This document shows, one piece after another, positions 1 to 64,000 of a DNA stretch of 64,000 nt (positions within the stretch are counted from its first letter, which is position 1; every line of letters begins with the position of its first letter). The stretch comes from Planctomycetota bacterium. GTDB lineage: Bacteria; Planctomycetota; SZUA-567; H5-PLA8. The notes under the pieces are model-generated. The model was not told the DNA's origin and searched no databases. It saw only the letters and a list, made by a program, of their open reading frames with translations. The position numbers and the translations under genes were made by a program. The stretch covers positions 117,201 through 181,200 of the forward strand of contig JABTUM010000001.1 in the NCBI GenBank assembly GCA_015075375.1. The letters run 5' to 3'.

Positions 1-2309
<2,309 letters not shown>

Positions 2310-2732
2310 CTACTTTTCACGGACTTGCGGCTTCTTCCAGACCGGAAAAAGGGCTCTGGAACGAGTGCTTGCGAGCACCAGAATCGATCCCAAATGATAG
2401 CCGAAAAGAGCCCCCTCCGCCAGCCTGTGAAAACGCTTCAACTGTAATCCAGGTGCTCATTTATAAGGTTGTTCGAGCACTCGATCCCTCTTTCGGACCC
2501 GCCGCCTCTCCGTCCGGTCTCCCGGCTTAGCCGGACCGGCGTCCACAAGCGCTCCGTCCAGCCATTCCCGGCACCCCACCCGGTTGATTTATGGGTCTGT
2601 CTCGGGGCCGCATACGCTACTTGGTTGAAAGCTCCGGCGCGGCGTCGAGGCGCCGACTTATTGCGGCGGAGCATCGAAAACATGGTACAACCGCGCGCCG
2701 CCTTAATGGACGCGAACCGGGACGGGAATGTT

Positions 2733-3575
2733 ATGCGGGGCTTAAAAAACGTGCTGCTGTTCTTGCTGATCTTGAGTTCGGCAAGGGCCGCCTCGGGAGC
2801 CAGCGAAAGCGAAACCCCTCCGGTCGAGCAGCCCGGCACCTTCCGTCTGGATCGTTCGATCTTCGATACCGCCGGCGTTTTGACCTCCCTGGAAATCACG
2901 CGCCTGCAAGAACTCTGCGACGACTTTCAAATGCAGTCGGGTTACCCCGCCGGCGTGGTAATCCTAAAGCATCTCAGCGAGACCGGTTCGGCTCCAACGG
3001 ACGACAAATGGGCGGTCACCGAAAAGCTGCTAAACCAATGGAAGAGCGGGCGGAGTAATTCCGAGAACGCGGTGCTGGTCATTCTGGCAACCGAGGACCG
3101 CTACGTCTGCATTCGCTTGGGCCGGGCGTGGGGCGGCGGATACGATGCCTTGGTCAACGAAGTCATTGAGCGCGTGATGAAGCCGGCGCTCAGCAAATCG
3201 GACGCGGACGGAAAAACCAGGAAGCCCGATGTCATGGGAGCGATGATGGGCGCGCTCCAGGAGCTGATGCCTGCGATGGTGCGCGATCAGCAGTCCGCCG
3301 GCGGGGTGCTCGCTTCATCGTTACGCCGATTCTTGGCGGCCAGTTGGCTTTGGATTCTGGCCGCGCTGCATGGATTGGGCTTCGTGTACGTGCTCAGCAC
3401 CAAGGAGGACCCGCAGTGGTATCTGGCGGGGCTGCTGCTGGGATTGCCGATCTTTCTGGGCATGCTTGTGCTGGTGCTTCAGGGCGAACGATTGCGCGAC
3501 TCCGTGCTCTCGCTGCGGCGGCCGGCCGGAGCGCCCCCGTCCACGGATCGCGCCTATGCTGGCTTGAATTGGTGA
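2733..3575 (+). CDS. TPM-domain (TLP18.3/Psb32/MOLO-1 phosphatase-like) protein with signal peptide and a C-terminal TM region
   Basis: The N-terminus MRGLKNVLLFLLILSSARAASG looks like a signal peptide. The TPM core IFDTAGVLTS..AGVVILKHL..NAVLVILATEDRYVCIRLGRAWGGGYD follows. The C-terminal part is hydrophobic. The ATG at 2733 is an in-frame start inside the longer ORF 2469..3575. Confidence 0.7.
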   Translation: MRGLKNVLLFLLILSSARAASGASESETPPVEQPGTFRLDRSIFDTAGVLTSLEITRLQELCDDFQMQSGYPAGVVILKHLSETGSAPTDDKWAVTEKLLNQWKSGRSNSENAVLVILATEDRYVCIRLGRAWGGGYDALVNEVIERVMKPALSKSDADGKTRKPDVMGAMMGALQELMPAMVRDQQSAGGVLASSLRRFLAASWLWILAALHGLGFVYVLSTKEDPQWYLAGLLLGLPIFLGMLVLVLQGERLRDSVLSLRRPAGAPPSTDRAYAGLNW

Positions 3576-3612
3576 TCTTTGATCGCGTGAATACCTCAGA
3601 GGAGAAGCGCCG

Positions 3613-4224
3613 ATGACGGGCCCGGTGGCAAGCTACTTCACCGCGGCGGAACGGGAGCGGCTGCACGCGGCCGTTCGCGCGGCCGAATTGCGCACCTCCG
3701 TGACCGTGTGCCCCGTTCTGGTGTCCGAGAGCGATGCCTACGATCGCTCAGCCGATGTCATGGGCCTGTTTGGGGCGCTGCTGGCCGCGCTCCTGTTGAT
3801 GGCGCCGTACGGCGCAGATGCCGTTCCCCTGTACGTGCTGATTCCGGCGCAATTCGCGGGCTTTCTGGCCGGCGCACTAGGCTTGGGGCGCATCCCGGCA
3901 CTGCGCTACATCCTGGCCGGGCGCGCGCTGATGGAGCGCCGGGTTCGCCAAGCCGCGGAACGAGCGCTGGCCACGGCTTCACGGGACGAACGCCCCAGCA
4001 TATTGATTTACGTTTCGCTGTTCGAGCACCAGGTCGTGCTGCTCGCGGATCCTGAAGTCTCCGTGAAGGTTCGGCCGGAGGCCTGGAAGGAAGCCGTTAC
4101 GCTGGTCCGCGACGGCCTGCGGGAAGGCAAGGCCGCGGATGGCCTGTGCTTCGCCATCGAACGTTGCGCCGCAGCCACGGAAGCGTATTTCCCCGGCAGT
4201 GCGGCCCAGCAACCCGTTGCTTGA
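3613..4224 (+). CDS. TPM-domain-containing protein (short YgcG-like form), membrane-associated
   Basis: The ERERLHAAVRAAELRTSVTVCPVLV motif is typical of the TPM family. A central hydrophobic segment follows. The gene is co-oriented with, and 38 bp downstream of, the first TPM gene. Confidence 0.55.
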   Translation: MTGPVASYFTAAERERLHAAVRAAELRTSVTVCPVLVSESDAYDRSADVMGLFGALLAALLLMAPYGADAVPLYVLIPAQFAGFLAGALGLGRIPALRYILAGRALMERRVRQAAERALATASRDERPSILIYVSLFEHQVVLLADPEVSVKVRPEAWKEAVTLVRDGLREGKAADGLCFAIERCAAATEAYFPGSAAQQPVA

Positions 4225-4329
4225 GGTTAGGCTCAGTCCCGAAACGCTTCTTGGGCATCTGCTTGCGGGGACATACGCAGAGCTTCGTCCGCGCGGCGCA
4301 TAGGCTTTTTAAGCGTTTCGAGACAGCGC

Positions 4330-4827
4330 CTAGTGCGCCCGAGTGGCTTGGCGGTCGGGCTCGGACGGCGAACCGGAACCCTTGAACTCTTGGCGATTAT
4401 CCGGCGTAATCGGCTGCCGGCCCGTAAAGCCTGCCTGGATTTCGTGGTAGAAGCCGATGTGGTCACCTTCGCCCAGCATCCAGCACAGGTACACGTCGCG
4501 ACCTCGAAAGCGGCTGTGGAAATCGATCAGGCCCTTTCGCCAATCCTTTAGTTCCACCCCAAGCCGGTCCAGTTCGGCCAGATAGCGCCGCAAATCGTCT
4601 TCGTGGATCTCGATCTCTCTCTCCAGGCGAAAGGCTTCTTCTTCCGCGCGTGAGCCCGGATTTAACGGCGCGCCTAACGCTCGGCGGCGCTGTCCGGTCT
4701 GTTCGCGGCGCGTAAAAGTGGCCACGATGTCGGTCACGATCCGGCGTACCAAAAGCAGCGCACGTTCGGCCTCATCCACGGTATAGAACATTACGGCTGG
4801 CATCGTGCGTTCGTCTCCCGGCTGCAA
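4330..4827 (-). CDS. DUF2203 family protein
   Basis: The motifs FYTVDEA, ELKDWRKGLIDF and YLCWMLGE..IGFYH match DUF2203 signatures. The start could be 4827 or 4803. Confidence 0.55.
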   Translation of the reverse strand: MQPGDERTMPAVMFYTVDEAERALLLVRRIVTDIVATFTRREQTGQRRRALGAPLNPGSRAEEEAFRLEREIEIHEDDLRRYLAELDRLGVELKDWRKGLIDFHSRFRGRDVYLCWMLGEGDHIGFYHEIQAGFTGRQPITPDNRQEFKGSGSPSEPDRQATRAH

Positions 4828-4894
4828 GGCCCAAGTCCACTGGAGAGTTTCGCGGGGAATCCCCTTTTTCGCAAGGGGGCGCTTGAACTCGAGT

Positions 4895-5200
4895 TCAGCC
4901 GATCCGCTTGGCCATGCCGGAAGTCGGGGGCGTCGACCAGCGCTTACGGTCCTCTTCCGTGATCTCGAATTTGAACTGCCCCTTCGCGCAGCGGCGCATG
5001 ATCGTCTCCAGGTCCGGCCAGCAGGTATGGCAGCCGCACCCTGCGCGCGTAGCCTCGTTGATCTCTTCGACGTTCTTGAGACCCAGGATACGAATCGCCA
5101 TCTCGATCTCGCGCTCGGTCACGCTGAAGCAGTAGCAGACCTGCTGGTCCAGCGGCGGCGGCGGCGTGTGTCCGGGGGTAAACGGCTGGGCATCGCTCAT
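4895..5200 (-). CDS. bfd: BFD-like [2Fe-2S]-binding domain protein (bacterioferritin-associated ferredoxin-like)
   Basis: The CYCFSVTEREI..GCGCHTCWPD cysteine pattern indicates a BFD-like domain. The start is trimmed to the ATG at 5200 (MSDAQPF) because the longer ORF runs into feoB. The gene lies directly downstream of feoB. Confidence 0.6.
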   Translation of the reverse strand: MSDAQPFTPGHTPPPPLDQQVCYCFSVTEREIEMAIRILGLKNVEEINEATRAGCGCHTCWPDLETIMRRCAKGQFKFEITEEDRKRWSTPPTSGMAKRIG

Positions 5201-5247
5201 GGTGATATCGCGGGATCCTGGCTCCGATCCGGAAGTATACCCCACGC

Positions 5248-7434
5248 CTACAGCCAGAGGCGACCCACTTGGTAGGTAACGAACGAAGCCAAGTAGGCCA
5301 ATGCGGTCATGTAGAAGAAGGTGAACCCCGCCCATTTCCAGGAGTTTGTCTCGCGTTTGATGGTCGCCACGGTCGCGCCGCACTGGCAGCAGAGCGCAAA
5401 AAACACCATGATCGAAAGCGCTACAGGCAGGTTAAAGACGCGTTTACCGTCCGGCCACTCAGAGGCCTGCATGCGCTCGATCAGCGGCTTGCGGCTTTCT
5501 TCGTCGTCCACGTCCACATCGTCGCCCACGTCGTAAATGATGCCCAAGGTGGCCACGATCACTTCCCGCGCCGGAAAGCTTGCCAGCGCCGCCATCCCGA
5601 TGCGCCAATCCCAACCCAGCGGCTTGAATGCGGGTTCCAGCGCGTGCCCGATCCGCCCGAACCAACTTTGTCGCGCCAACGCGCCGCGCTCGCGCCGGTC
5701 CAGCGCTTCCAGTTCCGCGGTGCGATCGTCTTCGGACAGTTCCCGCGCCTCCAACGCTTCGCGCTCGGCCTGGAACTGCTCCCGCAAATCTTCACCACGC
5801 GGGTAGTAGCTCAGCGCCCAGATCACCACGGAAATCGCCAAAATAATCGTCCCGGCCCGGATCACGAAGGCGCGAACGGCATCCCACACGCGCAGGCCGA
5901 TATTTCGTAAGCGCGGCCGCTGGTAGGGAGGTAATTCCATCACGAACGGAGGCGTGGGGCCTTTCAGGATCGTATGCTTGAACAGGAAGGCCGCACCGAT
6001 GGCCGTTACGATTCCTAAAAAATACATCCCCGTAAAGACCAACCCCTGCAAGCTCAGCACACCGCCGACTCGCAGGTCGGGAACGAAGGCGACCGCCATC
6101 AGCGCGTACACGGGAATGCGCGCCGAACAGCTCATCAGCGGCGCCACCAGGATCGTCACCAGCCGGTCCCGCGAATTGGAGATAGTGCGCGCCGACATGA
6201 CCCCAGGAATCGCGCATGCGAAGGAACTCATCAGGGGGATGAAGCTGTGGCCGCTCAGGCCACAAAAGCGCAGCACGCGATCCATCAAGAACGCTGCACG
6301 CGCCATGTAGCCGCAGTCTTCGAGCAACGCAATGAACAGGAAAAGAAAAACGATCTGAGGCAGGAATATCAGCACACCGCCCACGCCGGCAACGATGCCG
6401 TCCACGAGCAGGCTTTCCAGCGCTCCGCCCGCCCAACGGGTATCTGCAAATGCGCCGGAAACGGCCTCGCCCAAGGTGCCAAAGCCACCATCGATCCAGT
6501 CCATCACCGGACCCGCCCATTCGAAGATGAGCATGAATACCGCGGTCATCAAGGCCAGGAAGACCAGGCTGCCCGCGAGCCGGTGGGTCAATACACGGTC
6601 CAGGCGATCGGTAAGCGAAGCGCCGACCGCTCTGCGGCTGACATGCGGCGCGACGGCTTGCGCGATCCAGCCGTAGCGCGCCTGGGCCTCGTACGCCGCC
6701 GGAACCTTCCCCGAGACGCGCAGGCGCTCCCGCGCCTCGCTCAGCGCTTGGCGCGCCTTTTCACCCCGGGATGCGACGAGATCCAACTCCACCGTGCCGC
6801 CGGCATCCACCAGCGCGCGCAACGCCATGCAGCGCTCTTGCCCCAATTCGCGTTCAAGCCCTTCCACTTCCCGCGCGAACGGCTCGGGAAAAGTCCAGGC
6901 GGGCTGGGCCGGCGCGGCGTCCAAATGGCTTTGTATCGCCGCACGCAAGTCCTCGATGCCTTCGCCGCGTGCGGCCACCAGCGGAACCACCGGAATGCCC
7001 AAGGAGCGGGACAGTCCGGCCGGATCGACCGACATGCCCGCCTTGGCGGCCATGTCGGTCATGTTCAATGCGACCACCACCGGCCGTCCAACTTCCATCA
7101 CTTGAGTTACGAGATAAAGATTGCGCTCCAAATTGCTGGCGTCGACGATCACCACCACCAGGTCGGGGCGCGGTTCGCCGTCCTGTTCGCCCAGCAAGAC
7201 GCGGACAGCCACCATTTCGTCGGGGCTGTGCGCCGCGAGGCTGTAGGTGCCCGGAAGGTCCAGCACCTCCACGCCTTCGGACATGCGCCCGACCTTCTTT
7301 TCCACCGTCACGCCCGGGTAATTGCCAACCCGCTGGGAAAGACCGGTCAGCGCGTTGAAGAGGGTCGTTTTTCCGGTATTGGGATTGCCGATCAGCGCCA
7401 CACGCCGCACGCGCGCCTGGGTCGTCGAACTCAT
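5248..7434 (-). CDS. feoB: ferrous iron transport protein B
   Basis: The N-terminal G-domain (VALIGNPNTGKTTLFNALTG, DLPGTYSL) is followed by a polytopic membrane domain. The protein is 728 aa. Confidence 0.95.
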   Translation of the reverse strand: MSSTTQARVRRVALIGNPNTGKTTLFNALTGLSQRVGNYPGVTVEKKVGRMSEGVEVLDLPGTYSLAAHSPDEMVAVRVLLGEQDGEPRPDLVVVIVDASNLERNLYLVTQVMEVGRPVVVALNMTDMAAKAGMSVDPAGLSRSLGIPVVPLVAARGEGIEDLRAAIQSHLDAAPAQPAWTFPEPFAREVEGLERELGQERCMALRALVDAGGTVELDLVASRGEKARQALSEARERLRVSGKVPAAYEAQARYGWIAQAVAPHVSRRAVGASLTDRLDRVLTHRLAGSLVFLALMTAVFMLIFEWAGPVMDWIDGGFGTLGEAVSGAFADTRWAGGALESLLVDGIVAGVGGVLIFLPQIVFLFLFIALLEDCGYMARAAFLMDRVLRFCGLSGHSFIPLMSSFACAIPGVMSARTISNSRDRLVTILVAPLMSCSARIPVYALMAVAFVPDLRVGGVLSLQGLVFTGMYFLGIVTAIGAAFLFKHTILKGPTPPFVMELPPYQRPRLRNIGLRVWDAVRAFVIRAGTIILAISVVIWALSYYPRGEDLREQFQAEREALEARELSEDDRTAELEALDRRERGALARQSWFGRIGHALEPAFKPLGWDWRIGMAALASFPAREVIVATLGIIYDVGDDVDVDDEESRKPLIERMQASEWPDGKRVFNLPVALSIMVFFALCCQCGATVATIKRETNSWKWAGFTFFYMTALAYLASFVTYQVGRLWL

Positions 7435-7652
7435 GGCTGAATTTCCACGCCTGCGGCTTCAGAACGGCGCAGCGAGAGCGCGTATCCGCCGACTTTGATC
7501 TCGATCGGATCGCCCAGCGGTGCGACGCGAATCACCTGAATCCGCGCGCCTTCGATCAGGCCCATCTCGAGCAAGCGCTGGCCGATCGGTCCGTCACCGG
7601 CCGTGCGTGTCACGACGCCGCCTTGTCCCGGTTGACACTCGCTCAAAAGCAT
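7431..7652 (-). CDS. feoA: ferrous iron transport protein A
   Basis: This 73-aa FeoA SH3-like domain (LSECQPGQGGVVTRT..GLIEGARIQVIRVAPLGDPIEIKV) has a stop that overlaps the feoB start (ATGA). Confidence 0.85.
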   Translation of the reverse strand: MLLSECQPGQGGVVTRTAGDGPIGQRLLEMGLIEGARIQVIRVAPLGDPIEIKVGGYALSLRRSEAAGVEIQP

Positions 7653-7664
7653 GACCGTATAATC

Positions 7665-7904
7665 CTAGCGAGCGTCGGAGGCCGTTGAAGCGGCTTCCGG
7701 CGGCTGGGCCGTCAAGTGTTCAATCTGGGAGACCGCCCGGGAAGTGCTCTTGGCGCATCCGGAAGTGCCGCAGCCACAGGAATTAGAAGGCTGAAATGCG
7801 CGGAACAGACTGCGGGCGCAGAAACCAGCGGCAACACATACGACCGCGCCGACCAGAACCGATTCTAACCACATATCCGGCCGCCCCATTCGCCCGCCGC
7901 TCAA
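7665..7904 (-). CDS. FeoB-associated Cys-rich small membrane protein (FeoC-like position)
   Basis: The sequence MWLESVLVGAVVCVAAGFCARS..CGCGTSGCAKS has one TM helix followed by a CGCG..C cluster. The true start is likely the internal ATG at about 7874. Confidence 0.5.
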   Translation of the reverse strand: MSGGRMGRPDMWLESVLVGAVVCVAAGFCARSLFRAFQPSNSCGCGTSGCAKSTSRAVSQIEHLTAQPPEAASTASDAR

Positions 7905-8185
7905 GCTTCGGCGACTACGAGTTCGCGTGCTTGGGCGGAACAGAGCGCCAGCTTGGAACCGCCAATGCGCAACACCACGTCGCCACCTTTATGGCCGCCC
8001 GCCACTTGAACGCAGGCCCCTGGAAACAAGCCCAGTTCTCCTAAGCGCCGCGCGCAAACCGGATCGCCGCATACTTCGAGCACCACCACGGTTCGCCCCA
8101 CGGTCACTTCGTTCAAAATCAGCCGTTCCGCAGGCGGCGCCACTTGGGCGCCATTCCCGCGTAGGTGCGTCACGGCCGCTTTCAT
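7901..8185 (-). CDS. second FeoA-family protein
   Basis: LNEVTVGRTVVVLEV..RLGELGLFPGACVQVAGGHKGGDVVLRIGGSKLAL is a FeoA fold. The start is trimmed to MKAAV at 8185. Confidence 0.6.
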   Translation of the reverse strand: MKAAVTHLRGNGAQVAPPAERLILNEVTVGRTVVVLEVCGDPVCARRLGELGLFPGACVQVAGGHKGGDVVLRIGGSKLALCSAQARELVVAEA

Positions 8186-8384
8186 GCGCGAAAGGACACG
8201 CGGAATCGCAGACCAGCCGTCGCGAGACGCGCCACCCAACCCTACCACCGCGCCGCGACCGGACTTTCTTGAGGCGCGAATGGAAGAGGAAGGCATGGGG
8301 CACTCCACAAGATCGGTTTGGACTGCATTACCACGAGTCTAGCTACAACTTACTTTCAACTCGAGATGCTGTCCACCGCCTCAC

Positions 8385-8401
8385 TTGAGAATAATTCTCA
8401 A
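8385..8401. promoter_or_regulatory. Fur-box-like 7-1-7 perfect palindrome upstream of the feo operon
   Basis: TTGAGAAT-A-ATTCTCAA is a perfect inverted repeat resembling the Fur consensus TGATAAT-N-ATTATCA. It lies 80-200 bp upstream of the first feo-cluster gene. Confidence 0.45.
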
Positions 8402-8596
8402 TGCAGTCCCATTAACTCTACGCTATGGAGAATCCGGGTCAAGGATATTCCCTGATCAATAGCCCTTTACCCAACCGTCGGAATCGACCTGCCCACCCTG
8501 CGGCATAAGGCCTTCCTCCTGCGGTCCATTGCGTCAGGCCGCCAGTCCGCTACCATACCGACCGGGTTCGCGGTCCTGAAGGCCTGCGGAGCCACT

Positions 8597-8673
8597 CGGG
8601 GCGTAGTTCAGCTTGGTAGAACGCCTGGTTTGGGACCAGGAGGTCGCAGGTTCGAATCCTGTCGCCCCGACCA
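8597..8673 (+). tRNA. tRNA-Pro (anticodon UGG)
   Basis: The acceptor stem CGGGGCG/CGCCCCG and the anticodon stem-loop CCTGG-TTTGGGA-CCAGG give anticodon TGG. The T-arm GGTTCGAATCC and an encoded CCA 3' end are present. Length is 77 nt. Confidence 0.9.
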
Positions 8674-8728
8674 CCCTCCCTGAAGGTAAGAGCGCCCGAC
8701 ACCGCGCCGTCTGCACCCAGCACTCCGA

Positions 8729-9859
8729 TTACTTGCCCTGAAACGAGAGCAGCTTCGTACGCGCCGGCGTATGCCATTCGGCGTTGAACCGGCCCGGAGC
8801 ATCGGGGGCAGGCAGCTTTTCTTGACTCAAGTCGCGCACAATGGCCACGGCCATGTCGCGATGATCGTATGAGATCAGTTGCGTGGGACTTCCCACTCCT
8901 TTGAGCGCCTGAGGCATCTCGCTTCGAAAAATCATGCAGCGCGCCGAGCGCATCACATTCGCAAGCCGTTCCGGTTGCCGGCGGCAGAGTTGCACGTACC
9001 AGTAGTCCCGTTCGAAAACGAGCCCCTCGTCCGGCCGCACGGCCAGCGTTTCGAGGTACGTCTCGGGCTTAACTCGGCCCCCAGGCGCGTATCGAACGCC
9101 GAATCCTTGTGCGCGGAGCAGGGTCTCCAATTCGTCCGGCTGGCGTGGAATATGTGCGGAACTGGGGCATGGCACCAACGCCAACGAGAGACCCGCTTCG
9201 CGCCACTCGCGCAGCCCCTGCGTCAAAGCGGCCGTTCGATCCAGCCGGTACAAGGCGGGAAAGGGCGACGCCAAGGCGTCGATCACCACGACCCGCAGGC
9301 CGGCATCTGAAATCATGCCGACCGTGTTGCGATCGGCTTCCGCGGGGCAGAACCAGATCAGGAAATCCAGACTGCGCCTTAATATGCCGCGCAGGAACGA
9401 ACGCCGAATCTCCTGCCCTTGAGAGTAGAAGATGAAATTCGCCACGAAGGATTGATGCCGAAGCTCCTCTTCCAGAGTCGTGAAAAAGGTGCGCCATTCG
9501 GAGTACAGCAAAAAACCCGGCAGCCAGATTGGAATGCCGACAATGCCGCGAACGGTCGAACGCGCTTGAGAGTGTCGCGAAGGGATTTCCGTGGAACTGC
9601 TGCGGATTGTGACCAAGCGCCCTTCGCCGCGCAAACGCTCGTACGCTCGAGCAACCGAACGAAGCGGCACGCGGAAAAATGCGGCCACATCGCGTAACGC
9701 GTAAAAGGTACGCGGGCGAGTGCGGCGCAATCGTCCCACCGCTGCGCGCAGGTGCTCCTCGAGCAGCGCCTGCCGGTTGGCTTCCGGCGGAAAGCCGGTG
9801 AAATCGGCGAAAGCCTGCGCAAGCGGAGGCAGGTCACGGGATACTCGTCTGCGCGCCAT
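8729..9859 (-). CDS. GntR-family transcriptional regulator with LacI-type periplasmic-binding-like effector domain
   Basis: The N-terminal winged helix-turn-helix FYALRDVAAFFRVPLRSVARAYERLRGEGRLVTIRSSST matches the GntR family. The remainder resembles a sugar-binding-fold domain. The gene is divergent from the large secreted-protein genes. Confidence 0.7.
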   Translation of the reverse strand: MARRRVSRDLPPLAQAFADFTGFPPEANRQALLEEHLRAAVGRLRRTRPRTFYALRDVAAFFRVPLRSVARAYERLRGEGRLVTIRSSSTEIPSRHSQARSTVRGIVGIPIWLPGFLLYSEWRTFFTTLEEELRHQSFVANFIFYSQGQEIRRSFLRGILRRSLDFLIWFCPAEADRNTVGMISDAGLRVVVIDALASPFPALYRLDRTAALTQGLREWREAGLSLALVPCPSSAHIPRQPDELETLLRAQGFGVRYAPGGRVKPETYLETLAVRPDEGLVFERDYWYVQLCRRQPERLANVMRSARCMIFRSEMPQALKGVGSPTQLISYDHRDMAVAIVRDLSQEKLPAPDAPGRFNAEWHTPARTKLLSFQGK

Positions 9860-9868
9860 GCAACCATT

Positions 9869-9878
9869 ATGTATACAT
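9869..9878. promoter_or_regulatory. perfect palindrome ATGTATACAT in the divergent promoter region (candidate GntR operator)
   Basis: This 10-bp perfect palindrome sits in the 106-bp intergenic region between the GntR gene start (9859) and the large-protein start (9966). It contains the GT-N-AC core typical of GntR operators. Confidence 0.4.
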
Positions 9879-9965
9879 TGTGTTTCTACCGCAAGCGTTC
9901 GCCGCTCGGACTATACAGTGGAACGCCGCGAGTCGGCAGGCGCGGTCATCCTGAAGGAGTCCACC

Positions 9966-12900
9966 ATGCGTACTCCAGTCCTGTGCTTCGTAGTGCTACT
10001 TCTTGCCCTGCCTACACTTGCGGCCGATAAGCCTAAACCGGAGGGCGGCAAGAAATCCAAAGAGCGCCGTGCTCAGGAAGCCGAACCGGCGCCTCCGCCC
10101 GGTCCGCAAGTTTTGCTCCCGCTGGGCCGAACTGCCTACCAGACCAACGAACGCGTCGATCTGGCCTACCTCCGCTACGGTACGGACGCGCTGCCCGCCG
10201 GCACGCTGGAACTCCAACTGGCCGGCCCTGCGGGCAGTGCGTTCGAGACCTCTTTCCCAGTGGAAGCCGTACCGGCCGCAAACGGTGCGGCGCAGCGGAC
10301 CGAACACTTTCGACTCGACGCACGCTTGCTTCGTCCGGGCTCGTACGTAGCGACGATACGTTGCGACGGTGCAACCCAACAGCTCGCCTTCGATATCCAC
10401 TCGCACATCCGCAAGACCAGCTTTCGCATCATCGATTGGGGCGGCAGCGGCAACGGAGCCGATCAGGTGCGCTGCGGCGAGGAAGGCACCGGCATCAACT
10501 TGATGCTCGCCTCGTCGGCGGGGCACGACCAGAGCGCCAACATCCGCGGCGGTATGGATTACATGCGCAACTGTACGATGGGCGGCGGGCACCAGATGGA
10601 TCTGAACCGGAACAACGACTGGTCAGACCCCAGTGTCCTGACCGGCGGAATGGCTCGCGTGGCGCGCCAAGCGCTGCGCGACCGGACCAGCGGGAATACC
10701 ATCGGCGTACACTTCTACGACGAACCGGGGCTGACTTGGCTCAAACATCACCGCACCGGGATCGACAGCCCCAACAACATCCCTTCCCAGGATTGGGCCT
10801 ATAAAGCCACCTTGGGCGAAGAGCCCGTTCAATACGACTCGATCGATCCCGTGAAGCCTGCCGACGTCGACGCTTGGGAACGAGTGCTGCGCCAGAAACA
10901 GGTCTACCTCGAAGCCGGGTGGCGCATGGGACGCTTCGCCGTCGAGTGGGTCGATCCGCGGCTGCTCTCGGCGACCCAGAGCATGTACGGCTGGCTGGCG
11001 TTCGGCGACGGCTATTACTTCAATGTCACTCGCTCGCTCCCGGTCAACAGCGGTCACGGCGGATACGACGATCTGGCTGGTGGATTCCTCGCCCCGGGAT
11101 TCTTTTATGAGTTCGGACGCATGCGCGACTACGCCAAGCCGGCGTGGTACCTCCCGCATTGGTGGGACCAGACGGCCTCCCCGCTCTTCCGGCTTGAACA
11201 GTACCTCACGTTCATGACCGGCGTACAGGGCATCGCCATCCCGCCGGGCACGCGCACCGAAGCGCCCGGTACCGGCAACCAGGATGACGGCATGCTGGAA
11301 TCCAACCGGCTGATGGCGCGGCTGGGCACCATCTTCCATGCGATGCCGCTCACACGCCCGCCCGTGGCGATCCTCTATTCCATGTCGCAGAACGCGCTGG
11401 CCAGCGTGCGCAGCGAAAACCTCCTGCTCACCCAGGACTTCCCCGGGCAGGTAGAGCGTCTGCTGATGACGTACGTTGCCGGCAAGATGGCGCATCAACC
11501 GCTTTTTCCTATCGTGGAAGAGGATGTCCTGGATGGGACCCTGACCGCGAACCATCGCGCCGTAATTTTGACGGGCATCGAACGCCTGGATTCCAAGGTG
11601 GTCACGGCATTAAGCGCCTATGCCGCAGCCGGCGGGCACGTTTGGCTCACCGACGATTGCAAGATGGACATCCCCGGCTCGCGACGCCTGGGTGCGGAGA
11701 CCCACACCAAGATTTACGAAGAAGCCCAACGCGTGTTCCGCGACGAGACTATTCACCCGCTCTTGCGCCGCAACTTGGGCTGCGCAGCGCGCAGCGCGCA
11801 AGCGTACTACCGTGCGTGCGGTCCGCTGGCCGAGGCGCTGAAGCAACGCTGCGCCGAAGCCGGCATCGCGCCGGTGCTCGAGTGCGATCATCCGCAGGTC
11901 TTCGCCACTCGCCACGCACAGGGCGACGTCGAATATTTCTTCCTGGCCAACGCCAACTCCGACGACGCCGAAGTGAAGGAAGGCCGCTTCAACGCGACAC
12001 GTCCGGCGCGCGCTCAAGTGGCGCTGCCTCATGCGCAGGGCGCGCTGTACGACGCCGTTCGCGGTGGGCCGGCTTCCGAGTTTACGCTGACCGATGGCAA
12101 ACTCACGGCCGATCTCCGCTTCGGCAGCGGACAGATGCGAGTCTTCGCGCGAACGGTCCGGCCGATCGCAGCCGTCCAGGTTTTTACCCCGCTTGTGCGA
12201 TCTGGCGACTACGCCTTCGACCATGTCCCGCCGGTGGCCCTGGAGCTGCAAGCCGTCGTCCTCGACGACCGCGGTCAGGTTTTGAATGGCGCGATTCCGC
12301 TCGCCGTGCGCGTAACCGATCCGCTCGGCGAAGTGCGCTTCGACCTGTTCCGAGCGACCGAGCAAGGGGTGCTTCGCGTTCAACTTCCCTTGGGCGTAAA
12401 CGACGCGCCCGGCACTTGGCGGGTGGCGGTCAAAGAGCTATTGAGTCAGAAGGAAGGCGAGCAGCACTTCGTCACCCAGGCGCCGGCGCAGTGCGGTGCG
12501 CTGCTGGGCGCCACCCGCCGAGCGGTTTACCTCCCGGCAGACGAGGCCAACATGTTCCGCTTTTTCCGGCTGCATCGGAACGTGGCGCTGGTCGTGGGCA
12601 ACGCCGAATTCCATAAAACACAAGCCGAGCGGCTCGCGGAAACACTGGCGCGCTGGAACATCGCCTGCACGGTGGTCCCGGCTGCTTCGTTGAAGAAGAA
12701 AGAACGCAATAAGGAGATGACGAAAAACTGGCCGGGCGCGCAGGGGCATCCGGATCTCGACATGCCTGGCGAAGCCGCGATTCTCTTCGGCGCACCGGAG
12801 GACGATGCGCTGATTGCGGCGATGTGCCCCACCGCCAAAGCGCCCAAAAACCTGGCGCCCTACACGCCCTTGCGGGATTGTTACCCTGGCCGAGGTCGCG

Positions 12901-14354
12901 GGATGCTGGCGTGGCAGGTCGAGGCGCTGGCCTATTCCAATTACGAAAGCATCGCCTGCATAGCCTACGACGCCGAGGGCATGGCCGAAGCTGTCGGCAC
13001 GCTCTGCGAAATCGCCAACGGCTACCGCGCCGCAACGGATACGATCCTGCCCGGCAAGGCGCTCTTGAAGCCGGCGCATGTGCCTGCGCAGCTTGCGCCC
13101 GCACCGCGCATCGAACTGCTCGCGGCACTGCCCGACCGCGCCGACTACTTGCAAACTCTGCCCGACGCGGCCTTGCTGGCGGCTTCGTGGAGCGGCTGGG
13201 TGCATAAGCTGAAAGCCGACGGATCGACGCTTAGCGAACACGTATTGCCCGGCGCGACAGAACCGCTCGTGGCGGCCAACGCCGAAGGTACGGTCTGGGC
13301 ATCCGCCCTATTCGACCGCTTGACGGTGTTTAAGAATGCGGGTGAAGTGGTCTTCGAGACTCCGTTGCGCTTCCTGGACCCGCGCTTGCGCCAAATCCGT
13401 CCGTCTCCGGCCAGTGTCGTGGCTGTTTCGCCCGACGGAAGTTTGATCGCGGCGGGCACCGAATCGGGTCACTTGCGGCTCTGGGCGTCCGACGGCCAGG
13501 AACGCTATGCCTACGGAGGCGCGACCCAGGACGAATTCGACAAGTATTCCGTCGAACGCAAAGCTTACCTGGCGATCAAGGCGGAACGCGACGAGAAGGT
13601 CAAACAGTATAAGGTGGATTTGGAAGCCTGGAGCAAGGCCGACGCCATGTGGCAGCAGGCTCCTGCCGAAACGCGCGGCGCTCGGCCTAGGAAGCCCGCT
13701 CCGGTTCCCAAAGGTCCGCAAGCGCCGCGTTTCGATTCACCCGAAGCGTGCCACCAGTTGATCTTTAGCGCCGACGGCTCGCGCCTGCTTGCCAGTTTCG
13801 AAAGCTACACGCTCATTATCGATACGGGGTCTGGAAAACTGCTGGCCGAGCTGGCAGATACGGCCCGTGCGCGCCCGGATCGCATCGGCAATGGGTTCGT
13901 CCTGCTCACGCAAGCCGGCGAACTGGCGCTGCTGACCGCAGACGGCGCCGTAACTTCGACCCTGCGTGTGCTGCCCGAGGGCGAAGGGCTGACCGCCAAA
14001 CCCGGCCAACCGCTGCCGGATACGCTGCTGGGCGTTTGGCCCATCGGCGACGGCGCGCTGGTGGCCAGCCATCAAGGACGCCTCTGGTGCTTCAAGAAGC
14101 CGGGCGGCGAAGGTTCGTCGGCGCCGCTTTGGGAAAACCGCTACCCCGATCGCTTGGTGAAATTCGTAGCGCCTGGTGCTTCGTGCGCGGCGGTAGCCTA
14201 TTGGGGCGGTACCGTGCGGCTGCTCGACGCCGAAACCGGCAGATTACTCGCGTCGCAAACCTTTGAGCAGGACGTGGCGGCCTTGACTGGCACGGGTTCG
14301 CGGTGGACCGTCGTCCTGGCGGACGGCCGCGTTTATGCGCTCAGCGCGCCGTGA
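9966..14354 (+). CDS. large secreted protein (about 1462 aa) with a class-I-glutamine-amidotransferase-like / GH42-trimerisation-like middle domain and C-terminal WD40/PQQ-like beta-propeller repeats
   Basis: The ATG at 9966 gives MRTPVLCFVVLLLALPTLAADKP, a signal peptide. The longer ORF from 9720 has no signal and overlaps the promoter. The C-terminus has repeats such as SPDGSLIAAGTESGHLRLWASDG and FSADGSRLLAS. The domain calls are tentative. Confidence 0.6.
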   Translation: MRTPVLCFVVLLLALPTLAADKPKPEGGKKSKERRAQEAEPAPPPGPQVLLPLGRTAYQTNERVDLAYLRYGTDALPAGTLELQLAGPAGSAFETSFPVEAVPAANGAAQRTEHFRLDARLLRPGSYVATIRCDGATQQLAFDIHSHIRKTSFRIIDWGGSGNGADQVRCGEEGTGINLMLASSAGHDQSANIRGGMDYMRNCTMGGGHQMDLNRNNDWSDPSVLTGGMARVARQALRDRTSGNTIGVHFYDEPGLTWLKHHRTGIDSPNNIPSQDWAYKATLGEEPVQYDSIDPVKPADVDAWERVLRQKQVYLEAGWRMGRFAVEWVDPRLLSATQSMYGWLAFGDGYYFNVTRSLPVNSGHGGYDDLAGGFLAPGFFYEFGRMRDYAKPAWYLPHWWDQTASPLFRLEQYLTFMTGVQGIAIPPGTRTEAPGTGNQDDGMLESNRLMARLGTIFHAMPLTRPPVAILYSMSQNALASVRSENLLLTQDFPGQVERLLMTYVAGKMAHQPLFPIVEEDVLDGTLTANHRAVILTGIERLDSKVVTALSAYAAAGGHVWLTDDCKMDIPGSRRLGAETHTKIYEEAQRVFRDETIHPLLRRNLGCAARSAQAYYRACGPLAEALKQRCAEAGIAPVLECDHPQVFATRHAQGDVEYFFLANANSDDAEVKEGRFNATRPARAQVALPHAQGALYDAVRGGPASEFTLTDGKLTADLRFGSGQMRVFARTVRPIAAVQVFTPLVRSGDYAFDHVPPVALELQAVVLDDRGQVLNGAIPLAVRVTDPLGEVRFDLFRATEQGVLRVQLPLGVNDAPGTWRVAVKELLSQKEGEQHFVTQAPAQCGALLGATRRAVYLPADEANMFRFFRLHRNVALVVGNAEFHKTQAERLAETLARWNIACTVVPAASLKKKERNKEMTKNWPGAQGHPDLDMPGEAAILFGAPEDDALIAAMCPTAKAPKNLAPYTPLRDCYPGRGRGMLAWQVEALAYSNYESIACIAYDAEGMAEAVGTLCEIANGYRAATDTILPGKALLKPAHVPAQLAPAPRIELLAALPDRADYLQTLPDAALLAASWSGWVHKLKADGSTLSEHVLPGATEPLVAANAEGTVWASALFDRLTVFKNAGEVVFETPLRFLDPRLRQIRPSPASVVAVSPDGSLIAAGTESGHLRLWASDGQERYAYGGATQDEFDKYSVERKAYLAIKAERDEKVKQYKVDLEAWSKADAMWQQAPAETRGARPRKPAPVPKGPQAPRFDSPEACHQLIFSADGSRLLASFESYTLIIDTGSGKLLAELADTARARPDRIGNGFVLLTQAGELALLTADGAVTSTLRVLPEGEGLTAKPGQPLPDTLLGVWPIGDGALVASHQGRLWCFKKPGGEGSSAPLWENRYPDRLVKFVAPGASCAAVAYWGGTVRLLDAETGRLLASQTFEQDVAALTGTGSRWTVVLADGRVYALSAP

Positions 14355-17300
14355 ACCGGGCATTCGAAGGGAGTTTCGCTTGATTCCGCGCGTGCGTCCT
14401 AACTGTCGGCTCGCCATGGTCTTGGGGGTATTCGCCTCGGCCGCGCTGGCGGGCGCGGAAATGGAGCGCATCGAATCGCTGGAGTCGCTCCAGTTCGACC
14501 CTGAGCGTGCGGTACTGCGAGTTGGACGGGACGGACGCGTCTGCTTGGCCTCGCCGAAGGAGCTTGAGCAAGGCTACGTATTGCTTATGGCGCCCGACGG
14601 ATCGAATCGCTCCGGACGCGAATTGGGCGCGTCCTTGCACATGGTCACGTCCAACGCGCGCGGGGAATTGGGGGCATGCCACCATTCCTGGCAGAATTCA
14701 GGACTGGCGACGTACGACGCCTCGGGCGAGCCGGTGGCGAAGAGTTCCGGAAAGTACACGCAGGTCGAAGCCGGGGAAGCGAGCGGCGACTTTTACTTCC
14801 GCAGGGAAAGCGAGATTGCGCGCGTTGCTCCGGACGGACAGGAAGTGCATGCCTACACGCCGCCGGGCGCGCTGTGGGGCCAGAAGCCCGCAGCCTTCCG
14901 GGTTCACGAAGGTTCCGAAGCGTTTTTCATCCTGGCGCAGGACCGCAAAATTCATTGCGTAGGTTTCGACGGCGCCGAACGCTGGAGCGTTCCCGCGCCC
15001 TTTAATCTGCATGCCGTACTTGCCCGCTGTGCGCTGGACCTGCCTTTCGATTTGAGTTCGGATGGCACGCTCTACGTGTACGACGCCAAGAGCTGCGCCG
15101 TTCAAGTCTATGCCAGCGGCAACGAAATCGGCGGGCCCGAGGCCCTGGGATCGGTCAAACTCCCCGCCGAGCAGCTGGGACCCAGCCCCGGCGCCGAGAA
15201 GCAAGGCGTCCTGCAACTCGCCGTTGCGGGCAGCGACATCCTTATCCGCCGGCGCTTGCGCACCGAACCCGGCGAACTTTTCCAGCGCTACGAACTGAAG
15301 TCAGGCAAGCTCCTGCAAACGGTCTGTTCACAGACCCTGCGCTTGAAAGCCGAGTACACCGAGAACGTCTGGCAAGCCGGACAAAGCGTACCCTTTACGA
15401 TACGCGCTATGCTCGGCGCCAATGCCTGCGCGCCGCGGTGGCGCGTCTACGCAGCGCCCTTCGGATCCACCGCGTGGCGGGAATTTCCCTGGTCCAACGA
15501 CCGGCTGGAACTTCCGGCCGATGCCAGCGGGCTGTATAGGCTTCGCGTCACCGCCTCCATCGCGCCGCGCCCCTTTTTCACCGTGGGGAAGGACATGCCC
15601 GCCGACCTGACGCTGGAAGGCGCCGTCGAGATTCGGCCGCCGCAGTCCAACGGATCGATCAGTGTGTACACACCGGCCAATCGCGAAGCCTATGCCCGCG
15701 GGGAATCCATTCCCTTCAAAGTCTTGGTGCGTGCCGCGGATCCCAAACCGCGCAAAGCAAGCGTGGTCCTGCAAGCCGGAGCGCAAACGCTGCACTCGTG
15801 GTCGCTCGATGCGCGGCCCGGCGAAGCGGCCGCACTCGAACTATCCTCTGCTTTCACGCGGGTGCTGGCCCCTGGGCGCTACGTACTGTCCGCGCGCGCG
15901 GAAGGATTGGCCCCATCCGATCAATGCCTCTGGATCGGTCCGGGGCCTTCCCGTCCGACTTTTCGCACCCTCGATTACCAGGACTACGGAGCGTTTCAGG
16001 ACCGTAAGTCTGCGGCCCATTTGTGGAACAGCGCCGACGCGGCCGCCGAAGAAGCCGCCGAACAGCGCCGGCTGGGCCGCTCGCTGCTGATCCAACGCCT
16101 GGGCGTGCCGCCCACCTCCGGCGATCCTTTTGTCTGGAAGCCCGACCACCTCGCACTCCTGGACGGCCTGCGCCAGCGCTTGGCCGCCGATCCACTGGCT
16201 GCCGCGCCCGAGAAAGCAGACCTTGCGCCGCCGCTTGCGCAGGCTTTGTCCCAGTTGGGCGCGCAAGGCGTCGAACATATGTCGATCCTGATGAACAACG
16301 ATGCCGGTCTGCCGCTCGGCACCGGATACGACAAGCGCAAGCCCGAGGAACTGCTGGCTCAACTCAAGGCCGTGACCGCATACGTGAAGGAGTTCCCCGC
16401 CTTCCGCGGCTGGACCTGGGCCGCCAACTGGTGGGTCTTTGCCAAGCGCGGAGCCAAGGCCGGGCGCACGCCCGAAGAACAAGCGGCTTACAAAGCCGCG
16501 TTGGAGCGCGCCCAAACCACCGGCGCGTGGGATCCTGTCCTCGATACGGTCTGCGACGTTCGCCTGAGTTTTGCCGTGGAGGCTCAGGATCTGTTCAACG
16601 CCGCGTTGCGCGAACTGGCGCCGAAGGCCGTGACCGCCGTCTCCGGTCCCTTTCGCAACGTGGAGTGTTACCCGCCCGTCACCTTTAACAATGTGGACGA
16701 AGTGGATTTGCAGGCGCAGTTCGAGCAGATTTCTTTGCCCTACCATGCAGCCTTCGCGGTCGACTTTTACAAACGGCCGGGCAAAGACGTGCTCTCCCAT
16801 CCCGAACTGGGCAACGACCTCGGCACCGGCGATCAATTCCTGCCCAACTCGTTCATGAGCATCGCGCGCGGTTCGAATTCCTCGGGATTCGCCAGCGGAT
16901 ACGGCTACCGGGAACCCGATCCACGCACGAATCAAGGCGGTTGTCCCAGCATCCAGCGCGCCTTTTTTCCTCTCATGGAAAGCTTGGGGCCTTGGCTTGC
17001 GACGCTCCGCGACGACGACCGCGTGGCCATCGTCGCCTCCGCACGCATGCTGAAGACCGATAAATGGCATCGCCTGACGGGGCTGCACTTCGGCCGGCTG
17101 TTCGAGGCCTGGGTCTCCTGCATGTTTGCGCACCACCCGGCCCGCATCGTTTTCGCGGAGGACGCGTCCGCCGATCTGCTGGCGCGATTCAAAGCCATCC
17201 TGGTGGTCGACCAGCGCTTCGAGTTGGAGCCGGCGTTGGCCGGCGCGCTGAAGGCCGCACAAGCGAAGGGCGTAAAGATCCTCCACGATTCCGGCTGCCT

Positions 17301-19782
17301 TGAGTCGGCGGTCAAAGGATTCACGCCGCTGGGTTTCGCATTCAATCGGTTCGAAAACGATCCCTCCCCCGCCGCCGACGATGCCGCGTATTGGCGCATG
17401 CCGCAGTGGGCCAAGGAGCATGCCCACGCACTTCGCAAAGCATTGGCGGGCGCCGTCGAACCCATCGCGGAACTGGATGCACCCGACGTATGGGTCACTG
17501 CGCGTGCAGCAGGCGATGCGCGCTTTCTGTATGTCGTCAATCACACCCATCCGCCGTTGCCTCCCGAGCAACTTTGGCGCATGAGTCTCTACCTCACGCA
17601 CCGGCTCCCGTTGACCATCCCGTTGCGCACGGATACGCAGGGCCGAGCCGTCTACGAGCTATTCGCTCAAGGCCAGATGCCGGCCGAAAACGGTACGCTG
17701 CAGGCCGATCTGCGCGGCGTTCCCGGCCGGATTTTCGCGTTGCTCCCGAAACCGGTCGGCGGCGTGCTGCTGCGCGGACCCGAGCGGGCGCGAGCGGGCC
17801 AAGCCATCGCCTGGAGCGCCCATGCCCGTGGTGAAGACGGTGAGCCGTTAAACGCAAGTCTGCCCCTCCTGCTTCGCCTGCTGGACGGCAACGGTCGGAC
17901 GATCGAAGAGCGCCCCGCCGTCTCTGGCCAGATGGACGCACAAGGCGAGTTCACGATTCCTTGGGGCTTCGAAGGCGCGTCGGTCACGCTGGAAGCCCTC
18001 GAGCGCTTCAGCGGCAAGGCCAGCCGGTTGGTAATCGCCGTGGAACCCGCGGCCGGCGCGTTTACGGAGCTTCCCGCGGCAGCCGCCGCGCGAGACGGAT
18101 CGCCCGACGCTTCGCCGCGGCCCGCGCCCGAAACGGCTTTCGGTCCGCACCTGCGAGACGTCGCTGTTTCCCGCGACGGCGCGACCGTGCTGATCAATGC
18201 TTTCAACTGGGATCGTAACGCGTACCTGATAGACGCGGCCACCGGAGCCACCAAGACGCAAGTTCGCCTGGGGCATTATTTCGCCTTTGAGCCCCAAGTT
18301 TTGGAGCGCGGATTTGCCGTACGCGGCTTCGATTTTCAATCGCCCGAAGGCTATCACTTGTACCTGCTCGGTTCCGACGGTGCGGCCGAGCGGCGTTTCG
18401 CGCTCCCCGCGTATCCCAAGCGTTTGCCATGGCGCCACCTGCCGACGTTGCTGCGCGACCGCATCGACAATTTCGCAACCGCACCGGACGGTTCTTGGGT
18501 CGCCGCCGCGGGCGACCTGGGACTGGCCGTTTGGAGCCGCGATGGCGCGTTGCTTTGGAGTCAGGAATGGTGGAAGACCGAACGGCGCGACGTCCGGCTA
18601 TTCGCGCCAGACGCCAAGCACCTGTACGTGATCGGTGCGTCCAAACTGGAATCGTATGAGGCGTCGAGCGGTAAGCCGCTCCATCCGCCGCTCGATCTGG
18701 GCGGAGTCGGAGAGGTAACGGAGGTGATCTCGAATCCAGACGGCCGAACGCTCGCGCTGGGCGCACCGGGAAACGGCGGGCAGATTTTGGTACTTCGCGA
18801 TCGCCAGATTATTCTGCGCTACCCGTCGCCCTTCAGCGAATTGGCACTCTCGCCCGATGGCACGGCCTTGGCCGTCACGCGCATGGACAGCCTGCAGTGG
18901 GTTGGCATCGACCAGGGGCTGCGCTGGACCTACCGCGGCGATGCCCCGCTGCGCGCTCCTCGCTTCAGCCCCGACGGCGTGCGGCTCGCCTGCGCGACGG
19001 ATCTCGGCACGCTTTGCGTCATGGAACGAGAAGGCCGCGTGCTGCTCGAACGCGACCTGGGCGCACTCTGCGTTCCTGCCTGGCTGCCTGATGGCGACTT
19101 GGTTCTGGCATCGTGGATGGGTTCCGTCCAGCGCCTGGACGGCGAGTACCGGCCGCGCTGGACCATGAATCTAAAGCCCGACACGATCGACCTGCGCACC
19201 CGCCTCCTTGAACCGGACTCCACTCCCACGGCACGCATCGAAACCTGGACCAACGCAGCCCCTTCCAACGCAGACCTCACGCCGAACCTCCTGGCCGCGC
19301 ACCCGGTAACCGTAAAATCGTCCTGGGGCAAGCCCCTGAACCACGAACCCGAACTGCTCTGGGACGGAAAAGCCGACCCCGCTTCCGATCCATGGGTCGA
19401 TTACTCGATTCTTTCGCACCTGGCCAAATCCGGCCCGCCGCCGCATATCACTCTGGCCTTCAACCAGGACAAGGTACGCGTGACCGGCATCGCCCTGTTC
19501 GAAGATCCAGCGCACCCCGCCTCATGGCTGCGCGACTGCTCGATCGAAGTGTGGGATCTGGAGAAAAACATCTGGGTGCGCGTGCAGGATTGTCTTTCGA
19601 ACGCGGCGCGGCATACCCATCTCTTTGCCAAGCCCGTGGAAACGAATCAGATCAGGCTGGTGCTGCCATCTTTGAGTTGCGGAAACGTGCGGCTGACTGA
19701 ATTGGTCTTGCTCGGCGAGCGCGTCGGGCCCTATGCGCCACCGGGCAAGAAACCCAAAAAGCGCGGCAAAAACGCGCCGTAG
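14335..19782 (+). CDS. large secreted protein (about 1790-1815 aa), paralogous in architecture to the upstream gene, with a C-terminal F5/8 type C (discoidin)-like domain
   Basis: A hydrophobic N-terminus LAMVLGVFASAALAGA is present. The start could be 14335 (20-nt overlap with the previous gene) or 14416. Beta-propeller-like repeats (SPDGTALAV, SPDGVRLACATDLGTLCV) are followed by a C-terminal jelly-roll segment WVDYSIL..IRLVLPSL. Domain calls are tentative. Confidence 0.6.
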   Translation: MRSARREPGIRREFRLIPRVRPNCRLAMVLGVFASAALAGAEMERIESLESLQFDPERAVLRVGRDGRVCLASPKELEQGYVLLMAPDGSNRSGRELGASLHMVTSNARGELGACHHSWQNSGLATYDASGEPVAKSSGKYTQVEAGEASGDFYFRRESEIARVAPDGQEVHAYTPPGALWGQKPAAFRVHEGSEAFFILAQDRKIHCVGFDGAERWSVPAPFNLHAVLARCALDLPFDLSSDGTLYVYDAKSCAVQVYASGNEIGGPEALGSVKLPAEQLGPSPGAEKQGVLQLAVAGSDILIRRRLRTEPGELFQRYELKSGKLLQTVCSQTLRLKAEYTENVWQAGQSVPFTIRAMLGANACAPRWRVYAAPFGSTAWREFPWSNDRLELPADASGLYRLRVTASIAPRPFFTVGKDMPADLTLEGAVEIRPPQSNGSISVYTPANREAYARGESIPFKVLVRAADPKPRKASVVLQAGAQTLHSWSLDARPGEAAALELSSAFTRVLAPGRYVLSARAEGLAPSDQCLWIGPGPSRPTFRTLDYQDYGAFQDRKSAAHLWNSADAAAEEAAEQRRLGRSLLIQRLGVPPTSGDPFVWKPDHLALLDGLRQRLAADPLAAAPEKADLAPPLAQALSQLGAQGVEHMSILMNNDAGLPLGTGYDKRKPEELLAQLKAVTAYVKEFPAFRGWTWAANWWVFAKRGAKAGRTPEEQAAYKAALERAQTTGAWDPVLDTVCDVRLSFAVEAQDLFNAALRELAPKAVTAVSGPFRNVECYPPVTFNNVDEVDLQAQFEQISLPYHAAFAVDFYKRPGKDVLSHPELGNDLGTGDQFLPNSFMSIARGSNSSGFASGYGYREPDPRTNQGGCPSIQRAFFPLMESLGPWLATLRDDDRVAIVASARMLKTDKWHRLTGLHFGRLFEAWVSCMFAHHPARIVFAEDASADLLARFKAILVVDQRFELEPALAGALKAAQAKGVKILHDSGCLESAVKGFTPLGFAFNRFENDPSPAADDAAYWRMPQWAKEHAHALRKALAGAVEPIAELDAPDVWVTARAAGDARFLYVVNHTHPPLPPEQLWRMSLYLTHRLPLTIPLRTDTQGRAVYELFAQGQMPAENGTLQADLRGVPGRIFALLPKPVGGVLLRGPERARAGQAIAWSAHARGEDGEPLNASLPLLLRLLDGNGRTIEERPAVSGQMDAQGEFTIPWGFEGASVTLEALERFSGKASRLVIAVEPAAGAFTELPAAAAARDGSPDASPRPAPETAFGPHLRDVAVSRDGATVLINAFNWDRNAYLIDAATGATKTQVRLGHYFAFEPQVLERGFAVRGFDFQSPEGYHLYLLGSDGAAERRFALPAYPKRLPWRHLPTLLRDRIDNFATAPDGSWVAAAGDLGLAVWSRDGALLWSQEWWKTERRDVRLFAPDAKHLYVIGASKLESYEASSGKPLHPPLDLGGVGEVTEVISNPDGRTLALGAPGNGGQILVLRDRQIILRYPSPFSELALSPDGTALAVTRMDSLQWVGIDQGLRWTYRGDAPLRAPRFSPDGVRLACATDLGTLCVMEREGRVLLERDLGALCVPAWLPDGDLVLASWMGSVQRLDGEYRPRWTMNLKPDTIDLRTRLLEPDSTPTARIETWTNAAPSNADLTPNLLAAHPVTVKSSWGKPLNHEPELLWDGKADPASDPWVDYSILSHLAKSGPPPHITLAFNQDKVRVTGIALFEDPAHPASWLRDCSIEVWDLEKNIWVRVQDCLSNAARHTHLFAKPVETNQIRLVLPSLSCGNVRLTELVLLGERVGPYAPPGKKPKKRGKNAP

Positions 19783-19812
19783 TCGGCACCGTAGCCCTAG
19801 TCCCGAAAATGA

Positions 19813-19845
19813 AAAAGCCGGCGGGTTGTAACCCGCCGGCTTTCG
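19813..19845. terminator. bidirectional rho-independent terminator between the convergent large-protein gene and cspA
   Basis: The hairpin AAGCCGGCGGG-ttgtaa-CCCGCCGGCTT has a T-tract (TTTTTCATTTT) on the minus strand downstream of cspA. Confidence 0.6.
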
Positions 19846-19872
19846 GCATAGTGCCCGTGAGTGATAGATGCG

Positions 19873-20082
19873 TTAGCCGGCGACGACGCGCACGCGAGCA
19901 GCCTTCGGACCCTTATCGGACTGGACGGTTTCGAACTCGACCGCCTGGCCCTCTTGGAGGCTCTTGAAACCCTCGCTCTGGACCTCGCTGAAATGAACGA
20001 AGAGATCCTTCCCGCCACCATCGGGCGTGATGAATCCGAACCCCTTCTGATCGTTGAACCACTTGACCTTACCGAGAGCCAT
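19873..20082 (-). CDS. cspA: cold-shock protein, CspA family
   Basis: The 69-aa protein [34 protein letters not shown].. contains the RNP1 and RNP2 motifs. A long 5' UTR lies upstream. Confidence 0.9.
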
Positions 20083-20513
20083 TGACTGGCCTCCAACTAA
20101 ATTCTTACGCTTCCTGGCTATCCATCACCACGGACAGATACTAGGCCTGAAGCATCGTCATTGACAATAGGGTACGCGGGGGCCAGACACAAACGATTTT
20201 CCAAATATTCGAAAGAGCAAAATTCGGGTCTATGTCCCGAACCGCGTCCGAAAATAGCCTGAGAATCGCGGAAAATTGCCCTTTTCAGGAGTCCGCCTTG
20301 CCCCCTCATTATCCACATCCGCCCCACGCAGAAGCGGCGCACCTGAAAAAATCACGCCCATTCCAGAGATGCCGACTGCCTTTAGACCCAATGGGCTATA
20401 GCCATTGCTCCATGCGCCCAACGGCCGTCCCGGAACCGCGCTTAAACGGGTACGATTTTTTGTACCCACCCACCCTCAAAAAAGCGGCTTGCATGAGACC
20501 TAGAATACGAATT

Positions 20514-21026
20514 TTACCCCAGACTCAGCAGCCAATTTAGACCCAAGGCTCCGGTTACAGCCCAGCCTGCGTAGTGCAGCGTCGCCGCGGCGCGGTTCAA
20601 GCGTGGATGGCTTGGCCAGCGGATCGCGCAAAGACGATACAAGGCGGCCACGGCAAAGAAGAAATAAAGCAAGGGCCCCATCCGGTGGGATTGAAGAGCG
20701 CCCAAGAGGTCGCCTTGAGTCAGACGCACGAAAGACCGGCTCAGTCCGCAGCCCGGACAATCGAGGCCCACCAACCGCTGGCTTAGGCATAGCGCAGGAA
20801 TGGAATGACCCGCGATCGACAGTCCACCGCCCCCGGCTTCGTATTTAAATAGTAATGGGGTCAGAAGCAGGACCAAGCAGAAGCAGAGTATCGTGAAATG
20901 ATCGGTGCGGCTCTCGCCGCCGCCCGAATAGCGAAGCGAAAGACCCCAGAACGCCGACCGGCGCGCAGGGAGGGAATCATCCGGCACGCGCGGCTCGAGC
21001 TTTCTCGATGCATCCGTGGCAGGCAA
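20514..21026 (-). CDS. DUF2752 domain membrane protein (last gene of the Ubl operon)
   Basis: The CPGCGLSRSF motif is diagnostic of DUF2752, and hydrophobic helices are present. The annotated 5' end overlaps the E2 gene by about 50 nt, so the true start is probably internal and non-ATG. Confidence 0.45.
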   Translation of the reverse strand: MPATDASRKLEPRVPDDSLPARRSAFWGLSLRYSGGGESRTDHFTILCFCLVLLLTPLLFKYEAGGGGLSIAGHSIPALCLSQRLVGLDCPGCGLSRSFVRLTQGDLLGALQSHRMGPLLYFFFAVAALYRLCAIRWPSHPRLNRAAATLHYAGWAVTGALGLNWLLSLG

Positions 21027-21888
21027 AATCTTCCTCTCCGCTCTTCATGCGAACTTTCTTGACGTGGTCCAGACACGCGCTGGCGCCGCAAACCCGGCAC
21101 GCCACCAAGCAATCGTGGCAGCGACCGGCTTCACAGACCGCACAATGTCCCGCGTGCTCGGAGCAGACCGCTTGTTGACATGCCGCGCAGCGATAGCCGC
21201 ATTTGGCGCAGACGGATCGTTTGCAGGTCGAACAGGTGACCAGATCGCACTTCAGGCAGGTTAAGCCTCCACAAACGGGACAGCTCATCACGCAATTTTC
21301 GCACGCCACATGCAGATTCGTACACGCCTGCATTTCGCTGGGATCGCCGCGCTTGCCGCAGTTCGCGCACGTGTCGCCCACCACCGCCGAACCGTCTTCG
21401 CGCCGCCCCGTCGCCTCGCCGACCGACAGCAGCGCGGAAAAATCCGTCGTGTCCAGCGGAAGACGATCCTTGTTCTCCACGGCCCATTTGGCGGCTTCGC
21501 CATTCAGAGGGCTCTTGATGTTATAGGACTGAAAACTCAGCATCTCCGCGATCCGCACGACCAGATTGGCCAGCGACTCGCCGGCCGCCCAGTGGTCACC
21601 GATACAGATGGCGTGCGGCGCGATATTGGGATGAAAGACCGGGGTCAGCATGCGGCATTGCGGCGCCATGCGCGGATAGCTGCCCGTCAGCGTAATCTCG
21701 ATCTGAAACTGATTGCGGATCTGGAAGCCGCCGTCGAGACGCTTCTCCATGCCCGTGACCAGATACTCGAGCTGGTACTTCTCCGGCGGATTGCCCAGCG
21801 TCTTCTTGATGCGAATGCGGGAATCCTTGGTGAAGAAACTGCTGAGCTTGTCGTAATCGGCCTTGAGGCGCCGCAGCCGGACACTCAT
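20977..21888 (-). CDS. ubiquitin-conjugating enzyme (UBC/E2)-fold protein with C-terminal Cys-rich multi-CxxC extension
   Basis: The N-terminus RLRRLKADYDKL is followed by the E2 active-site block PVFHPNIAPHAICIGDHW. This is the HPN motif with a Cys 7 residues downstream, as in eukaryotic E2s. LNGEAAKW matches the E2 LNxEAAxxY motif. The C-terminal roughly 130 aa carries at least 12 CxxC pairs. The start ATG overlaps the stop of the upstream protease gene. Confidence 0.8.
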   Translation of the reverse strand: MSVRLRRLKADYDKLSSFFTKDSRIRIKKTLGNPPEKYQLEYLVTGMEKRLDGGFQIRNQFQIEITLTGSYPRMAPQCRMLTPVFHPNIAPHAICIGDHWAAGESLANLVVRIAEMLSFQSYNIKSPLNGEAAKWAVENKDRLPLDTTDFSALLSVGEATGRREDGSAVVGDTCANCGKRGDPSEMQACTNLHVACENCVMSCPVCGGLTCLKCDLVTCSTCKRSVCAKCGYRCAACQQAVCSEHAGHCAVCEAGRCHDCLVACRVCGASACLDHVKKVRMKSGEEDFACHGCIEKARAARAG

Positions 21889-23183
21889 GGCGTCTCCTTT
21901 TCGGTGAGGCTCAGCCAGCGCTCCTGCTGCCCGGCGTCGAGCAATTTCAACAAGGTCATCGTACTGATCGCGAAGCTCAGACCTTCGGCCACCTGCTTAT
22001 CTTCCGTCAACGTGTTGATTCCCACCAAATCGCCCTGCTTCGTGTACAAACCGCCGCCGCTGTTCCCCGAATTGATCGGCGTCTGAGTCTGATACAGTTC
22101 GACGCCGTGCGGCCCCCCCTCCATGCGGCGCAGGCCGGAGATCGATCCCTGCGTGTAACTCCAGCTCAAGCCCATCGGATTGCCCACCGCAAACACGTCT
22201 TCACCGATCCCCACCGGTTCCCGGGAAACCTTGATCTGTGCATAGCGCTCGAGTGCGATCACGGGGCAACTTAAAATCACCAAATCGACGTCGCCTTCGG
22301 CTTTCCACTGAATCTCGGCCTTGCTCGATTCGCTCGTGTAGAAAATGACTTCGATCTCGCCCGACTTCGCTTCGCCGATGACATGCCGGTTGGTCAGAAT
22401 GTACGCGGTGTGATCGACATGCTTGAGGATCACGCCGGAACCGTAGCTCTGCACCTCGGCCGAACCGCCCACCGCAACCACCACATTCGCCCGCATCGCG
22501 TTGCCGATGGGCGCCGGCATGCGCGCCAGGTGGTCTTCGGACGGCATGCTCTCGTAAAAGTCGTTATTGATTTTCACCAATTGCTGCTGGCGGCTGAGCT
22601 GTCCGTACAGCACGACAAAGTAAGCGATCACCAAGGCAACCGGCACAAGCGTCGCACCGACGGCCGTAGCCAGCCCAGAAATGCGGTTCTTGGGATTGTT
22701 GATCCGCAATAACGCCACGACGCCGACGCCGATCGCAGCGAACGCCATGAACATGCCCAGGACCAGAAGCTGCATATTGGCTTGGATCGCGCCCACCAGG
22801 CCCGCCAGACTCAAAATCGCCAGCGCCACGCCGGTCCAGGCCATGCGGCTGTGGCGTTCGGGAGGAGGCGGAAGAAAAGCCGCGGCCGCCGCGGCTCCCC
22901 CGGGCGACCGAGGGCGCGGAGGCGCCAACGGCGCGCTAAGGACTTCCTGTTCCGAGAGCACGATATCCGCCGGACGAGCGGGGTTATCCATGCGCACCGC
23001 TTGGTCGCAATGGTACGACGAACAACCGCGCTTATGCGCCCAGCACGTCTCGTGATGAATGCTTCCGCAGGACGGGCAGGAAATGATCAACTGGCCGGCC
23101 GTAACCGTTTCCTGGCAAAATGGACACGTATTGCCCGCATGAAACAGGCTGGCCAAAACCGGATCGGGCGTGCTTGTGGCCAT
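21885..23183 (-). CDS. membrane-anchored trypsin-like (S1/DegP-type) serine protease with N-terminal C4HC3 RING/PHD-like zinc finger
   Basis: The N-terminal CPFC-x12-CPSC-x4-H-x2-C-x6-C-x4-C finger is followed by TM helices. The protease domain has His (TNRHVIG), Asp (DVDLVIL) and Ser (GNSGGGL). The start is trimmed to MATSTPD, which overlaps the previous stop by 1 nt. Confidence 0.8.
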   Translation of the reverse strand: MATSTPDPVLASLFHAGNTCPFCQETVTAGQLIISCPSCGSIHHETCWAHKRGCSSYHCDQAVRMDNPARPADIVLSEQEVLSAPLAPPRPRSPGGAAAAAAFLPPPPERHSRMAWTGVALAILSLAGLVGAIQANMQLLVLGMFMAFAAIGVGVVALLRINNPKNRISGLATAVGATLVPVALVIAYFVVLYGQLSRQQQLVKINNDFYESMPSEDHLARMPAPIGNAMRANVVVAVGGSAEVQSYGSGVILKHVDHTAYILTNRHVIGEAKSGEIEVIFYTSESSKAEIQWKAEGDVDLVILSCPVIALERYAQIKVSREPVGIGEDVFAVGNPMGLSWSYTQGSISGLRRMEGGPHGVELYQTQTPINSGNSGGGLYTKQGDLVGINTLTEDKQVAEGLSFAISTMTLLKLLDAGQQERWLSLTEKETP

Positions 23184-23809
23184 CAATCGAATACCGCCAA
23201 CAGGATCATGATCACGATCAGCAGGCTTGCGATGCCCACCCCGCACCACAACAACGCTCTAAGCGTAGTGGGCAAGCGCCGATAGTCGACTCCCATCAAG
23301 CTCCCGCTTTGGATCAGGATCAGGCACAATACCAACCCCAAGGGCGCCAAACAGGCCGCGGCACAAAGCAGGAAAAGCATCACGGATTTGTTGCGCGCCG
23401 CCGCGTACTCGGTGCCCTCGTACGAACGGCTGCGGTACTCGTCCTTCGATATCAGATCCCGCGAGGCGAATACGGCGCCGCAGAATCGGCACTTCAGCGC
23501 TTCGGAGCGAATCTTCCGTGCGCACGATGGACACGGCTTCTCGTCTCCCCAGGCATTGGAAACCGGTTGGTCCTGATGGGAGGGTTTGATCGTTGGCGGA
23601 GCGGACTTGCACCCGTAGGCCGAACAACCGCGATTCTCGGACCAGCAATCGGCGTGGAATACAAGCGAGCAGGACGGGCAATTCAAGACCTGCTCGCCGC
23701 CCAGAATGGACGACTGGCAGATCGAACATTGCTTACCTGCCACCTCCGCGTCAGCCGAATAGACCGGCGGCTGCGGAAAGGCGGAAGCGGCGTGCGGCGA
23801 TGCAGCCAT
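23183..23809 (-). CDS. membrane protein with C4HC3 RING/PHD-like zinc finger plus zinc ribbon (candidate E3-like)
   Basis: The finger is CSIC-x12-CPSC-x4-H-x2-CW-x5-C-x4-C. A zinc ribbon CPSC..(12)..CRFCG follows, then about 3 TM helices at the C-terminus. Confidence 0.7.
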   Translation of the reverse strand: MAASPHAASAFPQPPVYSADAEVAGKQCSICQSSILGGEQVLNCPSCSLVFHADCWSENRGCSAYGCKSAPPTIKPSHQDQPVSNAWGDEKPCPSCARKIRSEALKCRFCGAVFASRDLISKDEYRSRSYEGTEYAAARNKSVMLFLLCAAACLAPLGLVLCLILIQSGSLMGVDYRRLPTTLRALLWCGVGIASLLIVIMILLAVFD

Positions 23810-23819
23810 GCCCTGAATC

Positions 23820-24512
23820 CTACCTTTCGTTCAACAATGCCACGCGAATCAGGATATGAACCAGCGTGACGGCCACCGTAAGCAATACGAGTTTCACGCC
23901 TTTCTTTTTGCCTTGAATCATCCAGACAATTCCGCAAATGCAGGCGATCCAACCGCACAGGATTCCGAAAAGAATTTCCGAGCCGCTCAGCTTTTCGTCT
24001 TCGGCCGCCTGGCGCTTCATCCGGTCCTGCCGAAAGCGCGCGGCCTTGTCGAGCAACTCGCCGCAATAGCGGCACTTGCGCGCTTCTTTCAGCACGCTTT
24101 CGCCGCAGTAGGGGCACGGCTTCATGGCCGCGGTATTCGTGCCCCCGGGTGCGCCCTGCGGAACATTGGCCGCGGGGGCGGCGGCCATCTGCAGCGCACT
24201 GGGACAGTCGGCATTCCGGCACGCGCCGTGCGCTTCGTGGCAGGCTTGGTGCATGGTTCCTTGGCACTGCGGGCAGTTCCAGACATCCTGACCCAACTCG
24301 ATCCCCACGCTGCAACCTGGACAGATGCGGCCGGCGAGGACTTTGTTGGCTTTCATGCGTTCGGGAAAGGAGGGCAGGCCGGCATCCTGCGCGGCCGCAA
24401 ACCCCACGCCGAGATTCTCCATACCGCAATTAGGGCACTTCTTCTTCGGCCCTAAAGGTCTGGCCTCCTGTCCGCACTGAGGACACGTAAAGAAACCCGG
24501 TTGCGGCATCAA
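23820..24512 (-). CDS. membrane protein with two zinc ribbons and a C4HC3 RING/PHD-like zinc finger (candidate E3-like), paralogue of 23183..23809
   Basis: The order is CPQCG..CPNCG, then CPGC-x12-CPQC-x4-H-x2-C-x6-C-x4-C, then CPYCG..CRYCG, then a TM helix. Confidence 0.7.
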   Translation of the reverse strand: MMPQPGFFTCPQCGQEARPLGPKKKCPNCGMENLGVGFAAAQDAGLPSFPERMKANKVLAGRICPGCSVGIELGQDVWNCPQCQGTMHQACHEAHGACRNADCPSALQMAAAPAANVPQGAPGGTNTAAMKPCPYCGESVLKEARKCRYCGELLDKAARFRQDRMKRQAAEDEKLSGSEILFGILCGWIACICGIVWMIQGKKKGVKLVLLTVAVTLVHILIRVALLNER

Positions 24513-24552
24513 TAGATTCTCCTGAATCGTTCCATTAGGGCACCCGTCGCTC

Positions 24553-25653
24553 TCAGGCGCCTTGGCCCTTTTCGTGATAGCGCAATACGGTCTCCCCGAT
24601 GGATACCGTATCCCCGGGTTGGAGCAGGTACTTCTCGACCTTCTTCCCGTTCACGAACACGCCCTTCTCACTGCGTTCGTCCTCTATCATGTACCGCCGG
24701 CCGGTTCGCTTCACCGAGGCATGCAGCGGCGCCACATCGGGATCCTTAAAGAGGTAGATGTCGGACTTCGGCGCCGAGCCGATTCGCATCGACTGCTTGA
24801 AGAGCACAAAATGTTTCCCGGCCAGCGGCCCCTTGAGCATCTGGAACCAGGCTTCCTTGGAAATGTTCTCGAAGATGCCGATGAACAAGCCCACGAACAA
24901 ACCCACCGCCAGCACGCCCACGCAACGGCTCATCGACGCATCGCCGGACGCGAAGTCGATCCAGCGGCTGATCGGATCGAAGAAGAGTCCGCCCAACAAT
25001 CCACCGATCAACCCGCCGACGAATCCGTTTAGGGTCAGTTGTTTGGACTTCAGCGCGATGCCCAGACCCAAGCCCGCCCCCATGGAAATGATGGCCCATG
25101 CCAGACCGCGGCCGCACATGAAGATGAAGAAGTTAATGCCCTTGATCGGAAACTCGTCCGGCTTGAATCCGCCGGGCGGAACCTGGATGTTGCTGGTGGC
25201 CACGTTGGAGGTGATGCTGAAGACGATGTCCGCCACGACGGTGGTCAGGACCGTCACCCCCAAGCCAACCCCCAATCCAACGGCGCCGCAATAGGCCGCC
25301 TGCCGGACGTTGCGATTGGCGATGCCATACATGACCCCGATCGCCAGTCCCAGTACCCCGGCTACGGGGCCGAACAGGATGTAGTCGGATACGAAGGGAA
25401 TCGCGATCTGGTCGGTCTCGTCGTTAAAGTATGGCTCGAAGGCTGCCCAGACCGCCAATGCGCCCACGCTGCCCGCCACCGCGTAGTAAAAGATGGGATT
25501 GAAATAAAGCGGCGTCTTGATTTCTGCGATAGGTTCGTCGGACTGCGGCTGCAGCGAACGCTGCAGATTGATCATGTCGTCGATGCCCGGATCTTTCAGT
25601 TCGTCGTCGGTAATAATGATATCGGCCATCGGCCACCTTCCTTCTTGTACCAT
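24553..25653 (-). CDS. polytopic membrane protein with C-terminal FHA (phosphothreonine-binding) domain
   Basis: Multiple Gly-rich TM helices are followed by the FHA motif GSAPKSDIYLFKDPDVAPLHASV..DERSEKGVFVNGKKV..GDTVSIG. Confidence 0.7.
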   Translation of the reverse strand: MVQEGRWPMADIIITDDELKDPGIDDMINLQRSLQPQSDEPIAEIKTPLYFNPIFYYAVAGSVGALAVWAAFEPYFNDETDQIAIPFVSDYILFGPVAGVLGLAIGVMYGIANRNVRQAAYCGAVGLGVGLGVTVLTTVVADIVFSITSNVATSNIQVPPGGFKPDEFPIKGINFFIFMCGRGLAWAIISMGAGLGLGIALKSKQLTLNGFVGGLIGGLLGGLFFDPISRWIDFASGDASMSRCVGVLAVGLFVGLFIGIFENISKEAWFQMLKGPLAGKHFVLFKQSMRIGSAPKSDIYLFKDPDVAPLHASVKRTGRRYMIEDERSEKGVFVNGKKVEKYLLQPGDTVSIGETVLRYHEKGQGA

Positions 25654-25684
25654 CCCGGGATCCCGGCGCGTCCCGATTCGTCCA

Positions 25685-26992
25685 CTACGGAGACTTGGTT
25701 TCCGCTTCGGTCTTCGTCTTCTCGTCCGCGCTTTCCTTGCGCTCGGGGAAAAGCGCCTGGATCAAACCCGGATGCATGCGCGCCAGCGTCTCTTTGCATT
25801 CCGGATACAACCGCACTGCGGTCTCCACCAGTTGCTTCAAATGGCCCAGTTCGGCGGGCGAAAGCGATTCGAGATCGATGGGCCTTCCGCCCACGAGCAG
25901 CAACTCGCTCAAGCGCATGACGAAGAGCATGCCGACGTACGTCTCCAGGCGATCCTGCCGGTCGGCATTTTCGCGCACGCGTCCCGACAGCGTCTGCTTC
26001 ATGCTCATCGCTTCGGACATATCTTTTCGAAACGTCTTTCGAGGTTTGTCGTACGCCAACTTCAGCGTCGCCAACTGCGTGGAGAGATCCTTGATACCTT
26101 GCTCGGCCGCCGCGGGATCTTTCTTCGCCAACGCCTGCTCGACGGATTCCACCTTGTCGCCCAATGCGGCGAAATCCTTCGAGGCCATCGCGTTCATGCC
26201 CGCGAATTCAAGCACCGAGTAAATCTCGGACTCCAAGCCCTCCAGCGCCGTGGCGCGCAGGCTGTGCATCATCAAGTTCTGCCCGAGCAGGAATCCGCAC
26301 AGAAAGAAAACCACGAGAAAGAAGAGGTGGGACAGCCCCATCGGAACGCGCGGTTCTTCGGCCGGCCGCGAGGCCGCCGCGTCGGGCGAGCGGCGTTCCT
26401 CGGCCGCGCTCCCGCCCGAAGCCTCGTGCATCGAGAACGGCTCCGCCGCGCCCGTCACCAACTTCACTTCGTCGCTCCCCACCCAGTACCGCGCCAGCGG
26501 CAGGCAGTTCCCGCGGACCCAGGCGAAGCAGCCCTCTTCTTTGCGCTTCGTCTCGATCACCACCGCCACATGGAAGGGCGCATTGAAGTAATTTTCCTGG
26601 ATGAACATATCCATCTTGGAAAGAAAGACGCCGAAACCTGGGTGCGTGTGATACCAGCCGACGATCTTGCGGTCCGAATATTGCTTATCGAAAATGCCGT
26701 AAATATGTTGCCACGCCTGATGCGTAAGGGTCACCTGAGCGCCGTAGTTCTTGGTGTCTTCGCCTTCGATCACGGCGGTCACGTACAGGAATGGGCCTTG
26801 CGCATCGCGCTTCACGTCGCCCACCAGCACGCCCATGATCTCTACTTCGTCCGTCGTCGCCGCGTGCGCCTTCATGCGACGATAGGCTTCGGGCGAAAAG
26901 CAGACGCGATACTCGGTCTCGATTTTGGCCGGAAAGGCTCCTTCGGGAGCATCTTTCTTCTCGACCTGCCGATAGTCCAACGTGCCGGCCAT
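25685..26992 (-). CDS. JAB/MPN (JAMM) metalloprotease fused to a TM helix and long coiled-coil C-terminal region (candidate deubiquitinase/Ubl-processing peptidase)
   Basis: The conserved Glu (EVEIMGVLVGD) and the JAMM motif HTHPGFGVFLSKMD (H-x-H-x7-S-x2-D) are both present. The start is trimmed to MAGTLDYRQ, which overlaps the E1 3' end by about 20 nt. Confidence 0.8.
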   Translation of the reverse strand: MAGTLDYRQVEKKDAPEGAFPAKIETEYRVCFSPEAYRRMKAHAATTDEVEIMGVLVGDVKRDAQGPFLYVTAVIEGEDTKNYGAQVTLTHQAWQHIYGIFDKQYSDRKIVGWYHTHPGFGVFLSKMDMFIQENYFNAPFHVAVVIETKRKEEGCFAWVRGNCLPLARYWVGSDEVKLVTGAAEPFSMHEASGGSAAEERRSPDAAASRPAEEPRVPMGLSHLFFLVVFFLCGFLLGQNLMMHSLRATALEGLESEIYSVLEFAGMNAMASKDFAALGDKVESVEQALAKKDPAAAEQGIKDLSTQLATLKLAYDKPRKTFRKDMSEAMSMKQTLSGRVRENADRQDRLETYVGMLFVMRLSELLLVGGRPIDLESLSPAELGHLKQLVETAVRLYPECKETLARMHPGLIQALFPERKESADEKTKTEAETKSP

Positions 26993-27009
26993 ACCGCTGT
27001 TCCTTGCCG

Positions 27010-28182
27010 TTAGTTCGCCAAATCGCCCAAGACTTCGCCCGCATCCCCATCGAATAAGTACGAAATCGTGCGCTCCCCGTTGCGCGCGGTGACCACGTCG
27101 TACGGCGGAACGCCCCACGCGGCCATGCTCATGTCTTCATGCCCCGGCTCGAGGCCCAAGGTCGACGTGGTCTCCGGCGCGCGCATCTGGCCGCACTTGG
27201 GGCAACGCCCTTCCGCTTCGGTCACCTTACCCAACGAGCGAAAACACGCCTCCGTCTCGCCGCAAGCCGCGCAGCTAAGCCCGGTGACAAGATCGCGCGC
27301 AAGCTGCAGCACCGTCTCCGGCCCCAGCGCGCTGCGGGCGCGTTCGAGCAGCGCGCCGAGGGTCACCTCCGCCACGCCCCCGCCCAACGGTTCCAGTTCG
27401 GCAAAGCGCTCGTGCGCAAAGCACTCGGGCTTGCGCGTATACGTCACCAGGTAGGACTCGCCCGCCAGACCGTTGAACACGAAACCGCGACCGGCGATCG
27501 TCTCCAGTCCGTGGAGCAGCTTGACGGCCTCCTGCATCTGGAAGCCCGCGATGATGCTGGCCGTCGTCGGCGTGGTCGGTACTTTTCCTTCCTGAAGTTG
27601 TTCGCGCGTCAGCAGAGCGCACGAACGGCGGCTCTCGAGCATCTTCCAGTCGGTCTCGTTCATCGTGCACTCGTAGCACGGCCCATCCGGTGCAAAGACG
27701 CGCGCGACACCGTTCAGCACCTCGATCGCTCCGTCGATCCAGGTCTTGCCGGCAAAGAGGCTGGAACCGTTGATCGCGACTCGTGCTTCGCGGTTGTCGA
27801 GCCCGCCCAGGATCACATCGGCCCAAAAATAGACGCCCAGGCCCAGATCGTGGACCACGTTGCCTACGAACGGCTTCGCTTTGATGAGCGGATACAGTTC
27901 GCGCGCTGCGCGGCAGGCCACCTCGGCCTTGGGCTGCCCGCGGTCTGATTCTCTAAAGAGCGGCGAGCGCGTGAGATTGGAAAGCTCGATCCGGTCCATA
28001 TCCGCGACGAGGACGCGGCCGATGCCGAACAGCGCACAGTTCTTGACAAGCTCGTTGCCCAGCGCACCGGCGCCAATCACCAGCACCTTTGCGCGGCTCA
28101 GGCGCTCCTGCTCCCACCATGAAATGAGTTCGAAACGGCTGAAGCGGCTGTCGGCCGAGTCGTCCAGATTGACTTTGATCAA
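27010..28182 (-). CDS. E1-like ubiquitin-activating enzyme (ThiF/MoeB/HesA superfamily) with C-terminal zinc-ribbon extension
   Basis: The Rossmann/adenylation motif is RFSRFELISWWEQERLSRAKVLVIGAGALGNELVKNCALFGIGRVLVADMDRIELSNLTRSPLF. CxxC pairs (GPCYEC, CAACGE..CPKCG) are present. The gene apparently starts at a TTG. Confidence 0.8.
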   Translation of the reverse strand: MIKVNLDDSADSRFSRFELISWWEQERLSRAKVLVIGAGALGNELVKNCALFGIGRVLVADMDRIELSNLTRSPLFRESDRGQPKAEVACRAARELYPLIKAKPFVGNVVHDLGLGVYFWADVILGGLDNREARVAINGSSLFAGKTWIDGAIEVLNGVARVFAPDGPCYECTMNETDWKMLESRRSCALLTREQLQEGKVPTTPTTASIIAGFQMQEAVKLLHGLETIAGRGFVFNGLAGESYLVTYTRKPECFAHERFAELEPLGGGVAEVTLGALLERARSALGPETVLQLARDLVTGLSCAACGETEACFRSLGKVTEAEGRCPKCGQMRAPETTSTLGLEPGHEDMSMAAWGVPPYDVVTARNGERTISYLFDGDAGEVLGDLAN

Positions 28183-28206
28183 GCCGCCAGCCTCCCAAGG
28201 CCGCGC

Positions 28207-28497
28207 CTAGACGCGCGCGCCGCCCGCCGTAATCTCCGGCTGCAGACGCAACACATCTCCTTCACGGATGCCGGCCTGGGTCAGCGTCTCCTCATCGAGC
28301 AACTGCCGCCCGCTGGCTTTATGGTGAAACTTGTAACTCATCAACTGTCCGTCCGGACTGTGGCGCGGAAGGTTCATACGATCCACCAGCAGCACGATGA
28401 TGCGATTGACCGACGCTTGGCCCGGCAGGCTGACCACGGCCTTCTTGTTGCCGGTCGCGTCCCAGACTTCCACACTGATGTTGCCTGCATCGCTCAC
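28207..28497 (-). CDS. ubiquitin-like beta-grasp protein ending in GG followed by a 3-residue tail (precursor-like)
   Basis: The 96-aa protein ends ..DVLRLQPEITAGG-ARV-stop. Its length and hydrophobic periodicity (ISVEVWDATGNKKAVVSL..) fit a beta-grasp fold. It lies immediately upstream of the E1. Its start ATG overlaps the stop of the previous gene (ATGA). Confidence 0.65.
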   Translation of the reverse strand: MSDAGNISVEVWDATGNKKAVVSLPGQASVNRIIVLLVDRMNLPRHSPDGQLMSYKFHHKASGRQLLDEETLTQAGIREGDVLRLQPEITAGGARV

Positions 28498-29537
28498 GAA
28501 CCGACCTCCCGGCGCCTGGCCAGCGCCTTGTCCAGATCGCCTTCGATGGAACCGTCGAGCAGGTACCAGCGCCCTTCGTGGCGTATGAACGCCTTGCGTA
28601 CGACCACATCTTCCTTCTGCTGGAAAATCAGGATCAGGATTACCGCGATCCAGAGGCTCAGCAGGATGCTAAGCATCAGGAGGCTGTTGTAGGTGGTCAA
28701 TTTGAGGTTCGCCTCGACCACCGCCACCCCGTCGGTTTCCGGAAGAATGACGCGCACCTTATTGAGCTGGTAGTAGCGCACCCAATTGTTCTTACCCTGG
28801 AAGATCTCTTTCCAATAGGCGGCATACGATTTCACGTCCGAAAACGGTCTTCGCTGTGGGTGATTGGGAATCTTCGGATTCTTGAAGGCAATCGACGGCG
28901 GATGCTCCGCTTGTCGCGCCGGCGGAATCAACGCGGCGAACGCCTTTCCGGTACGACCCGTCTTTACCGCCATGAAGAAGCGCTTGTACGCCTGTATCGG
29001 GCCTTCGGACTCCTGCAGGTGCATCGCATTGCGGTCGTTGAAAAACGAAACGAGCGTCGGGATGCCGAAACAGAGTCCCAATATGATCCCAAATGCCAGC
29101 GCAGGCTCGCCGTTACGCGACATCGCTCCGAATGCCAGCAGCGCCAGGCTCGCAAGAGTCAGTACGCCCAGCGCGATGGTCTTGCCCGACCACATGCCGC
29201 CACGCAACACGTCGTCCTGAGCCGGAGAATGCCGAGCCAACTCGCCACGAATCAGATCCAGCGCCTTCGCCAGTTCCTCGTTCGACATGGCCGTCGAAGC
29301 CAGGGACTCGCCGCAATGAGGGCACCTGCGGGCGCCGGCGGGAATGGGCTCCGCGCAGGCAGGGCAGGAAATCGTGCCGGCGTTGGGCGGAGCGGTCGGT
29401 GCATGAATCGGCGGTACGACAGGAGCTTCCGTCGCCAGAATCTGCGCGCCGCAGACTTGGCAGGTAACCGGCAGCCCTGCCAGCTCATCCTTGACGCGAA
29501 ACGTTTTCCCGCACGTACATTGGACCGAAATAGGCAT
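28494..29537 (-). CDS. membrane protein with N-terminal tandem zinc ribbons (first gene of the Ubl operon)
   Basis: The N-terminus has CTCG..CQVCG and CPAC..CPHCG ribbons. The second resembles ribbons in the two RING-like membrane proteins. Two TM helices follow. The start is trimmed to the ATG at 29537 (MPISVQ). Confidence 0.55.
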   Translation of the reverse strand: MPISVQCTCGKTFRVKDELAGLPVTCQVCGAQILATEAPVVPPIHAPTAPPNAGTISCPACAEPIPAGARRCPHCGESLASTAMSNEELAKALDLIRGELARHSPAQDDVLRGGMWSGKTIALGVLTLASLALLAFGAMSRNGEPALAFGIILGLCFGIPTLVSFFNDRNAMHLQESEGPIQAYKRFFMAVKTGRTGKAFAALIPPARQAEHPPSIAFKNPKIPNHPQRRPFSDVKSYAAYWKEIFQGKNNWVRYYQLNKVRVILPETDGVAVVEANLKLTTYNSLLMLSILLSLWIAVILILIFQQKEDVVVRKAFIRHEGRWYLLDGSIEGDLDKALARRREVGS

Positions 29538-29898
29538 TCGCCGCCGTCCTGTATGGAATCCGTTCAAGCACTATAAAATTTGTGTGCGGCCATGCTATAG
29601 GACGTATAGGTAGTAGCAAGAGCATCCGACTTCACATGTAAGCAAAGCACCGTTTGCATCCAGCCTCGACTGCACACGTGAAGGCTTGCCGCAGCTTGAA
29701 GAAGTAGGTCCCGAATCAAGCCGTCGGCACAGCTCGCAAAATTATTATGGGATTGTCTCGCCCGCCGCGACAAGTATCTGCCTTTCGAACCGATTCGCGC
29801 ACGCAAGGCCCGCAGACGGTCATTTTCGCGCGTGAGCCCTTTCCTGTTTTTCAGGATGTGATAGGTTTCCGGAATCAAAAATTAAAAGGAGTTCCCTT

Positions 29899-32841
29899 AT
29901 GAGCGAATTGGAAGAATCGCCCAAGGATCGCTTGGAGCGGAAATTCCCGGATCTTGTTTTGGGCGGCGGCGCGCCGGCGCTTTTCACCTTCAACGGACTT
30001 GGAACGATGGTCTACGGACGGCGGGACTACGACGCCGAATCGGACACCTACGTCAAAACGCACTTCATCGTCTTTTTCTTTGTACCGGTGCTGGCCTTGG
30101 GCGCGTATCGCGTCGCCAATGCGGATAACGGGGGCTGGTACTTCATCGGTAAACAGCCGCTGTCGGGCGCCTGCAAAATGCTGAACCTGGCGGCTTTGGC
30201 GGCGGTTCTCTTTATCGCCGTGAGCATAGGCTGGACCTCCTACACCTCGACCCCCGAGTACAAGGCGACCGCCGCTCTGCAAAAGGCCCGTACGCAACGG
30301 GAAGAAGGGCAAACGCTCCTCGCCCTGCAAGCGTATGCGGAAGTCCAAGACAGCGGCACGCCCTCGAGCAAAGAAGCCGCGGAGGAGGCTAAGGCGCTTT
30401 TCGCCGAAGCGTTGCCCCAAGCGGCCCCCGCGGACGCGGAGCCGCTGATTCAGTTCGCCCTGAACCGCGCTTCGCTCAACCGGACGTTGATGACGCCCGA
30501 GGCGCTGCGCGCCGAAGTCCTCAAGCTGGCCGAAGCCCGCGGGCTGGAAAATCCGCGTGCCGGGCTGGCGTTGCTGAAATCTTCGGCATCTCTCGATCCG
30601 GACGGGACAGCCTTCATCAAGACTCGCGAGAAATTCCTGAGAGCCGCGATCGCAAAAGAGCCCAACGATCTGGACTTGGCCGCCGAGTTGGCCGATCTGC
30701 ACGTAATGCGTGAAGAGTGGGATGCCGCGCGGGCGCTATTGGAACCGCATGCCGGAAAGCTGGCCGGACAGGAAGGCGCGCGCGTACTGGGACAGCTTTA
30801 CGTCCGAGCCGGCGATTTCGAGAAAGCCCTTCCGCTCCTTAAAGGATACGCAACGAAGCGCTTGGAAGCCCTTCATTCCGCCCAGAAGCACTACGAAATG
30901 ATGCGCGAATCCGCCTACCAGCGGTTGCTCAAGCGGCTCAACGGCGGCGAAGCATCGAAAGAGTGGTACGAAGGGTACAAGCGATCCAACGAGGAAACCA
31001 AGGAGAAGATGTTCCAAGAATGGATCGCGCCCCGCATGGAGGCCGACACGAAGCTGAAAGCATCGGAAGCCGAACTGATGAACGTCTCGGGCGTGGTTCC
31101 GGTGGCCCTGGATCTGGGAATCGTGCTCTTGCGCCGCGCCCAAGAGCAGGCAGGCGCGGAGCGGCAGGCAAGTCTGGAGGAGGCGGAGAAAGTCTTCCTG
31201 GCCATCGGCGGAGTGGCCGGCGAAACCGACGCATACAGGCTGTTCTACGGACAGGTGCTGTACTGGCTGGGCAAGCACGAAGAAGGAGCGAAACTCTTCG
31301 ACGAATTCTTGGCATCCAAACAGCGCGACTCGGGCAGCCTGGGCCAAGTGGCCCAGGTTTTCCGCGCGGTGGGCGACGAGGTGCGCGCCCGTACGTTGTA
31401 CGAAGAAGCCTACGAAAAGGCCGACGAGAAGACGAAGCAGCAAATCGCCGGTGCGCGCGCAAGCCTCTCCTCCGAAGAGGCCGAACGATTGCTGTGGCTC
31501 GAACGCTGTGACGGCCGCGGCGTAACGGTGCAGGCCGAAATAGCCGGGGTCCGCGCGCGCATGTCGCTCAAAGCCGGCGACGAAACGGCGGCCGAACGCT
31601 ATTACCGAGAGGCCATTCGCGGATACGAATCGGTCCCCACCAACGACGTAGTCCTCAACAACACAGCCATTTTCTATCTGGAACTATTCTTCCTTTCGGG
31701 TGCGCGGTCGGATTACGAGAAGTACGCCTCGCTGGTAGAAGCCTCGCAGAAGCTGGACCCGGACGATTCCATCGTGCTGGGAAATGCGGCCAGCGCGCTG
31801 GAAAGTTCCGCGCGCCTGGCGGTGTACGGCGACCGCTTCGACCTGCGCGCCCTGCGCCGCGTGCCCAATTACGGAGACCTAAGCCTGCTTTACGCCGACG
31901 ATCCCGGATGGCATGCAACCGTTAAGCCGCTGATCGAGCACCCGCTCAGCTTGCGTTCCATGGAGTACTATCGCCGCCAAGCGCTCTTGGCGCCAAAATC
32001 GCACAGCGGGTACGGCGCGCTGGCCGGAATCCTGGTGGTGCGCGATGACTTGGCGGGCCTCAAGGAGTTGGAGGCGCAGGTGGAGCGCAGCGGGTATACG
32101 CCCGAGGAAGCCATCCGCGCCTCGCTCGACTACTACAAACCTGAGCGGGAGATCGAAACCCGAGCGACCTGCACGCAGTTTGCCACCATCATGAAGCGAC
32201 GCCTGGATGCGTTGCCGAAAGACGCCGCGCCCCTCACGCGCGCGGCCCTGCTGTGCGACTCCATCGAGCAAGGGGTGGCGCTGCATACGGCCGGGGGAAC
32301 TCCAGACTTGGACGAAATGGTTAACCTGGCGGAAGAGGTCGCTCGGTTATGCCCCTCGAGCAAGGCGAACAAAACGCTCCTCGCGGCTTATCGCACTCGG
32401 CTGCTGGCCGGCTTGGCGCAAAAGGATGCCGCCCTCAAGGACTACCTTGAGAAGCATCGGCGCGGCCTGCAAGGGAGTCAGGCGCTCGTCTTTCTGCTTC
32501 GCAATCCCACTTGGCGCGGCATCGTGTCAAGCCACCCCGATTTTTCCCGCGTCACAGAACTGATGCGCACTTCACTCCGAGCATTCCCCAGATCCGTTTC
32601 GTCAACCGAATGGGCCTTTTTCAAGTACGCAGGACTGCCCGAAGCCGCGGAAGTGGATGCGGCCTGGAAGGCCAACGAGATCCTCCAGATTGTCCATCGG
32701 ATAGAGCGACGCTTGAGTCCGCTTGCTTCGGAGCCGCTCCTGGAAGAGGTTCTTCGTTTGGAAGCCTTGGGCAAGAAGGAAGAAGCTTTGGCGCTCCTCC
32801 GCGAGGCCGTGGAGAAAGGGGTTCCGATTCCCAAGGAGTAA
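29899..32841 (+). CDS. membrane-anchored TPR-like repeat protein (980 aa), divergent from the Ubl operon
   Basis: Two N-terminal TM helices are followed by long helical TPR-like repeats (LGQLYVRAGDFEKALPLL, YRLFYGQVLYWLGKHEE). Confidence 0.55.
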   Translation: MSELEESPKDRLERKFPDLVLGGGAPALFTFNGLGTMVYGRRDYDAESDTYVKTHFIVFFFVPVLALGAYRVANADNGGWYFIGKQPLSGACKMLNLAALAAVLFIAVSIGWTSYTSTPEYKATAALQKARTQREEGQTLLALQAYAEVQDSGTPSSKEAAEEAKALFAEALPQAAPADAEPLIQFALNRASLNRTLMTPEALRAEVLKLAEARGLENPRAGLALLKSSASLDPDGTAFIKTREKFLRAAIAKEPNDLDLAAELADLHVMREEWDAARALLEPHAGKLAGQEGARVLGQLYVRAGDFEKALPLLKGYATKRLEALHSAQKHYEMMRESAYQRLLKRLNGGEASKEWYEGYKRSNEETKEKMFQEWIAPRMEADTKLKASEAELMNVSGVVPVALDLGIVLLRRAQEQAGAERQASLEEAEKVFLAIGGVAGETDAYRLFYGQVLYWLGKHEEGAKLFDEFLASKQRDSGSLGQVAQVFRAVGDEVRARTLYEEAYEKADEKTKQQIAGARASLSSEEAERLLWLERCDGRGVTVQAEIAGVRARMSLKAGDETAAERYYREAIRGYESVPTNDVVLNNTAIFYLELFFLSGARSDYEKYASLVEASQKLDPDDSIVLGNAASALESSARLAVYGDRFDLRALRRVPNYGDLSLLYADDPGWHATVKPLIEHPLSLRSMEYYRRQALLAPKSHSGYGALAGILVVRDDLAGLKELEAQVERSGYTPEEAIRASLDYYKPEREIETRATCTQFATIMKRRLDALPKDAAPLTRAALLCDSIEQGVALHTAGGTPDLDEMVNLAEEVARLCPSSKANKTLLAAYRTRLLAGLAQKDAALKDYLEKHRRGLQGSQALVFLLRNPTWRGIVSSHPDFSRVTELMRTSLRAFPRSVSSTEWAFFKYAGLPEAAEVDAAWKANEILQIVHRIERRLSPLASEPLLEEVLRLEALGKKEEALALLREAVEKGVPIPKE

Positions 32842-33111
32842 TCAAAGGAGGAAACCCAACCCTGGACCTATGCAGGGCGGGGTAGTTCGCCGGCCACCAC
32901 CTTGCCTGGCCGCGTGCGGTGGGATCGCGTCAGCGACGAACGATCCCGTCTACGCGTCACAGAAAATGAATCTGCAAATACTTGTACGCAATTAACTTAC
33001 GTGCATTTTACTCGAAAATCAACAACGCCGCCAGGCCCGGTGTATAACAAGTAGAATAAGTTGAACAAGCAGGATAACCACGTGGACAGGTGAAATAAGG
33101 ACGCGAATATC

Positions 33112-35301
33112 ATGACCAACCCATCCCTGAACCTCACCCGTCGCTCCTATGGCCACCCTTACTCGGCCCGAAGCCGTATGGCCTGCGCATTAATGGCCGC
33201 CGCAATCTCTTGGACGGGGCTCGCTCAAGCGGCCGAGACCTCGGATGAATTCCGCCGCATCGATAAGCCCTTGGAGGCGGCGGACACGTCCTGGGTGCCG
33301 CGGCAACTGAAAAAGGCGCCGGCGTTCAAGAGCGAGAAGGTCCGCTACAGTCTGTGGGTATTGGGCGATGGCCGCGATTCGGTCATGGCGATCGCCTGGG
33401 ACGAGTCCGGGGGCACCGGTTCCGGATACGACACGCTTTACGCCGACAAAAATCTGAACGGCGATTTGACCGAAGAAGCCGAGAAGTTCTTTTGCGAAAA
33501 CTACGACAAGGACAAGCACGCCAAGCGCCTGCGTGAGGAATACAACCTCGGCGCCGTCAAAACCGCCGACGGGTCGTGCACCGCCACCTTCGCGTTGAAA
33601 GCTGGATACAAGGACGATTGCATCGAGTACCCCTTCGGAATCTCGGTCGCTTCCGCCAAAGGGCATTTCGACGTCGGACCGCTGCCGGGCAACCTCAATC
33701 TATCTTGGTCCAACGACCTCAAGACCGCGCCGGTTTACCTGCTGGGCGGCGAAGCCATACCTGAGATCAATGGCAAGAAGCCGGGCACCTCATTGGGAAC
33801 TTGGTCGGCCGGCCTGACCTACGACGCTTGGTACACGGTCAAGCTCTACGGTGGCGATGCCGAAACTCACCTGCGCTTCATCAGCGCAAAGGCCGGAGAC
33901 AGTTCGCCGGCGACGCTCTTGCGCGTCAAGAACGCGCAGGGCGCGGTCGTCGAAGAAATCCCCTTTGTCGGCGGCTGCGTTTGCGGGGGCGGGTACGGTC
34001 AGCACCTGATGATCCCCAGCCGCGTGCCGCCGGGCGAGCATGAAGTGGTCGCCCACGCCAAGCGTTCCGCCATCCTGGGCGGGAACGCCGACTTCATCTT
34101 CCCGGTTACGATCGAAAATCCAGCCTACGGCAAGCCCATGGTCGATCCAGCCTACGCCGCGTTGAAGGCTGCGCACTCGTCCGCGCGCATCGTCACGCTG
34201 CGCCGAGCCGGGCCCGATCTGGCGCTCAGCAAAACCTTCCCCGAAGAGCCCTTGGTGCCCGCCGTCATCGGAGACACGTACCTCCTTCAGGACTGCATGC
34301 CCTACGCCGACGAAGGCAACGATCAGCGCATGATCGTAGGCTCCATGCAAGGCGACGGCCGCAAGCACACGACCTCCGCGCTGCTGCGCTTCGATCTGTC
34401 GGCGCTGCCCAAGGATGCCAAAATTCTGGGCGCGCAGATGCGCATTACGCTGCTCCGAACCGATCAGTACGCCGAATTGAAGGAAGGCGCCACGCTTGAA
34501 GCCTATGCCATGCGGCGCACTTGGATCGAAGCGCGACGCGGGCCGGTTTCCACGGTGCCCGCCACCAACTGGCAGGGGCCGGAAATGATCTACACCGGAC
34601 CGCAGGGCAAACCCACGGTCGTGCGTTGGGGCAAGCCCGGCGCCGAAGACACCACCCTCGATCGTTTTCCCGATCCGTTAGGCACGGCGGTGGCCGGACC
34701 GTTCCCTGCCCTGCTGGACCCCGGCGCAAATTCCAAGGACGCCAAAGCGCCGCGCGAACCGTGGCGCATGGTGGCGATCGATCTAACCTCGGCCGCGCAG
34801 CAATGGCATGCCGGGGCGCTGCCCAACCACGGCATCCTGTTAAAACTGAACGGCGCCGGAGCGGTCTACCTGTGCGCCAGCGAATTCCCCGATTATCCCT
34901 TCCGCCCCACGTTGGTGGTGGCCTACGAAGGCGGCGAACCCATCGCCGCGCCTGCCGCGCCGGAAGAAAATCTGGTGCTTGCGCGCAAACTGGCCGGCGA
35001 GCGCCGCGTACCGCTGGCCGTGGAATTCTACGGCAAACGCTGCGGCGCTTGTAAGCAAGCCGACCGGACGACCTTTGCCGATGAAGGCGTCAAGAAAGTG
35101 CTGCGCGAAAAGTACCAGTTCGTACGCCTGGACATTCAAGATTACGCGCAACTGGCGCAGGATCTGGACGTCGCCGCCACACCGGCGCTGGTGGTGCTCG
35201 ACGCCGGCAAGTCCGGTCCCGCCGCCAAACAGAAGTTGATTGAAGGCGAAACCATTCTGAACAAAGACGCGCTGCTCTCGGCGCTTAATGCCGGCAAATA
35301 G
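33112..35301 (+). CDS. secreted protein with DNRLRE domain and C-terminal thioredoxin-like domain
   Basis: A signal peptide is present. LLRFDLSALPKDAKILGAQMRITL is DNRLRE-like. The C-terminal VEFYGKRCGACKQ..ATPALVVLD segment is a thioredoxin fold with a CGAC active site. Confidence 0.55.
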   Translation: MTNPSLNLTRRSYGHPYSARSRMACALMAAAISWTGLAQAAETSDEFRRIDKPLEAADTSWVPRQLKKAPAFKSEKVRYSLWVLGDGRDSVMAIAWDESGGTGSGYDTLYADKNLNGDLTEEAEKFFCENYDKDKHAKRLREEYNLGAVKTADGSCTATFALKAGYKDDCIEYPFGISVASAKGHFDVGPLPGNLNLSWSNDLKTAPVYLLGGEAIPEINGKKPGTSLGTWSAGLTYDAWYTVKLYGGDAETHLRFISAKAGDSSPATLLRVKNAQGAVVEEIPFVGGCVCGGGYGQHLMIPSRVPPGEHEVVAHAKRSAILGGNADFIFPVTIENPAYGKPMVDPAYAALKAAHSSARIVTLRRAGPDLALSKTFPEEPLVPAVIGDTYLLQDCMPYADEGNDQRMIVGSMQGDGRKHTTSALLRFDLSALPKDAKILGAQMRITLLRTDQYAELKEGATLEAYAMRRTWIEARRGPVSTVPATNWQGPEMIYTGPQGKPTVVRWGKPGAEDTTLDRFPDPLGTAVAGPFPALLDPGANSKDAKAPREPWRMVAIDLTSAAQQWHAGALPNHGILLKLNGAGAVYLCASEFPDYPFRPTLVVAYEGGEPIAAPAAPEENLVLARKLAGERRVPLAVEFYGKRCGACKQADRTTFADEGVKKVLREKYQFVRLDIQDYAQLAQDLDVAATPALVVLDAGKSGPAAKQKLIEGETILNKDALLSALNAGK

Positions 35302-35444
35302 TCCGCCTTCGAAGCGGATGGCGCCCTGTTGGCGCCGGCGCGTCGTTGCGGCGGGGCGTATCGCTGCTTGAGGATCGATGCCGGAGAGATCCAACGGCTC
35401 CGCGGTCGAATCGTCAGGAGAACCGGCCGCACATCGTTTGGACT

Positions 35445-38400
35445 TCACCCACGAGTATGCCGCTCGTGGGAAGCAAGGAACGCCTTGCGATCCTTGCTGC
35501 CGCCCGTGTGCCGCGTGTTTTGTTGCAATCGCTCCACATGCTCCACGACGACCGTGACCACGCCGAACTCCTCCTCCGCTTTTCCGGACAGCAGAAACGG
35601 CCCGCCCAGACCCAGGCTGTCGCAGTACCGCGCATAGGCGCGCGGAAAAAAAGTGGTCTCGATCAGCCCCGTCTCGTCCTCGAAGGTGAGAAATTCCATC
35701 GGCTCGCCGCGCCGGGTGTGAACCACCTTGCCGGTAATCAGCCAACCGGCCAGGCAAACCCGCCGCCCGGCGCAGCGCTGCAGTGCGGCGGCCTTGACGA
35801 GATGGTCGGGAAGGAGTGCGCGGAACAGTTCCAGCGGATGTTGGTCGCACAGGAAACCGAGCACGTCGAACTCTCCGCGCAGCCGTTCCATCTCGGAAGT
35901 CGGCGTCAGGGCGGGTGGCGCGTTATCTTCCGCGGCATCGAAGAGGTTGGGGGCGGCCGCGCGCGCGGTGCGCTTGCGGCGCCCATGCCGCCAGGCGGCC
36001 AACTCCCAAAGCAGCGCGACGCGATCCCGCCCCGGCTCCAGGCCGTCGCACGCCCCCGCGCGTATCAAGGCGCGAGCCTCGGCTTCGTCGGGGCGCACGC
36101 GCTCCAGGAAATCCGCCAGCGTACGGTACGGACCTTCCGCGCGGCGCGCGACGATGCGCTCCATCGTTTCGGCGCCCAGACCCTTAACCGAGAGCAGTCC
36201 CGTGCGCACGGCGCGGTCCTTGCCATGCCAGCGTACGTGCGACTCGTTCGCGTCGGGCGGCTGCACGGCCACACCCCAGCGCCGCGTCTCCGAGACATAG
36301 GCGAAGGCGTTGTAGAAACCGCCTTGATTGCTGATGACGGCGGCCATGAACTCGGCGGGATGATGGACCTTCAGGTACGCCGCCTGAAAACTCACGCGAG
36401 CGTAGCTGGCGCTGTGCGGCTTGCAGAACGAGTAGCCCGCGAAGGACATGATCATGTCCCACACCGCCTCCACGGTCTCGTTGGTGACGCCACGCGCCTT
36501 TGCTCCGGAGGCGAAGCGCGCGCGGTAGTCGGCCAGTTCGCGCTCCTTGTCCTTCTTCGAGAGCACCTTTCGCAGACGGTCGGCCTCGGTGTGATCGAAG
36601 CCCGCCAAGGCCATGGCGGCCTGCGAAACATGCTCCTGGTAAACCATGATGCCATAGCTCTCGTCCAGCACGTCGTTGAGGAGCGGATGGAACGGTTCCC
36701 ACGCGCCGCCACGCAGGCGCCGGATGTATTCGCGGATGTACTCGTTGGCGGCGGGCCGGACAAGGCTGGAGTGGATGACGAGGTGCGCGTAGTCGCCGCG
36801 CCCTGTCTTCTGCTGAAGCAGCCGCATGGCCGGGCTCTCGATGTAAAAACAGCCCATGGTCAGGCCCCGCGCGACGGCATCCTGTGTCGTCGAATCGTCC
36901 TCGGGTTCCCAACGCGCTTCGTCCAACGGCGTGCCGTTGGCGCGCAGGTTGGCTAGCGCGTCGCGGATCACGCCCAGGCTGCGGTTACCGAGCAGGTCGA
37001 TCTTGACCAGCCCCAGTTCCTCCGCGCCGTCCTTCTCCCACTGGACGATGGGCACGCCTTTCGGAGCCGTCTGAAGGGGCACGTACTCGGCGCTGGACCG
37101 GGGGGTGACGACGACGCCGCCCGAATGAACGGATAGGTAGCGCGGCACGCCAAGAATGCGCTGGGCCAGACGCAGGATATCCGGCCACGGCTCGGGAAAC
37201 TCCACGCGCCGCATCTCGGCCAAAGCCGCGAGGCTCTCCTGCAAGCCGCCCGTAGCGTCGTCGTCCTGCCAGAACCACGGGATACGCCCGGTCACGCGTT
37301 GGATCTCGCGGTCGGGCAGGCCGAAGACCTTCGCCACTTCGCGGATCGCCATGCGCGGCTGAAAAAGCACGTGGTTGCAGACCATGGCCGCGTGACCGGC
37401 GTATCGCGCCAGCACCTGTTCCAGTACGCCATCGCGCTCGTCCCAGGCGAAATCCACGTCGATGTCCGGGGGGTCGGTGCGGCCCGGATTCAGGAAACGC
37501 TCGAAGTAGAGGTTAAACTTGAGCGGACAGACGTTGGTGATGCCCAGACAGTACGCGACGATGGAGGCCGCCCCGGAACCCCGGCCGCAGATGCGGGGGC
37601 TCAGCCCCACGATCTCTTGGACCACCAGAAAGTAGTCCGCGAAGCCCTTGGCTTCGATGCTGTGCAGTTCGTGCTCGATGCGTGCCGTCATGCTGGCGTT
37701 GAGCGGCGCGCCGTAACGCTTGAGCGCCCCGGCATACGCGCGCTCCCGCAAAACCGCCGCCGCCGGCTGCCCAGACGAGTCGCGCCATTCGGGAAAAATG
37801 GAGCGCGTTTCCGGCCCGCTGAACGCGCAGCGCTCGGCGATCTCGTGCGTGGCGGCGAGGGCTTCGGGGCAAACCTCGAAACGGCGGCGATACGCCTCCG
37901 GCGGGGCCAGCCAGGCGTCCGGCGGAGCCACGTCGCCGGGAACCAGGCGCGAGACGGCGCTGTTGCGTTCGATGGCGCGCAGAACACGATGGACCTCGTG
38001 ATCCTCCGGGCTCAGCAGGAAGCTCCCCGGCACGGCCACGAGCGGGAGGTCGAACCGTTGGGCCGTCGCGCGCAGGACGCCGAAGTTTCCGGCGGGTTTA
38101 CGCGGCACGCCGGCGGCGACGCGCACGCCCGCGCCGTGCCAGGTCTCCAGAGCGGCCGGATCGTTGCACAAGACCGTCAACCCCGCCGCATGGCGCGGCA
38201 GCGCCGAAGCCAACTCGAAGGCCGCGTCGCGGTGGCGCGCCGTCAGCATCCGGCACAGGTTGCGGTAGCCCTCGGCGTTTTCGACCAGGCAGACGGCTCG
38301 GAGAAGCGAGGCGCGATCCGTCAGTTCCGCGCCGACGATGGGCGTCAACCCTTCGCGGCGGCAACTCTTCAAGAAGACGGGCAACCCGTACAGGTTGTCG

Positions 38401-38525
38401 GTATCGGTCAGCGCAAGCCGCGTATAGCCCATGCGCCGCGCGGTCCGGCACAGTTCCTCGACGCCCGGTGTGCCCCATAGCAGGGAGAAGTACGAGCGGA
38501 CACACAGAGGGATCATCGGCGTCAT
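35445..38525 (-). CDS. dnaE2: error-prone DNA polymerase III alpha-like subunit DnaE2 (ImuC)
   Basis: The PHP domain N-terminus MTPMIPLCVRSYFSLLWGTPGVEEL..ALTDTDNLYG is followed by the polymerase core. At about 1027 aa it lacks the DnaE1 C-terminal extension. It lies downstream of an imuB-like gene and lexA. The start is trimmed from the 1302-aa ORF, whose Arg-rich N-terminus is an overlap artefact. Confidence 0.85.
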   Translation of the reverse strand: MTPMIPLCVRSYFSLLWGTPGVEELCRTARRMGYTRLALTDTDNLYGLPVFLKSCRREGLTPIVGAELTDRASLLRAVCLVENAEGYRNLCRMLTARHRDAAFELASALPRHAAGLTVLCNDPAALETWHGAGVRVAAGVPRKPAGNFGVLRATAQRFDLPLVAVPGSFLLSPEDHEVHRVLRAIERNSAVSRLVPGDVAPPDAWLAPPEAYRRRFEVCPEALAATHEIAERCAFSGPETRSIFPEWRDSSGQPAAAVLRERAYAGALKRYGAPLNASMTARIEHELHSIEAKGFADYFLVVQEIVGLSPRICGRGSGAASIVAYCLGITNVCPLKFNLYFERFLNPGRTDPPDIDVDFAWDERDGVLEQVLARYAGHAAMVCNHVLFQPRMAIREVAKVFGLPDREIQRVTGRIPWFWQDDDATGGLQESLAALAEMRRVEFPEPWPDILRLAQRILGVPRYLSVHSGGVVVTPRSSAEYVPLQTAPKGVPIVQWEKDGAEELGLVKIDLLGNRSLGVIRDALANLRANGTPLDEARWEPEDDSTTQDAVARGLTMGCFYIESPAMRLLQQKTGRGDYAHLVIHSSLVRPAANEYIREYIRRLRGGAWEPFHPLLNDVLDESYGIMVYQEHVSQAAMALAGFDHTEADRLRKVLSKKDKERELADYRARFASGAKARGVTNETVEAVWDMIMSFAGYSFCKPHSASYARVSFQAAYLKVHHPAEFMAAVISNQGGFYNAFAYVSETRRWGVAVQPPDANESHVRWHGKDRAVRTGLLSVKGLGAETMERIVARRAEGPYRTLADFLERVRPDEAEARALIRAGACDGLEPGRDRVALLWELAAWRHGRRKRTARAAAPNLFDAAEDNAPPALTPTSEMERLRGEFDVLGFLCDQHPLELFRALLPDHLVKAAALQRCAGRRVCLAGWLITGKVVHTRRGEPMEFLTFEDETGLIETTFFPRAYARYCDSLGLGGPFLLSGKAEEEFGVVTVVVEHVERLQQNTRHTGGSKDRKAFLASHERHTRG

Positions 38526-39712
38526 CCGGCAGCCAGCGTGCGGCCCATGCGAACGGCGCACGCCCCGAACTTGGCGCGAATGGCATCCAGCGCCGCACAA
38601 AGGTCCGCCTCGTGCCGGGACGCACCCGCTGCTTCGGGAAACAGATCCAACTGCGCGGGCGGGTAGACCAAGCGGTCGCAGAGGAGCCGCAGATGCCGTA
38701 CGCGCATCCTGCGCGTCCAGGCGCGTTCGAGCGCCGCGCGGGTCAGCTCGAAGAGCCGGATGTCGCCCGCCGTGGCTTCGGTCGTCGTGGCGTTGCGGGA
38801 TACGCGCGCGCCGTCGGAATAATCCAGCAGCACGCCGACGCGACGCGCGGCCAGACCGCGCGCGCGCAGTTCTCGACCGGCACGCTCGGCCAGCGCGCAC
38901 GCCGCGCCCAGAACCGCCGGAGCGTCGTTGGTATCCGACGGGAATACGTGGTCTCCGGCGACCACGGGGGGCTTGCGGTCCACTGCCAGAACCGGGGCGG
39001 TGTCCACGCCGCGAACCGTCGCGTGAAGCTGAGCGGCGCGCGCCGGACTGCCTACCGCGACTTCGAGCTGCCGCGGCGAGAGCGCCGCCACCTCGCCCGC
39101 GCGCCATAGATGGAACTCGCGCAAACGAAACAAGTCGTCGCGCTCGATGCCAGGCACAAGCTGGATGGGCACCGGTTTCAGGGCGGCTTCCTCGTCGCCG
39201 AAGGCGATGTGGCGTTCGCCGTACGGCTTGACGAGCCGCGAGGCAACTTTGGCGACCAACTTGTTGGAGGCCACCGACCAGATCGGATGGAAGCCCAGAT
39301 CCCAACGGAACGACCGGCGGATGCGTTCGGCTACGTCCGGCACAGGCCCCCATAGCCGTCCGGTTCCGGTCATGTCGAGGAACAGATGGCCGTTCTCGTC
39401 GGCGGCCTCGATAAGCGGAGTGTAAGGCCGCGCACGTTCGATAAGCGCCAGCATGGCGCGCTCGTACCGGTCGCGGCGCAGCGGGAGCACCTCGGCGTCG
39501 CGCTCGATCCGCCTCGCGTGGTCCAGGCGCATACCTTTGCGCACGCCCGCGAGGAACGCCTCGTCGCTCATGTCGAAAACGCAGGCCCGCGCCGCGCCTT
39601 CCGGTGCGACGATCACCGGCCGCCCGCGCAAGCCCGGCGCCAGCACCCGTTCCACCGCGACGGCAAAGTCAGCCACGTTGAAGTGAATGATCGTACGAGG
39701 TTCACAGGCCAT
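38522..39712 (-). CDS. imuB: ImuB-like catalytically inactive Y-family DNA polymerase
   Basis: This is a Y-family fold. The N-terminus MACEPRTIIHFNVADFAVAVE carries N and A at the positions of the catalytic D-x-D of DinB (HVDMDAF), the ImuB hallmark. The start is trimmed to MACEP. The stop overlaps the dnaE2 start. Confidence 0.8.
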   Translation of the reverse strand: MACEPRTIIHFNVADFAVAVERVLAPGLRGRPVIVAPEGAARACVFDMSDEAFLAGVRKGMRLDHARRIERDAEVLPLRRDRYERAMLALIERARPYTPLIEAADENGHLFLDMTGTGRLWGPVPDVAERIRRSFRWDLGFHPIWSVASNKLVAKVASRLVKPYGERHIAFGDEEAALKPVPIQLVPGIERDDLFRLREFHLWRAGEVAALSPRQLEVAVGSPARAAQLHATVRGVDTAPVLAVDRKPPVVAGDHVFPSDTNDAPAVLGAACALAERAGRELRARGLAARRVGVLLDYSDGARVSRNATTTEATAGDIRLFELTRAALERAWTRRMRVRHLRLLCDRLVYPPAQLDLFPEAAGASRHEADLCAALDAIRAKFGACAVRMGRTLAAG

Positions 39713-39714
39713 GG

Positions 39715-40590
39715 TTAACGCGCCTCCCAGCCGCGCGCGCGCAGCAGTCGCCGCAGCGTCCAGGCGTTCTTGACCGCCTGCCCCCGCACGTGGTTGTTGA
39801 AGAAGATCACGCCGCGCAGCGCGGCCTGCGCCATCGGCTCGAGATACCGCACGATCCACTCGCTGAGTTCCGCGTCGGAGTACGAATAGTCGAACTTCCG
39901 CTCCATGCGCCCGGAGCCCCAGCCCTTCGCGTTGCGGCCGTGGAAGCGTGCGTAAAAAAGCCGCGCGTCCGTCACGCGCGCCAGCGGCGGGAAAAGCCCC
40001 GGCAAGTCCGGCTCGTCCACGGCGGCCAGAGTCACGCGCCGGCGCGCCAGTTCCCGGAAAACCCGTTCGTGGTTCCACGAGGCGTGCCGGAACTCGACGG
40101 CCACGGGCAGGCCCTCCAACGCATCGAGCAGCGCGGCAAGGTGCTTGCGATTCGCGGCGCTCCGGCTGAACTCCGGCGGAAACTGCGCGAGCACTGCCGC
40201 CAATTGCCTGGACTGCGCAAGCGGCGCGATGCCGTCGCGGTACTGCGCCGCTTGCGCCTTCCAGCCGCCGTCCACTTGATGCGTCAGCGTGCGCGTAAGC
40301 TTCGCGGCGAAGAGAAAACCGTCGGGAGCCTCGCGGCGCTGGCGCTCCACGGCGTCGGCCTTGGGCAACTGGTACCACGTGTAGTTCAACTCGACGGTGG
40401 AGAACTTCGACGCGTAATGGCGCAGCATGCGCGCGGTGCTCAAGCCCTCGGGATAAACGCCCGCCGCGATCCACTCGGGGTAGGAGTAGCCGCTGGTGCC
40501 GATCCAAAGCTCGGCGTTCGAGCTTTGTTCGGTATGCGCGGCGGCAAACGCTCCAGACGTGGCCTTTGGCGGCAACACGGATTCTCCCAC
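39715..40590 (-). CDS. DUF72 (YecE/UPF0759) family protein in the imuA position of the mutagenesis cassette
   Basis: The N-terminal motif LWIGTSGYSYPEWIAAGVYPEGL..LRHYASKFSTVELNYTWYQLP matches DUF72. The gene is packed tightly between lexA and imuB. Confidence 0.75.
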   Translation of the reverse strand: MGESVLPPKATSGAFAAAHTEQSSNAELWIGTSGYSYPEWIAAGVYPEGLSTARMLRHYASKFSTVELNYTWYQLPKADAVERQRREAPDGFLFAAKLTRTLTHQVDGGWKAQAAQYRDGIAPLAQSRQLAAVLAQFPPEFSRSAANRKHLAALLDALEGLPVAVEFRHASWNHERVFRELARRRVTLAAVDEPDLPGLFPPLARVTDARLFYARFHGRNAKGWGSGRMERKFDYSYSDAELSEWIVRYLEPMAQAALRGVIFFNNHVRGQAVKNAWTLRRLLRARGWEAR

Positions 40591-40595
40591 GGCAG

Positions 40596-41213
40596 CTACG
40601 CAAGTGTTCGGCGAACTTCGATAACTCGGCCCAGAATGGAAAGGCGTTCCGGGTCGGGCCGCAGTACGGGAAAGGCGGGGTGAGCAGGCCGCAATTCGAC
40701 CCGGCTTCCGCGCCGGTGAAAAAACTTCACGGTGGCCTCGTCGTCCACGAGCGCGACGACGACATGGCCATGCTCGGCGCTGGGCTGCCGGCGCACGATC
40801 ACCACATCGCCGGGCAAAATATGCGCTCCGCTCATGCTTTCGCCCTGCACGCGCAAAGCGAACAGGTTCTCGGGCGCGACGCGCGAACGAACCGCCAAGT
40901 AGCCTTCCACATCTTCCAAGGCGGGCTGGAACGCCCCCGCCTGCACACGCCCGAGGATCGGCACCTGCACGGTCGCGCCCGGCAGCGCCGCTTCCCCCGG
41001 CAGGCGCAGCCCGCGCGAGCGGCCTTCGTCACGCGCGAGCAGCCCGTCGCGCACCAGCCGCTCAAGCTGCTCCTGCGCGCTCTTGACGTTCTTGAAGCCG
41101 AGATGCGCCTGGACCTCGCGTACGGTCGGCGGCATCCCAGCCAGGATGCGTTCGCGGACGAAGGCATGGATGCGCGTGCGCGTGTCTTGAGCCACGGTGA
41201 GTCTCCACCCCAA
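40596..41213 (-). CDS. lexA: LexA repressor
   Basis: The N-terminal HTH (MPPTVREVQAHLGFKNVKSAQEQLERLVRDGLL) is followed by the S24 peptidase domain with a Ser-Lys dyad (QGESMSGAHI ... ATVKFF). The start is a TTG at 41213 or a GTG at 41195. Confidence 0.85.
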   Translation of the reverse strand: MGWRLTVAQDTRTRIHAFVRERILAGMPPTVREVQAHLGFKNVKSAQEQLERLVRDGLLARDEGRSRGLRLPGEAALPGATVQVPILGRVQAGAFQPALEDVEGYLAVRSRVAPENLFALRVQGESMSGAHILPGDVVIVRRQPSAEHGHVVVALVDDEATVKFFHRRGSRVELRPAHPAFPVLRPDPERLSILGRVIEVRRTLA

Positions 41214-41218
41214 GTAAT

Positions 41219-41246
41219 ACCCAACAAATGTTGGGTGTCAAGACAC
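41219..41246. promoter_or_regulatory. two overlapping perfect palindromes immediately upstream of lexA (candidate LexA operator)
   Basis: ACCCAACA-AA-TGTTGGGT (41219..41236) and GTGTC-AA-GACAC (41235..41246) are both perfect inverted repeats. They lie 6-33 nt upstream of the lexA start. Confidence 0.45.
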
Positions 41247-41599
41247 TCGGGAGGTCTGCCCGCCACCGGTTCCGGCTGCGGGTACCGAACCGACCATTCA
41301 CTCCAGCCCGCGCATGGGCCTCCGATTTCGCTTCGCTCATCCGGAAGCCCATGCGCAAAGAGGTACCAACAGCACAAGAGCCGCATCCAAAGCGGACCTA
41401 ATGCGAGGAGCACCTCACCTAGCGAGTTTCTCTCGCTAAGCCTGGATCGGTTTTTGGGAGCAGGTCACGCTTGGTGGTTCGCTACGACCGCGACATAAGG
41501 AGCTATTAAGCGTTCTTTCAACGAGCGGGTCTGCCAATCGCTTTGAGGTACTTATGAAGCCCGCTTCTCGCTTGTAGAAATAGTTAGAGGCCGTTTGAC

Positions 41600-44500
41600 T
41601 CAAGGTTTCCAGGACGTTCCGGCCCGCCTTAGCCGTACGCGTTGTTCGCCGCCGGATGAGTCTGCTTCGATGCCGATAAGGAATTCGCTAACGACTCGTG
41701 GATCGCTGCGCGAATCGAGTACCGGAGCGATCCCAAAGCTGCCTGTGCCGGGTGTAGCAGGGAGCCAATTTGTAATAATCGTGAGCGTGGCGCGTCCGGC
41801 ATCCCATCGCAAGCTCGATACACCGGTCAGCGCCACGGTCTTGGGCCGCAGGTATTGTTGCAAACCTTCGCCAAGAATCACGAAACCCGTTGAGCCGACC
41901 GATCCGTCACCCACATCTTCTTCGTACTGACCCAGCCGAAGCGCCGCGCCGCCCGCACCCGCCGGATTAAATGGAGCACCGGCCATCGGCACGAACTGAA
42001 CCGTCGCCTGAACCCGCTGCTCCAAAACACCTTTTGAGGATCGTTGCGAAACGGCAGCCTTGGTTACGAAGAAAAGCCCGCCCGGAATCGGATGCTCGGG
42101 ACGAGCCAGGCGGAAAATTCCCTTACCCGAGGAGCCTACGCGTGAGCACGTGTATCGCGTGCCCAACAGCGCCAAACTCGACCAGCCTCCCGTGCCGCCA
42201 ATGCGCAGTGCTACCGGCACCATCACCAGTCGGTTCGAGATTCCCGCGGCATTCTCGGCACCCAATGCGTCAAGGCTCTCGGCCAAGTCTATGCCGCTAA
42301 GCGCCACACTCACCGCGCCCGTTTTCGGGCTGTACGTGACCTTTAGGTTCGGAATCGCTCCACGCGGCGACTGCCAGACGACCGAAGTGGATGACGATGA
42401 ACTGGGAGACGCCAGCGAAGCACTTGCCCCTCCTACGTCAACCTCGACCTGTTTCCCGGAAAGTTGCTCCGGATTCAGCCCAGCATCCAGCAAAGATTGG
42501 GCGTTAACCTTTCCGCTTAACGTGAACGAGTCCACATACGGGTGCGCGATCGTCTTCTTACCGAAGTTCAGCGTGTACTTCGTCTGGCTCACGAGCAACC
42601 CCGTGTGTTTGATCAGTCCCGTCACCTCCACGAACAGTTCCAACACGTCTTGCCCGCCCTCTTCGTCCGTCACCACCACCGTGACTCGGTACACCCCCGG
42701 CGCGGCGTAGATATGTTCGGGGTTCGGTTCCGTGGAAGTCTGCCCGTCTCCAAAGTCCCATAGCCAGGTGTGCGAATCGCCTGCGTCGGCGTCGGCCACT
42801 TCGGCAACGAAAGCAAACGGATCGCCGGGATCGGTGCCGAAGGGGCCGTCCGAGCCACCCATTACGGTCAGTTTCGGTAAGTCGTTCACGTTCCCCACGG
42901 TGATCGTGACCGCGGTGACGTTCGATTCCGCCCCCAGGGCGTCCACGGCGCGATACGTGAACCCATCGGATCCTTGGTAATCAGTGGCCGGCGTGTACGC
43001 AAAGGTGCCGTCCTCGTTCAGCGTAAAGGCCGCCGCGTGCGCGGGACTATCCACAAGCTCAGCGGTAATCGGCGTATTCGATTCGCCCGGCGCGCCGCCG
43101 TGCGCGTCGCTGTCGTTAGCGAGCACGGAAGTTCCTGTCAGCGCCGTGTCTTCACTCGTGCCATATAGGTCTGCCAACGTGACGGGCGCATCGTTGATTC
43201 CGTTGACGGTGAGCGTCACTATCGTATCGCTCGATGCCGAACCCAGCGCATCTACAGCGCGGTAACTGAAAACATCGGAGCCGTTGTACTCTGCGGCCGG
43301 CGTGTAGGTGAAGGTGCCATCCTCATTCAAGGTGAAGGCGGCCGCGTGCACGGGGCCATCCACAAGCTCAGCCGTAAGCGGCGTATTCGACTCGCCCGGC
43401 GCGCCGCCGTGCGCGTCGCTGTCGTTGGCGAGCACCGAACTTCCAGTCAGTAAGGTGTCCTCATTCGTGGTGTATGCGTCCGCTACGGTCACAGGAGAGT
43501 CGTTCAAACTCCCCACCGTGATCGTGACCGCGGTGACGTTCGATTCCGCCCCCAGGGCGTCCACGGCGCGATAGGTGAACCCATCGGAACCTTGGTAATC
43601 GGTGGCCGGCGTGTACGCAAAGGTGCCGTCCTCGTTCAGCGTAAAGGCCGCCGCGTGCGCGGGGCCATCCACAAGCTCAGCGGTAATCGGCGTATTCGAT
43701 TCGCCCGGTGCGCCGCCGTGCGCGTCGCTGTCGTTAGCGAGCACGGAGGTTCCAGTCAGCGCCGTGTCTTCATCCGTCGCGTAAGAGTCGGCGGTTGTGG
43801 CTGGCGCGCGATTGAGTTCGAAATCGAATTCCGCGTGCCCGCCCGCGTCGCCGTCCCCAGTCGGGAACGAATCGCCCCCACCGGAGTTTTCGCCGTCCAG
43901 CGCGTTACCGTCTAAGTCCTTCAGGCCTCCAGAAAGCAGGCGCAGACGGTACTTCCCCCGCGCCCATACGGTTGGGTTAAAGGTCGCACGTATGCGTTGT
44001 GGCGTTTCAAGGCTCAACGTTTCCAGGGGCACTGCGACGTCGTCGGCCGTGCCTAGCGCCTCGTCGTCGCCCGCGTACTGCAGCAGGATGCTCTCCGCGA
44101 TCGCACTATCCGCATCCAACGGTTCATCGAACTCAGCCACGACCTCCTGGGGCGGCGCGCCGAGCGGCCCCGGCGCCGGCAGCAGCGAGAGCACGCGCGG
44201 AGCCGGCGCAGCCACAGTAAAATCGGCCACAAAATCGCCGCCTTCTTCTCCGTCGCCCGATGGAAGACCGGAACCAAGATTGAATTCGCCATCGAGTGCG
44301 TAGCCCGACTCGCCGTAGATACTGTGGCTAGCTTCCACGATTTCCATCGAGGTGCTGGCCCCCGGCGTGTAGCCTTCCAAAAGCTCGATCGTATGGGTCC
44401 CAACGAACAGCCAGTCTAGATCCACTTGGCAGACCAGTCCCGTCGGCGTTAGCGTCAGCGTTCCCGTAGAAAAGATCCCCGGGCTCACGCGCACGCCAAA

Positions 44501-47500
44501 GCGCGCCGGAACGGATGAGGTTGCTCCCGTTCCGGACCACGTGGGAAGATGGGCGCCGGCGATGACGAGTTCTATGACGCTGCCTTTTGCGGCCGCGCGT
44601 GGCACCGCCGCATGCAGCACCGGAGGGGGCGTCACTTCGAACCCGCCGGGTAATAATGCTTCCACTCCGTCAGGATTGATCAGCACCACGTCCCATGTCC
44701 CGGGAAAGCACCCGGCGAGATTCAGATCGAATTCCAGGCTGCCCGCCCCGATTAGCCGTTCGTTCGTCGCGGCGATCTTTGGTTGTCCTTCCATCCTCAA
44801 CTCGACCTGCGGGGGTATGCGCTTCACATATTCGCAAACGTACGGGCGCGAAGAAGCGGTAGTGTCTTTCCAGGACAGCCCATGGGCGTAGGCGACATAT
44901 TGTTCGGATGTGCTGTTCGGCTCTCCATCGGCCCACGCCGTGTATCCGACTGCTTCCCCATTATCCCACACGTTCGTTTCGGTTGCCGTCGGGTCGTTCA
45001 GCCCGATCCATCCGTTGGCACGCCCGTTTAGCCGCCAAACAAACTCATTCTCGGCCGCGTCGCCCAGCGTGACCAAGTGGCCGCCTTGGCTTGCACACTG
45101 CGACCGCGCGCTCGTCCAGGAAACGCCCTCCTTGATGTAACGGTAATACCTTCCAGCATAGGGAACCGCGCCCGCCGTATACGCAATACGGCCTTCCTGG
45201 AAGCCCGTCCCTGAAAGCACGATTTTGTCTGGACTACTGCCCGTCCACGATCCGCTCAAATCCACGCCAATCACTGTCGGCGTGGAAAGCGCCGAAGTCA
45301 CACTGAACTGAAACGCGGCGGACGCCGGTAGGGCATTGCCGAATCGGTCGCGTGCGGACGGAGTCTGGATCGTCACGGTGTACGTCGCGCCTGAATCCCA
45401 TAAGCCTGCGGGCGTGAACGTCAGCGTTCGATGATCCGACCAGACCCAGGTTCCCGATACCGTGCCACCGGTGATGCTGGCCACGTCTCCCGCCGCGACA
45501 CTCGTGTCCATCGGTTCGCTGAAGGAGACTATCAGATCCTGCCAACGAGGCGCATGACCGGGTGAGTCCCCGCAATAGAAGGATTCGACGCTCGGGGGGA
45601 GCGGATCTTGAAGCATGAAGCGCAAGTCCGTCATGTCCGTGCCGTCAGGGTTGGCGAATGCGAGGCTGAAGCGGTCCCCTCCCGTATCTTCATGGTGTTT
45701 GAGGAGGACTGAGTGCCAACCGGCCGCGAGAGGAATAACCGTATCGAGATCGCCCTGCGCGGAAAGAGGGTTGGAGTTCTGATCCACGAAAATCTGCAAC
45801 TCCCGGTCCGCATGCGCCAGGACGCGTACATCGCGGGCAGTGGGCGCGTACAGATAGAGCGCGGCATAGCCGACATAGTTATCGCCGAGGTCTTCGTGCC
45901 AATCCCCGTCGTCGTCGGCATCGGTCAGGTCAGTCCAGACCATCTGCGTAGTCGACGGTAAGCCGCGCATGGGGTAGTGCTGTCCGACGCTGGGCTGGTG
46001 GCGCTCCTCCGCGACTTCGCCCGAATAGATCATGTAGTCCCAAAGGATGTCCACGCCATCGGCGGGCGAACCGGTCATACGTCCGGTGCTTGGGCCCAGA
46101 TGCAGCAGGCGCTTTACCTTGCCCGCCGGGAGAGGGAAACCGTTCACGTTCAGCGTCACCGTGGCGATGGCGCTGTCGCCGTCGGAATCGCGCGCCACGT
46201 ACGTGAATGCGTCGGGGCCTTCGTATCCAGGCTCGGGCGTGTACGTAAAGGAGCCGTCAGGGCGTAGATCTAGCGTCCCGTGCGCGGGATCGCTCTGCTT
46301 AACGGCCTCGATGGGCCCGCCGTTGAAATCATCGTCGTTAGCTAGCACACCGCGGTACGAAGCGATCTCGTGGACCGGCGCGCCGGGCAAGTCGTAACGG
46401 TCGTTCTGAGTTACCGGCGGCGGATGAGCCAGATTAAGGATTTCCAGCGCGCTCAGCGCCCGCCCATACAAACGCGCATCGTCTATCCGTCCGGGCGTGC
46501 GGTTGGTTGCCGTACTGGTGCCTCCAATGAAGACGTTGTCGCTGCCGTACTCCAGCAAGCCGAAAAGGTGCGTTGCCTTGGCGCGCTCCTGGCCGTCTAC
46601 GTAGAGGATTGCGGCGCCCGATTCGGAATCGTATGTCGCGGCGAAGTGATGCCATTCGTTCAGATAGGCCGCGTTGAGCTGCGTATCGAACACGTATATA
46701 TCGGGCGCATTGACGCGATCGATTCGGAATTGGAGACGCCCGTCAGCGTGGCTCCAGCGCAGGAACGGACCAAGCGAGGATGAGCCGTTGCGCATCAGAT
46801 CCGAATGCTGTCCACTGCCGCTACGAGTCTGCGTCATACGCGCCCACAACGCGAAGGTGATCGCGTTGGCGGGTTTCAAACTGGGCGTGCTAAAGACCTG
46901 TACGTAGCCTAAGGTGTCCGGATAACTGGCTGCGAAACCCTCTGGGCTGGGCCCCCAGGTCGCACCGCTGGAAAGGATTGCCGTTCGACCCTTGCCCGAA
47001 CTGTCAGCCGACGATGAGCCAACACCCTCATTGAACTTCCAATGGCCCAGCGTATAGGTGTTTCCCGCCGGTGCGACGACGATCCGGACCGTGACTGCCT
47101 CCGAATACAAGCCTCCCGCCAGCACGCGGTAGGTGAAGGAGTCCTCGCCCGTGAAAAGGGCATGGGGCGTGTACTGCAGCGAGCCGTCGGCGTTCAGCGT
47201 CACGCTGCCGTTCGTGGGATCGCTCAACTTCTCGGCGTTCAGTTCGTCGCCGTTGACGTCCAAGTCGTTGACCAACACCCCGGGCGCCGGCTGGTTGAGC
47301 GGCATGTCTCGAGCCGTATACAACACGTCATTCTTGGCCATCGGCCCGACAGGCGCGAAGTCCGCTCTCAGATCCTCTTCGTTGATGGTACGGCCGTAGA
47401 TGCGTATATCGTCAAGTTGGCAGTGCGGCGGAAATACGGCGCTGCCGAATTGCGTGATGTGCGGCAGAGATGACCCGCTACCGGAGGTAAGAGCGGAATG

Positions 47501-48892
47501 GTAGCGGCCATTAATATAAAGCCGGTAGGGCCCCAAGCCCGGGTTGACAATCGCGATATGGACCCACTTATTTAGTGGCACCGTGTAATTGAAATAGTTC
47601 TTGATGTCGGCGTTTAGGTAGTCGGAAATGTACAGCTTACCCAGATCGTTCACGCCGATGCTCTGAAAATTCGGCGAAGAGGTGAAGTTCCCGAATGTCT
47701 GCTCGACCGAAATCTCGGCCAAGCGGTTGACCCAAAAGCTCACGGCTTGAGGCTGCGCGATCTCGCGCTCCAGCGTCACGACACGATGGGCGGCATCCAA
47801 CTGCAAAGCACCGGCAGCGATGCCGGGTATCCAGGCCGTATCGTCGGAAAGCGTGCCGGGATTGGGCAACGCGCCTAAGTCCGCGACCGCCGTACCCGTC
47901 ATCTCGTCGAACGGGTAATGCGATATCTGCCCGCCCAGGATCAGATAAACCGTCGCGGGTGCCGTAGTAAACGTGCCATCGCTGGCCGAGTAAGTGAACG
48001 AATCCAGTCCCCGATAGCCTCCGAAAGGCGTATACGAAAATTGACCGTTGGAGTTAACGCTCAGCGTACCGTGTTGCGGATCGCTCTCCTTTTGAGCCGT
48101 AATCGCGTCGCCGTTGGGATCGTACGCTCGATTGAGCACCCCGGGCAAAGTGGCCTGGAAGACCTCCTCGGAAGGCACCGAGAAATATCGATCCTTGATA
48201 ATCTGCGGCGGGAGCGGAGGAATCAGGTCCGCGACTTCCGTGCTGCCGAGCGCGCGGCTGTACAGCCGGAAGTCGTCGAGCGTACCTTTCAGAGTTCCTT
48301 CGCCGCCGCCGCCCAGATTCTGAATACTCAGGGCCATGCTTTTGCTCAGAGTGCTCTTAAGAGAACCGTCCACGTATAGCTGCGTAGTACTCCCGTTGCA
48401 GACGAATGCCAGATGCACCCATCTCCCGTCGATTGGCGCCGAATAAACGAAGCTGGAGAGAAAGTCGCCGGCGGTGCCGGTCGTACGCGTGATCCCGACA
48501 TTCATGTTCCAAGAAGGCCACTGCTCCAGCAGAATCTCGGAGGTAGGCGAGTAGACGATCTTGCTGTTCGAACCACCGCTGAATTCGCGACGCACCCACA
48601 CCGCCGCCGTCCACGGCGCAGGGATTTCCGGCACGTTCAAGCTCACGTGGTCGTCCACGCCGTCGAACTTCAGCCCGCCGCCCAAGAGGCCGGGCACCCA
48701 TTGCGGATTCTGAACCAAAGTCCCGTGGTAGGCGTTGGCGCTCTCGTCGAAGGCCGTCGGGCCGGACCCTTCGTCGAAGGTCAGGTGGACAACGAGATCG
48801 TCCTGCGCGGAAGCTGGAATACAGGCGAAACAGATGCAGGCCAGCAGCGCCAACCGCTGGAGCCATCCGTTTTCGATACCGTTTGCTTGCAT
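41600..48892 (-). CDS. giant secreted adhesin-like protein (2430 aa) with LamG/concanavalin-like, C-type lectin, PKD and tandem cadherin/Ig-like repeat domains
   Basis: A signal peptide MQANGIENGWLQRLALLACICFACIPASA is present. LamG-like regions (LDDFRLYSRAL, LDDIRIYGR) are interspersed. The C-type lectin segment is WTSARSQCASQGGHLVTLGDAAENEFV..WIGLND..YVCEY. The PKD segment is WDFGDGQTSTEPNPEHIYAAPGVYRVTVVVTDEEGG. Three to four near-identical roughly 100-aa repeats (TADSYATDEDTALTGTSVLANDSDAHGGAPGESNTPITAELVDGP..) also occur. Confidence 0.8.
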   Translation of the reverse strand: MQANGIENGWLQRLALLACICFACIPASAQDDLVVHLTFDEGSGPTAFDESANAYHGTLVQNPQWVPGLLGGGLKFDGVDDHVSLNVPEIPAPWTAAVWVRREFSGGSNSKIVYSPTSEILLEQWPSWNMNVGITRTTGTAGDFLSSFVYSAPIDGRWVHLAFVCNGSTTQLYVDGSLKSTLSKSMALSIQNLGGGGEGTLKGTLDDFRLYSRALGSTEVADLIPPLPPQIIKDRYFSVPSEEVFQATLPGVLNRAYDPNGDAITAQKESDPQHGTLSVNSNGQFSYTPFGGYRGLDSFTYSASDGTFTTAPATVYLILGGQISHYPFDEMTGTAVADLGALPNPGTLSDDTAWIPGIAAGALQLDAAHRVVTLEREIAQPQAVSFWVNRLAEISVEQTFGNFTSSPNFQSIGVNDLGKLYISDYLNADIKNYFNYTVPLNKWVHIAIVNPGLGPYRLYINGRYHSALTSGSGSSLPHITQFGSAVFPPHCQLDDIRIYGRTINEEDLRADFAPVGPMAKNDVLYTARDMPLNQPAPGVLVNDLDVNGDELNAEKLSDPTNGSVTLNADGSLQYTPHALFTGEDSFTYRVLAGGLYSEAVTVRIVVAPAGNTYTLGHWKFNEGVGSSSADSSGKGRTAILSSGATWGPSPEGFAASYPDTLGYVQVFSTPSLKPANAITFALWARMTQTRSGSGQHSDLMRNGSSSLGPFLRWSHADGRLQFRIDRVNAPDIYVFDTQLNAAYLNEWHHFAATYDSESGAAILYVDGQERAKATHLFGLLEYGSDNVFIGGTSTATNRTPGRIDDARLYGRALSALEILNLAHPPPVTQNDRYDLPGAPVHEIASYRGVLANDDDFNGGPIEAVKQSDPAHGTLDLRPDGSFTYTPEPGYEGPDAFTYVARDSDGDSAIATVTLNVNGFPLPAGKVKRLLHLGPSTGRMTGSPADGVDILWDYMIYSGEVAEERHQPSVGQHYPMRGLPSTTQMVWTDLTDADDDGDWHEDLGDNYVGYAALYLYAPTARDVRVLAHADRELQIFVDQNSNPLSAQGDLDTVIPLAAGWHSVLLKHHEDTGGDRFSLAFANPDGTDMTDLRFMLQDPLPPSVESFYCGDSPGHAPRWQDLIVSFSEPMDTSVAAGDVASITGGTVSGTWVWSDHRTLTFTPAGLWDSGATYTVTIQTPSARDRFGNALPASAAFQFSVTSALSTPTVIGVDLSGSWTGSSPDKIVLSGTGFQEGRIAYTAGAVPYAGRYYRYIKEGVSWTSARSQCASQGGHLVTLGDAAENEFVWRLNGRANGWIGLNDPTATETNVWDNGEAVGYTAWADGEPNSTSEQYVAYAHGLSWKDTTASSRPYVCEYVKRIPPQVELRMEGQPKIAATNERLIGAGSLEFDLNLAGCFPGTWDVVLINPDGVEALLPGGFEVTPPPVLHAAVPRAAAKGSVIELVIAGAHLPTWSGTGATSSVPARFGVRVSPGIFSTGTLTLTPTGLVCQVDLDWLFVGTHTIELLEGYTPGASTSMEIVEASHSIYGESGYALDGEFNLGSGLPSGDGEEGGDFVADFTVAAPAPRVLSLLPAPGPLGAPPQEVVAEFDEPLDADSAIAESILLQYAGDDEALGTADDVAVPLETLSLETPQRIRATFNPTVWARGKYRLRLLSGGLKDLDGNALDGENSGGGDSFPTGDGDAGGHAEFDFELNRAPATTADSYATDEDTALTGTSVLANDSDAHGGAPGESNTPITAELVDGPAHAAAFTLNEDGTFAYTPATDYQGSDGFTYRAVDALGAESNVTAVTITVGSLNDSPVTVADAYTTNEDTLLTGSSVLANDSDAHGGAPGESNTPLTAELVDGPVHAAAFTLNEDGTFTYTPAAEYNGSDVFSYRAVDALGSASSDTIVTLTVNGINDAPVTLADLYGTSEDTALTGTSVLANDSDAHGGAPGESNTPITAELVDSPAHAAAFTLNEDGTFAYTPATDYQGSDGFTYRAVDALGAESNVTAVTITVGNVNDLPKLTVMGGSDGPFGTDPGDPFAFVAEVADADAGDSHTWLWDFGDGQTSTEPNPEHIYAAPGVYRVTVVVTDEEGGQDVLELFVEVTGLIKHTGLLVSQTKYTLNFGKKTIAHPYVDSFTLSGKVNAQSLLDAGLNPEQLSGKQVEVDVGGASASLASPSSSSSTSVVWQSPRGAIPNLKVTYSPKTGAVSVALSGIDLAESLDALGAENAAGISNRLVMVPVALRIGGTGGWSSLALLGTRYTCSRVGSSGKGIFRLARPEHPIPGGLFFVTKAAVSQRSSKGVLEQRVQATVQFVPMAGAPFNPAGAGGAALRLGQYEEDVGDGSVGSTGFVILGEGLQQYLRPKTVALTGVSSLRWDAGRATLTIITNWLPATPGTGSFGIAPVLDSRSDPRVVSEFLIGIEADSSGGEQRVRLRRAGTSWKP
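42870..43810. repeat. roughly 300-bp near-identical tandem DNA repeats (3-4 copies) inside the adhesin gene
   Basis: The same protein block appears in overlapping plus-strand ORFs 42984.., 43308.. and 43592... The minus-strand product shows the repeats ..VLANDSDAHGGAPGESNTP.TAELVD.P.HAAAFTLNEDGTF.YTPA.. Confidence 0.7.
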
Positions 48893-48937
48893 CGTACCCG
48901 AGTGCTCTCGCCGTTCCGTCGTCAGGTTTAAGTCCGG

Positions 48938-49909
48938 CTAGTAATGCCCGTCTCCGCTGCTGGTGCCGCCGCCGCCGCTGGTGCTGGTGCTGGTAGTGGT
49001 ACTGGTACTGGCGCTGGAATTGGTGCTGGAACTGGTGTTCGTGCTGCTGCCAACTCCTGAGGTAGTCGCCGTAGTCGAACCTTGCCCCGTGCTGGTGCTG
49101 CTGGTTGACGCCGTGGCCGTGCTGGAAGCCGTGGAACTTGCGCCTGTACCGGCCGTCGAGGATGTAGAAGTTGAACTCGCATTCGAAGTCGCGCTCGTGG
49201 ACGCCGTGCCCGTGGACGACGTGCTGCTGTTCGAACTATTACTGCTTGTGGAGTTGGCCGTGCTTGCGGCGGTCGTGCTCATGCTCCCTGAAGTAGTGGT
49301 AGAAGCCGAAGTACTTCCACCAGTTGAGCTGCTCGTACTTGAAGTTGAAGTCGAAGGATCGGACTCCCTACCCAGCAGGTAAACCCGATACTTGTCATTG
49401 GGTAGCTTCTTGCCCGCCAAATCAACGCGTGCAGTCGTCGAACTCGTTAATGTTACCGAAGTGGGTACCACGGGTACTTCGTTCCCCTCCCCAAAGCTCC
49501 CATCGCCGCCACTGCGTACCAAAAGCACCGTTTGAGTATTCACGCTGGCAGCCAGGACCGGCTCGCTGAACGTCACAATCAGTTCCGCGGGCACACCGTC
49601 AACCGTACTGCCTGGCGCAGGCGATACGGAGATGACACGAGGTGGAGCCTGCTCGGGCATGCCCGAAGTGGAGGCCGTCGCCGTGCTGGCCGTTGAAGTG
49701 GAGTTGCTTACGGGCTGCGGCCCCGGCACGTACGAACGCACCGTAGGCGGCGCGCCATCGGCCTGGACCCAGGAAGTCGTCAGCCCCATCAGCAGCACAA
49801 GCACCACCAGGAACCCAGCAATAACCAGCAATTCGATCATGCCGTGCGGAGTGGCGGAAGCGCTGCCGTTCGTGCAATTTCTTGGAGGCATGAAATGGAA
49901 ATTTCCCAA
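48938..49909 (-). CDS. Ser/Thr-rich low-complexity protein with N-terminal prepilin-like TM segment and Ig-like (Big) domain
   Basis: The segment HGMIELLVIAGFLVVLVLLMG resembles the prepilin N-terminal methylation/TM motif. SVSPAPGSTVDGVPAELIVTFSEPV is Ig-like. The C-terminal roughly 150 aa are almost pure S/T/G/A. The DNA at 48960..49330 consists of GTGCTGGTG-type repeats. Confidence 0.5.
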   Translation of the reverse strand: MGNFHFMPPRNCTNGSASATPHGMIELLVIAGFLVVLVLLMGLTTSWVQADGAPPTVRSYVPGPQPVSNSTSTASTATASTSGMPEQAPPRVISVSPAPGSTVDGVPAELIVTFSEPVLAASVNTQTVLLVRSGGDGSFGEGNEVPVVPTSVTLTSSTTARVDLAGKKLPNDKYRVYLLGRESDPSTSTSSTSSSTGGSTSASTTTSGSMSTTAASTANSTSSNSSNSSTSSTGTASTSATSNASSTSTSSTAGTGASSTASSTATASTSSTSTGQGSTTATTSGVGSSTNTSSSTNSSASTSTTTSTSTSGGGGTSSGDGHY

Positions 49910-50267
49910 GCAGAAAGAGCGTTCAAGGCGTCCAACACGAAGTTAGAAAATTGTATGCTGTAATAGGATAAAATACCAAGGATTTTCGTGATATCCCCTC
50001 CCCCTTTCGAGGGCAGTCATAAGGGCGTAACGTTGCTCATGCACCTGAGCATGGCAACGGCCATCGGTCTTCGATACATGGGTAAGAGAATATGGCGGCA
50101 CCAAGCCGACCCCCGGTTTAGGAATGCCGGGAGCCGTAAGTTGTAAGCCTTTTCGGTCTTGAGGTTTGCGCGTTCGTCGGAAAACTTTGGGCGGCTACTT
50201 GGCCGAAGGCGTTGCGCTGCTTTGCACTGATCTGCACGGACCACGCCAAACCCGATACTCCTTCAAC

Positions 50268-50342
50268 CCTACTCTTCATATTTTTTCTTTGACGGTCCCT
50301 TCACTCTCTGTTCCGCCACGCGATGAGTTTTCACGTAGCACG
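50268..50342. repeat. degenerate copy of the 70-bp 'tail' repeat module at the 3' boundary of cassette ORF 50351..50749
   Basis: CTACTCTTCATATTTTTTCTTTGACGGTCCCTTCACTCTCTGTTCCGCCACGCGATGAGTTTTCACGTAGCACG aligns to the consensus CTATTCTACTTTTTCTTCGACGGCTTCTTCATCCCCTGTTCCGCCACGCGATGAGTTTTTGCGTAGGACG. Confidence 0.65.
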
Positions 50343-50350
50343 CACAGCAG

Positions 50351-50749
50351 CTACACAGGTTTGTCTTCAATTGTAACATCTATAGAGTCAAGCTTGGCCT
50401 TCTGAGCCAACAACTCGGCATGTCCTCGATACATCTCACCAAGGGAAAGCCTGCCTTTAATCCTCGCTTCCAAAAGGAGTTCCTTAATGGAGACACTTTG
50501 TAATCGAGTGAACCCTTTTCGCACCCAATGAACTATCTTTGCTATATCCCCAGACGATTTTGACACGGCATACACTTCCACACGGTCTGCCCCACCAGCC
50601 TCACGTGGAACCTTCATTTCGCGAACGCTTCCAATTTCAATCCCACACTGATTACACTTGCTTATTACTAGCGCCCCTAAATCGGCAACTATGTCCATAG
50701 CACCACCGCATTTAGGACACGGGTTAAGAATTTCCATGTTATTCGCCAA
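50351..50749 (-). CDS. cassette ORF 1: hypothetical protein with N-terminal zinc ribbon (CPKCG..CNQCG)
   Basis: This is a 132-aa ORF in the lower-GC island. It ends 9 bp from a tail-repeat copy. Confidence 0.4.
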   Translation of the reverse strand: MANNMEILNPCPKCGGAMDIVADLGALVISKCNQCGIEIGSVREMKVPREAGGADRVEVYAVSKSSGDIAKIVHWVRKGFTRLQSVSIKELLLEARIKGRLSLGEMYRGHAELLAQKAKLDSIDVTIEDKPV

Positions 50750-50811
50750 TCATATTTCAGGTAAGTGCTTGTAAAGGGGGTGAGACCGAATCCGGTCAAA
50801 AATTTCCCGGT

Positions 50812-51265
50812 ACCACGCAGCAAGCGCCGCGAGATTGCTCCGCGCCTCACCGGCCGCGCACGCGCAAGCCTCCACCCATTCGTCCATCGCCACGGGCGCG
50901 CCCTTGCCCGCAGCCCCGCAGGGGCGACATACTAAAGCGAGGGGCGCGAGCCCCTCGACCCAAGCACCCCTCTCCATCAGGAGCCCTGAAAGGGCGACCT
51001 AAAGCCACCCCGAACCGAAGAACTCCGAGCGCCTCACCGAGATCCTCCGCCGAACAGCCACGAGCGGATGCCGGAGAATGGAGGGCGCGGTAGCCGAACC
51101 GATCCACACATCACGCGCGGCCGATTCCCGCGCTCCCCGTCGTCGCACGCAGCGCTTCGCGCCCCTCCCACCCGCCTGCGTTCGTCTCTGCTATTCTACT
51201 TTTTCTTCGACGGCTTCTTCATCCCCTGTTCCGCCATGCGAAGAGTTTTTGCGTAGGACGGCGGG
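50812..51265. repeat. mosaic repeat unit (B-module + 3' half of A-module + linker + tail)
   Basis: Modules recur at 51580, 52274, 53505, 54403, 55345 and 56934. The unit contains GC hairpins GAGGGGC-gcga-GCCCCTC and GCCCC-tgc-GGGGC. Confidence 0.7.
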
Positions 51266-51271
51266 GCTACG

Positions 51272-51532
51272 CTACTCTGTTGCAAGACCAATCATGTCCG
51301 GCAATTCCTTAACAAAGTTTCTATATGCGTGGTCCTGCGCTTCAGAGGCTATCTGTTCCAGTTCCTTGCGGAGGGCCACTTGATCAGAAGGTTGCAGCGC
51401 AAGGAGGCTTGAAGCAATATTCTCCATGCCGCGTACCGCAGTATCTGGATTTATTTCATCTGGCCCAGAAGACTCAAGCAACAAGATAGCATCGATCAAG
51501 CCGTGAATGAGGGGAAGGTTGTTTTTTATCAA
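51272..51532 (-). CDS. cassette ORF 2: small hypothetical protein (86 aa)
   Basis: This ORF has low GC. Its stop lies 7 bp from the tail-repeat end. Confidence 0.35.
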   Translation of the reverse strand: MIKNNLPLIHGLIDAILLLESSGPDEINPDTAVRGMENIASSLLALQPSDQVALRKELEQIASEAQDHAYRNFVKELPDMIGLATE

Positions 51533-51579
51533 TGTGCGAGCCTCACTTTTATTCCGTTAATGTTATATGTTTGAAGGAA

Positions 51580-51864
51580 GCGGGTAGCCCACACCAATCT
51601 CCGATTTGTGTGGGTGAGGTTGCGAACAAGAGGCACACAGCAGGCCCCACGAAGTCACCTCTTGACACGACTTCCGCCGAACAGCCACGAGCGGATGCTG
51701 GAGGATGGAGGGCGCGGTAGCCGAACCGATCCGCACTTCACGCGCGGCCGATTCCCGCGCTTCGCGCCCCTCCCACCCGCTTGCGTTCGTCTAGACTATT
51801 CTACCTTTTCTTCGGCGGGACCTTCATCCCTGCTCCGCCACGCGATGAGTTTTTGCGGAGGACG
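51580..51864. repeat. repeat unit (A-module + short linker + tail)
   Basis: The unit begins GCGGGTAGCCCACACCAATCTCCGATTTGTGTGGGTGAGG, which contains the hairpin CCCACAC-13nt-GTGTGGG. It ends ..GAGTTTTTGCGGAGGACG. Confidence 0.75.
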
Positions 51865-52163
51865 GGACGACTCTTTGAACGGCGATTAAGGCACCATTCG
51901 CAAACAGCAGCGGTCAATATTAGGAATCCAAGCCTAGTTAGAATATCTAAAATCGCTCTATTTCCCACCCAGTCGTGATGTCGATGTCCAATATACCGAA
52001 GCTCCGGCCAACGAATGATAAATGTGGGCATAAAGAGCCCAAGTTCAATAACGACAAGACAAAGAGTCAGCAAATGCATCTGAAGTAGTGATCTCTTGCC
52101 CACTATCACCATGCCTCCACGACAAGGGCTTCTACGGCATGCGGACAAACCCCATATCTTCAC
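51801..52163 (-). CDS. cassette ORF 3: small hydrophobic hypothetical protein. Its 3' end reads into a frameshifted copy of the tail.
   Basis: The ORF ends ..VLRKNSSRGGAGMKVPPKKR, which is encoded by a variant tail. The true 5' start is probably internal (MVIVGKRS..). Confidence 0.3.
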   Translation of the reverse strand: MKIWGLSACRRSPCRGGMVIVGKRSLLQMHLLTLCLVVIELGLFMPTFIIRWPELRYIGHRHHDWVGNRAILDILTRLGFLILTAAVCEWCLNRRSKSRPVLRKNSSRGGAGMKVPPKKR

Positions 52164-52273
52164 CGCAGCACTTAAGATCTCCTCTCCATTTCTCCTTTTG
52201 TCCCACTGCTTCTAAAACTCCTCACTAGCCTCTTGGGGCCGATTCGCATCAGGAATTGGTGCACCATCTCCGG

Positions 52274-52835
52274 CACCCTTAAAGCGGGTAGCCCGCACAA
52301 ATCTCCGATTTGTGTGGGTGAGCTTGCGAACAAGAGGCACACCGCAGGCCCCACGAAGTCACCTCTTGACACGATTTCCGCCGAACAGCCACGAGCGGAT
52401 GCTGGAGGATGGAGGGCGCGGTAACCGAACCAATCCGCACTTCACGCGCGGCCGATTCCCGCGCCGGGTGCCGCGGAGCAAGCGCCGTGAGCTTGCTCCG
52501 CGCCTCACCTCACCGGCCGCGCACGCTCAAACCTAGCGCCCATCATCCACCGCCACGGGCGCGCCCTTGCCCGCAGCCCCGCAGGGGCGACATACTAAAG
52601 CGAGGGGCGCGAGCCCCTCGACCCAAGCACCCCTTTCCATCAAGAGCCCTGAAAGGGCGACCTAAAGCCACCCCGACCCGAAGAGCACCGAGCGCCTCGC
52701 CGGCCGCGCACGCACAAGCATCCACCCCTTCGTCCACCGCCACGCGCTCGCCCTCTGCCGCCCGCCTACTCTACTTTTTCTTCGGCGGCTTCTTCATCCC
52801 CTGTTCCGCCACGCGAAGACGGTATGCGTAAGACC
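52274..52835. repeat. full-length repeat unit (A + linker + B + tail), about 560 bp
   Basis: This is the longest copy. It shows that the A and B modules found separately elsewhere can be contiguous. Confidence 0.75.
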
Positions 52836-53422
52836 GGTTTGGGCAGGATGCTGACGTTTGCGTCCTCATCAATTGTCATTTGGAATGGCCCCATACCTGT
52901 AAATCTAGACTTAGTTTGCCTAAAAAGTTCACCCGTGAAAATGCCCGCCCCTGAGGTAAAGAACTCGCCTTCGTCTATGTAAATATAGCCATTACAGCAC
53001 TGCGCTATATCCGCAACAACCAGGGGCAATATATTTGCTTCCACGTGAGTTCGACTGGCAAAGCATAGTACGACAATCTCGTAACCAGCCTCAGTCATGG
53101 CCTTCATGATACTCGACCTACTCTCAGGAGGAATGGTATTCCCAAGACCCGCAAATACAGCCTTTATCGCTGACTCTTCAGACTCACAAATATAAAAGTG
53201 AATGCTCTTTAGCCTCGCGTCCTCAAATCCATACACCGCTGTTTTTTCCAGGATTCCATTAGCATCAATTTTTGCATTACGCTTCAGATCAATAAGATCA
53301 AACTTTGGAAGTTCTTTGGAAATAGAACGAGCAAGTTCACAGTCCTTCGACAGAGCATCAATTACGTCTTTAGCGCAAAGTGGCCCACTCCGAGTGGGTA
53401 AGATTGTCAGATCAACGCTCAT
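52766..53422 (-). CDS. cassette ORF 4: hypothetical protein (218 aa). Its last roughly 20 aa (..PSSRGGTGDEEAAEEKVE) are encoded by the tail repeat.
   Basis: The unique body shows no recognisable domain. The C-terminus is in frame with the tail consensus peptide. Confidence 0.45.
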   Translation of the reverse strand: MSVDLTILPTRSGPLCAKDVIDALSKDCELARSISKELPKFDLIDLKRNAKIDANGILEKTAVYGFEDARLKSIHFYICESEESAIKAVFAGLGNTIPPESRSSIMKAMTEAGYEIVVLCFASRTHVEANILPLVVADIAQCCNGYIYIDEGEFFTSGAGIFTGELFRQTKSRFTGMGPFQMTIDEDANVSILPKPVLRIPSSRGGTGDEEAAEEKVE

Positions 53423-53504
53423 GACTCCCCCTGAGCTTACAGTGAGATACTATGGGGCAACTGGCTCTGCTATAAGCACTTCGCCAGTGGGCGTGTGGCC
53501 GGTA

Positions 53505-53842
53505 CCGGGTGCCGCGGAGCAAGCGCCGTGGGCCTGCTCCGCGCCTAACCGACCACCGCCACGGGCGCGCCCTTGCCCGAAGCCCCGCAGGGGCGACATG
53601 CTAAAGCGAGGGGCGCGAGCCCCTCGACCCAAGCACCCCTCTCCATCAAGAGCCCTGAAAGGGCGACCTAAAGCCACCCCGACCCGAAGAACACCGAGCG
53701 CCTCGCCGGCCGCGCACGCGCAAGCCTCCACCCCTTCGTCCCCCGCCACGCGTTCGCCCTCTGCCGCCCGCCTATTCTACTTTTTCTTCGACGGCTCCTT
53801 CATCCCCTGTTCCGCCACGCGATGAGGGTTTGCGCAGGACGG
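53505..53842. repeat. repeat unit (linker + B-module + tail)
   Basis: The sequence matches the 52480..52835 portion of the full unit. Confidence 0.75.
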
Positions 53843-54359
53843 GCTTATCAGTCTCCTTGGCCGGTACACCGGTACAGAATTCAATGCGCTCTTCTAAAAT
53901 ATATAGGTCGTCTCCAGCAGAAAGCCTTTCCGATATGACGGAAACAAATTTGCAGAGGGCTTGGTAGCCGGAGGCTGCCTCCTTTTGCAATATGTCGCGT
54001 CGAATTACCCGCTCTTCAACGGGTATATCCCCAAAAGGCTCATTAATGGAATGTGTACTCCAGGCGAGAATATATGATCCCGGATTAGCAGCTGCGCTTT
54101 TTAGGACATTTCTTAGTTTGGGATTCAATTTATAAAGAGTTGTCCTATGGGAAGTTCCGTTGGGTAGAGACGAAGATTCCCGTTCAATTCGGATTAGCCA
54201 CCCTGTCCCGTCTTCGGGCTCATAAATCGCACAAAGACTATACTTGGATAGTTTGAGGTCACTTAGATTCAATGAGAACCCGGAAGTTCTCCAACTGCCT
54301 ATTCCTGAACGCGCCTCATCCTCAGATAACAGAATTAGATGCTCCGTTGTGGTTATCAT
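53772..54359 (-). CDS. cassette ORF 5: hypothetical protein (195 aa). Its C-terminus (..LRKPSSRGGTGDEGAVEEKVE) is encoded by the tail repeat.
   Basis: The body is unique. It carries the same tail peptide as ORF 52766..53422. Confidence 0.45.
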   Translation of the reverse strand: MITTTEHLILLSEDEARSGIGSWRTSGFSLNLSDLKLSKYSLCAIYEPEDGTGWLIRIERESSSLPNGTSHRTTLYKLNPKLRNVLKSAAANPGSYILAWSTHSINEPFGDIPVEERVIRRDILQKEAASGYQALCKFVSVISERLSAGDDLYILEERIEFCTGVPAKETDKPVLRKPSSRGGTGDEGAVEEKVE

Positions 54360-54402
54360 GGCTCAACCTCAAAAACTTGCATTCCTTTTACATTAATTAG
54401 AC

Positions 54403-54709
54403 GCGGGTAGCCCACCCAAATCCCCGATTTGTGTGGGTGAGCTTGCGAACAAGAGGCACACCGCAGGCCCCACGAAGTCACCCCTTGACACGATTTCCGC
54501 CGAACAGCCACGAGCGGATACTGGAGGATGGACGGCGCGGTAGCCGAACCGATCCGCACTTCACGCGCGGCCGATTCCCGCGCTCCCCGTCTTCGCACGC
54601 CGCGCGTCGCGCCCCTCCCACCCGCTTGCGTTCGTCTCGGCTATTCTACTTTTTCTTCGACGGCTCCTTCATCCCCTGTTCCGCCACGCGATGAGTTTTG
54701 CGTAGGACG
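54403..54709. repeat. repeat unit (A-module + linker + tail)
   Basis: The architecture is the same as the 51580 copy. Confidence 0.75.
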
Positions 54710-54724
54710 CCCCCGCCGCACTTT

Positions 54725-55330
54725 TCAAGCGCCCTTCACATCCCAACCAGGATTGTTACAATACTGGCGGTCTATGCATACTGGCAATTCACTCAACTCC
54801 ATATCGGTCCAGACCACACTAATATTGCATTTATTACCGTTTGGCATTTCGCTCTCAAGTATCCGTCGTCCTCCAATCTCCGGAAAGCGATCCTCAAAGT
54901 AGTCAGGGGGATCGTCGACAACAATGACATGAGCTGCGTTGCAATAACTCGCACACTTCTTAATCATATTCCAGTACTTTCGCTTCCTCGATTCGTTAAG
55001 CTCATGAAACAGCCGTTTCGACCATCCGAACTCCATATACGGATTGGAGTATCCCGTTGCAAAGCCACAGACAAAGAACAACTCAGAATTGCGGCATTCA
55101 ACCAAGAACTGCTCATGCTTCGATAACCGCTTTATTAGATCTGCTTTGATGGGTTGAGCCACTCGAACCTCTTCGCCATGTTCAAGATGACCCAACTCGT
55201 CAATCGGGTTTGCGGGTCGGATTAAATCGTCAAATTCGAGCCCAAAGTCGGCAAGCACGCTAACCGCACCTGCGGGCTTGAGCGCCAGCCTAGGGCCTGG
55301 AAAAAAGAAAGCATAATGCCAGGATGCCAT
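54725..55330 (-). CDS. cassette ORF 6: hypothetical protein (201 aa)
   Basis: This ORF has lower GC. Its stop lies 16 bp from the tail end. Confidence 0.4.
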   Translation of the reverse strand: MASWHYAFFFPGPRLALKPAGAVSVLADFGLEFDDLIRPANPIDELGHLEHGEEVRVAQPIKADLIKRLSKHEQFLVECRNSELFFVCGFATGYSNPYMEFGWSKRLFHELNESRKRKYWNMIKKCASYCNAAHVIVVDDPPDYFEDRFPEIGGRRILESEMPNGNKCNISVVWTDMELSELPVCIDRQYCNNPGWDVKGA

Positions 55331-55344
55331 GATTATCCCTTACT

Positions 55345-55761
55345 CTTACGGAATGGCGGGTGCCGGGACCGGGCGCCACGCAACAAGCGCCGTGGGCTTG
55401 CTCCGCGCCTCACCGGCCGCGCACGCGCAACCCTCCACCTACGCATCCACCGCCACGCGCTCGCCCTTGCCCGCAGCCCCGCAGGGGCGACATACTAAAG
55501 CGAGGGGCGCGAGCCCCTCGACCCAAGCACCCCTCTCCATCAAGAGCCCTGAAAGGGCGACATAAAGCCACCCCGACCCGAAGAACACCGAGCGCCTCAC
55601 CGGCCGCGCACGCGCAAGCCTCCACCCCTTCGTCCACCGCCACGCGCTCGCCCTCTGCCACCCGCCTATTCTACTATTCCTTCGGCGGCTCCTTCATCCC
55701 CAGTTGCGCCACGCGAAGAGTTTTTGCGGAGGACGCACGCGATGAGTTTTTGAGTAGGACG
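55345..55761. repeat. repeat unit (linker + B-module + tail, with a partially duplicated tail end)
   Basis: The sequence ends ..GCGAAGAGTTTTTGCGGAGGACGCACGCGATGAGTTTTTGAGTAGGACG, which is two tandem tail ends. Confidence 0.7.
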
Positions 55762-55764
55762 CGG

Positions 55765-56385
55765 TTACAGACGCCATACTTCCTTGTTACTTCCATTCAG
55801 TACTGAAATTATCTCTGCGCCCTTAATCACCACAAGGAATTTACTTGGCAAGAAGAGAGCACAGAGAACAATGGGCCGCAGCTTTAAGAACTCATATACA
55901 TAAGCAGCCTTCAATTTGTCCGGAGGCGGCTTGACGCCGTTACCTAAAACTGGACCGATATACCAACCAGAATCATGAACCTTGGCATTGGGGACATTTC
56001 TCTCAAGATATATTTCGTCATCCTCAATGCAGCCTGCATCAAATATAACCTTCTCGCTAAACAAGCACTCCGTACCTTCTACGCCACATCGGTTTAGAAC
56101 ATCAACTTGCATACTTAAAATACGGAGGGTTGATGTAACACTCTCGCGATACTCTAAAAACGGGTTTCTATCAAAATCGGGCTCACAAACAACAAAGCCA
56201 AACGAACGCTCATACAGGACAAAGTGTGACCACCCGACTTGAATACGACATCCATCAAAAAGCCCCTTACTAGTTAAAGCAATGTTAGATAGGACGCTAA
56301 ACAACCACTCGACTTGCGCGTCAAGCCCTTCAGCACAGAATAGCCTAACCTCAAACTTCCCATCAATCTTTCTTGCGAAGACCAC
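55765..56385 (-). CDS. cassette ORF 7: hypothetical protein (206 aa)
   Basis: This ORF has lower GC. Its stop abuts the tail end (about 4 bp). Confidence 0.4.
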   Translation of the reverse strand: MVFARKIDGKFEVRLFCAEGLDAQVEWLFSVLSNIALTSKGLFDGCRIQVGWSHFVLYERSFGFVVCEPDFDRNPFLEYRESVTSTLRILSMQVDVLNRCGVEGTECLFSEKVIFDAGCIEDDEIYLERNVPNAKVHDSGWYIGPVLGNGVKPPPDKLKAAYVYEFLKLRPIVLCALFLPSKFLVVIKGAEIISVLNGSNKEVWRL

Positions 56386-56400
56386 GCTAGTCCCCTTTGA

Positions 56401-56452
56401 GGTGTGAGTCTATCCCCAGTTCCGTCACGCGACGAGTTTATGCAGAGGACAG
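56401..56452. repeat. tail-only repeat remnant
   Basis: ..CCCCAGTTCCGTCACGCGACGAGTTTATGCAGAGGACAG aligns to the 3' half of the tail. Confidence 0.55.
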
Positions 56453-56896
56453 TCAGCCCTCTGGACTTCTGACATATTCAGCTACTTTCAGGCCGTCTCT
56501 CTGATAGATTCTCCGCAAGAATGGCACGAAGACTGCACTTTCCTTCGAGTTTATGCGAACAACATATCTCTCAACTTGGGAGCCATAGTCACACGCAATC
56601 CAAACAAGGTCAATGCAACCATCACCTGTCGGAATTTCCTGATCCGGCATCCCTAGTATATCAATTAAACGGCCCTTGCTAATTCCTAAGTACAGCGCAC
56701 CATCCGCAATTAATGCACAAATGTATTCGTCGGTTCCATTTCGAGGAAGGCTAGTTGTCGCAGATCGTAAATCCTTAAGTCGCCAACTGGTGTAGGCTAC
56801 TCGTATGGGACGCAAATAGGTGATGGCTGCAAATGTGCCGGCACAACTCAGCAGAAGTAGCCCGCCTATTAAAGTTTTTCTGAATTGCAGTCGCAT
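56453..56896 (-). CDS. cassette ORF 8: hypothetical secreted/lipoprotein-like protein (147 aa)
   Basis: The N-terminus MRLQFRKTLIGGLLLLSCAGTFAA is a signal peptide. The stop directly abuts the tail remnant. Confidence 0.4.
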   Translation of the reverse strand: MRLQFRKTLIGGLLLLSCAGTFAAITYLRPIRVAYTSWRLKDLRSATTSLPRNGTDEYICALIADGALYLGISKGRLIDILGMPDQEIPTGDGCIDLVWIACDYGSQVERYVVRINSKESAVFVPFLRRIYQRDGLKVAEYVRSPEG

Positions 56897-56933
56897 TACA
56901 CTCTCGAATTATGGAAAGGTTAGATGGACCGCA

Positions 56934-56990
56934 GCGGGTAGCCCACACAAATCCCCGATTTGTGTGGGTGAGCTTGCGAACAAAAGGCGC
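56934..56990. repeat. A-module 5' fragment (hairpin end only)
   Basis: GCGGGTAGCCCACACAAATCCCCGATTTGTGTGGGTGAGCTTGCGAACAA is followed by sequence that diverges from the other copies. Confidence 0.6.
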
Positions 56991-57507
56991 TCACGACGGC
57001 ATCCGCACGGATTCATCCACTGATTTTCCAACTCCCAGCATGCGCCCGCGCCGTCTTCGGCTGCGCTGGAGCGTCCGGTCCAAGGAAGCCGTACCTTCAA
57101 CATCCACCCCACCCCACGCATGCTAGGCACTCACCCCGCGCGCCGAAACTAGAAAACCCCAAACAACCGCACCCACCTACCCACACGCGTAACCGCCCTG
57201 CGTCGCCGAGCGCCGAAGGCCACGGAAGGCCGCGCTTATTTGGCCTCCAAGCCGCCTGCACCCGTTCAGCCCCGCGCGCATAGCGCGCAAAGCGCTAAGC
57301 ACCTGCGTGCAAATATACGCTTTGCAGTAGCGATTTATAGCAGTTTTATGGCAGGATCGAATTTTTGCTCGACGTGCGCGAGGTGGTATAGACCGCCTTT
57401 TTGTTCTTATAACCCCTTAAAACACGTCCGAAATTCCGCCGCACAAGAGCACCACCCGCCACGGCGTTCATGCTTCATTCATGCTATATTTCATGCCGTT
57501 CTGAGCA

Positions 57508-57540
57508 CAAAAAAAGCGCCCGAAATGGGCGCTTTTTCCG
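57508..57540. terminator. rho-independent terminator downstream of the Gly/Tyr-rich protein gene
   Basis: AAAAAAAGCGCCCgaaatGGGCGCTTTTT is a perfect 7-bp GC stem flanked by an A-tract and a T-tract. It is bidirectional. Confidence 0.75.
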
Positions 57541-57575
57541 CTCTTATCCAGCGCTCGAAATCGGGGCCATTCCGC

Positions 57576-59054
57576 TTAAAATCCGAACCCAAATCCACCG
57601 CTGCGGTACCCGCTGAAACCGCCGAAGCCGACCGAGTAGCGGAAGTTCTTGCTCCCGCCTTGGATATAGAAATTAGAACCGCCGTAGTACCCGTTCCCGT
57701 AGGACGGATACCCGTAGCCGCCGCTGAAATTCGTCCCGAATGCGAACCCGAATTTCTTGTTCCCGTACACGATCCCGGGCGAATACCCGTACTGCCGCTG
57801 GAAGCTCCGGCTCAACGCCGCGTTGCTCGTCCCGCCGCTGTAATACGGTTGGTAGTAATAACTTCCCAGCGTCGCAAAGGTCGCCGTCTGCCCCGGCCCA
57901 AACGGTCCAATCGTCGTCGTGTGCGCCGGCAGCGGCCGCGCCGTGCGATTGAAACTCCCGTCCGGATACCCCACGCCACTCACCCCGCGCGCCGGATCGG
58001 TCAGCTTCGGGTAGCTCGAAAACAGCGTCCCGCCCGTCGCCGAAACGCTTCCCGTGCCAGCATTTACGCCCGGATAGTAACCGTACGTCCGATAGAACTC
58101 CTGCGCCCGGAACGACTCCGCCGAACCCGTCCGCGGCCCGCCTTGCAGCGTGTAATGCGGATCGGCGTAAGCATAAGGCCCGTAGCCGTAACCGTATCCA
58201 ACCGGATAGCCCACAAGAGGATAGCCGTAGCCGACCGTCCCGAAGAACGCGCTCGAATCGCCGTAGCCGATCCCCACGCCGTCGGCGTAGTACGGCGCAT
58301 ACGCATTGCCGATGTACAGCCCGTCGTCGAAACCGAAGTAGCCGTAACGGGATAGCAGATCCTCGCCGGCCTGGAGCCGCGCCTGCCGCTGAGCGAACCG
58401 TTCGGCTTCGCGCATCTCTTCAAGCCGCCGCAGCACTTCATCTTGCGTGAACGCTTCCGCGCTCCGCGGCCCGATCCGCAATTCTTCCGTCTCTTCTTCG
58501 TGCCGCCGGTCGATGATCCAGGCGCGTTCCGCCGGCTTCACCCAAGCCTCGCCCAGCGGCACCAGCCCGCGCTCGCGCCGTTCGGCATCCAAAGCTTCCC
58601 AGCCCGTTGCGGTCTTCGTGTAACCCAACGCCTTGCGAGCGGTTGCGTGATCCGGATGAGCTTCGATCGCGCGTTCGTACGCCGCGCGCGCTTGCACCGA
58701 ATAGCCCGTCCGTTCGGCGTAGAAATCGCCCAGCGCCACCCACGCATCGCCCGCGCCGGCGCCGGTCAGCGCTTCCGCCGCCGCGCGCAGCTTCGCCGCT
58801 TGCGCTTCGACTAAGTCTTCCGCCGGAGCCGACTTACGGATCGCCGCCACTTCGTGCCGCGGAATCGTGACGCGCCCGCGCATCCCGCCGACGCGCACTT
58901 CCAGCGTCACGTGATCCGCATCTTCTTTCACCACCGTACCTTCGCGCACCGATCCGTCCGTAAGCGTGACCGTATCGGCATACGCAATGCCGCATACGCC
59001 CGCCAGCAGCGCCGCGATTCCGAAGCTCAACCCGCGCATCATGCGATTCCCCAA
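57576..59054 (-). CDS. secreted protein with N-terminal globular domain, TPR-like helical region and long Gly/Tyr-rich low-complexity C-terminus
   Basis: A signal peptide MGNRMMRGLSFGIAALLAGVCGIAYA is present. The C-terminal 250 aa consist of GYGYGYGPYAY / GGYGYPSYGNGYYGG / GFGFGF repeats. Confidence 0.6.
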   Translation of the reverse strand: MGNRMMRGLSFGIAALLAGVCGIAYADTVTLTDGSVREGTVVKEDADHVTLEVRVGGMRGRVTIPRHEVAAIRKSAPAEDLVEAQAAKLRAAAEALTGAGAGDAWVALGDFYAERTGYSVQARAAYERAIEAHPDHATARKALGYTKTATGWEALDAERRERGLVPLGEAWVKPAERAWIIDRRHEEETEELRIGPRSAEAFTQDEVLRRLEEMREAERFAQRQARLQAGEDLLSRYGYFGFDDGLYIGNAYAPYYADGVGIGYGDSSAFFGTVGYGYPLVGYPVGYGYGYGPYAYADPHYTLQGGPRTGSAESFRAQEFYRTYGYYPGVNAGTGSVSATGGTLFSSYPKLTDPARGVSGVGYPDGSFNRTARPLPAHTTTIGPFGPGQTATFATLGSYYYQPYYSGGTSNAALSRSFQRQYGYSPGIVYGNKKFGFAFGTNFSGGYGYPSYGNGYYGGSNFYIQGGSKNFRYSVGFGGFSGYRSGGFGFGF

Positions 59055-59461
59055 AGCAACCCCACGCCAATGCCATCGTACCCTTCTAATGGTAAGGACG
59101 CACCCACGAGAATCCGCTTAGTATCGAATGCGGCACGAAGGGCTGAACGTGTGCAGCGCGCCCGAAGGCTTCCGGCTTCGCCGCGGATTTGACGGCATCA
59201 GGCCAATCGTTTGCTCCGACTAAACTTAGGAGGTCGAAATGGTTGGAATCTCTACACGCTCAGGAGTCTTCTAAAGGTGGAGTTCGACCGGCGCTGCACA
59301 TGAGCGCCACAAAGTTCGATTTCTCGCCCTTTGGAGCATTCGCTTTAACACAACCGGCTGCTCTAAGCGTAAAATTAGTGAGGAGTTCCTTTGACTCTGG
59401 GGGCCTTTCTTTGTTCTAGAAGTACCGAGCTTTTCACGGTGGCGTAAGTGCTGTCTTCAAC

Positions 59462-62446
59462 ATGAGTTCGGCAATCACGCATGAGGTGCGTATGACACGA
59501 GCGGCACGAGGCGGAGCGGCGGGACTGTTAGCGGTGGCCGCGGCGGTAAGCGGGATCGCCTTCAGCGGCGCATGGCGCGGGCAAGTCACGGGACAGGAAA
59601 AGGTTACGCCGGCCAGCGTAAACCTGCAGCTCGAACCGACCCCGCTCCAGGCCGACCCCGGCCCGATGGTCGTCGTCGGCGCCGAAGCCGGTAAAGACGG
59701 CGGCACGCACTACTTCTGGGCCGATTTCACGGTCGGCGGCGATTCCTCCAAGTGGCGCCTTTACTTCGACCGCAAGGATAACGAGAACTACCACTTCCTG
59801 GATCGCGCGGGCACGCAGTTGTCGCTCGGCTTGCGCGAAGGCGGCGTCGAGCAGTCGCTCGTCCAAGCCACGCTGCCGGCGGGAGTTCCAGGCGCGATTC
59901 GCGTCGCGCGGCACGGCTCGCTGTGCGGGCTTTTCGTCGCGAACCATTTGCTCGCTTCGGCCTTCGACGATCGCCTCCTGGGTGGCACCGTCGGCCTGCG
60001 CAACCAGGACGAAGGCGCGGTGCTCACCATCGACGCCAAGGCGCGCGACGAGATCCATTTCACCGACGACTTCATGCGCGAGGACAACACCTCCTCGGTC
60101 TGGGCCAAAGTCCGCTGCGGCGAAGGGCGCGGCGACTTCTACATCAAGTCCTTGCGCCATCCGCTCTTAAGCGCCAACGCGTTCGCCTGCATGGGCGCCG
60201 GTCAGGGCGCGATGTACGTCAGCGGGCACGACTGGTGGAGCAACTACCGCTTCCAGAGCGCGATCCGCGGCCCGGAAAACGCGCGCATCGGACTTGTCAT
60301 CGCCTACCAGGACGAACTGAACTACGGGCTCTTCCGCTGGACGGCGCGCCCGGTGCATGCCGACGGGACGCCGTCCGGCCCGGGGCAGCGCGAACTGGTC
60401 CGCGTGCGCAACGGGCAGGAAGAAGTCGTCGCCCAAGCGGCCGGCGGCTACTTGCCTAACCAGTGGTACAAGACCGACTTGCTGGTCACGCACGCGCGCG
60501 TGCAGGTCAATATCGACGGGCATACGCTGATCGAAGCCAGCGATCCGTTCCTGGCCGCAGGAGGCGTGGGGCTTTGGTGCGACGTGCGCTTGCCCGAACA
60601 GGTCGCCGCCGATCCCAAAGCCGCGCCGTTTGCGATCAACAGCTTGTGGGATCTGATGAGCCAGCATGCCGCCTTCGACGACATAAAGGTAAGCACCGTC
60701 AGCAGCTTCGAGGACGACTTCCGCCACTCGGGCGCGCTGGCGCGCGGCTGGCTGGTGGGCACCGGGAGCTGGCACGTCGAGACGGCGCAGGACGGCCGTC
60801 CCGGCGATCTGGTGGTCGATCCGGGCTCGTGGTCGACCAAGAGCCTGATCGGGAACCGCTCCTGGTCGCAGTACAATCTGCAAGCCTCGGTACAACCCGG
60901 ACTTGGGCAAGCGGGGCTGGTCTTCCTGTACCGCGACGAGTCCAACCACTTCATCGCCCGGACCGACGGCCGGCAGCTCGAACTCGTCCGCGTCGCCAAC
61001 GGGCAAGTCCAGTCGCTCGACCGCGCCAAGCTCAAGGAGGCCGCGGCGCGCGACGGCTTTATCCCGCTCAACGCCACCATTAAAGACGACCACATCCGCG
61101 TCACGGCCGCCGACGGGACGACGGTGGAAGGCTTTGAGACGCAAGACGTTCTGCGCGGCCGAGCGGGCTTGTGGGCCGCGCCCGGCGACGGCTCGGGCAC
61201 GCAGCCCGTGCGCTTCCGCGGCTTCCGCCTCACCTTCCTCGAACCGGCGCAGAACCTCGTCACCACCAACGCGATCTTCGAAGACGAGTACACGATGCAG
61301 GCGTGGACGAGTTCGCAGGAAGAATGGATGCGCCCGGCGCGCCCGCTGATCGTCGACGGCCGCCCGGTCAACCTGTACTGGCATTCCAACCAGTTCCCCG
61401 GCGACGTGGAACTGGTGATCGAACCGCGCGAGATCCTCGAAGAAGAGCACGAAGCGGCGCTCTCCGTCGGCAAGGACGGTTCGGGCCGCAACAACGGCTA
61501 CGTCTTCCGTTACCGCGCGGGCATGACCACCGCCGAAGGCAAGAAAGGAACCGTCCTTTCGCTCGTCCGCCAAGGCGAGACGGTCTCCGAACGCATCCTG
61601 GCCGACGGCGAGGTGCGTGAGCTTTCGACGCTCTCGTTGCGCCACGCCGGCTCGTTCCTGATCGGTAAGATCAACGGCAAGCCGTACTTAACCTGGCGCG
61701 ATCCGCAGCCCCTGGAAGGCTCCAAGGTGGCGTACTACACCAAGGGCTTGCTGGCCAAGATCGAGGCGTCCAAGATCATCAGCGAACGCTTCCACGACGA
61801 GTTCTTCAGCAGCGCGCCAACCTCCTGGCGCACGGCCGGTTACGCGATCGCCGAAGTCGCCAACCGCTGGCAGTGCGACCCGCGCTGGTCCTTCTTCTCG
61901 CTCAAGAACGACCGCGCCAAGGGCAAGCCGGCGGTGCTGTGGAGCAAAAAGCTGTACGACGGCGACGTGACGGCGGAGTTCTTCGTCGGCTGCAAGATGG
62001 AAGGCGAGCGCGGCCGGCCGTACACGTACGCGCGCGACATCAACCTCACCATCTGCAGCGACGGCCAGGACTTAACCAAAGGCTACACGTTCATGTTCGG
62101 CGGCCAGGAAAACCAGGCCACGATGATTCTGCGCAACGGCGTCGAAGTGAAGCGCGAGAACGTGACCATCCCGACGAGCATGAAGATTCACCGGCACTGG
62201 TTTTACATCCGCGTCGAGAAGCGCGGCGATAAACTCAGCTACCGCGTGGACAAGTACTTCAACAACATGCCCCAAGGCGCCTTGGAGTACGAAGATCCCA
62301 ACCCGCTCACCGGCAAGCACATCGCGATCTGGACCTACGACAACGCGGTGATGCTCAGCCGCATCCGCATCTCCGGCCAAGGCGGGACCGAGATGGAAGA
62401 TCCGGACCAGGAACTTGCGCCGCTGAAGACGATCTACGATCAATAA
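59462..62446 (+). CDS. large secreted protein (about 990 aa) built of repeated LamG/DUF1080-like beta-sandwich modules
   Basis: A signal-like N-terminus AAGLLAVAAAVSGIAFSGA is present. Roughly 200-aa blocks recur with W..Y..F, LELVRV.NGQ and G..GLW motifs. The domain call is tentative. Confidence 0.55.
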   Translation: MSSAITHEVRMTRAARGGAAGLLAVAAAVSGIAFSGAWRGQVTGQEKVTPASVNLQLEPTPLQADPGPMVVVGAEAGKDGGTHYFWADFTVGGDSSKWRLYFDRKDNENYHFLDRAGTQLSLGLREGGVEQSLVQATLPAGVPGAIRVARHGSLCGLFVANHLLASAFDDRLLGGTVGLRNQDEGAVLTIDAKARDEIHFTDDFMREDNTSSVWAKVRCGEGRGDFYIKSLRHPLLSANAFACMGAGQGAMYVSGHDWWSNYRFQSAIRGPENARIGLVIAYQDELNYGLFRWTARPVHADGTPSGPGQRELVRVRNGQEEVVAQAAGGYLPNQWYKTDLLVTHARVQVNIDGHTLIEASDPFLAAGGVGLWCDVRLPEQVAADPKAAPFAINSLWDLMSQHAAFDDIKVSTVSSFEDDFRHSGALARGWLVGTGSWHVETAQDGRPGDLVVDPGSWSTKSLIGNRSWSQYNLQASVQPGLGQAGLVFLYRDESNHFIARTDGRQLELVRVANGQVQSLDRAKLKEAAARDGFIPLNATIKDDHIRVTAADGTTVEGFETQDVLRGRAGLWAAPGDGSGTQPVRFRGFRLTFLEPAQNLVTTNAIFEDEYTMQAWTSSQEEWMRPARPLIVDGRPVNLYWHSNQFPGDVELVIEPREILEEEHEAALSVGKDGSGRNNGYVFRYRAGMTTAEGKKGTVLSLVRQGETVSERILADGEVRELSTLSLRHAGSFLIGKINGKPYLTWRDPQPLEGSKVAYYTKGLLAKIEASKIISERFHDEFFSSAPTSWRTAGYAIAEVANRWQCDPRWSFFSLKNDRAKGKPAVLWSKKLYDGDVTAEFFVGCKMEGERGRPYTYARDINLTICSDGQDLTKGYTFMFGGQENQATMILRNGVEVKRENVTIPTSMKIHRHWFYIRVEKRGDKLSYRVDKYFNNMPQGALEYEDPNPLTGKHIAIWTYDNAVMLSRIRISGQGGTEMEDPDQELAPLKTIYDQ

Positions 62447-62451
62447 GGAAC

Positions 62452-64000
62452 GATGACCGAACCGACCGCTCCCCCGCCCGCGCAGCCGAAAGCGCGCCTC
62501 ACCCGGATCTTCCTGATCCTGGGCGGGGTGGCGTTGATCGGGTTACTCTGGGGCGCTTTGCACGATTCCAGCGCGCCCGGCGATCCTTCAAGTGCCGGCG
62601 AGGCCGGCGATTCCGCGAACGAACCGGACGGGAACGAACCGTCCCGAGCCGTGCGCATCGAGAGCGACCCGGCCGGCGCGAGCGTGTTCGTCAGCGGGCG
62701 GCTGGTGGGCGCCACGCCCCTTGCCTTGGACCGTTTGGCGCCCGGACGCTACGGGCTGCGCCTGGAAAAAGCCGGGCGCGAACCGCTGGTGGGGCTCCTG
62801 GAATGCACCGGGAAGGCCCAGACCGCGCGCTTCGAGTTGCCGCCGCTGGCTAAAGGCAAGCTGGAGGTAGACATCCAGCCGCGCGGAGCCGAAGTCCTGC
62901 TCAACGGCGAACTCGTCGGACATGCGCCGCTTGCGCTCGATGCGGTCCCGGTGGGGCAGTACGAACTCCTGATCCGCAAAACGAATTTCGAACCTTTCGC
63001 CACGCGCCTGGAAATTCACGCCGGACAAACCCAGCGCTACCACGGCTTTGAGTTGCGCGACAAGATTTTAGGCATGCTCGAGAACATGATCCGGGCCGAG
63101 CCGCAGCGGGTGGCTCACTACATCGACCTGGGGCATTATCAGTTCGTCAACCTGCGCATGGACGAGGCGGTCGATGCCTTCATGCGCGGGCAGGAAATGG
63201 CCGAGAAGCCCCTCGAACTGCCTCCGGACGTCGATCCGGAGGAGCGCGGGCTGCAGGTGCGGCTGCGCTACGAAGACCGCGCCCGGCTGCAGAAGGAACT
63301 CGACAAGCACAAGCGTTGGACCGGCCCGCAGACCGCCGAATTCCGCGATAAGCTCCAGAAGGCCGAGGAGATTTACAGCCGCCGCAACATCGTCTCCTGG
63401 AACTGGGTCGAACTGGCGGCGAACAACCTGCTTGAAAACGGCCAGCATGCCGCCGCCGAACAGCTTTATCTGCAACACCTTGCGAAAGTTCCCGACGGTC
63501 CAAACGCGGTCGAAGCCTACATGGCGCTGCTGGACGTGCGCCTGCAGCAGCGCAATCTTTCCACCGCCGAAGAGCCGTTCGCCAAGATCCTCGAACTGGC
63601 CAAGACTCGCCCCGAGCAGTTGATCAACACCGGTAAACTCTTGCAGCGCTTCCAGAACCGCGTGCGCTTCAACGATCAGGCCGAACTGCTCGAACTGGCC
63701 GAAAAGGCCTACCGCCAAGCCTACGACGCGGCCCAAGCAGGCTTGCAGCGCGGCGAGGCGGCCCTGCTTTTGGGCAACGTCTTGACCACGCAGAAGCATC
63801 CGGTCGAAGCGATCGCCTACTATAAGGAGGCGGCGGCCAATGCGCCGGATACAGGCGAGCGCGAAAATCGCGAGGTCCGTCTGGCCGAGGCGCTGCGGCA
63901 GTCCGAACGCTTCACCGAAGCCAAGGCGCTGTACGAGAAGCTAACCCAGAGCGAAAGCGTTTCGATCCGCGAGAAAGCCAAGACAGGCCTCATCTTAGTC
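62452..64000 (+). CDS. PEGA-domain protein with C-terminal TPR-like repeats (3' end beyond the window)
   Basis: The ATG at 62452 gives MTEPTAPPP.., followed by a TM helix (IFLILGGVALIGLLWGAL). Two PEGA repeats follow (VRIESDPAGASVFVSGRLVGATPLALDRLAPGRYGLRLEKAGREP and LEVDIQPRGAEVLLNGELVGHAPLALDAVPVGQYELLIRK). The frame is open to the window end. It is absent from the ORF track because no stop falls inside the window. Confidence 0.6.

What the first reader, a model, noticed from the sequence alone, without database searches (positions are those of the whole stretch)
20514..29537. Ten-gene operon encoding a complete ubiquitin-like conjugation apparatus (Ubl, E1, E2, JAB, RING-like fingers) with membrane components
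Ten consecutive minus-strand genes are translationally coupled, with ATGA or 1-nt overlaps at four junctions. They encode a beta-grasp protein ending in GG plus a short tail. They encode an E1-like adenylating enzyme with the ThiF Rossmann motif. They encode a JAMM/JAB metalloprotease with an intact H-x-H-x7-S-x2-D site. They encode a UBC-fold E2 with the HPN motif and a correctly spaced active-site Cys. They encode three paralogous C4HC3 RING/PHD-like binuclear fingers. That inventory matches the eukaryotic Ub, E1, E2, E3 and DUB set, placed in one bacterial operon. The additional genes are an FHA membrane protein, zinc-ribbon membrane proteins, a RING-protease fusion and DUF2752. They suggest the system acts at the membrane and may be coupled to phospho-Thr signalling. 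Operons combining E1, E2, Ub and JAB have been predicted computationally in scattered bacteria. This membrane-anchored ten-gene version with three RING-like paralogs is, to my knowledge, functionally undescribed. I cannot confirm novelty without database searches.
Basis: partly seen in the sequence, partly recalled or inferred. Interest (0 to 1): 0.95.

Follow-up and report, generated by a model that had tools for sequence, protein, structure and literature searches.

The report
Membrane-anchored bacterial ubiquitin-like conjugation operon
A planctomycete chromosome carries a ten-gene operon encoding a ubiquitin-like tag, its E1, E2, three membrane-anchored RING ligases and a deubiquitinase; operons of this kind were predicted by computer in 2011, and I found no experimental study of them.

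Summary
Ten tightly packed minus-strand genes (20514-29537) encode:
- a YukD-family beta-grasp Ubl
- a ThiF-type E1
- a JAMM peptidase
- a UBC-fold E2
- three C4HC3 Prok-RING_1 fingers, one fused to an HtrA-like protease
- an FHA membrane protein, a zinc-ribbon membrane protein and DUF2752

Catalytic residues are intact and invariant in orthologues. AlphaFold models match ubiquitin and E2 folds.

The cassette is not unique. At least 200 species genomes in more than ten phyla encode the E2. Of 43 loci with enough flank, 40 keep Ubl-E1-JAB-FHA-E2 in the same order.

- The conserved Ubl end is ...PEITAG, a single Gly followed by a variable tail.
- The FHA domain lacks the canonical phosphothreonine-binding residues family-wide, so phospho-Thr coupling is unsupported.

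This is the bacterial RING-E3 ubiquitin-like operon class attributed to Burroughs, Iyer and Aravind (2011), and later papers call it uncharacterised. Best explanation: an E1-E2-RING cascade tagging targets at the cytoplasmic membrane face, reversed by the JAB peptidase. Its biological role is unknown. I file it as a new member of a known, untested kind.

The parts
29744..29773 (-). Candidate sigma-70-like promoter in the 362-nt divergent intergenic region upstream of the first gene
   Evidence: Consensus scan gives TTGTCG-18-CATAAT, 9 of 12 matches. The number of such sites in the region is no higher than in shuffles, so this is only a candidate. The sequence is shown.
28494..29537 (-). Gene 1: zinc-ribbon membrane protein (347 aa). 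It has N-terminal CxxC zinc ribbons, a TM hairpin (121-165), a ~120-aa domain of unknown function and a third TM (286-304).
   Evidence: Pfam DZR, Zn_Ribbon_1 and Zn_ribbon_3 at 1e-6. Hydropathy. Orthologues sit directly upstream of the Ubl only in the window's subtype, 8 of 43 loci.
28207..28497 (-). Gene 2: ubiquitin-like modifier precursor (96 aa). Beta-grasp of the YukD family, with conserved C-terminus ...R84-LQPEITA-G92 followed by the tail GARV.
   Evidence: - Pfam YukD 1.9e-9.
- AF2 model pLDDT 85. Top fold matches are Caldiarchaeum ubiquitin, SUMO, ubiquitin, NEDD8 and BilA.
- 45 orthologues are 55-89% identical to the window protein, with invariant PEITAG followed by 0 to more than 50 variable residues.
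- 2300 relatives in the protein database.
27010..28182 (-). Gene 3: E1-like adenylating enzyme (390 aa). Invariant features: G37xG39xxG42, D61, R72, K85, D129, C169xxC172, crossover-loop C188, C254/H257, and C304xxC307...C327xxC330.
   Evidence: Pfam ThiF 1e-47. Invariant columns in 20 orthologues. The profile scores higher against eukaryotic UBA7, UBA1, UBA6 and NAE (138-115 bits) than against ThiF or MoeB (105 bits).
25685..26992 (-). Gene 4: membrane-anchored JAMM/JAB isopeptidase (435 aa). JAB domain at ~30-180 (E51, H115xH117, S125, D128), one TM (218-236) and a ~200-aa helical C-terminal region.
   Evidence: Pfam JAB 9.6e-14. Motif residues are invariant in 31 orthologues. The best solved relative is the Caldiarchaeum Rpn11-like peptidase 6fjv (3e-10), followed by CSN5 and Rpn11. 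One TM in 30 of 31 orthologues.
24553..25629 (-). Gene 5: polytopic membrane protein (about 5-6 TM) with a C-terminal non-canonical FHA domain (358 aa)
   Evidence: Pfam Yop-YscD_cpl 2e-17 and FHA 3e-14. Hydropathy. The canonical pThr-binding residues are replaced family-wide: GR becomes an invariant G284-S285, SRxH becomes [E/A]-P-x-H303, and N becomes D/Q/A/K at position 322.
23820..24509 (-). Gene 6: RING-A (229 aa). Zinc ribbon, C4HC3 RING (C63...C102), a second zinc ribbon and a C-terminal TM hairpin (180-226).
   Evidence: Pfam Prok-RING_1 1e-7 (32.3 bits, cut-off 29.1) and Zn_ribbon_3 5e-8. Hydropathy.
23183..23809 (-). Gene 7: RING-B (208 aa). C4HC3 RING (C28, C31, C44, C47, H52, C55, C62, C67), a zinc ribbon and a C-terminal TM hairpin (148-207).
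   Evidence: Pfam Prok-RING_1 1.1e-9 (38.6 bits). Metal ligands are conserved in 76 orthologues or paralogues. Two TM in 73 of 76. PDB sequence matches to RING-H2 and PHD fingers are only marginal.
21885..23183 (-). Gene 8: RING-TM-protease fusion (432 aa). C4HC3 RING (C20...C59), about 3 TM (115-192) and an HtrA-like serine protease without PDZ domains (H267, D300, S375).
   Evidence: Pfam Trypsin_2 2.5e-20 and Prok-RING_1 1.2e-7. NCBIfam HtrA and DegS partial matches. The catalytic triad and GNSGG are invariant in 62 orthologues. Three TM in 43 of 62 and two in 19 of 62 by crude hydropathy.
20977..21888 (-). Gene 9: E2 (303 aa). UBC core (1-155; H86-P87-N88, C95) plus a C-terminal array of 11 CxxC zinc knuckles (174-293).
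   Evidence: - Pfam UQ_con 6.6e-11.
- 12-sequence alignment with invariant HPNIAPHA-C and 28 invariant Cys.
- C95 aligns with the catalytic Cys of UBE2K and UBE2C.
- The AF2 model matches Ubc13, Ube2K, UbcH5 and Rad6, with target-normalised TM-score 0.62-0.69.
- 3522 relatives in the protein database.
20514..20987 (-). Gene 10: DUF2752 membrane protein (157 aa from GTG 20987, or 170 aa from TTG 21026) with a conserved CPGCG motif
   Evidence: Pfam DUF2752 2.9e-15. Found next to the E2 in 33 of 43 informative loci. Conserved C-x-x-x-CPGCG.

Best explanation
The operon encodes a working E1-E2-RING-E3 conjugation cascade for a ubiquitin-like protein, assembled on the cytoplasmic face of the inner membrane. 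All steps below are inferred from homology and motif conservation unless marked as shown.

1. The JAB/JAMM peptidase, tethered by one TM helix, trims the variable tail (GARV) from the 96-aa precursor and exposes Gly92 of the invariant ...PEITAG end.
2. The soluble E1 adenylates Gly92 with ATP and takes the Ubl as a thioester on the crossover-loop Cys188.
3. The Ubl passes to Cys95 of the soluble UBC-fold E2.
4. Three membrane-anchored C4HC3 RING proteins recruit E2~Ubl and direct transfer to lysines of targets at or in the membrane. Two have C-terminal TM hairpins. The third is joined through about three TM helices to an HtrA-like protease that is probably extracytoplasmic.
5. The same JAB peptidase removes the tag.

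Shown here: presence of the genes, folds and motifs, membrane anchoring by hydropathy, and conservation of the cassette across phyla.

The polytopic protein with the non-canonical FHA domain is more likely a docking partner or substrate than a phospho-threonine reader. The solved T7SSb complex is a precedent, because YukD contacts the FHA domains of YukB there.

The downstream meaning of the tag is unknown. My leading guess is turnover or quality control of membrane or envelope proteins, in an ERAD-like arrangement.
For: - All five enzyme and tag classes are detected above curated Pfam cut-offs.
- The Ubl model is a beta-grasp closest to Caldiarchaeum ubiquitin.
- The E2 model is a UBC fold, with C95 on the catalytic Cys of UBE2K and UBE2C.
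- The JAB is closest to the Caldiarchaeum Rpn11-like peptidase, CSN5 and Rpn11.
- The E1 profile is closer to eukaryotic UBA enzymes than to ThiF or MoeB.
- Catalytic and metal-binding residues are invariant across phyla.
- The Ubl has an invariant ...PEITAG terminus followed by tails of 0 to more than 50 residues. In some orthologues the stop codon falls directly after the Gly. That is the pattern of a processed, C-terminally conjugated modifier.
- Ubl-E1-JAB-FHA-RINGs-E2 occur in the same order in 40 of 43 loci from at least ten phyla, with differing flanks.
- Genes overlap or lie 10-55 nt apart, with no convincing internal terminator.
- E1, E2 and Ubl lack hydrophobic segments, while the JAB and all three RINGs carry TM helices.
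- The related archaeal operon is reported to have been reconstituted in vitro (titles cited in PMC10557695; structures 6fno and 6fjv).
Against: - There is no biochemical or genetic evidence for this system. No conjugates, substrates or phenotypes are known.
- The RING fold was not tested structurally, and PDB sequence matches are marginal.
- The role of Cys188 rests on position only.
- The E1 C-terminal domain could not be shown to be a UFD.
- Topology comes from crude hydropathy. The protease side is ambiguous, with two TM rather than three in 19 of 62 orthologues.
- YukD-family proteins studied so far act non-covalently (PMC12637312).
- A near relative (L007) has lost or relocated Ubl, E1 and JAB, and some Riflebacteria keep only RING-protease, E2 and DUF2752 together. 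The parts may therefore not always work as one unit.
Confidence: 0.75

Rival explanations
1. The biochemistry is the same, but the system is an anti-phage or conflict system like Bil, Bub or type II CBASS. The membrane RING ligases would tag incoming or assembling phage proteins at the membrane, or trigger abortive infection through the protease.
For: - The bacterial Ubl-conjugation systems reported as studied experimentally in the papers I found act in phage defence. Authors predict the same for the uncharacterised RING-containing operons (PMC10557695).
- The Aravind group proposed that these mobile operons are selfish or conflict elements (PMC3417536).
- Distribution is sparse: about 200 of 185,579 species genomes, across many phyla.
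- The operons are described as often missing in close relatives (PMC4197634).
- A near relative has a truncated cassette.
Against: - PADLOC gives only superfamily-level hits, to the Cap2 Rossmann part, Cap3 JAB and generic protease models.
- The flanks in the window are housekeeping or unknown genes: CspA, DnaE, FeoB, tRNA-Pro and a thioredoxin-like protein. I saw no defence or mobile-element genes.
- The E2 has no match in 50,697 phage records and only one distant plasmid match.
- The Ubl, E1 and E2 are strongly conserved (Ubl 55-89% across phyla).
- E1 nearest neighbours are mostly from the same lineage. That fits long residence better than rapid defence-island turnover.
Confidence: 0.25
2. 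The Ubl is attached to a non-protein acceptor in the membrane, such as a phospholipid head group or an envelope precursor. This would resemble Atg8-PE lipidation or LPS ubiquitylation, and would explain why every E3 and the deconjugase are membrane-embedded.
For: All three RING proteins, the JAB peptidase and three accessory proteins are integral membrane proteins, whereas E1, E2 and Ubl are soluble. DUF2752 and the ZnR-TM protein have no known function. Nothing in the data identifies a protein substrate.
Against: There is no direct evidence for a non-protein acceptor. The E2 is a canonical UBC with an HPN motif and works with RING-type partners, an arrangement that normally targets lysines. 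No lipid-handling domain is detected.
Confidence: 0.08
3. The Ubl is not conjugated. Like YukD/EsaB in type VIIb secretion, it would be a non-covalent assembly factor for a membrane complex built around the FHA protein, and the E1/E2-like proteins would have other roles.
For: The Ubl belongs to Pfam YukD and NCBI names its relatives EsaB/YukD. In the solved T7SSb core complex, YukD binds the non-canonical FHA domains of a membrane protein (PMC12637312). This operon likewise pairs a YukD-like Ubl with a membrane protein carrying a non-canonical FHA domain.
Against: - The invariant C-terminal Gly with variable removable tails is unexplained by a purely structural role.
- So are the invariant catalytic Cys residues of E1 and E2, the intact JAMM site and the strict co-occurrence with E1, E2, RING and JAB.
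- No EssC/FtsK-type ATPase or WXG100 gene is in the operon.
- Non-covalent FHA binding could coexist with conjugation.
Confidence: 0.05

Closest known systems
Bacterial 'Prok-RING family 1' ubiquitin-like operons, predicted computationally by Burroughs, Iyer & Aravind 2011 (Mol Biosyst 7:2261; source of Pfam PF14446, from my own knowledge)
   Same: A C4HC3 prokaryotic RING finger sits next to E1, E2, a JAB peptidase and a YukD-like Ubl. Occurrence in Planctomycetes and Acidobacteria is reported (PMC4197634). The C4HC3 ligand pattern is noted in PMC11354881. All three RING proteins here score above the PF14446 cut-off.
   Different: Nothing differs in kind; this is a member. I could not read the 2011 paper. 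I therefore cannot say how much of the full ten-gene membrane architecture it already described: the FHA polytopic protein, the RING-protease fusion, DUF2752, the ZnR-TM protein and the E2 zinc-knuckle tail.
Caldiarchaeum subterraneum Ub/E1/E2/RING-E3/Rpn11 operon (reported as reconstituted in vitro; Hennell James 2017 and Fuchs 2018, cited in PMC10557695)
   Same: The five functional classes sit in one operon. The Ubl model's best structural match is Caldiarchaeum ubiquitin (6fno, 6fj7). The JAB's best solved relative is its Rpn11-like peptidase (6fjv). Its ubiquitin is processed by the Rpn11 homologue (title of Fuchs et al. 2018, cited), which matches the variable tails seen here.
   Different: - The archaeal system is described as a five-gene cluster (PMC4197634), and from my own knowledge its proteins are soluble.
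- This one has ten genes, seven of them encoding membrane proteins: three RING paralogues, an FHA membrane protein, a protease fusion and DUF2752.
- Pfam classifies the Ubl here as YukD-like rather than ubiquitin (ubiquitin family E = 0.009).
- It ends in AG rather than GG.
Bil (BilABCD), Bub and type II CBASS Cap2/Cap3 bacterial Ubl-conjugation defence systems
   Same: Bacterial E1, E2, Ubl and JAB chemistry. BilA (8tyx) is among the Ubl model's structural matches. The E1 and JAB give weak PADLOC hits to the Cap2 and Cap3 models.
   Different: The papers I read describe those systems as combinations of E1, E2, Ubl and DUB, and they treat RING-E3 operons as a separate, uncharacterised class. 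Here the E2 is a canonical HPN-Cys UBC with RING partners and everything is membrane-tethered. There is no PADLOC family-level match.
YukD/EsaB of type VIIb secretion (and the EccD Ubl domain of T7SSa)
   Same: Same Pfam family (PF08817). EccD (7np7) appears among the fold matches. YukD contacts non-canonical FHA domains of the membrane ATPase YukB (PMC12637312), which parallels the co-encoded FHA membrane protein here.
   Different: In the solved T7SSb complex, YukD acts as a non-covalent assembly factor. From my own knowledge it has no E1 or E2 and no conserved C-terminal Gly. The operon here has no EssC-type ATPase or WXG100 substrate.
Eukaryotic membrane-embedded RING ligases (ERAD Hrd1/Doa10; MARCH family RING-CH with two TM helices). 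The comparison rests on general knowledge.
   Same: A cytosolic C4HC3-type RING is tethered by a small number of TM helices and works with a soluble UBC E2 at a membrane surface. RING-A and RING-B have a RING plus a two-TM hairpin.
   Different: The resemblance is architectural only. Pfam RINGv/RING-CH was not among the hits. The ligand spacing of the last pair (C-x4-C after x6) differs from RING-CH and PHD. No retrotranslocation ATPase or proteasome link is seen in the operon.

Membership tests
Prokaryotic RING-E3 ubiquitin-like operon (Pfam Prok-RING_1 class, Burroughs et al. 2011) | Prok-RING_1 (PF14446) domain scoring above the curated cut-off, with eight C4HC3 metal ligands | tested here: met
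   Three proteins score 32.3, 38.6 and 32.0 bits against a cut-off of 29.1. All three have an identical C-x2-C-x12-C-x2-C-x4-H-x2-C-x6-C-x4-C pattern, read. The ligands are conserved in orthologues.
Prokaryotic RING-E3 ubiquitin-like operon (Pfam Prok-RING_1 class, Burroughs et al. 2011) | Gene-neighbourhood association with Ubl, E1, E2 and JAB | tested here: met
   All are in one operon in the window, and in 40 of 43 informative loci elsewhere.
Prokaryotic RING-E3 ubiquitin-like operon (Pfam Prok-RING_1 class, Burroughs et al. 2011) | E3 activity: RING-stimulated discharge of E2~Ubl | not testable with these tools
   Needs biochemistry.
Ubiquitin-like protein modifier | Beta-grasp fold | tested here: met
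   AF2 model pLDDT 85 with a beta-beta-alpha-beta-beta order. Foldseek matches to ubiquitin, SUMO and NEDD8 at E about 1e-5, with query-normalised TM-score about 0.6-0.7 and target-normalised 0.7-0.8.
Ubiquitin-like protein modifier | Conserved C-terminal glycine that is terminal or exposed by processing | tested here: met
   Invariant ...PEITAG. The stop codon falls directly after the Gly in several orthologues, and variable tails follow it in others.
Ubiquitin-like protein modifier | Isopeptide conjugation to targets | not testable with these tools
   Needs proteomics or in vitro assays.
Canonical UBC-type E2 | UBC fold with an HPN motif and a downstream catalytic Cys | tested here: met
   UQ_con 6.6e-11. 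H86-P87-N88 and C95 are invariant. C95 aligns to the catalytic Cys of UBE2K and UBE2C. The N-to-C spacing is 7 residues, against 8 in UbcH5 (the UbcH5 figure is from my own knowledge). The fold match gives target-normalised TM-score 0.62-0.69.
E1 (ThiF/MoeB/UBA superfamily) activating enzyme | Rossmann nucleotide-binding motif, Arg finger, Mg-binding Asp and a crossover-loop Cys | tested here: met
   ThiF 1e-47. G37xGxxG42, R72, D129 and C188 are invariant in 20 orthologues. Best PDB profile hits are UBA7, UBA1 and UBA6. Whether C188 is the thioester site is an inference from its position.
E1 (ThiF/MoeB/UBA superfamily) activating enzyme | C-terminal ubiquitin-fold domain (UFD) that recruits the E2 | tested here: inconclusive
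   Profile-profile comparison of the E1 alignment with the Ubl alignment was not significant (probability 0.45%).
JAMM/MPN+ isopeptidase (Rpn11/CSN5 type) | E...HxH-x7-S-x2-D zinc site | tested here: met
   E51, H115, H117, S125 and D128 are invariant in 31 orthologues. JAB 9.6e-14. Best solved relatives are the Caldiarchaeum Rpn11-like peptidase, CSN5 and Rpn11.
Phosphothreonine-binding FHA domain | Canonical pThr-contacting residues: Arg of the G-R motif, Ser of S-R-x-H and Asn of N-G (as in Rad53 FHA1 and GarA; from general knowledge) | tested here: not met
   In 54 orthologues, G-R is G-S (52 S, 2 A), the Ser position is E/A/D, and the Asn position is D/Q/A/S (K in the window). The best Pfam model is Yop-YscD_cpl.
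Known anti-phage defence systems (PADLOC-DB 2.0: CBASS Cap2/Cap3 and others) | Family-level match of the components to the system's models | tested here: not met
   Only partial, weak hits: the E1 Rossmann part to the E1-E2 models (at best 7e-11 over about 120 residues), JAB 1e-6, and the protease to RT-Protease. The Ubl, E2, RINGs, FHA and DUF2752 give none.
Type VII secretion YukD/EsaB | Co-occurrence with an EssC/YukB FtsK-type ATPase and WXG100 substrates | tested here: not met
   No such domains occur in any of the ten operon proteins. No flanking ORF I scanned has them either.

The most novel reading that the evidence does not exclude
This would be a bacterial counterpart of eukaryotic membrane-associated ubiquitylation (ERAD or MARCH-like). 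A hyper-conserved ubiquitin-like tag would be written onto inner-membrane or envelope proteins by a variable set (1-6 per genome) of TM-anchored RING ligases. One ligase would be physically coupled across the membrane to a periplasmic HtrA-type protease. The tag would be read by a non-canonical FHA membrane protein and erased by a TM-anchored Rpn11-like peptidase. That is a housekeeping proteostasis or signalling pathway rather than a defence system, and a candidate sister or source of the eukaryotic RING-E2-ubiquitin machinery.
Probability: 0.25. Interest if true: 0.85.

Novelty: new member of a known kind. Interest (0 to 1): 0.6.

Why it matters
Ubiquitylation with a dedicated E1, a UBC-type E2, RING E3s and an Rpn11-like deubiquitinase is usually taught as a eukaryotic (and Asgard or Aigarchaeal) invention. 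One survey even reported that no bacterial genome holds a complete toolkit (PMC4327156). This operon is such a toolkit.

The comparative work here shows four further things:
- It is a coherent cassette conserved across more than ten bacterial phyla.
- Its modifier is conserved to a ubiquitin-like degree.
- All of its ligases are membrane-embedded.
- It occurs in at least one cultured strain, Lacipirellula limnantheis I41 (L070).

A function for RING-dependent ubiquitin-like tagging in bacteria is an open question in the papers I found. This system makes it directly testable, and the answer bears on where the eukaryotic system came from. The kind itself was predicted in 2011, so the value lies in the detailed anatomy and the experimental handles rather than in a new discovery.

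Tried and rejected
- **Phospho-Thr coupling through the FHA domain: rejected.** The canonical binding residues are absent family-wide.
- **'GG + ARV' as the processing site: revised** to 'AG + GARV' from 45 orthologues.
- **Membership of known defence systems: rejected** at family level. Defence-island or mobile context is not seen in the flanks, in phages or in plasmids, apart from one distant cyanobacterial cluster.
- **The GTG at 27118 as the JAB start (477 aa, overlapping E1 by 109 nt): rejected** in favour of ATG 26992, on RBS and orthologue lengths.
- **E1 C-terminal UFD by profile-profile comparison: inconclusive**.
- **Reading Burroughs et al. 2011 and 2012: not held** in the library. 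What those papers describe is taken from citing papers and from memory.
- **Literature searches** for experimental work on this operon type or on DUF2752 found nothing.
I repeated it with database homologues.
- **Long plus-strand ORFs** overlapping the operon (for example 25517-27013, 498 aa) were not searched. I regard them as antisense products of GC-rich coding sequence, because the minus-strand frames at these positions carry the domain hits.

Full report
**1. Observation**

The region 20514-29537 holds ten consecutive minus-strand ORFs. Start-codon and RBS inspection, together with orthologue lengths, gives these genes:

| Gene | Coordinates | Length |
|---|---|---|
| ZnR-TM | 28494-29537 | 347 aa |
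| Ubl | 28207-28497 | 96 aa |
| E1 | 27010-28182 | 390 aa |
| JAB | 25685-26992 | 435 aa |
| FHA | 24553-25629 | 358 aa |
| RING-A | 23820-24509 | 229 aa |
| RING-B | 23183-23809 | 208 aa |
| RING-protease | 21885-23183 | 432 aa |
| E2 | 20977-21888 | 303 aa |
| DUF2752 | 20514-20987 (or 21026) | 157 aa (170 aa from 21026) |

Four junctions overlap: GTGA, a 1-nt TGATG, ATGA, and 11 or 50 nt. The others have gaps of 10-55 nt. A 362-nt divergent intergenic region lies upstream and contains one weak promoter-like site. About 430 nt separate the last gene from a cspA-like gene that has its own promoter-like site and a strong terminator. No convincing terminator lies inside the cluster.

**2. What the genes encode**

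Pfam gives:
- YukD for the 96-aa protein (1.9e-9)
- ThiF (1e-47)
- JAB (9.6e-14)
- FHA and Yop-YscD_cpl (3e-14 and 2e-17)
- Prok-RING_1 in three proteins, all above the curated cut-off
- Trypsin_2 (2.5e-20)
- UQ_con (6.6e-11)
- DUF2752 (2.9e-15)
- zinc ribbons in the first gene and in RING-A and RING-B

NCBIfam adds only partial matches: HtrA and DegS for the protease, and MoeB, ThiF, UbaA and Ube1 for the E1.

The AlphaFold2 model of the Ubl (pLDDT 85) is a beta-grasp. Its best PDB match is Caldiarchaeum subterraneum ubiquitin, followed by SUMO, ubiquitin, NEDD8 and bacterial BilA.

The E2 model (pLDDT 79.5) superposes on Ubc13, Ube2K, UbcH5 and Rad6 over about 150 columns, with target-normalised TM-score 0.62-0.69. 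A profile of the E2 family aligns C95 with the catalytic Cys of UBE2K and UBE2C.

The JAB domain's best solved relatives are the Caldiarchaeum Rpn11-like peptidase, CSN5 and Rpn11. The E1 profile scores higher against eukaryotic UBA7, UBA1, UBA6 and NAE than against ThiF or MoeB.

The three RING fingers share exactly the same ligand spacing: C-x2-C-x12-C-x2-C-x4-H-x2-C-x6-C-x4-C. This is the C4HC3 pattern reported for prokaryotic RINGs (PMC11354881). The RING fold itself was not modelled, and PDB sequence matches are marginal.

**3. Membrane anatomy**

This rests on crude hydropathy, so it is inference.
- E1, E2 and Ubl have no hydrophobic segment.
- RING-A and RING-B end in a two-helix TM hairpin, present in 73 of 76 RING-B-like sequences.
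- The RING-protease has about three TM helices between the RING and the protease (3 in 43 of 62 orthologues, 2 in 19 of 62). That would place the HtrA-like domain outside the cytoplasm.
- The JAB protein has one TM helix (30 of 31) followed by about 200 helical residues.
- The FHA protein has 5-6 TM helices before its C-terminal FHA domain.
- ZnR-TM has three TM helices and DUF2752 has two to three.

Since the E2 and Ubl are cytoplasmic, the RING and JAB domains must face the cytoplasm.

**4. Relatives elsewhere**

The exact E2 belongs to a Planctomycetes MAG (HS116_00545, contig of 3.26 Mb). The protein database holds 3522 relatives of the E2 and 2300 of the Ubl.

A pattern scan of one genome per species found the E2 in 200 of 185,579 species, which is a lower bound. 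The 80 loci kept come from these groups:

| Group | Loci |
|---|---|
| Planctomycetota | 41 |
| Riflebacteria | 10 |
| Myxococcota, Deltaproteobacteria and one locus titled only Proteobacteria | 8 |
| Acidobacteriota | 4 |
| Aminicenantes | 3 |
| Bacillota | 2 |
| Chloroflexota, Verrucomicrobiota, Lentisphaerota, Sumerlaeota | 1 each |
| Records titled only 'uncultured bacterium' | 8 |

The cultured strain Lacipirellula limnantheis I41 is among them.

Among the 43 loci with at least 7.6 kb upstream of the E2:
- 40 carry Ubl, E1, JAB, FHA and E2 in the same order
- all 43 carry at least one RING protein, and 40 carry the RING-protease
- 33 carry DUF2752
- RING paralogues number 1 to 6 per locus

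The first gene, ZnR-TM, is confined to the window's subtype (8 of 43). That subtype includes unclassified Planctomycetota, Brocadiia, Verrucomicrobiota and Victivallales, and shows the same ten-gene order. Flanking genes differ between genomes.

E1 nearest neighbours are mostly from the same lineage.

Exceptions:
- A 78%-identical relative (L007) retains only the last 59 codons of the FHA gene plus the downstream genes.
- Some Riflebacteria keep RING-protease, E2 and DUF2752 apart from the rest.

**5. New details from the comparison**

(a) The Ubl is 55-89% identical to the window protein across phyla. It ends in an invariant ...R-[LI]-QPEITAG, after which the sequences diverge completely: the tail runs from 0 to more than 50 residues, and several ORFs stop right after the Gly. 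K18 and K56 are invariant. This is the signature of a modifier that is processed and conjugated through Gly92. In the window the removable tail is GARV.

(b) E1 invariants include the nucleotide motif, R72, D129, a C169xxC172 pair and C188 in the crossover loop. They also include C254/H257 and a C-terminal four-Cys cluster, which may form further zinc sites. C188 lies where, from my own knowledge, ThiF and MoeB carry their reactive Cys and canonical E1s insert the Cys domain.

(c) The JAMM site (E51, H115, H117, S125, D128) and the protease triad (H267, D300, S375 in GNSGG) are invariant.

(d) The E2 tail is a modular array of CxxC knuckles, modelled as beta-hairpins at pLDDT about 90. Its repeat number varies by lineage: 2 in Planctomycetia, 5, 10-11 in the window type, and up to 20.

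(e) The FHA domain lacks the canonical phosphothreonine-contacting Arg, Ser and Asn in all 54 orthologues. G-S is invariant where G-R is expected. Its best model is the YscD-type FHA.

**6. How it most likely works**

I take the system to be a genuine E1-E2-RING cascade on the cytoplasmic face of the inner membrane.
1. JAB trims the precursor tail. The title of Fuchs et al. 2018, cited, indicates the same for the Caldiarchaeum Rpn11 homologue.
2. E1 adenylates Gly92 and forms a thioester.
3. E2 C95 takes over the Ubl.
4. The TM-anchored RINGs bring E2~Ubl to targets in or at the membrane.
5. JAB reverses the mark.

The variable number of RING paralogues suggests that they act as substrate selectors.

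The FHA membrane protein is better read as a docking partner or substrate than as a pThr reader. In the solved T7SSb core complex, the YukD Ubl binds the non-canonical FHA domains of the membrane ATPase YukB (PMC12637312).

Shown here: the genes, folds, motifs, conservation and hydropathy. Inferred: every chemical step, the topology and the targets. Confidence in the conjugation-at-the-membrane mechanism is about 0.75.

The biological role is open. My leading guess is turnover or quality control of membrane or envelope proteins. The main rival is phage defence.

**7. Rivals**

*Defence.* The bacterial Ubl systems reported as studied experimentally in the papers I found are defensive, and authors predict the same for RING-containing operons (PMC10557695). 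The Aravind group considered them mobile conflict elements (PMC3417536). The distribution is sparse (PMC4197634).

Against defence:
- PADLOC gives only superfamily-level hits.
- The window flanks are housekeeping or unknown genes.
- There are no phage matches and only one distant plasmid match.
- The core proteins are strongly conserved and cluster by lineage.

*Lipid or other non-protein acceptor.* This cannot be excluded, but nothing positive supports it.

*Purely non-covalent YukD-like role.* The invariant terminal Gly, the removable tails and the intact E1, E2 and JAB active sites contradict it.

**8. Comparison with what is known, and novelty**

The closest described class is the prokaryotic RING-E3/E1/E2/JAB/YukD-like-Ubl operons attributed to Burroughs, Iyer and Aravind (2011).
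- PMC4197634 says related operons occur in Actinobacteria, Planctomycetes and Acidobacteria and are uncharacterised.
- PMC10557695 calls them uncharacterised and the RING E3s 'rare examples'.
- PMC7159879 describes a related tri-ligase system.

I could not obtain the 2011 paper. I therefore cannot say which accessory genes it already listed.

The closest system reported as reconstituted experimentally is the five-gene Caldiarchaeum operon, whose ubiquitin and Rpn11 homologue are the best structural and sequence matches here. The window's system differs in being membrane-embedded and in its accessory genes.

My searches found no experimental study of this operon type and no paper mentioning DUF2752. 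The library lacks most subscription journals, so this is not proof of absence.

Verdict: a real feature, and a new member of a known, computationally predicted, experimentally untested kind. It has several anatomical details that may be new and a cultured carrier available for experiments.

Noticed in passing
window 50912-50957, 52575-52620, 53581-53626, 55475-55520 (minus strand): Four copies of the Rfam Acido-Lenti-1 sRNA (RF01687; 43-46 bits, gathering score 37) lie 1-2 kb apart. They sit inside a lower-GC stretch (50-58 kb; GC 0.53-0.57 against about 0.62 elsewhere, with strong negative GC skew) that has few long ORFs.
   Followed up: no
window 9720-14354 (+), 14335-19782 (+), 29899-32841 (+), 41600-48892 (-): Four very large ORFs of 1544, 1815, 980 and 2430 aa. 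The first three gave no Pfam hit at E <= 1e-5; the 2430-aa ORF was not searched. The 980-aa ORF is transcribed divergently from the operon.
   Followed up: partly
window 20977-21500 (E2 residues 168-300); loci L037, L041, L043, L057-L085: The E2 carries a C-terminal array of CxxC zinc knuckles, modelled as stacked beta-hairpins at pLDDT about 90. Its repeat number varies by lineage from 2 to 20 CxxC pairs. No Pfam family covers it. Its role is unknown.
   Followed up: partly
L007:7117-11362: The closest species-level relative outside the window's own organism (E2 78% identical; Planctomycetota FR_30, 2.0-Mb contig) keeps RING-A through DUF2752 but only the last 59 codons of the FHA gene. It has no Ubl, E1 or JAB upstream, so the cassette is truncated or split.
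   Followed up: partly
L001/L021:3651-6284, L017:8629-11382, L047: In some Riflebacteria the RING-protease, E2 and DUF2752 genes stand alone, preceded by CheX and cNMP-binding genes. Other Riflebacteria (L023, L028, L029) have the whole cassette, with RING-A moved downstream of the E2.
   Followed up: no
L086:7248-10725 (Crinalium epipsammum PCC 9333 plasmid pCRI9333.03): A compact cluster on a mobilizable cyanobacterial plasmid, next to a type IV coupling protein gene: ThiF, an 82-aa ORF, an 85-aa ORF, an E2 (29% identical to the window's UBC core) and a JAB. The two small ORFs have no Pfam hit. It appears to be a distinct, shorter relative.
   Followed up: partly
L070, L074, L082 (between Ubl and E1); L057, L061, L062, L072, L075: Planctomycetia versions insert a small zinc-finger gene between the Ubl and E1 and expand the TM-RING paralogues to 4-6 copies. 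They lack the ZnR-TM first gene.
   Followed up: no
window 19873-20082 (-): A cold-shock-domain gene (CSD 2.8e-30) lies directly downstream of the operon on the same strand. It has its own promoter-like site (20167-20138) and a strong terminator (19844-19813). It is probably a separate transcription unit.
   Followed up: partly

Follow-up and report, generated by a model that had tools for sequence, protein, structure and literature searches.

YukD-like ubiquitin-like proteins (Ubl) were reportedly proposed by Burroughs, Iyer and Aravind in 2011 to act as conjugated modifiers. Later papers credit Burroughs et al. 2011 with reporting prokaryotic RING operons, Planctomycetes included (PMC4197634; PMC10557695), and a review notes that in prokaryotic RINGs a long insert separates the last two ligands (PMC11354881). 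In Caldiarchaeum subterraneum, the small RING finger E3 srfp is encoded in an operon with E1, E2, Ub and Rpn11; the cascade has been reconstituted in vitro, and the activity of srfp, a soluble RING-H2 protein with a conserved linchpin Arg69, requires Ile30 and Trp58 (PMC5654768). Bil, Bub and type II CBASS (Cap2/Cap3) likewise combine E1, E2 and JAB-type components in one operon, and are described without a RING E3 and, for Bub, with oxyester intermediates (PMC10557695; PMC11601596; PMC11601603).

The 64,000-nt stretch of DNA analysed here as a whole (the window) holds a ten-gene operon on the minus strand that does not differ in kind from the prokaryotic RING operons of 2011, and is of a bacterial ubiquitin-like tagging type already catalogued in Pfam and NCBI naming. 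By their family scores, its three zinc fingers are members of the prokaryotic RING family that Burroughs, Iyer and Aravind defined in that year, a likeness that extends to the C4HC3 ligand order, the membrane anchoring, the Ubl/E1/E2/JAB neighbours and the long insert noted in the review. What the present analysis works out is the fusion of a RING to an HtrA-type protease through three membrane helices (TM), its predicted split topology, the distinction between a two-RING core and a three-RING subclade, and the ...EITAG end of the Ubl. The genes, in operon order, are as follows:

28494..29567, minus strand: operon gene 1, zinc-ribbon membrane protein of 357 aa (Pfam DZR, Zn_Ribbon_1, Zn_ribbon_3; hydropathy)
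28207..28497, minus strand: YukD-like ubiquitin-like protein of 96 aa (Pfam YukD 38.6 bits, cutoff 27)
27010..28182, minus strand: E1-like adenylating enzyme of the ThiF/MoeB family, 390 aa (Pfam ThiF, E = 1e-47)
25685..27118, minus strand: JAB/JAMM peptidase with a C-terminal helical extension (Pfam JAB 51.6 bits; one TM helix)
24553..25653, minus strand: multi-pass membrane protein with a C-terminal FHA domain, 366 aa (Pfam FHA and Yop-YscD_cpl, residues 272-359; hydropathy)
23820..24512, minus strand: p230, ribbon-RING-ribbon-2TM (Prok-RING_1 32.3 bits; Zn_ribbon_3 32.5 bits; motif match), with RING at 24204-24323, ribbons at 24417-24500 and 24051-24125, and TM helices at about 23826-23984
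23183..23809, minus strand: p208, RING-ribbon-2TM (Prok-RING_1 38.6 bits; motif match), with RING at 23609-23728, ribbon at 23468-23542 and TM helices at about 23189-23383
21885..23183, minus strand: RING-3TM-serine protease fusion, PDZ-less DegS/HtrA-type, 432 aa (Prok-RING_1 32.0 bits; Trypsin_2 74 bits), with RING at 23007-23126, membrane helices at about 22605-22844 and protease domain at about 22017-22442
20977..21888, minus strand: E2 with UBC fold (Pfam UQ_con 42.4 bits, cutoff 27; active-site motif HPNIAPHAIC)
20514..21026, minus strand: DUF2752 membrane protein, the final operon gene (Pfam DUF2752 56.5 bits)

Seven of the ten products are membrane proteins, and hydropathy detects no hydrophobic segments in E1, E2 and Ubl. 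The product of gene 1 combines N-terminal zinc ribbons with three hydrophobic helices (Pfam, hydropathy); the 3' end of its gene shares 4 nt with the Ubl start, and an orthologue occupies the same slot at four related loci (L001, L007, L009, L011). The E1 shows NCBIfam similarity to ThiF, MoeB, UbaA and Ube1. The JAB gene, which probably starts at the Met near 26992, encodes the JAMM motif HTHPGFGVFLSKMD (from the translation) and a single hydrophobic helix at ORF residues 260-278 (hydropathy), and the E2 ends in a tail with about 25 Cys arranged as CxxC pairs. Judged by their motifs, the enzymes of the operon look intact, since HPN-x6-C is kept in the E2 (73 of 73 orthologues scoring above 60 bits), the JAMM motif is present and the Ubl has a conserved terminal Gly: its orthologues share ...QPEITAG, many of them terminating exactly after that Gly, and the copy in the window reads ...LRLQPEITAG-GARV. 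As in Caldiarchaeum, a full cascade with a putative RING E3 is encoded in one operon and the Ubl has a C-terminal tail needing removal, but there are two or three RING copies here and the YukD-like Ubl ends in a single conserved Gly. Unlike Bil, Bub and CBASS, the operon also has a separate canonical HPN...C E2, two or three RING proteins and mostly membrane components.

Loci L001-L004 and the majority of 80 species-level genomes share the order Ubl-E1-JAB-FHA-(p230)-p208-RING-protease-E2-DUF2752. It recurs in dozens of genomes, Planctomycetota for the most part, and the entire gene set is present in 31 of the 37 loci with sufficient flank; the FHA membrane gene keeps its position in related loci, and the DUF2752 gene is kept downstream of E2 in most. 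The conserved core comprises two RINGs, and the third is subclade-specific: the RING of p230 occurs in closer relatives only (L001, L002, L005, L007, L009-L011, L014) and is missing from loci of the Planctomycetaceae/Pirellulales type.

As the first-pass annotation had stated, three adjacent genes each encode the pattern C-x2-C-x12-C-P-x-C-x4-H-x2-C-x6-C-x4-C. The regular expression C..C-x12-C..C-x4-H..C-x6-C-x4-C has a single match per protein, at CPFCQETVTAGQLIISCPSCGSIHHETCWAHKRGCSSYHC in the RING-protease (residues 42-81 of a 454-aa ORF), CSICQSSILGGEQVLNCPSCSLVFHADCWSENRGCSAYGC in p208 (residues 28-67) and CPGCSVGIELGQDVWNCPQCQGTMHQACHEAHGACRNADC in p230 (residues 64-103). Since every finger exceeds the gathering score of Pfam PF14446 (Prok-RING_1; 29.1 bits), with E-values of 1e-7 to 1e-9, these matches are not due to chance. 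Also in keeping with the annotation, p208 and p230 carry Zn_ribbon_3 or UPF0547-type ribbons and two hydrophobic helices at the C-terminus (Pfam, hydropathy), and the ligand pattern, on whose conservation in orthologues its reading had been made to depend, is maintained: the eight ligands are kept in 116 of 120 fusion homologues and the spacing is identical in 109 of the 120, while p208 retains the exact spacing in 74 of 79 orthologous ORFs. Membership in RING-CH/RINGv, the ligases of which the fingers had reminded the annotation, has to be dropped, Pfam giving no RINGv (PF12906) match at E <= 0.1; p208 and p230 do resemble MARCH/RING-CH proteins in their C4HC3 order and in placing the finger at the N-terminus, ahead of two membrane helices, but the ligand spacing is different. 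Nearest to the confident AlphaFold finger model (pLDDT 85.7) are the E2-binding RING-H2 domains of ZNRF1, RNF12, RNF165, RNF38 and RNF13, and the best Foldseek matches are RNF13, RMR1, RNF12 and RNF165. By profile and predicted fold, the fingers are thus assigned as real RING-type, prokaryotic RING domains of the binuclear C4HC3 treble-clef type, which would bind zinc, recruit the E2 and act as ligases. No biochemical results for any member of the family appear in the literature searched.

The start of the RING-protease is most likely the ATG at 23183, which yields 432 aa; the GTG at 23249 is probably not the start, because a 100%-identical database protein has 432 aa and the ATG shares one base with the p208 stop codon. 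At its other end, the stop and the E2 start share 4 nt. The claim of a trypsin-fold protease with an intact triad is borne out (Trypsin_2 E = 2.5e-20, Pfam), H267/D300/S375 (H289/D322/S397 in the 454-aa ORF) being invariant in 53 aligned homologues. The pairing had been regarded as unusual, a view at odds with the presence of relatives in 410 species-representative genomes and of both RING and protease in nearly all of the best 120 related protein clusters. Of the solved structures, those of DegS, DegQ and DegP come nearest to the protease domain, and the best structural match is DegS-deltaPDZ, with target-normalised TM-scores mostly of 0.74-0.81 among the chains listed. Like DegS/HtrA (MEROPS S1C), the protease conserves the triad, is about 32% identical to DegS and follows immediately upon a membrane helix; it differs in the absence of a PDZ domain (Pfam), in two extra membrane helices and in an N-terminal RING that is predicted to be cytoplasmic, and it scores 93-111 bits against the NCBIfam DegS, DegP and HtrA equivalogs, whose cutoffs are 408-470.

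Because the fingers adjoin a canonical E2 in a complete and conserved Ubl/E1/E2/JAB operon, the E3-like role put forward in the annotation stands as the best reading. We consider it probable that the three fingers, facing the cytoplasm at the inner membrane, are E3-like parts of a self-contained, membrane-embedded Ubl conjugation operon in which the fusion is split across the membrane. Established directly are the identity and fold of the domains, their conservation and gene order, and the number of hydrophobic helices. In the mechanism envisaged, the JAB peptidase would trim the Ubl back to its conserved ...EITAG end, the ThiF-type E1 would activate it and hand it on to the E2 at the Cys of its HPN-x6-C motif, and the membrane-anchored RINGs would bring E2~Ubl to membrane targets, the presumed substrates of conjugation. 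The membrane FHA protein would probably provide phospho-threonine-dependent recognition or control, and the 432-aa fusion would link a protease outside the cytoplasm to the conjugation machinery inside it, rather than tag and degrade one substrate within one compartment.

The latter arrangement, in which RING and protease share a compartment and a substrate, had been suggested by the annotation, and has in its favour that both domains are intact and nearly always fused. Hydropathy places hydrophobic segments in the fusion at residues 114-134, 136-158 and 170-193, its AlphaFold model (pLDDT 90.7) has helices at 113-134, 137-162 and 171-211, and a crude count gives three helices in 76 of 113 homologues. 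With this odd number of helices between the domains, and with fusion residues 185-415 aligning to residues 14-244 of the NCBIfam DegS model, the membrane-anchor region of this periplasmic protease included, the RING is most likely cytoplasmic and the protease periplasmic, on opposite membrane faces. This sidedness is a prediction from the number of helices, the bias in flank charge and the kinship with periplasmic proteases, and the topology prediction proposed in the annotation speaks against same-side tagging and proteolysis. Mean net flank charges (N-terminal flank +2.6, TM2-TM3 loop +1.8) are still slightly positive after TM3 (+0.75), as a shared compartment would have it, so that the positive-inside rule alone leaves the topology unsettled. 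Nonetheless, the close solved relatives of the protease are all extracytoplasmic HtrA-family enzymes, E1, E2 and Ubl all lack hydrophobic segments, and the seven-Cys finger is expected to need a reducing cytoplasm, which makes tagging and degradation in one place very improbable. A luminal domain joined across the membrane to a cytosolic RING, as predicted for the fusion, is found in the PA-TM-RING proteins RNF13 and RMR1, whose RINGs top the Foldseek matches; the domain order is reversed in the fusion, and its extracytoplasmic part is a catalytically intact serine protease instead of a non-catalytic PA domain.

Two further readings concern the biochemistry of the fingers and the role of the whole operon. 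The fingers might resemble PHD, C1 or FYVE domains, bind peptides, lipid head groups or the Ubl and serve as scaffolds only, leaving the E2 to act without an E3, as has precedent in Bil and CBASS. The profile check proposed in the annotation puts the fingers above the Prok-RING_1 threshold, but profile searches of PDB sequences intermix PHD, RING-H2 and C1 fingers, with the PHD finger 1wev first (E = 2.4e-6) and C1 domains shortly after it, and therefore sequence alone cannot separate RING from PHD; C1_1 scores just under its Pfam threshold (23.7 vs 26.5 bits), the homologue alignment shows no conservation of an Arg/Lys linchpin following the last ligand, and in the protease-fused class His or Arg mostly takes the loop-1 position at which canonical E2-binding RINGs have Ile. 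Against this, the RING family is the sole Pfam model over threshold, two structural methods alike rank E2-bound RING-H2 domains first, and the finger lies strictly beside a canonical E2, also in an independent two-gene FHA-RING and E2 pair. The p208 class, moreover, is the only one to retain the loop-1 Ile (at ligand 1 + 2, in 82%) and has an invariant Trp after ligand 6 (100%), which recalls the Ile, at the equivalent loop-1 position, and the Trp required in srfp, even if these fingers are C4HC3, membrane-anchored and devoid of the conserved linchpin of that soluble RING-H2 protein. A purely scaffolding function is hence quite unlikely in our judgement. The other reading is that the operon acts against phages or in some other conflict, or else is a selfish element; its RINGs would direct Ubl to invader proteins, a protein-level analogue of restriction-modification as proposed by Aravind and colleagues for mobile E1/E2/(E3)/JAB operons (PMC3417536; PMC10557695). 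Flanking genes do vary from locus to locus, and identity to the window is out of step with taxonomy (43-44% for copies in Verrucomicrobia, Victivallales and Anaerolineales, 32-36% in Planctomycetaceae), which suggests horizontal transfer. The neighbours observed at related loci, on the other hand, have housekeeping functions, and neither integrases nor known defence genes occur among them; PADLOC has no match for the E2, Ubl, RING and FHA proteins and only generic, domain-level ones for E1, JAB (the extent of the similarity to Bil, Bub and CBASS) and the trypsin domain; and envelope biology fits a mostly membrane-bound, partly periplasm-facing machinery at least as well. We regard a conflict role as unlikely.

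The preferred E3-like role also has counterparts in the domain contexts of the finger. RNF8, CHFR and Dma1 are FHA-RING E3 ligases, and relatives of p208 include FHA-ribbon-RING-2TM fusions that resemble them in domain types, one of which (L085) is directly followed by a UQ_con gene; in the window, by contrast, the FHA domain sits on a separate membrane protein of the same operon. By this analogy, the FHA domain may confer phospho-dependent substrate recognition. Elsewhere, WD40, ankyrin and MshEN modules are fusion partners of the same finger, which also occurs in tandem arrays; these architectures resemble, by analogy, those of substrate adaptors in eukaryotic RING E3s. Orthologues of p208 carry the NCBI label 'RING finger protein'.

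The three fingers considered here are encoded by co-directional genes occupying 21885-24512 on the minus strand, inside an operon whose reading frames overlap or nearly abut.

20514-29567, minus strand: operon of ten genes
21885-23183, minus strand: RING-protease fusion, with a finger, a hydrophobic region and a trypsin-fold protease (Prok-RING_1, 32.0 bits)
23183-23809, minus strand: p208, with a finger, a zinc ribbon and two C-terminal hydrophobic helices (Prok-RING_1, 38.6 bits)
23820-24512, minus strand: p230, with a ribbon, a finger, a second ribbon and two helices (Prok-RING_1, 32.3 bits)

The first five genes of the operon encode a zinc-ribbon membrane protein, a YukD-like ubiquitin-like protein (Ubl), a ThiF-type E1, a JAB peptidase with an HxHx7Sx2D motif and one membrane helix, and a multi-pass membrane protein that carries an FHA domain at its C-terminal end; p230, p208, the fusion, a UQ_con conjugating enzyme (E2) and a DUF2752 membrane protein follow. 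The most probable start codon of the fusion is the ATG at 23183, which would make the protein 432 aa long. This codon and the p208 stop codon overlap by one base, and a 100%-identical database protein from a Planctomycetes metagenome-assembled genome is also 432 aa in length.

The same gene order is seen around four metagenome homologues with otherwise unrelated flanks. With each species represented by one genome, a scan located 410 stretches encoding relatives, hosted mostly by Planctomycetota but also by Verrucomicrobia, Victivallales, Anaerolineales, Sumerlaeota and Riflebacteria, and including the cultured Lacipirellula limnantheis I41 and Aeoliella straminimaris ICT_H6.2. For the comparison of gene order 80 loci were kept, and the succession Ubl, E1, JAB, FHA protein, p230, p208, RING-protease fusion, E2 and DUF2752 protein recurs among them; of 37 loci with sufficient flank, 31 have the whole gene set. 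All 73 E2 orthologues that were scored carry the motif HPNIAPHA[IV]C. Three loci (L005, L050 and L068) contain the p230, p208, RING-protease, E2 and DUF2752 genes, together with the FHA protein in L005, but the sequence available upstream, at least 7.5 kb, showed no Ubl, E1 or JAB gene; these genes may be located elsewhere in the genome or be too diverged to be detected.

Each of the three products contains a single, exact copy of the motif reported in the first-pass annotation, C-x2-C-x12-C-P-x-C-x4-H-x2-C-x6-C-x4-C, and the pattern holds in orthologues. Among the fusion's 120 best homologues, 116 keep all eight ligands (109 with the same spacing), and a 43-sequence alignment including both paralogues shows all eight to be invariant. 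When 53 sequences are aligned, six of the ligands are invariant, and the first two cysteines, Trp48 and Tyr57 are conserved in at least 90% of sequences. The loss of pattern that the annotation had named as grounds for abandoning its reading does not occur.

The three fingers exceed the curated gathering threshold of the Pfam family Prok-RING_1 (PF14446; 29.1 bits), and the RING_2, RING_11, PHD, C1 and FYVE models give only sub-threshold matches to the same proteins. The PF14446 family is described as residing in neighbourhoods with Ubl, E1, E2 and JAB genes, its bacterial versions bearing membrane helices, and a neighbourhood of this kind is present both in the operon studied here and in the 31 loci with the whole gene set. 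According to a review, prokaryotic RINGs are of the C4HC3 type and have a longer insert between the last pair of ligands (PMC11354881). The finger was modelled with AlphaFold from the 43-sequence alignment; the model is confident, with a mean pLDDT of 85.7 that exceeds 90 in the first 50 residues, and adopts a RING fold, with a treble clef and a central helix, nearest to known RING domains. The leading Foldseek matches were RNF13, RMR1, RNF12, RNF165 and ZNRF1, with E-values that are non-significant for so small a domain.

Other assignments of the finger were compared. The annotation had likened it to the RING-CH ligases, a class that includes MARCH and Doa10 and shares the C4HC3 order and the placement of an N-terminal finger before membrane helices. 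Membership in that class is not supported, because none of the three proteins matched RINGv (PF12906) at E <= 0.1 and the RING-CH chain of Doa10 reached only E = 0.2 when the family profile was compared with PDB sequences; the resemblance is one of architecture only. A pure zinc-ribbon reading was likewise rejected: the ribbons of p208 and p230 are distinct four-cysteine units that lie outside the eight-ligand domain. A PHD finger ranks first when the family profile is compared with PDB sequences. Since PHD, RING-H2 and C1 fingers are mixed in that comparison, RING and PHD are not separable from the sequence of the finger alone, and we describe the domain as a treble clef, placed with the RINGs by its predicted structure and by Pfam, whose ligand number and order predict cross-brace binding of two zinc ions.

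The E3-like role proposed in the annotation is supported by operon, structure and Pfam as the best reading of the fingers, even if it is not new; binding of the Ubl-charged E2 and stimulation of transfer are predicted from gene context. A gene for a finger protein adjoins the UQ_con gene in nearly all loci. The hydrophobic residues that contact the E2 in canonical RINGs, an Ile or Val in loop 1 and a Trp or Leu in the helix, offer a more varied picture. The position two residues after the first ligand, which in those RINGs holds the contact isoleucine, is Ile in 82% of the p208 class and mostly His or Arg in the fusion class. In the archaeal protein srfp, mutation of Ile30 at the equivalent position abolished activity (PMC5654768). 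A tryptophan immediately after the sixth ligand is present in 100% of both classes, although in RING-H2 domains it lies at +4 from this ligand rather than at +1, so that positional equivalence is unproven. The Arg/Lys linchpin after the last ligand is not conserved in either class: the residue there varies, with E (24%), K (24%) and A (13%) among those of the p208 class and A (35%), S (25%) and D (10%) among those of the fusion class, and is K, D and P in p208, the fusion and p230 of the window, respectively.

The distribution of the finger in other proteins also bears on this reading. Screening 1.84 billion representative proteins with a profile of the finger recovered 7125 that carry it at E <= 0.001. 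Some of them (P0183-P0226) carry tandem arrays of up to five copies or fusions to WD40 propellers, ankyrin repeats, MshEN and DUF4190; the combination of a binding module with a RING is typical of eukaryotic E3s. A further group of p208 relatives (P0172-P0181), of about 330-360 aa, joins FHA, zinc ribbon, Prok-RING and two transmembrane helices, and one member (P0176) has Ser in place of Cys as its sixth ligand. At 5158-6871 of locus L085, an 11-kb contig with no E1, Ubl or JAB, a gene of this FHA-ribbon-RING-2TM type has the gene for a 203-aa UQ_con E2 immediately after it. This separate pair of FHA-RING and E2 and the fusions to binding modules add independent contextual support to an E2-binding RING.

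The number of RINGs per system also needs to be adjusted. The three paralogous RINGs of the annotation are all present in the window, but the third is a feature of a subclade. Fingers of the p208 type are found in 74 of 79 orthologous ORFs and those of the fusion in 83 of 84, whereas only 22 of 96 p230-like ORFs have one, and hence two RINGs make up the conserved core. The third finger is restricted to closer relatives (L001, L002, L005, L007, L009-L011 and L014), and the p230-like proteins of Planctomycetaceae/Pirellulales-type loci keep the ribbons and have no finger. The E2 varies in parallel. Its C-terminal half (20977-21440) forms a tail, some 150 residues long and without a Pfam match, whose roughly 25 cysteines occur mostly in CxxC pairs; across related loci the tail has either about 25 cysteines or only four, and the cysteine-rich form occurs in the same loci as the third finger.

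The protease domain of the fusion scores 74 bits with the Pfam Trypsin_2 model and has a chymotrypsin fold, and its triad (H267/D300/S375) is invariant in the 53-sequence alignment. The structures nearest to it are those of DegS, DegQ, DegP and HtrA, all of them extracytoplasmic enzymes. Fold and His-Asp-Ser triad are thus shared with the HtrA/DegS family (S1C), but the C-terminal PDZ domain of these enzymes is missing: Pfam detects none in the fusion, which ends about 20 residues past the protease domain. The alignment with the NCBIfam DegS model begins within helix 3, at residue 185 of the fusion and position 14 of DegS, and this helix and the protease hence resemble a membrane-anchored DegS devoid of its PDZ.

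Hydropathy delimits three segments in the fusion (residues 114-134, 136-158 and 170-193), and the full-length AlphaFold model (pLDDT 90.7) places helices at 113-134 (kinked), 137-162 and 171-211 ahead of the protease. A crude count yields three transmembrane segments in 76 of 113 homologues; deviating counts, as in homologue P0003, trace to length thresholds acting on merged hydrophobic runs and are not evidence for another topology. The net charge averages +2.6 ahead of helix 1, +1.8 in the loop joining helix 2 to helix 3 and +0.75 beyond helix 3. Hydropathy profiles of the E1, E2 and Ubl show no hydrophobic segment, and these proteins are therefore taken as cytoplasmic. Several concordant, indirect lines thus point to a RING that most likely faces the inside and a protease that most likely faces the outside. 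Given this predicted topology, the suggestion of the annotation that tagging and degradation are combined in one polypeptide seems unlikely, for finger and protease would most likely sit in opposite compartments.

The Ubl orthologues (L001-L081) share an ending in LRLQPEITAG, with a single conserved glycine rather than Gly-Gly. Many stop right after this residue and others continue with tails of one to more than ten residues, like the Ubl of the window (3' end of the gene at 28207-28240), which ends in EITAG-GARV. Such endings fit a modifier whose terminal glycine would be exposed by the JAB peptidase. In the C-terminal part of the latter (25685-26330), the hydrophobic helix at ORF residues 260-278 is succeeded by a segment of about 190 residues that matches no Pfam model; with a cytoplasmic JAB domain, this segment would be located on the outer side of the membrane.

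A full ubiquitin-type cascade that includes a RING E3 is usually presented as eukaryotic, or as a trait of Asgard and Aigarchaeota, and bacterial versions were reportedly predicted in 2011. The operon is a complete, well-preserved specimen of a known type of bacterial Ubl system, with every component of the cascade present, and leaves that category unchanged. Related operons in Actinobacteria, Planctomycetes and Acidobacteria are attributed to Burroughs, Iyer and Aravind (2011), as cited in PMC4197634; Aravind and colleagues have proposed that mobile E1/E2/(E3)/JAB operons are protein-level conflict elements (PMC3417536), and operons of this type with RING E3s are still uncharacterised (PMC10557695). 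The NCBI name for p208 orthologues is 'RING finger protein', and the literature searched contained no experimental study of this operon. A known anti-phage Ubl system (Bil, type II CBASS or 6A-MBL) was also considered and rejected for want of a system-level PADLOC match: the E2, Ubl, RING proteins and FHA protein had no match at all, the E1 and JAB had weak domain-level matches only, and the NCBIfam 6A-MBL cap2_3 model gave 40.7 bits against a cutoff of 320. To the existing picture our analysis adds the probable separation of finger and protease into opposite compartments, the fusion of FHA and RING in some relatives, the retention of the canonical contact isoleucine by p208-type and not by protease-fused RINGs, and the EITAG end of the Ubl.

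It is tempting, if still tentative, to view the operon as a trans-envelope machine for signalling or quality control, in which periplasmic events would be coupled to cytoplasmic tagging with the Ubl. A cytoplasmic RING E3 would be physically fused to a periplasmic HtrA-type protease, and it would be partnered by a second (here also a third) membrane RING, a membrane protein reading phospho-threonine through its FHA domain and a full cascade of E1, E2, JAB and Ubl. Cleavage or binding of an envelope protein in the periplasm would then lead to tagging of its cytoplasmic part. Were this so, the system would be a bacterial equivalent of ER-associated degradation or a counterpart to the DegS-RseP cascade, and it would be the first RING E3 pathway native to bacteria with a demonstrated function. 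The presence of related operons in the two cultured Planctomycetes makes laboratory study possible.

A scan for promoters and terminators over 19800-30000 gave counts no higher than in shuffled sequence, and the sites that bracket the operon are accordingly weak candidates; a strong hairpin accompanies a neighbouring gene.

29773-29744, minus strand: promoter-like site upstream of the first operon gene (weak evidence)
20243-20221, minus strand: terminator-like site after the last operon gene (weak evidence)
19873-20082, minus strand: cold-shock protein gene
19844-19813: strong terminator-like hairpin with the cold-shock protein gene

On either side of the operon region (9720-19782 and 41600-48892) lie very long ORFs, of 1544, 1815 and 2430 aa. 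Beyond them, an array of repeated cassettes with no ORF of at least 250 aa extends over 50842-56993; it consists of a 294-nt, a 190-nt and several 60-76-nt repeat families spaced at 0.6-2 kb, and has a lower GC content (0.53-0.57) and a strongly negative GC skew. Inside the array lie four minus-strand matches to the Rfam Acido-Lenti-1 sRNA motif (50912-50957, 52575-52620, 53581-53626 and 55475-55520), with scores of 43-46 bits, above the gathering score of 37.

Follow-up and report, generated by a model that had tools for sequence, protein, structure and literature searches.

Probable C-terminal propeptide of a ubiquitin-like protein and predicted independent start of its in-frame E1 gene in a Planctomycetota operon

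The window analysed here, a 64,000-nt stretch of a Planctomycetota contig, carries an operon that opens with a zinc-ribbon/TM gene and continues with a ubiquitin-like protein (Ubl), a ThiF-type E1, a JAB/JAMM metallopeptidase, an FHA protein, three RING proteins, a UBC-type E2 and a DUF2752 gene, an order from Ubl onwards that is conserved in Planctomycetota (Table 1). The genes for the Ubl, E1, JAB, three Prok-RING_1 proteins and UQ_con E2 all occupy the same strand, within 20977..28497. This five-component gene order is shared by two relatives (L081/L082) and by most of 44 full-length loci, the order of FHA and RING genes between JAB and E2 is conserved across loci, and a zinc-ribbon/TM gene likewise precedes the Ubl in L081 and L086-L088. 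JAB adjoins E1 in 62 of the 63 loci with enough sequence, and an E2 occupies the equivalent position in L081/L082 and in 29 of the 44 loci whose sequence extends 7.5 kb or more downstream. The E2, the operon's last enzymatic step, carries an HPN...C motif, after which its C-terminal half is rich in cysteine, and the JAMM motif HxHx7Sx2D is intact in the JAB translation (HTHPGFGVFLSKMD, also given as GWYHTHPGFGVFLSKMD). For JAB, the longest ORF (GTG at 27118, overlapping E1 by 109 nt) was dropped for the ATG at 26992, 17 nt past the E1 TAA. No NCBIfam model reached its cutoff. In PADLOC, Ubl and E2 drew no match, and the E1 core and the JAB domain gave only weak partial ones (best E=7e-11, across 120 residues). 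We found no biochemical tests of the Planctomycetota Ubl-E1-JAB-RING-E2 operon type in the literature.

Table 1. Features of the operon and of the Ubl-E1 junction, in window coordinates
Feature	Position	Strand	Details and basis
Zinc-ribbon/TM protein, operon's first gene	28494..29567	(-)	357 aa; Pfam zinc-ribbon matches
Ubl precursor gene	28207..28497	(-)	96 aa + TAG; GTG start at 28497; ORF list and sequence
Invariant motif Q86-P-E-I-T-A-G92, codons	28222..28242	(-)	conservation in homologues and loci
Gly92 codon, probable mature E1-activated C-terminus	28224..28222	(-)	
Tail codons G93-A-R-V, unconserved probable propeptide	28210..28221	(-)	
TAG stop of Ubl	28207..28209	(-)	sequence; kept in the four closest relatives
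Spacer between Ubl and E1, 24 nt	28183..28206	(-)	gcgcggccttGGGAGGctggcggc
Shine-Dalgarno-like GGGAGG	28196..28191	(-)	8 nt ahead of TTG
E1 start codon TTG	28182..28180	(-)	sequence and orthologous start positions
E1 gene, ThiF family	27010..28182	(-)	390 aa; Pfam PF00899, E=1e-47
JAB/JAMM metallopeptidase gene	25685..26992	(-)	435 aa; Pfam JAB PF01398, E=8e-14
FHA-TM protein	24553..25653	(-)	Pfam
Prok-RING_1 membrane protein	23820..24512	(-)	Pfam
Prok-RING_1 membrane protein	23183..23809	(-)	Pfam
Prok-RING_1-trypsin protein (Trypsin_2 domain)	21885..23249	(-)	Pfam
UBC-type E2 gene	20977..21888	(-)	303 aa; Pfam UQ_con PF00179, E=6.6e-11

The GTG start of the Ubl gene shares four nucleotides (GTGA) with the stop of the preceding zinc-ribbon/TM gene. 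Its product matches the Pfam family YukD (PF08817; 38.6 bits against a gathering cutoff of 27), and its AlphaFold2 model (pLDDT 85) is a beta-grasp with the order strand-strand-helix-strand-strand. The known fold closest to the model is that of Caldiarchaeum ubiquitin in a structure with its Rpn11 homologue (6fno_D), followed by SUMO, ubiquitin, NEDD8 and BilA (8tyx); with E<=0.001 there are 438 PDB fold matches, and the best 50 of these are all ubiquitin, SUMO, NEDD8, ubiquitin variants, Caldiarchaeum ubiquitin or BilA. Database searches returned at least about 2300 homologues of the Ubl and at least about 3400 of the E1. The Ubl alignment profile, searched against PDB sequences, gave nothing meaningful (a chance FabH match at E=0.05), so the equivalence of the Ubl and ubiquitin C-termini cannot be set from sequence.

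The original prediction read the Ubl C-terminus as AGG-ARV before a TAG stop, and those letters are confirmed: the chain ends ...LRLQPEITAGGARV, followed by TAG (28209..28207, minus strand). We based tail statistics on the best 120 of the at least about 2300 Ubl homologues and on 75 orthologous genome loci, which together with the window's own operon make up the 76 operons analysed. The heptapeptide QPEITAG, ending in Gly92, is kept in all 120 homologues and all 76 operons. Beyond it, conservation stops—among the 120 homologues, ITAG is followed by glycine (28), alanine (27), arginine (21), the end of the chain (20) or serine (16), and in some relatives by K, V, T, L, C or N. Tails in the homologous proteins span 0-33 aa (median 4), and those in the genome loci reach 144 aa. 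Even among near-identical relatives the four tail codons carry two amino-acid changes, with synonymous changes only in the Ubl and E1 codons on either side. In the AlphaFold2 model, residues 93-96 have pLDDT <50. On these patterns, the window's Ubl is very probably made as a precursor that has to lose its tail before the E1 can activate it.

Where that tail begins is a matter of one residue. The original prediction placed processing after a di-glycine, with a three-residue tail; the idea of a tailed precursor holds up, and the di-glycine boundary does not, given that QPEITAG is invariant and position 93 varies. A mature end at G92-G93, with ARV as the propeptide, agrees with the literal AGG-ARV of the window, with glycine being joint commonest at position 93 (28/120 homologues; 19/75 loci) and with the GG end of most characterised Ubls (PMC5654768). 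With the last strand of the AlphaFold2 model stopping at residue 89, the place of ubiquitin G76 could be taken by G92 or by G93. Yet position 93 is unconserved, and the chain ends exactly at G92 in 20 of the 120 homologues (17%) and 9 of the 75 loci (12%), which means that the conserved E1 must be able to work with a chain ending at Gly92. The conserved C-terminal glycine expected of a conjugatable Ubl is thus present as the invariant Gly92; the conserved end is Ala-Gly, not the canonical di-glycine. Di-glycine is usual but not obligatory among Ubls, BilA being a single-Gly case that the JAB enzyme BilC cuts between Gly97 and Ala98 (PMC10557695). We consider the di-glycine end unlikely. Since conservation stops at G92 and position 93 varies, the propeptide is likely GARV (4 aa) rather than ARV, with Gly92 as the residue that would be activated.

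A tail could also simply be kept, if the Ubl were a YukD-like adaptor whose C-terminal glycine is never activated. YukD is indeed its best Pfam match, and the Bacillus subtilis protein is reported as not conjugated (PMC1779556). What such an adaptor would leave unexplained is an invariant heptapeptide ending in glycine with everything past it free to vary, and a fold nearest to conjugated modifiers of the ubiquitin/SUMO type. Linkage of the gene to those of the E1, JAB, RING and E2 proteins is, moreover, strict, and type VII secretion/ESX genes (FtsK-like ATPase, ESAT-6/WXG100) were found neither in the window's operon nor in annotated relatives. An adaptor role is, on this evidence, very improbable.

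As for the enzyme that would remove the tail, the operon's JAB/JAMM protein, already presumed to be the processor in the original prediction, remains the natural candidate for both trimming and deconjugation by analogy with the Caldiarchaeum and Bil systems, with an intact motif and a gene adjacent to E1. The Caldiarchaeum Rpn11 homologue removes a 9-aa propeptide from ubiquitin, and E1 cannot act on ubiquitin that has kept it (PMC5654768). Nevertheless, JAB also accompanies tail-less Ubls (7 of 7), and finding it in an operon therefore does not point specifically to tail trimming. This retention without a tail would equally suit cleavage by another protease, for example a housekeeping carboxypeptidase or the operon's RING-trypsin-like protein, whose Trypsin_2 domain belongs to a conserved operon member. 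To our knowledge, S1-type proteases are not known to cut Ubls after glycine in such operons. The tested precedents for post-Gly cuts there are, by contrast, all JAMM enzymes (PMC5654768, PMC10557695), and a protease other than JAB seems to us quite unlikely.

The second feature of the junction is the shared reading frame. As the original prediction stated, the E1 TTG lies 24 nt past the Ubl TAG and in the frame of the Ubl, and no further stop falls between them. At the window's composition, eight codons lack a stop with a probability of 0.76, which, multiplied by a one-in-three chance of sharing the frame, gives such a layout about 25% of the time (~0.25). Whether the arrangement is conserved could be read from the aligned orthologous operons: E1 is in frame with the Ubl in only 14 of 75 loci (19%), fewer than the one-third expected by chance, and outside it in the other 61 (+1 in 19, +2 in 42), with the two genes anywhere between overlapping by 55 nt and lying about 500 nt apart, the frame-shifted and widely spaced pattern that the original prediction had named as speaking against it.

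The in-frame layout is, as judged from these alignments, a chance product of ordinary gene packing. The commonest arrangement is an ATGA/GTGA overlap that puts E1 in the +2 frame, and the E1 start codon sits 1 nt ahead of the Ubl TGA in 26 of the 76 operons, the window's not being among the 26. E1 starts capable of such overlap occur in 35 of 66 tailed loci and in 0 of 9 tail-less ones (Fisher p=0.003). Because Ubl stop and E1 start are so tightly packed and often overlap, the Ubl frame in many cases continues for a few arbitrary codons beyond the glycine.

The E1 start itself appears sound, since a Shine-Dalgarno-like GGAGG lies upstream and the TTG agrees with orthologous start positions. 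The GGGAGG in the spacer is conserved among close relatives, and the TTG sits 12 residues ahead of the conserved E1 motif RFSRFELI(S/G)WW, where orthologous starts lie 11-16 ahead. Start codons at the homologous position in 74 orthologues are GTG (34), ATG (27) and TTG (13), and no conserved residues were found upstream of the TTG among the aligned orthologues. The comparison thus bears out the plainer option in the original prediction, that of an ordinary non-ATG start: E1, to judge by its sequence context, is initiated normally and independently at TTG 28182.

The other option was stop-codon readthrough, in which a programmed bypass of the TAG would give a functional Ubl-E1 fusion, perhaps split later by JAB. 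In its favour, the two genes share a frame with one stop and an open eight-codon linker, and a fusion is tolerated in a relative that naturally encodes one (P0194/L085, with neither stop nor start codon between the two parts). TAG is also somewhat over-represented in frame: the 76 operons, the window's included, have 12 TAG stops, of which 7 are in frame, and these cases are phylogenetically non-independent. We do not take this enrichment as a signal: the ATGA overlap biases TGA counts towards the +2 frame, and the sample is small and includes some close relatives. Against readthrough stand the below-chance frame counts, the unrelated linker peptides of the in-frame loci and RNA folding around the stop that resembles shuffled sequence (MFE z=-1.0), with no structure past the TAG. 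No suppressor tRNA was found in the 64-kb window, whose sole tRNA is tRNA-Pro, and a good Shine-Dalgarno sequence with a positionally conserved start would suffice for independent initiation. Programmed readthrough is extremely unlikely.

Taken together, we favour, with a probability of roughly three in four, a short-tailed precursor clipped after Gly92, likely by the JAMM enzyme, and an E1 translated independently from its TTG, with the shared frame coincidental. The Ubl would be made with a disposable, unconstrained GARV after QPEITAG92, and cleavage behind Gly92 would take off that tail, with the JAMM protein encoded two genes downstream as the most likely enzyme. The E1, translated on its own from TTG 28182, presumably by means of GGAGG in the 24-nt spacer, would then adenylate Gly92 and pass the Ubl, in what we infer to be a thioester cascade, on to the UBC-type E2 and the RING proteins of the operon.

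Natural fusions invite a broader reading. Besides the Ubl-E1 fusion, four loci (L019, L024, L032 and L036) encode Ubl-ZnR-TM fusions, and anything encoded past the conserved glycine is evidently tolerated. It is conceivable, if on balance doubtful, that all sequence past ITAG—tails, ZnR-TM and E1 alike—is cargo or propeptide removable by JAB, which would make JAB maturation an obligatory and possibly regulated gate, with the operon's FHA protein as one conceivable regulator. If so, an occasional readthrough product of the window's TAG would be processed back into Ubl and E1. Eukaryotic ubiquitin is made only as fusions: poly-ubiquitin, ubiquitin-L40, and ubiquitin-S27a with its zinc ribbon. 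JAB-gated maturation of everything past ITAG would be a parallel to these.

For annotation, the Ubl and E1 genes should neither be merged nor flagged as recoded, and TTG 28182 stands as the E1 start. The Ubl is best described as a probable precursor with Gly92 as its likely reactive residue and an Ala-Gly end, which matters for the design of constructs and for proteomics of conjugation remnants. The complete E1/E2/RING/JAMM/Ubl system is very widespread in Planctomycetota and neighbouring phyla, and the clean conservation boundary, together with the natural fusions, leads to a simple prediction for its first biochemical step.

Prokaryotic operons of E1, E2, RING, JAB and Ubl genes were reportedly predicted by Burroughs, Iyer and Aravind in 2011 (in Mol Biosyst 7:2261), and the Pfam family Prok-RING_1 is said to stem from the same work. 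The window's operon has the domain inventory of the operons reportedly predicted there. A review citing the 2011 study notes operons akin to that of Caldiarchaeum in Planctomycetes and calls them uncharacterised (PMC4197634).

The closest studied counterpart is the operon of Candidatus Caldiarchaeum subterraneum, which like the window's combines genes for a Ubl, a ThiF-type E1, a UBC-type E2, one or more RING proteins and a JAMM enzyme (Hennell James et al. 2017, PMC5654768). Its ubiquitin gene specifies a short propeptide at the C-terminus, as the window's Ubl gene probably does. The window's system differs in being bacterial and known from genes, in having a YukD-like Ubl that ends in Ala-Gly instead of Gly-Gly, and in adding an FHA-TM protein, three TM-bearing Prok-RING_1 proteins (one trypsin-fused) and DUF2752. 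A second counterpart is the BilABCD anti-phage system, where a bacterial Ubl is pre-processed by a JAB DUB to a single glycine before E1 and E2 act (Chambers et al., PMC10557695); the window's Ubl has the BilA-BilC structure 8tyx among its best fold matches. In PADLOC, the window's operon did not reach the system-specific models of BilABCD or CBASS Cap2-Cap3, and where Bil has a diverged CEHH-type E2 and a multidomain E1 (PMC10557695), the window has a eukaryote-type UQ_con E2 and RING proteins. Finally, YukD/EsaB (PF08817) resembles the window's Ubl in above-threshold profile similarity and beta-grasp fold, and is described as associated with ESX/type VII secretion genes (PMC1779556). The window's Ubl, unlike these proteins, stands outside an ESX/type VII context and combines a conserved C-terminal glycine with a dedicated E1, E2 and JAB.

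Re-reading of the ORFs and spacer bore out the literal sequence description in the original prediction, which concerned the junction between the ubiquitin-like protein (Ubl) precursor and its ThiF-family E1—the E1 TTG lies in the same frame as Ubl, with zero stops between the Ubl TAG and that TTG. Taken by itself, this layout is unremarkable, having a chance of ~0.25 (1/3 for the frame × 0.76 for no stop in eight codons at local composition). The Ubl GTG start and the stop codon of the preceding gene overlap (GTGA). Two readings of the junction had been offered, namely stop-codon readthrough yielding a Ubl-E1 fusion, or E1 translation from a non-ATG start. Among 75 orthologous loci, E1 is in frame with Ubl in only 14, at +1 in 19, and at +2 in 42, such that conservation of the in-frame arrangement gave way to a frame-shifted E1 in 61/75; in-frame E1 is significantly rarer than one third of loci (p=0.007) because of ATGA overlaps. 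In the ten other loci with a single stop and in-frame layout, the linker peptides are unrelated. Predicted folding of the RNA around the Ubl stop is no stronger than in shuffled sequences (z=-1.0), and no suppressor tRNA is encoded within the window; together, these results argue against the readthrough fusion.

When the E1 frames of all loci were aligned starting from the upstream stop, conservation began 11-16 residues ahead of RFSRFELI(S/G)WW, where every orthologue has an ATG, GTG, or TTG. GTG (34) and TTG (13) together outnumber ATG (27) at this position. The window's TTG falls 12 residues ahead of the motif with nothing conserved upstream, and a GGAGG lies 8 nt before it; GGAGG, TAG, and TTG are all kept in the closest relatives. 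Given that E1 is frame-shifted in most orthologues, an outcome that the original prediction itself had listed as refuting, readthrough is not a selected feature, and the second reading, a non-ATG E1 start, is the correct one.

The Ubl C-terminus was revised. It had been described as a di-glycine followed by a three-residue tail, ARV; instead, the heptapeptide QPEITAG is identical in 120/120 best homologues, 20 of which end at its glycine (Gly92), and the residue that follows in the rest is variable (Gly in 28, Ala in 27, Arg in 21, Ser in 16, otherwise other residues). Tails, where present, span 1-33 residues and are mutually dissimilar, and the orthologous loci repeat the pattern (9/75 end at Gly; longest tail, 144 aa), with the alignment invariant up to G92 and unalignable beyond. 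Over a 120-nt junction compared between the window and its near-identical relatives (L001, L086-L088), amino-acid differences are confined to the four tail codons (R95P, V96F), with nothing but synonymous changes in the Ubl and E1 codons on either side. Because of this invariance to G92, the free variation after it, and the tail-less orthologues, the functional boundary likely falls after Gly92, making the conserved end Ala-Gly and the propeptide GARV rather than ARV; G93 would most simply be the first tail residue. AlphaFold2 confidently models Ubl with a beta-grasp fold (pLDDT 85, < 50 for residues 93-96), and the best PDB matches of the model are Caldiarchaeum ubiquitin bound to an Rpn11 homologue, followed by SUMO, Ub, NEDD8, and the bacterial BilA-BilC complex. 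The structure by itself does not distinguish G92 from G93, and the boundary argument draws on conservation and the tail-less orthologues.

Where might such tails come from? The E1 start codon lies 1 nt ahead of the Ubl TGA (ATGA or GTGA) in 26 of the 76 operons analysed, and further loci have overlaps of 8-55 nt. Overlap-capable E1 starts occur in 35/66 tailed loci vs 0/9 tail-less loci (Fisher p=0.003). This tight packing, with overlap starts confined to tailed loci, suggests that the tails are a side effect of operon compaction, in which the Ubl frame would carry on through the ribosome-binding site and start of E1 to the first stop it meets. In seven loci (L031, L045, L057, L059, L062, L064, L078), ~400-510 nt separate the Ubl stop from the E1 start; this 0.4-0.5-kb gap could leave room for an extra small gene, perhaps a free-standing zinc-ribbon/transmembrane (ZnR-TM) module.

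Two kinds of natural fusion were found. At L019, L024, L032, and L036, the Ubl frame runs on for 131-144 residues into a ZnR-TM module, resembling eukaryotic ubiquitin-S27a, a fusion to a zinc-ribbon ribosomal protein. In these Isosphaeraceae-like genomes, the extension after ITAG comprises a CPFCGEWILAVARKCRYC zinc ribbon and two TM helices (L019 at ~8001-8680), and L037 and L049 carry shortened or frame-broken forms. Locus L085 (1283-2749) encodes a 488-aa Ubl-E1 fusion, P0194, with YukD and ThiF domains, present on two Logan contigs; its junction reads ...QPEITAG-ATSAPLVVDPDAQDH-RFSRFELI..., and the DNA between QPEITAG and the E1 core contains no stop and no ATG, GTG, or TTG. The usual JAB, FHA, RING, and trypsin genes follow. 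The existence of ZnR-TM and E1 fusions shows that the family tolerates anything downstream of the conserved glycine, and such fusions would be sensible only if the chain were cut after it.

By its domain matches, the operon is a complete predicted Ubl/E1/E2/RING/JAMM set: a YukD-like Ubl (Pfam PF08817, 38.6 bits), a ThiF-family E1 (Pfam, E=1e-47), and a JAB/MPN peptidase (Pfam) containing HTHPGFGVFLSKMD, an intact HxHx7Sx2D JAMM motif, then, on the same strand, Pfam-assigned FHA-TM, two Prok-RING_1 membrane proteins, Prok-RING_1-trypsin, E2, and DUF2752.

Features of the window at and around the Ubl operon
Feature	Position	Strand	Remark
Zinc-ribbon/TM protein	28494..29567	-	upstream of Ubl
Ubl ORF	28207..28497	-	96 aa, end ...DVLRLQPEITAGGARV
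Ubl stop TAG	28209..28207	-	sequence
Ubl-E1 spacer	24 nt right after TAG	-	sequence gcgcggccttGGGAGGctggcggc
E1 ORF	27010..28182	-	390 aa, TTG start 28182..28180
FHA, three Prok-RING_1 proteins	21885..25653	-	part of operon
UQ_con-type E2	20977..21888	-	E=6.6e-11, HPN...C motif
DUF2752 protein	20514..21026	-	part of operon
tRNA-Pro (TGG)	8597..8673	+	sole tRNA gene of window

The JAB gene most likely starts at ATG 26992 (435 aa), which is preceded by AAGGAA and lies 17 nt past the E1 TAA; GTG 27118, where the mechanical ORF (477 aa) starts with a 109-nt overlap with E1, was rejected in its favour. In the E2, the UQ_con core (HPNIAPHAIC) is followed by a ~150-aa C-terminal half in which CxxC pairs abound (8 or more). 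This gene order also occurs in Planctomycetota, some Riflebacteria, Victivallales, and other MAGs. Where the downstream sequence reached 7.5 kb or more (44 loci), E1, JAB, and FHA were found in 44/44, RING genes in 36-41, and an E2 within reach in 29 (tblastn); L083 and L084 showed no apparent UQ_con E2 within 10 kb, though Ubl, E1, JAB, FHA, RING, and trypsin genes are there. All three Prok-RING_1 proteins have TM segments, one being fused to a trypsin-like protease, and the N-terminal half of the FHA protein is multi-TM; along with DUF2752, these features point to a ubiquitylation system that is associated with the membrane and possibly under phospho-regulation.

In the mechanism that we propose, JAB would trim GARV to expose Gly92, which E1 would adenylate and then thioesterify; Ubl would pass to E2 and on to targets with the membrane-anchored RING proteins, and JAB may additionally deconjugate. 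E1 has a Cys within its crossover-loop motif RRSCALLTR, which all four homologues compared retain. JAB is present in 7/7 tail-less Ubl loci, and thus tail trimming cannot be its sole role. Precedents exist for such processing: Caldiarchaeum Rpn11 removes a 9-aa propeptide, uncut pro-ubiquitin being refractory to E1 (PMC5654768), and BilC cuts BilA between Gly97 and Ala98 (PMC10557695).

The window's operon, which as a whole merits more attention than the Ubl/E1 junction, is neither a member of Bil or CBASS nor a type VII secretion YukD locus. Operons of its type in Planctomycetes are, according to a review that refers to Burroughs et al. 2011, uncharacterised relatives of the Caldiarchaeum operon (PMC4197634). 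A tailed Ubl precursor adjoining its E1 is an already known kind of arrangement; modestly new are the Ala-Gly terminus, tails that run on freely and are linked to gene overlap, and naturally occurring fusions of Ubl to ZnR-TM and to E1.
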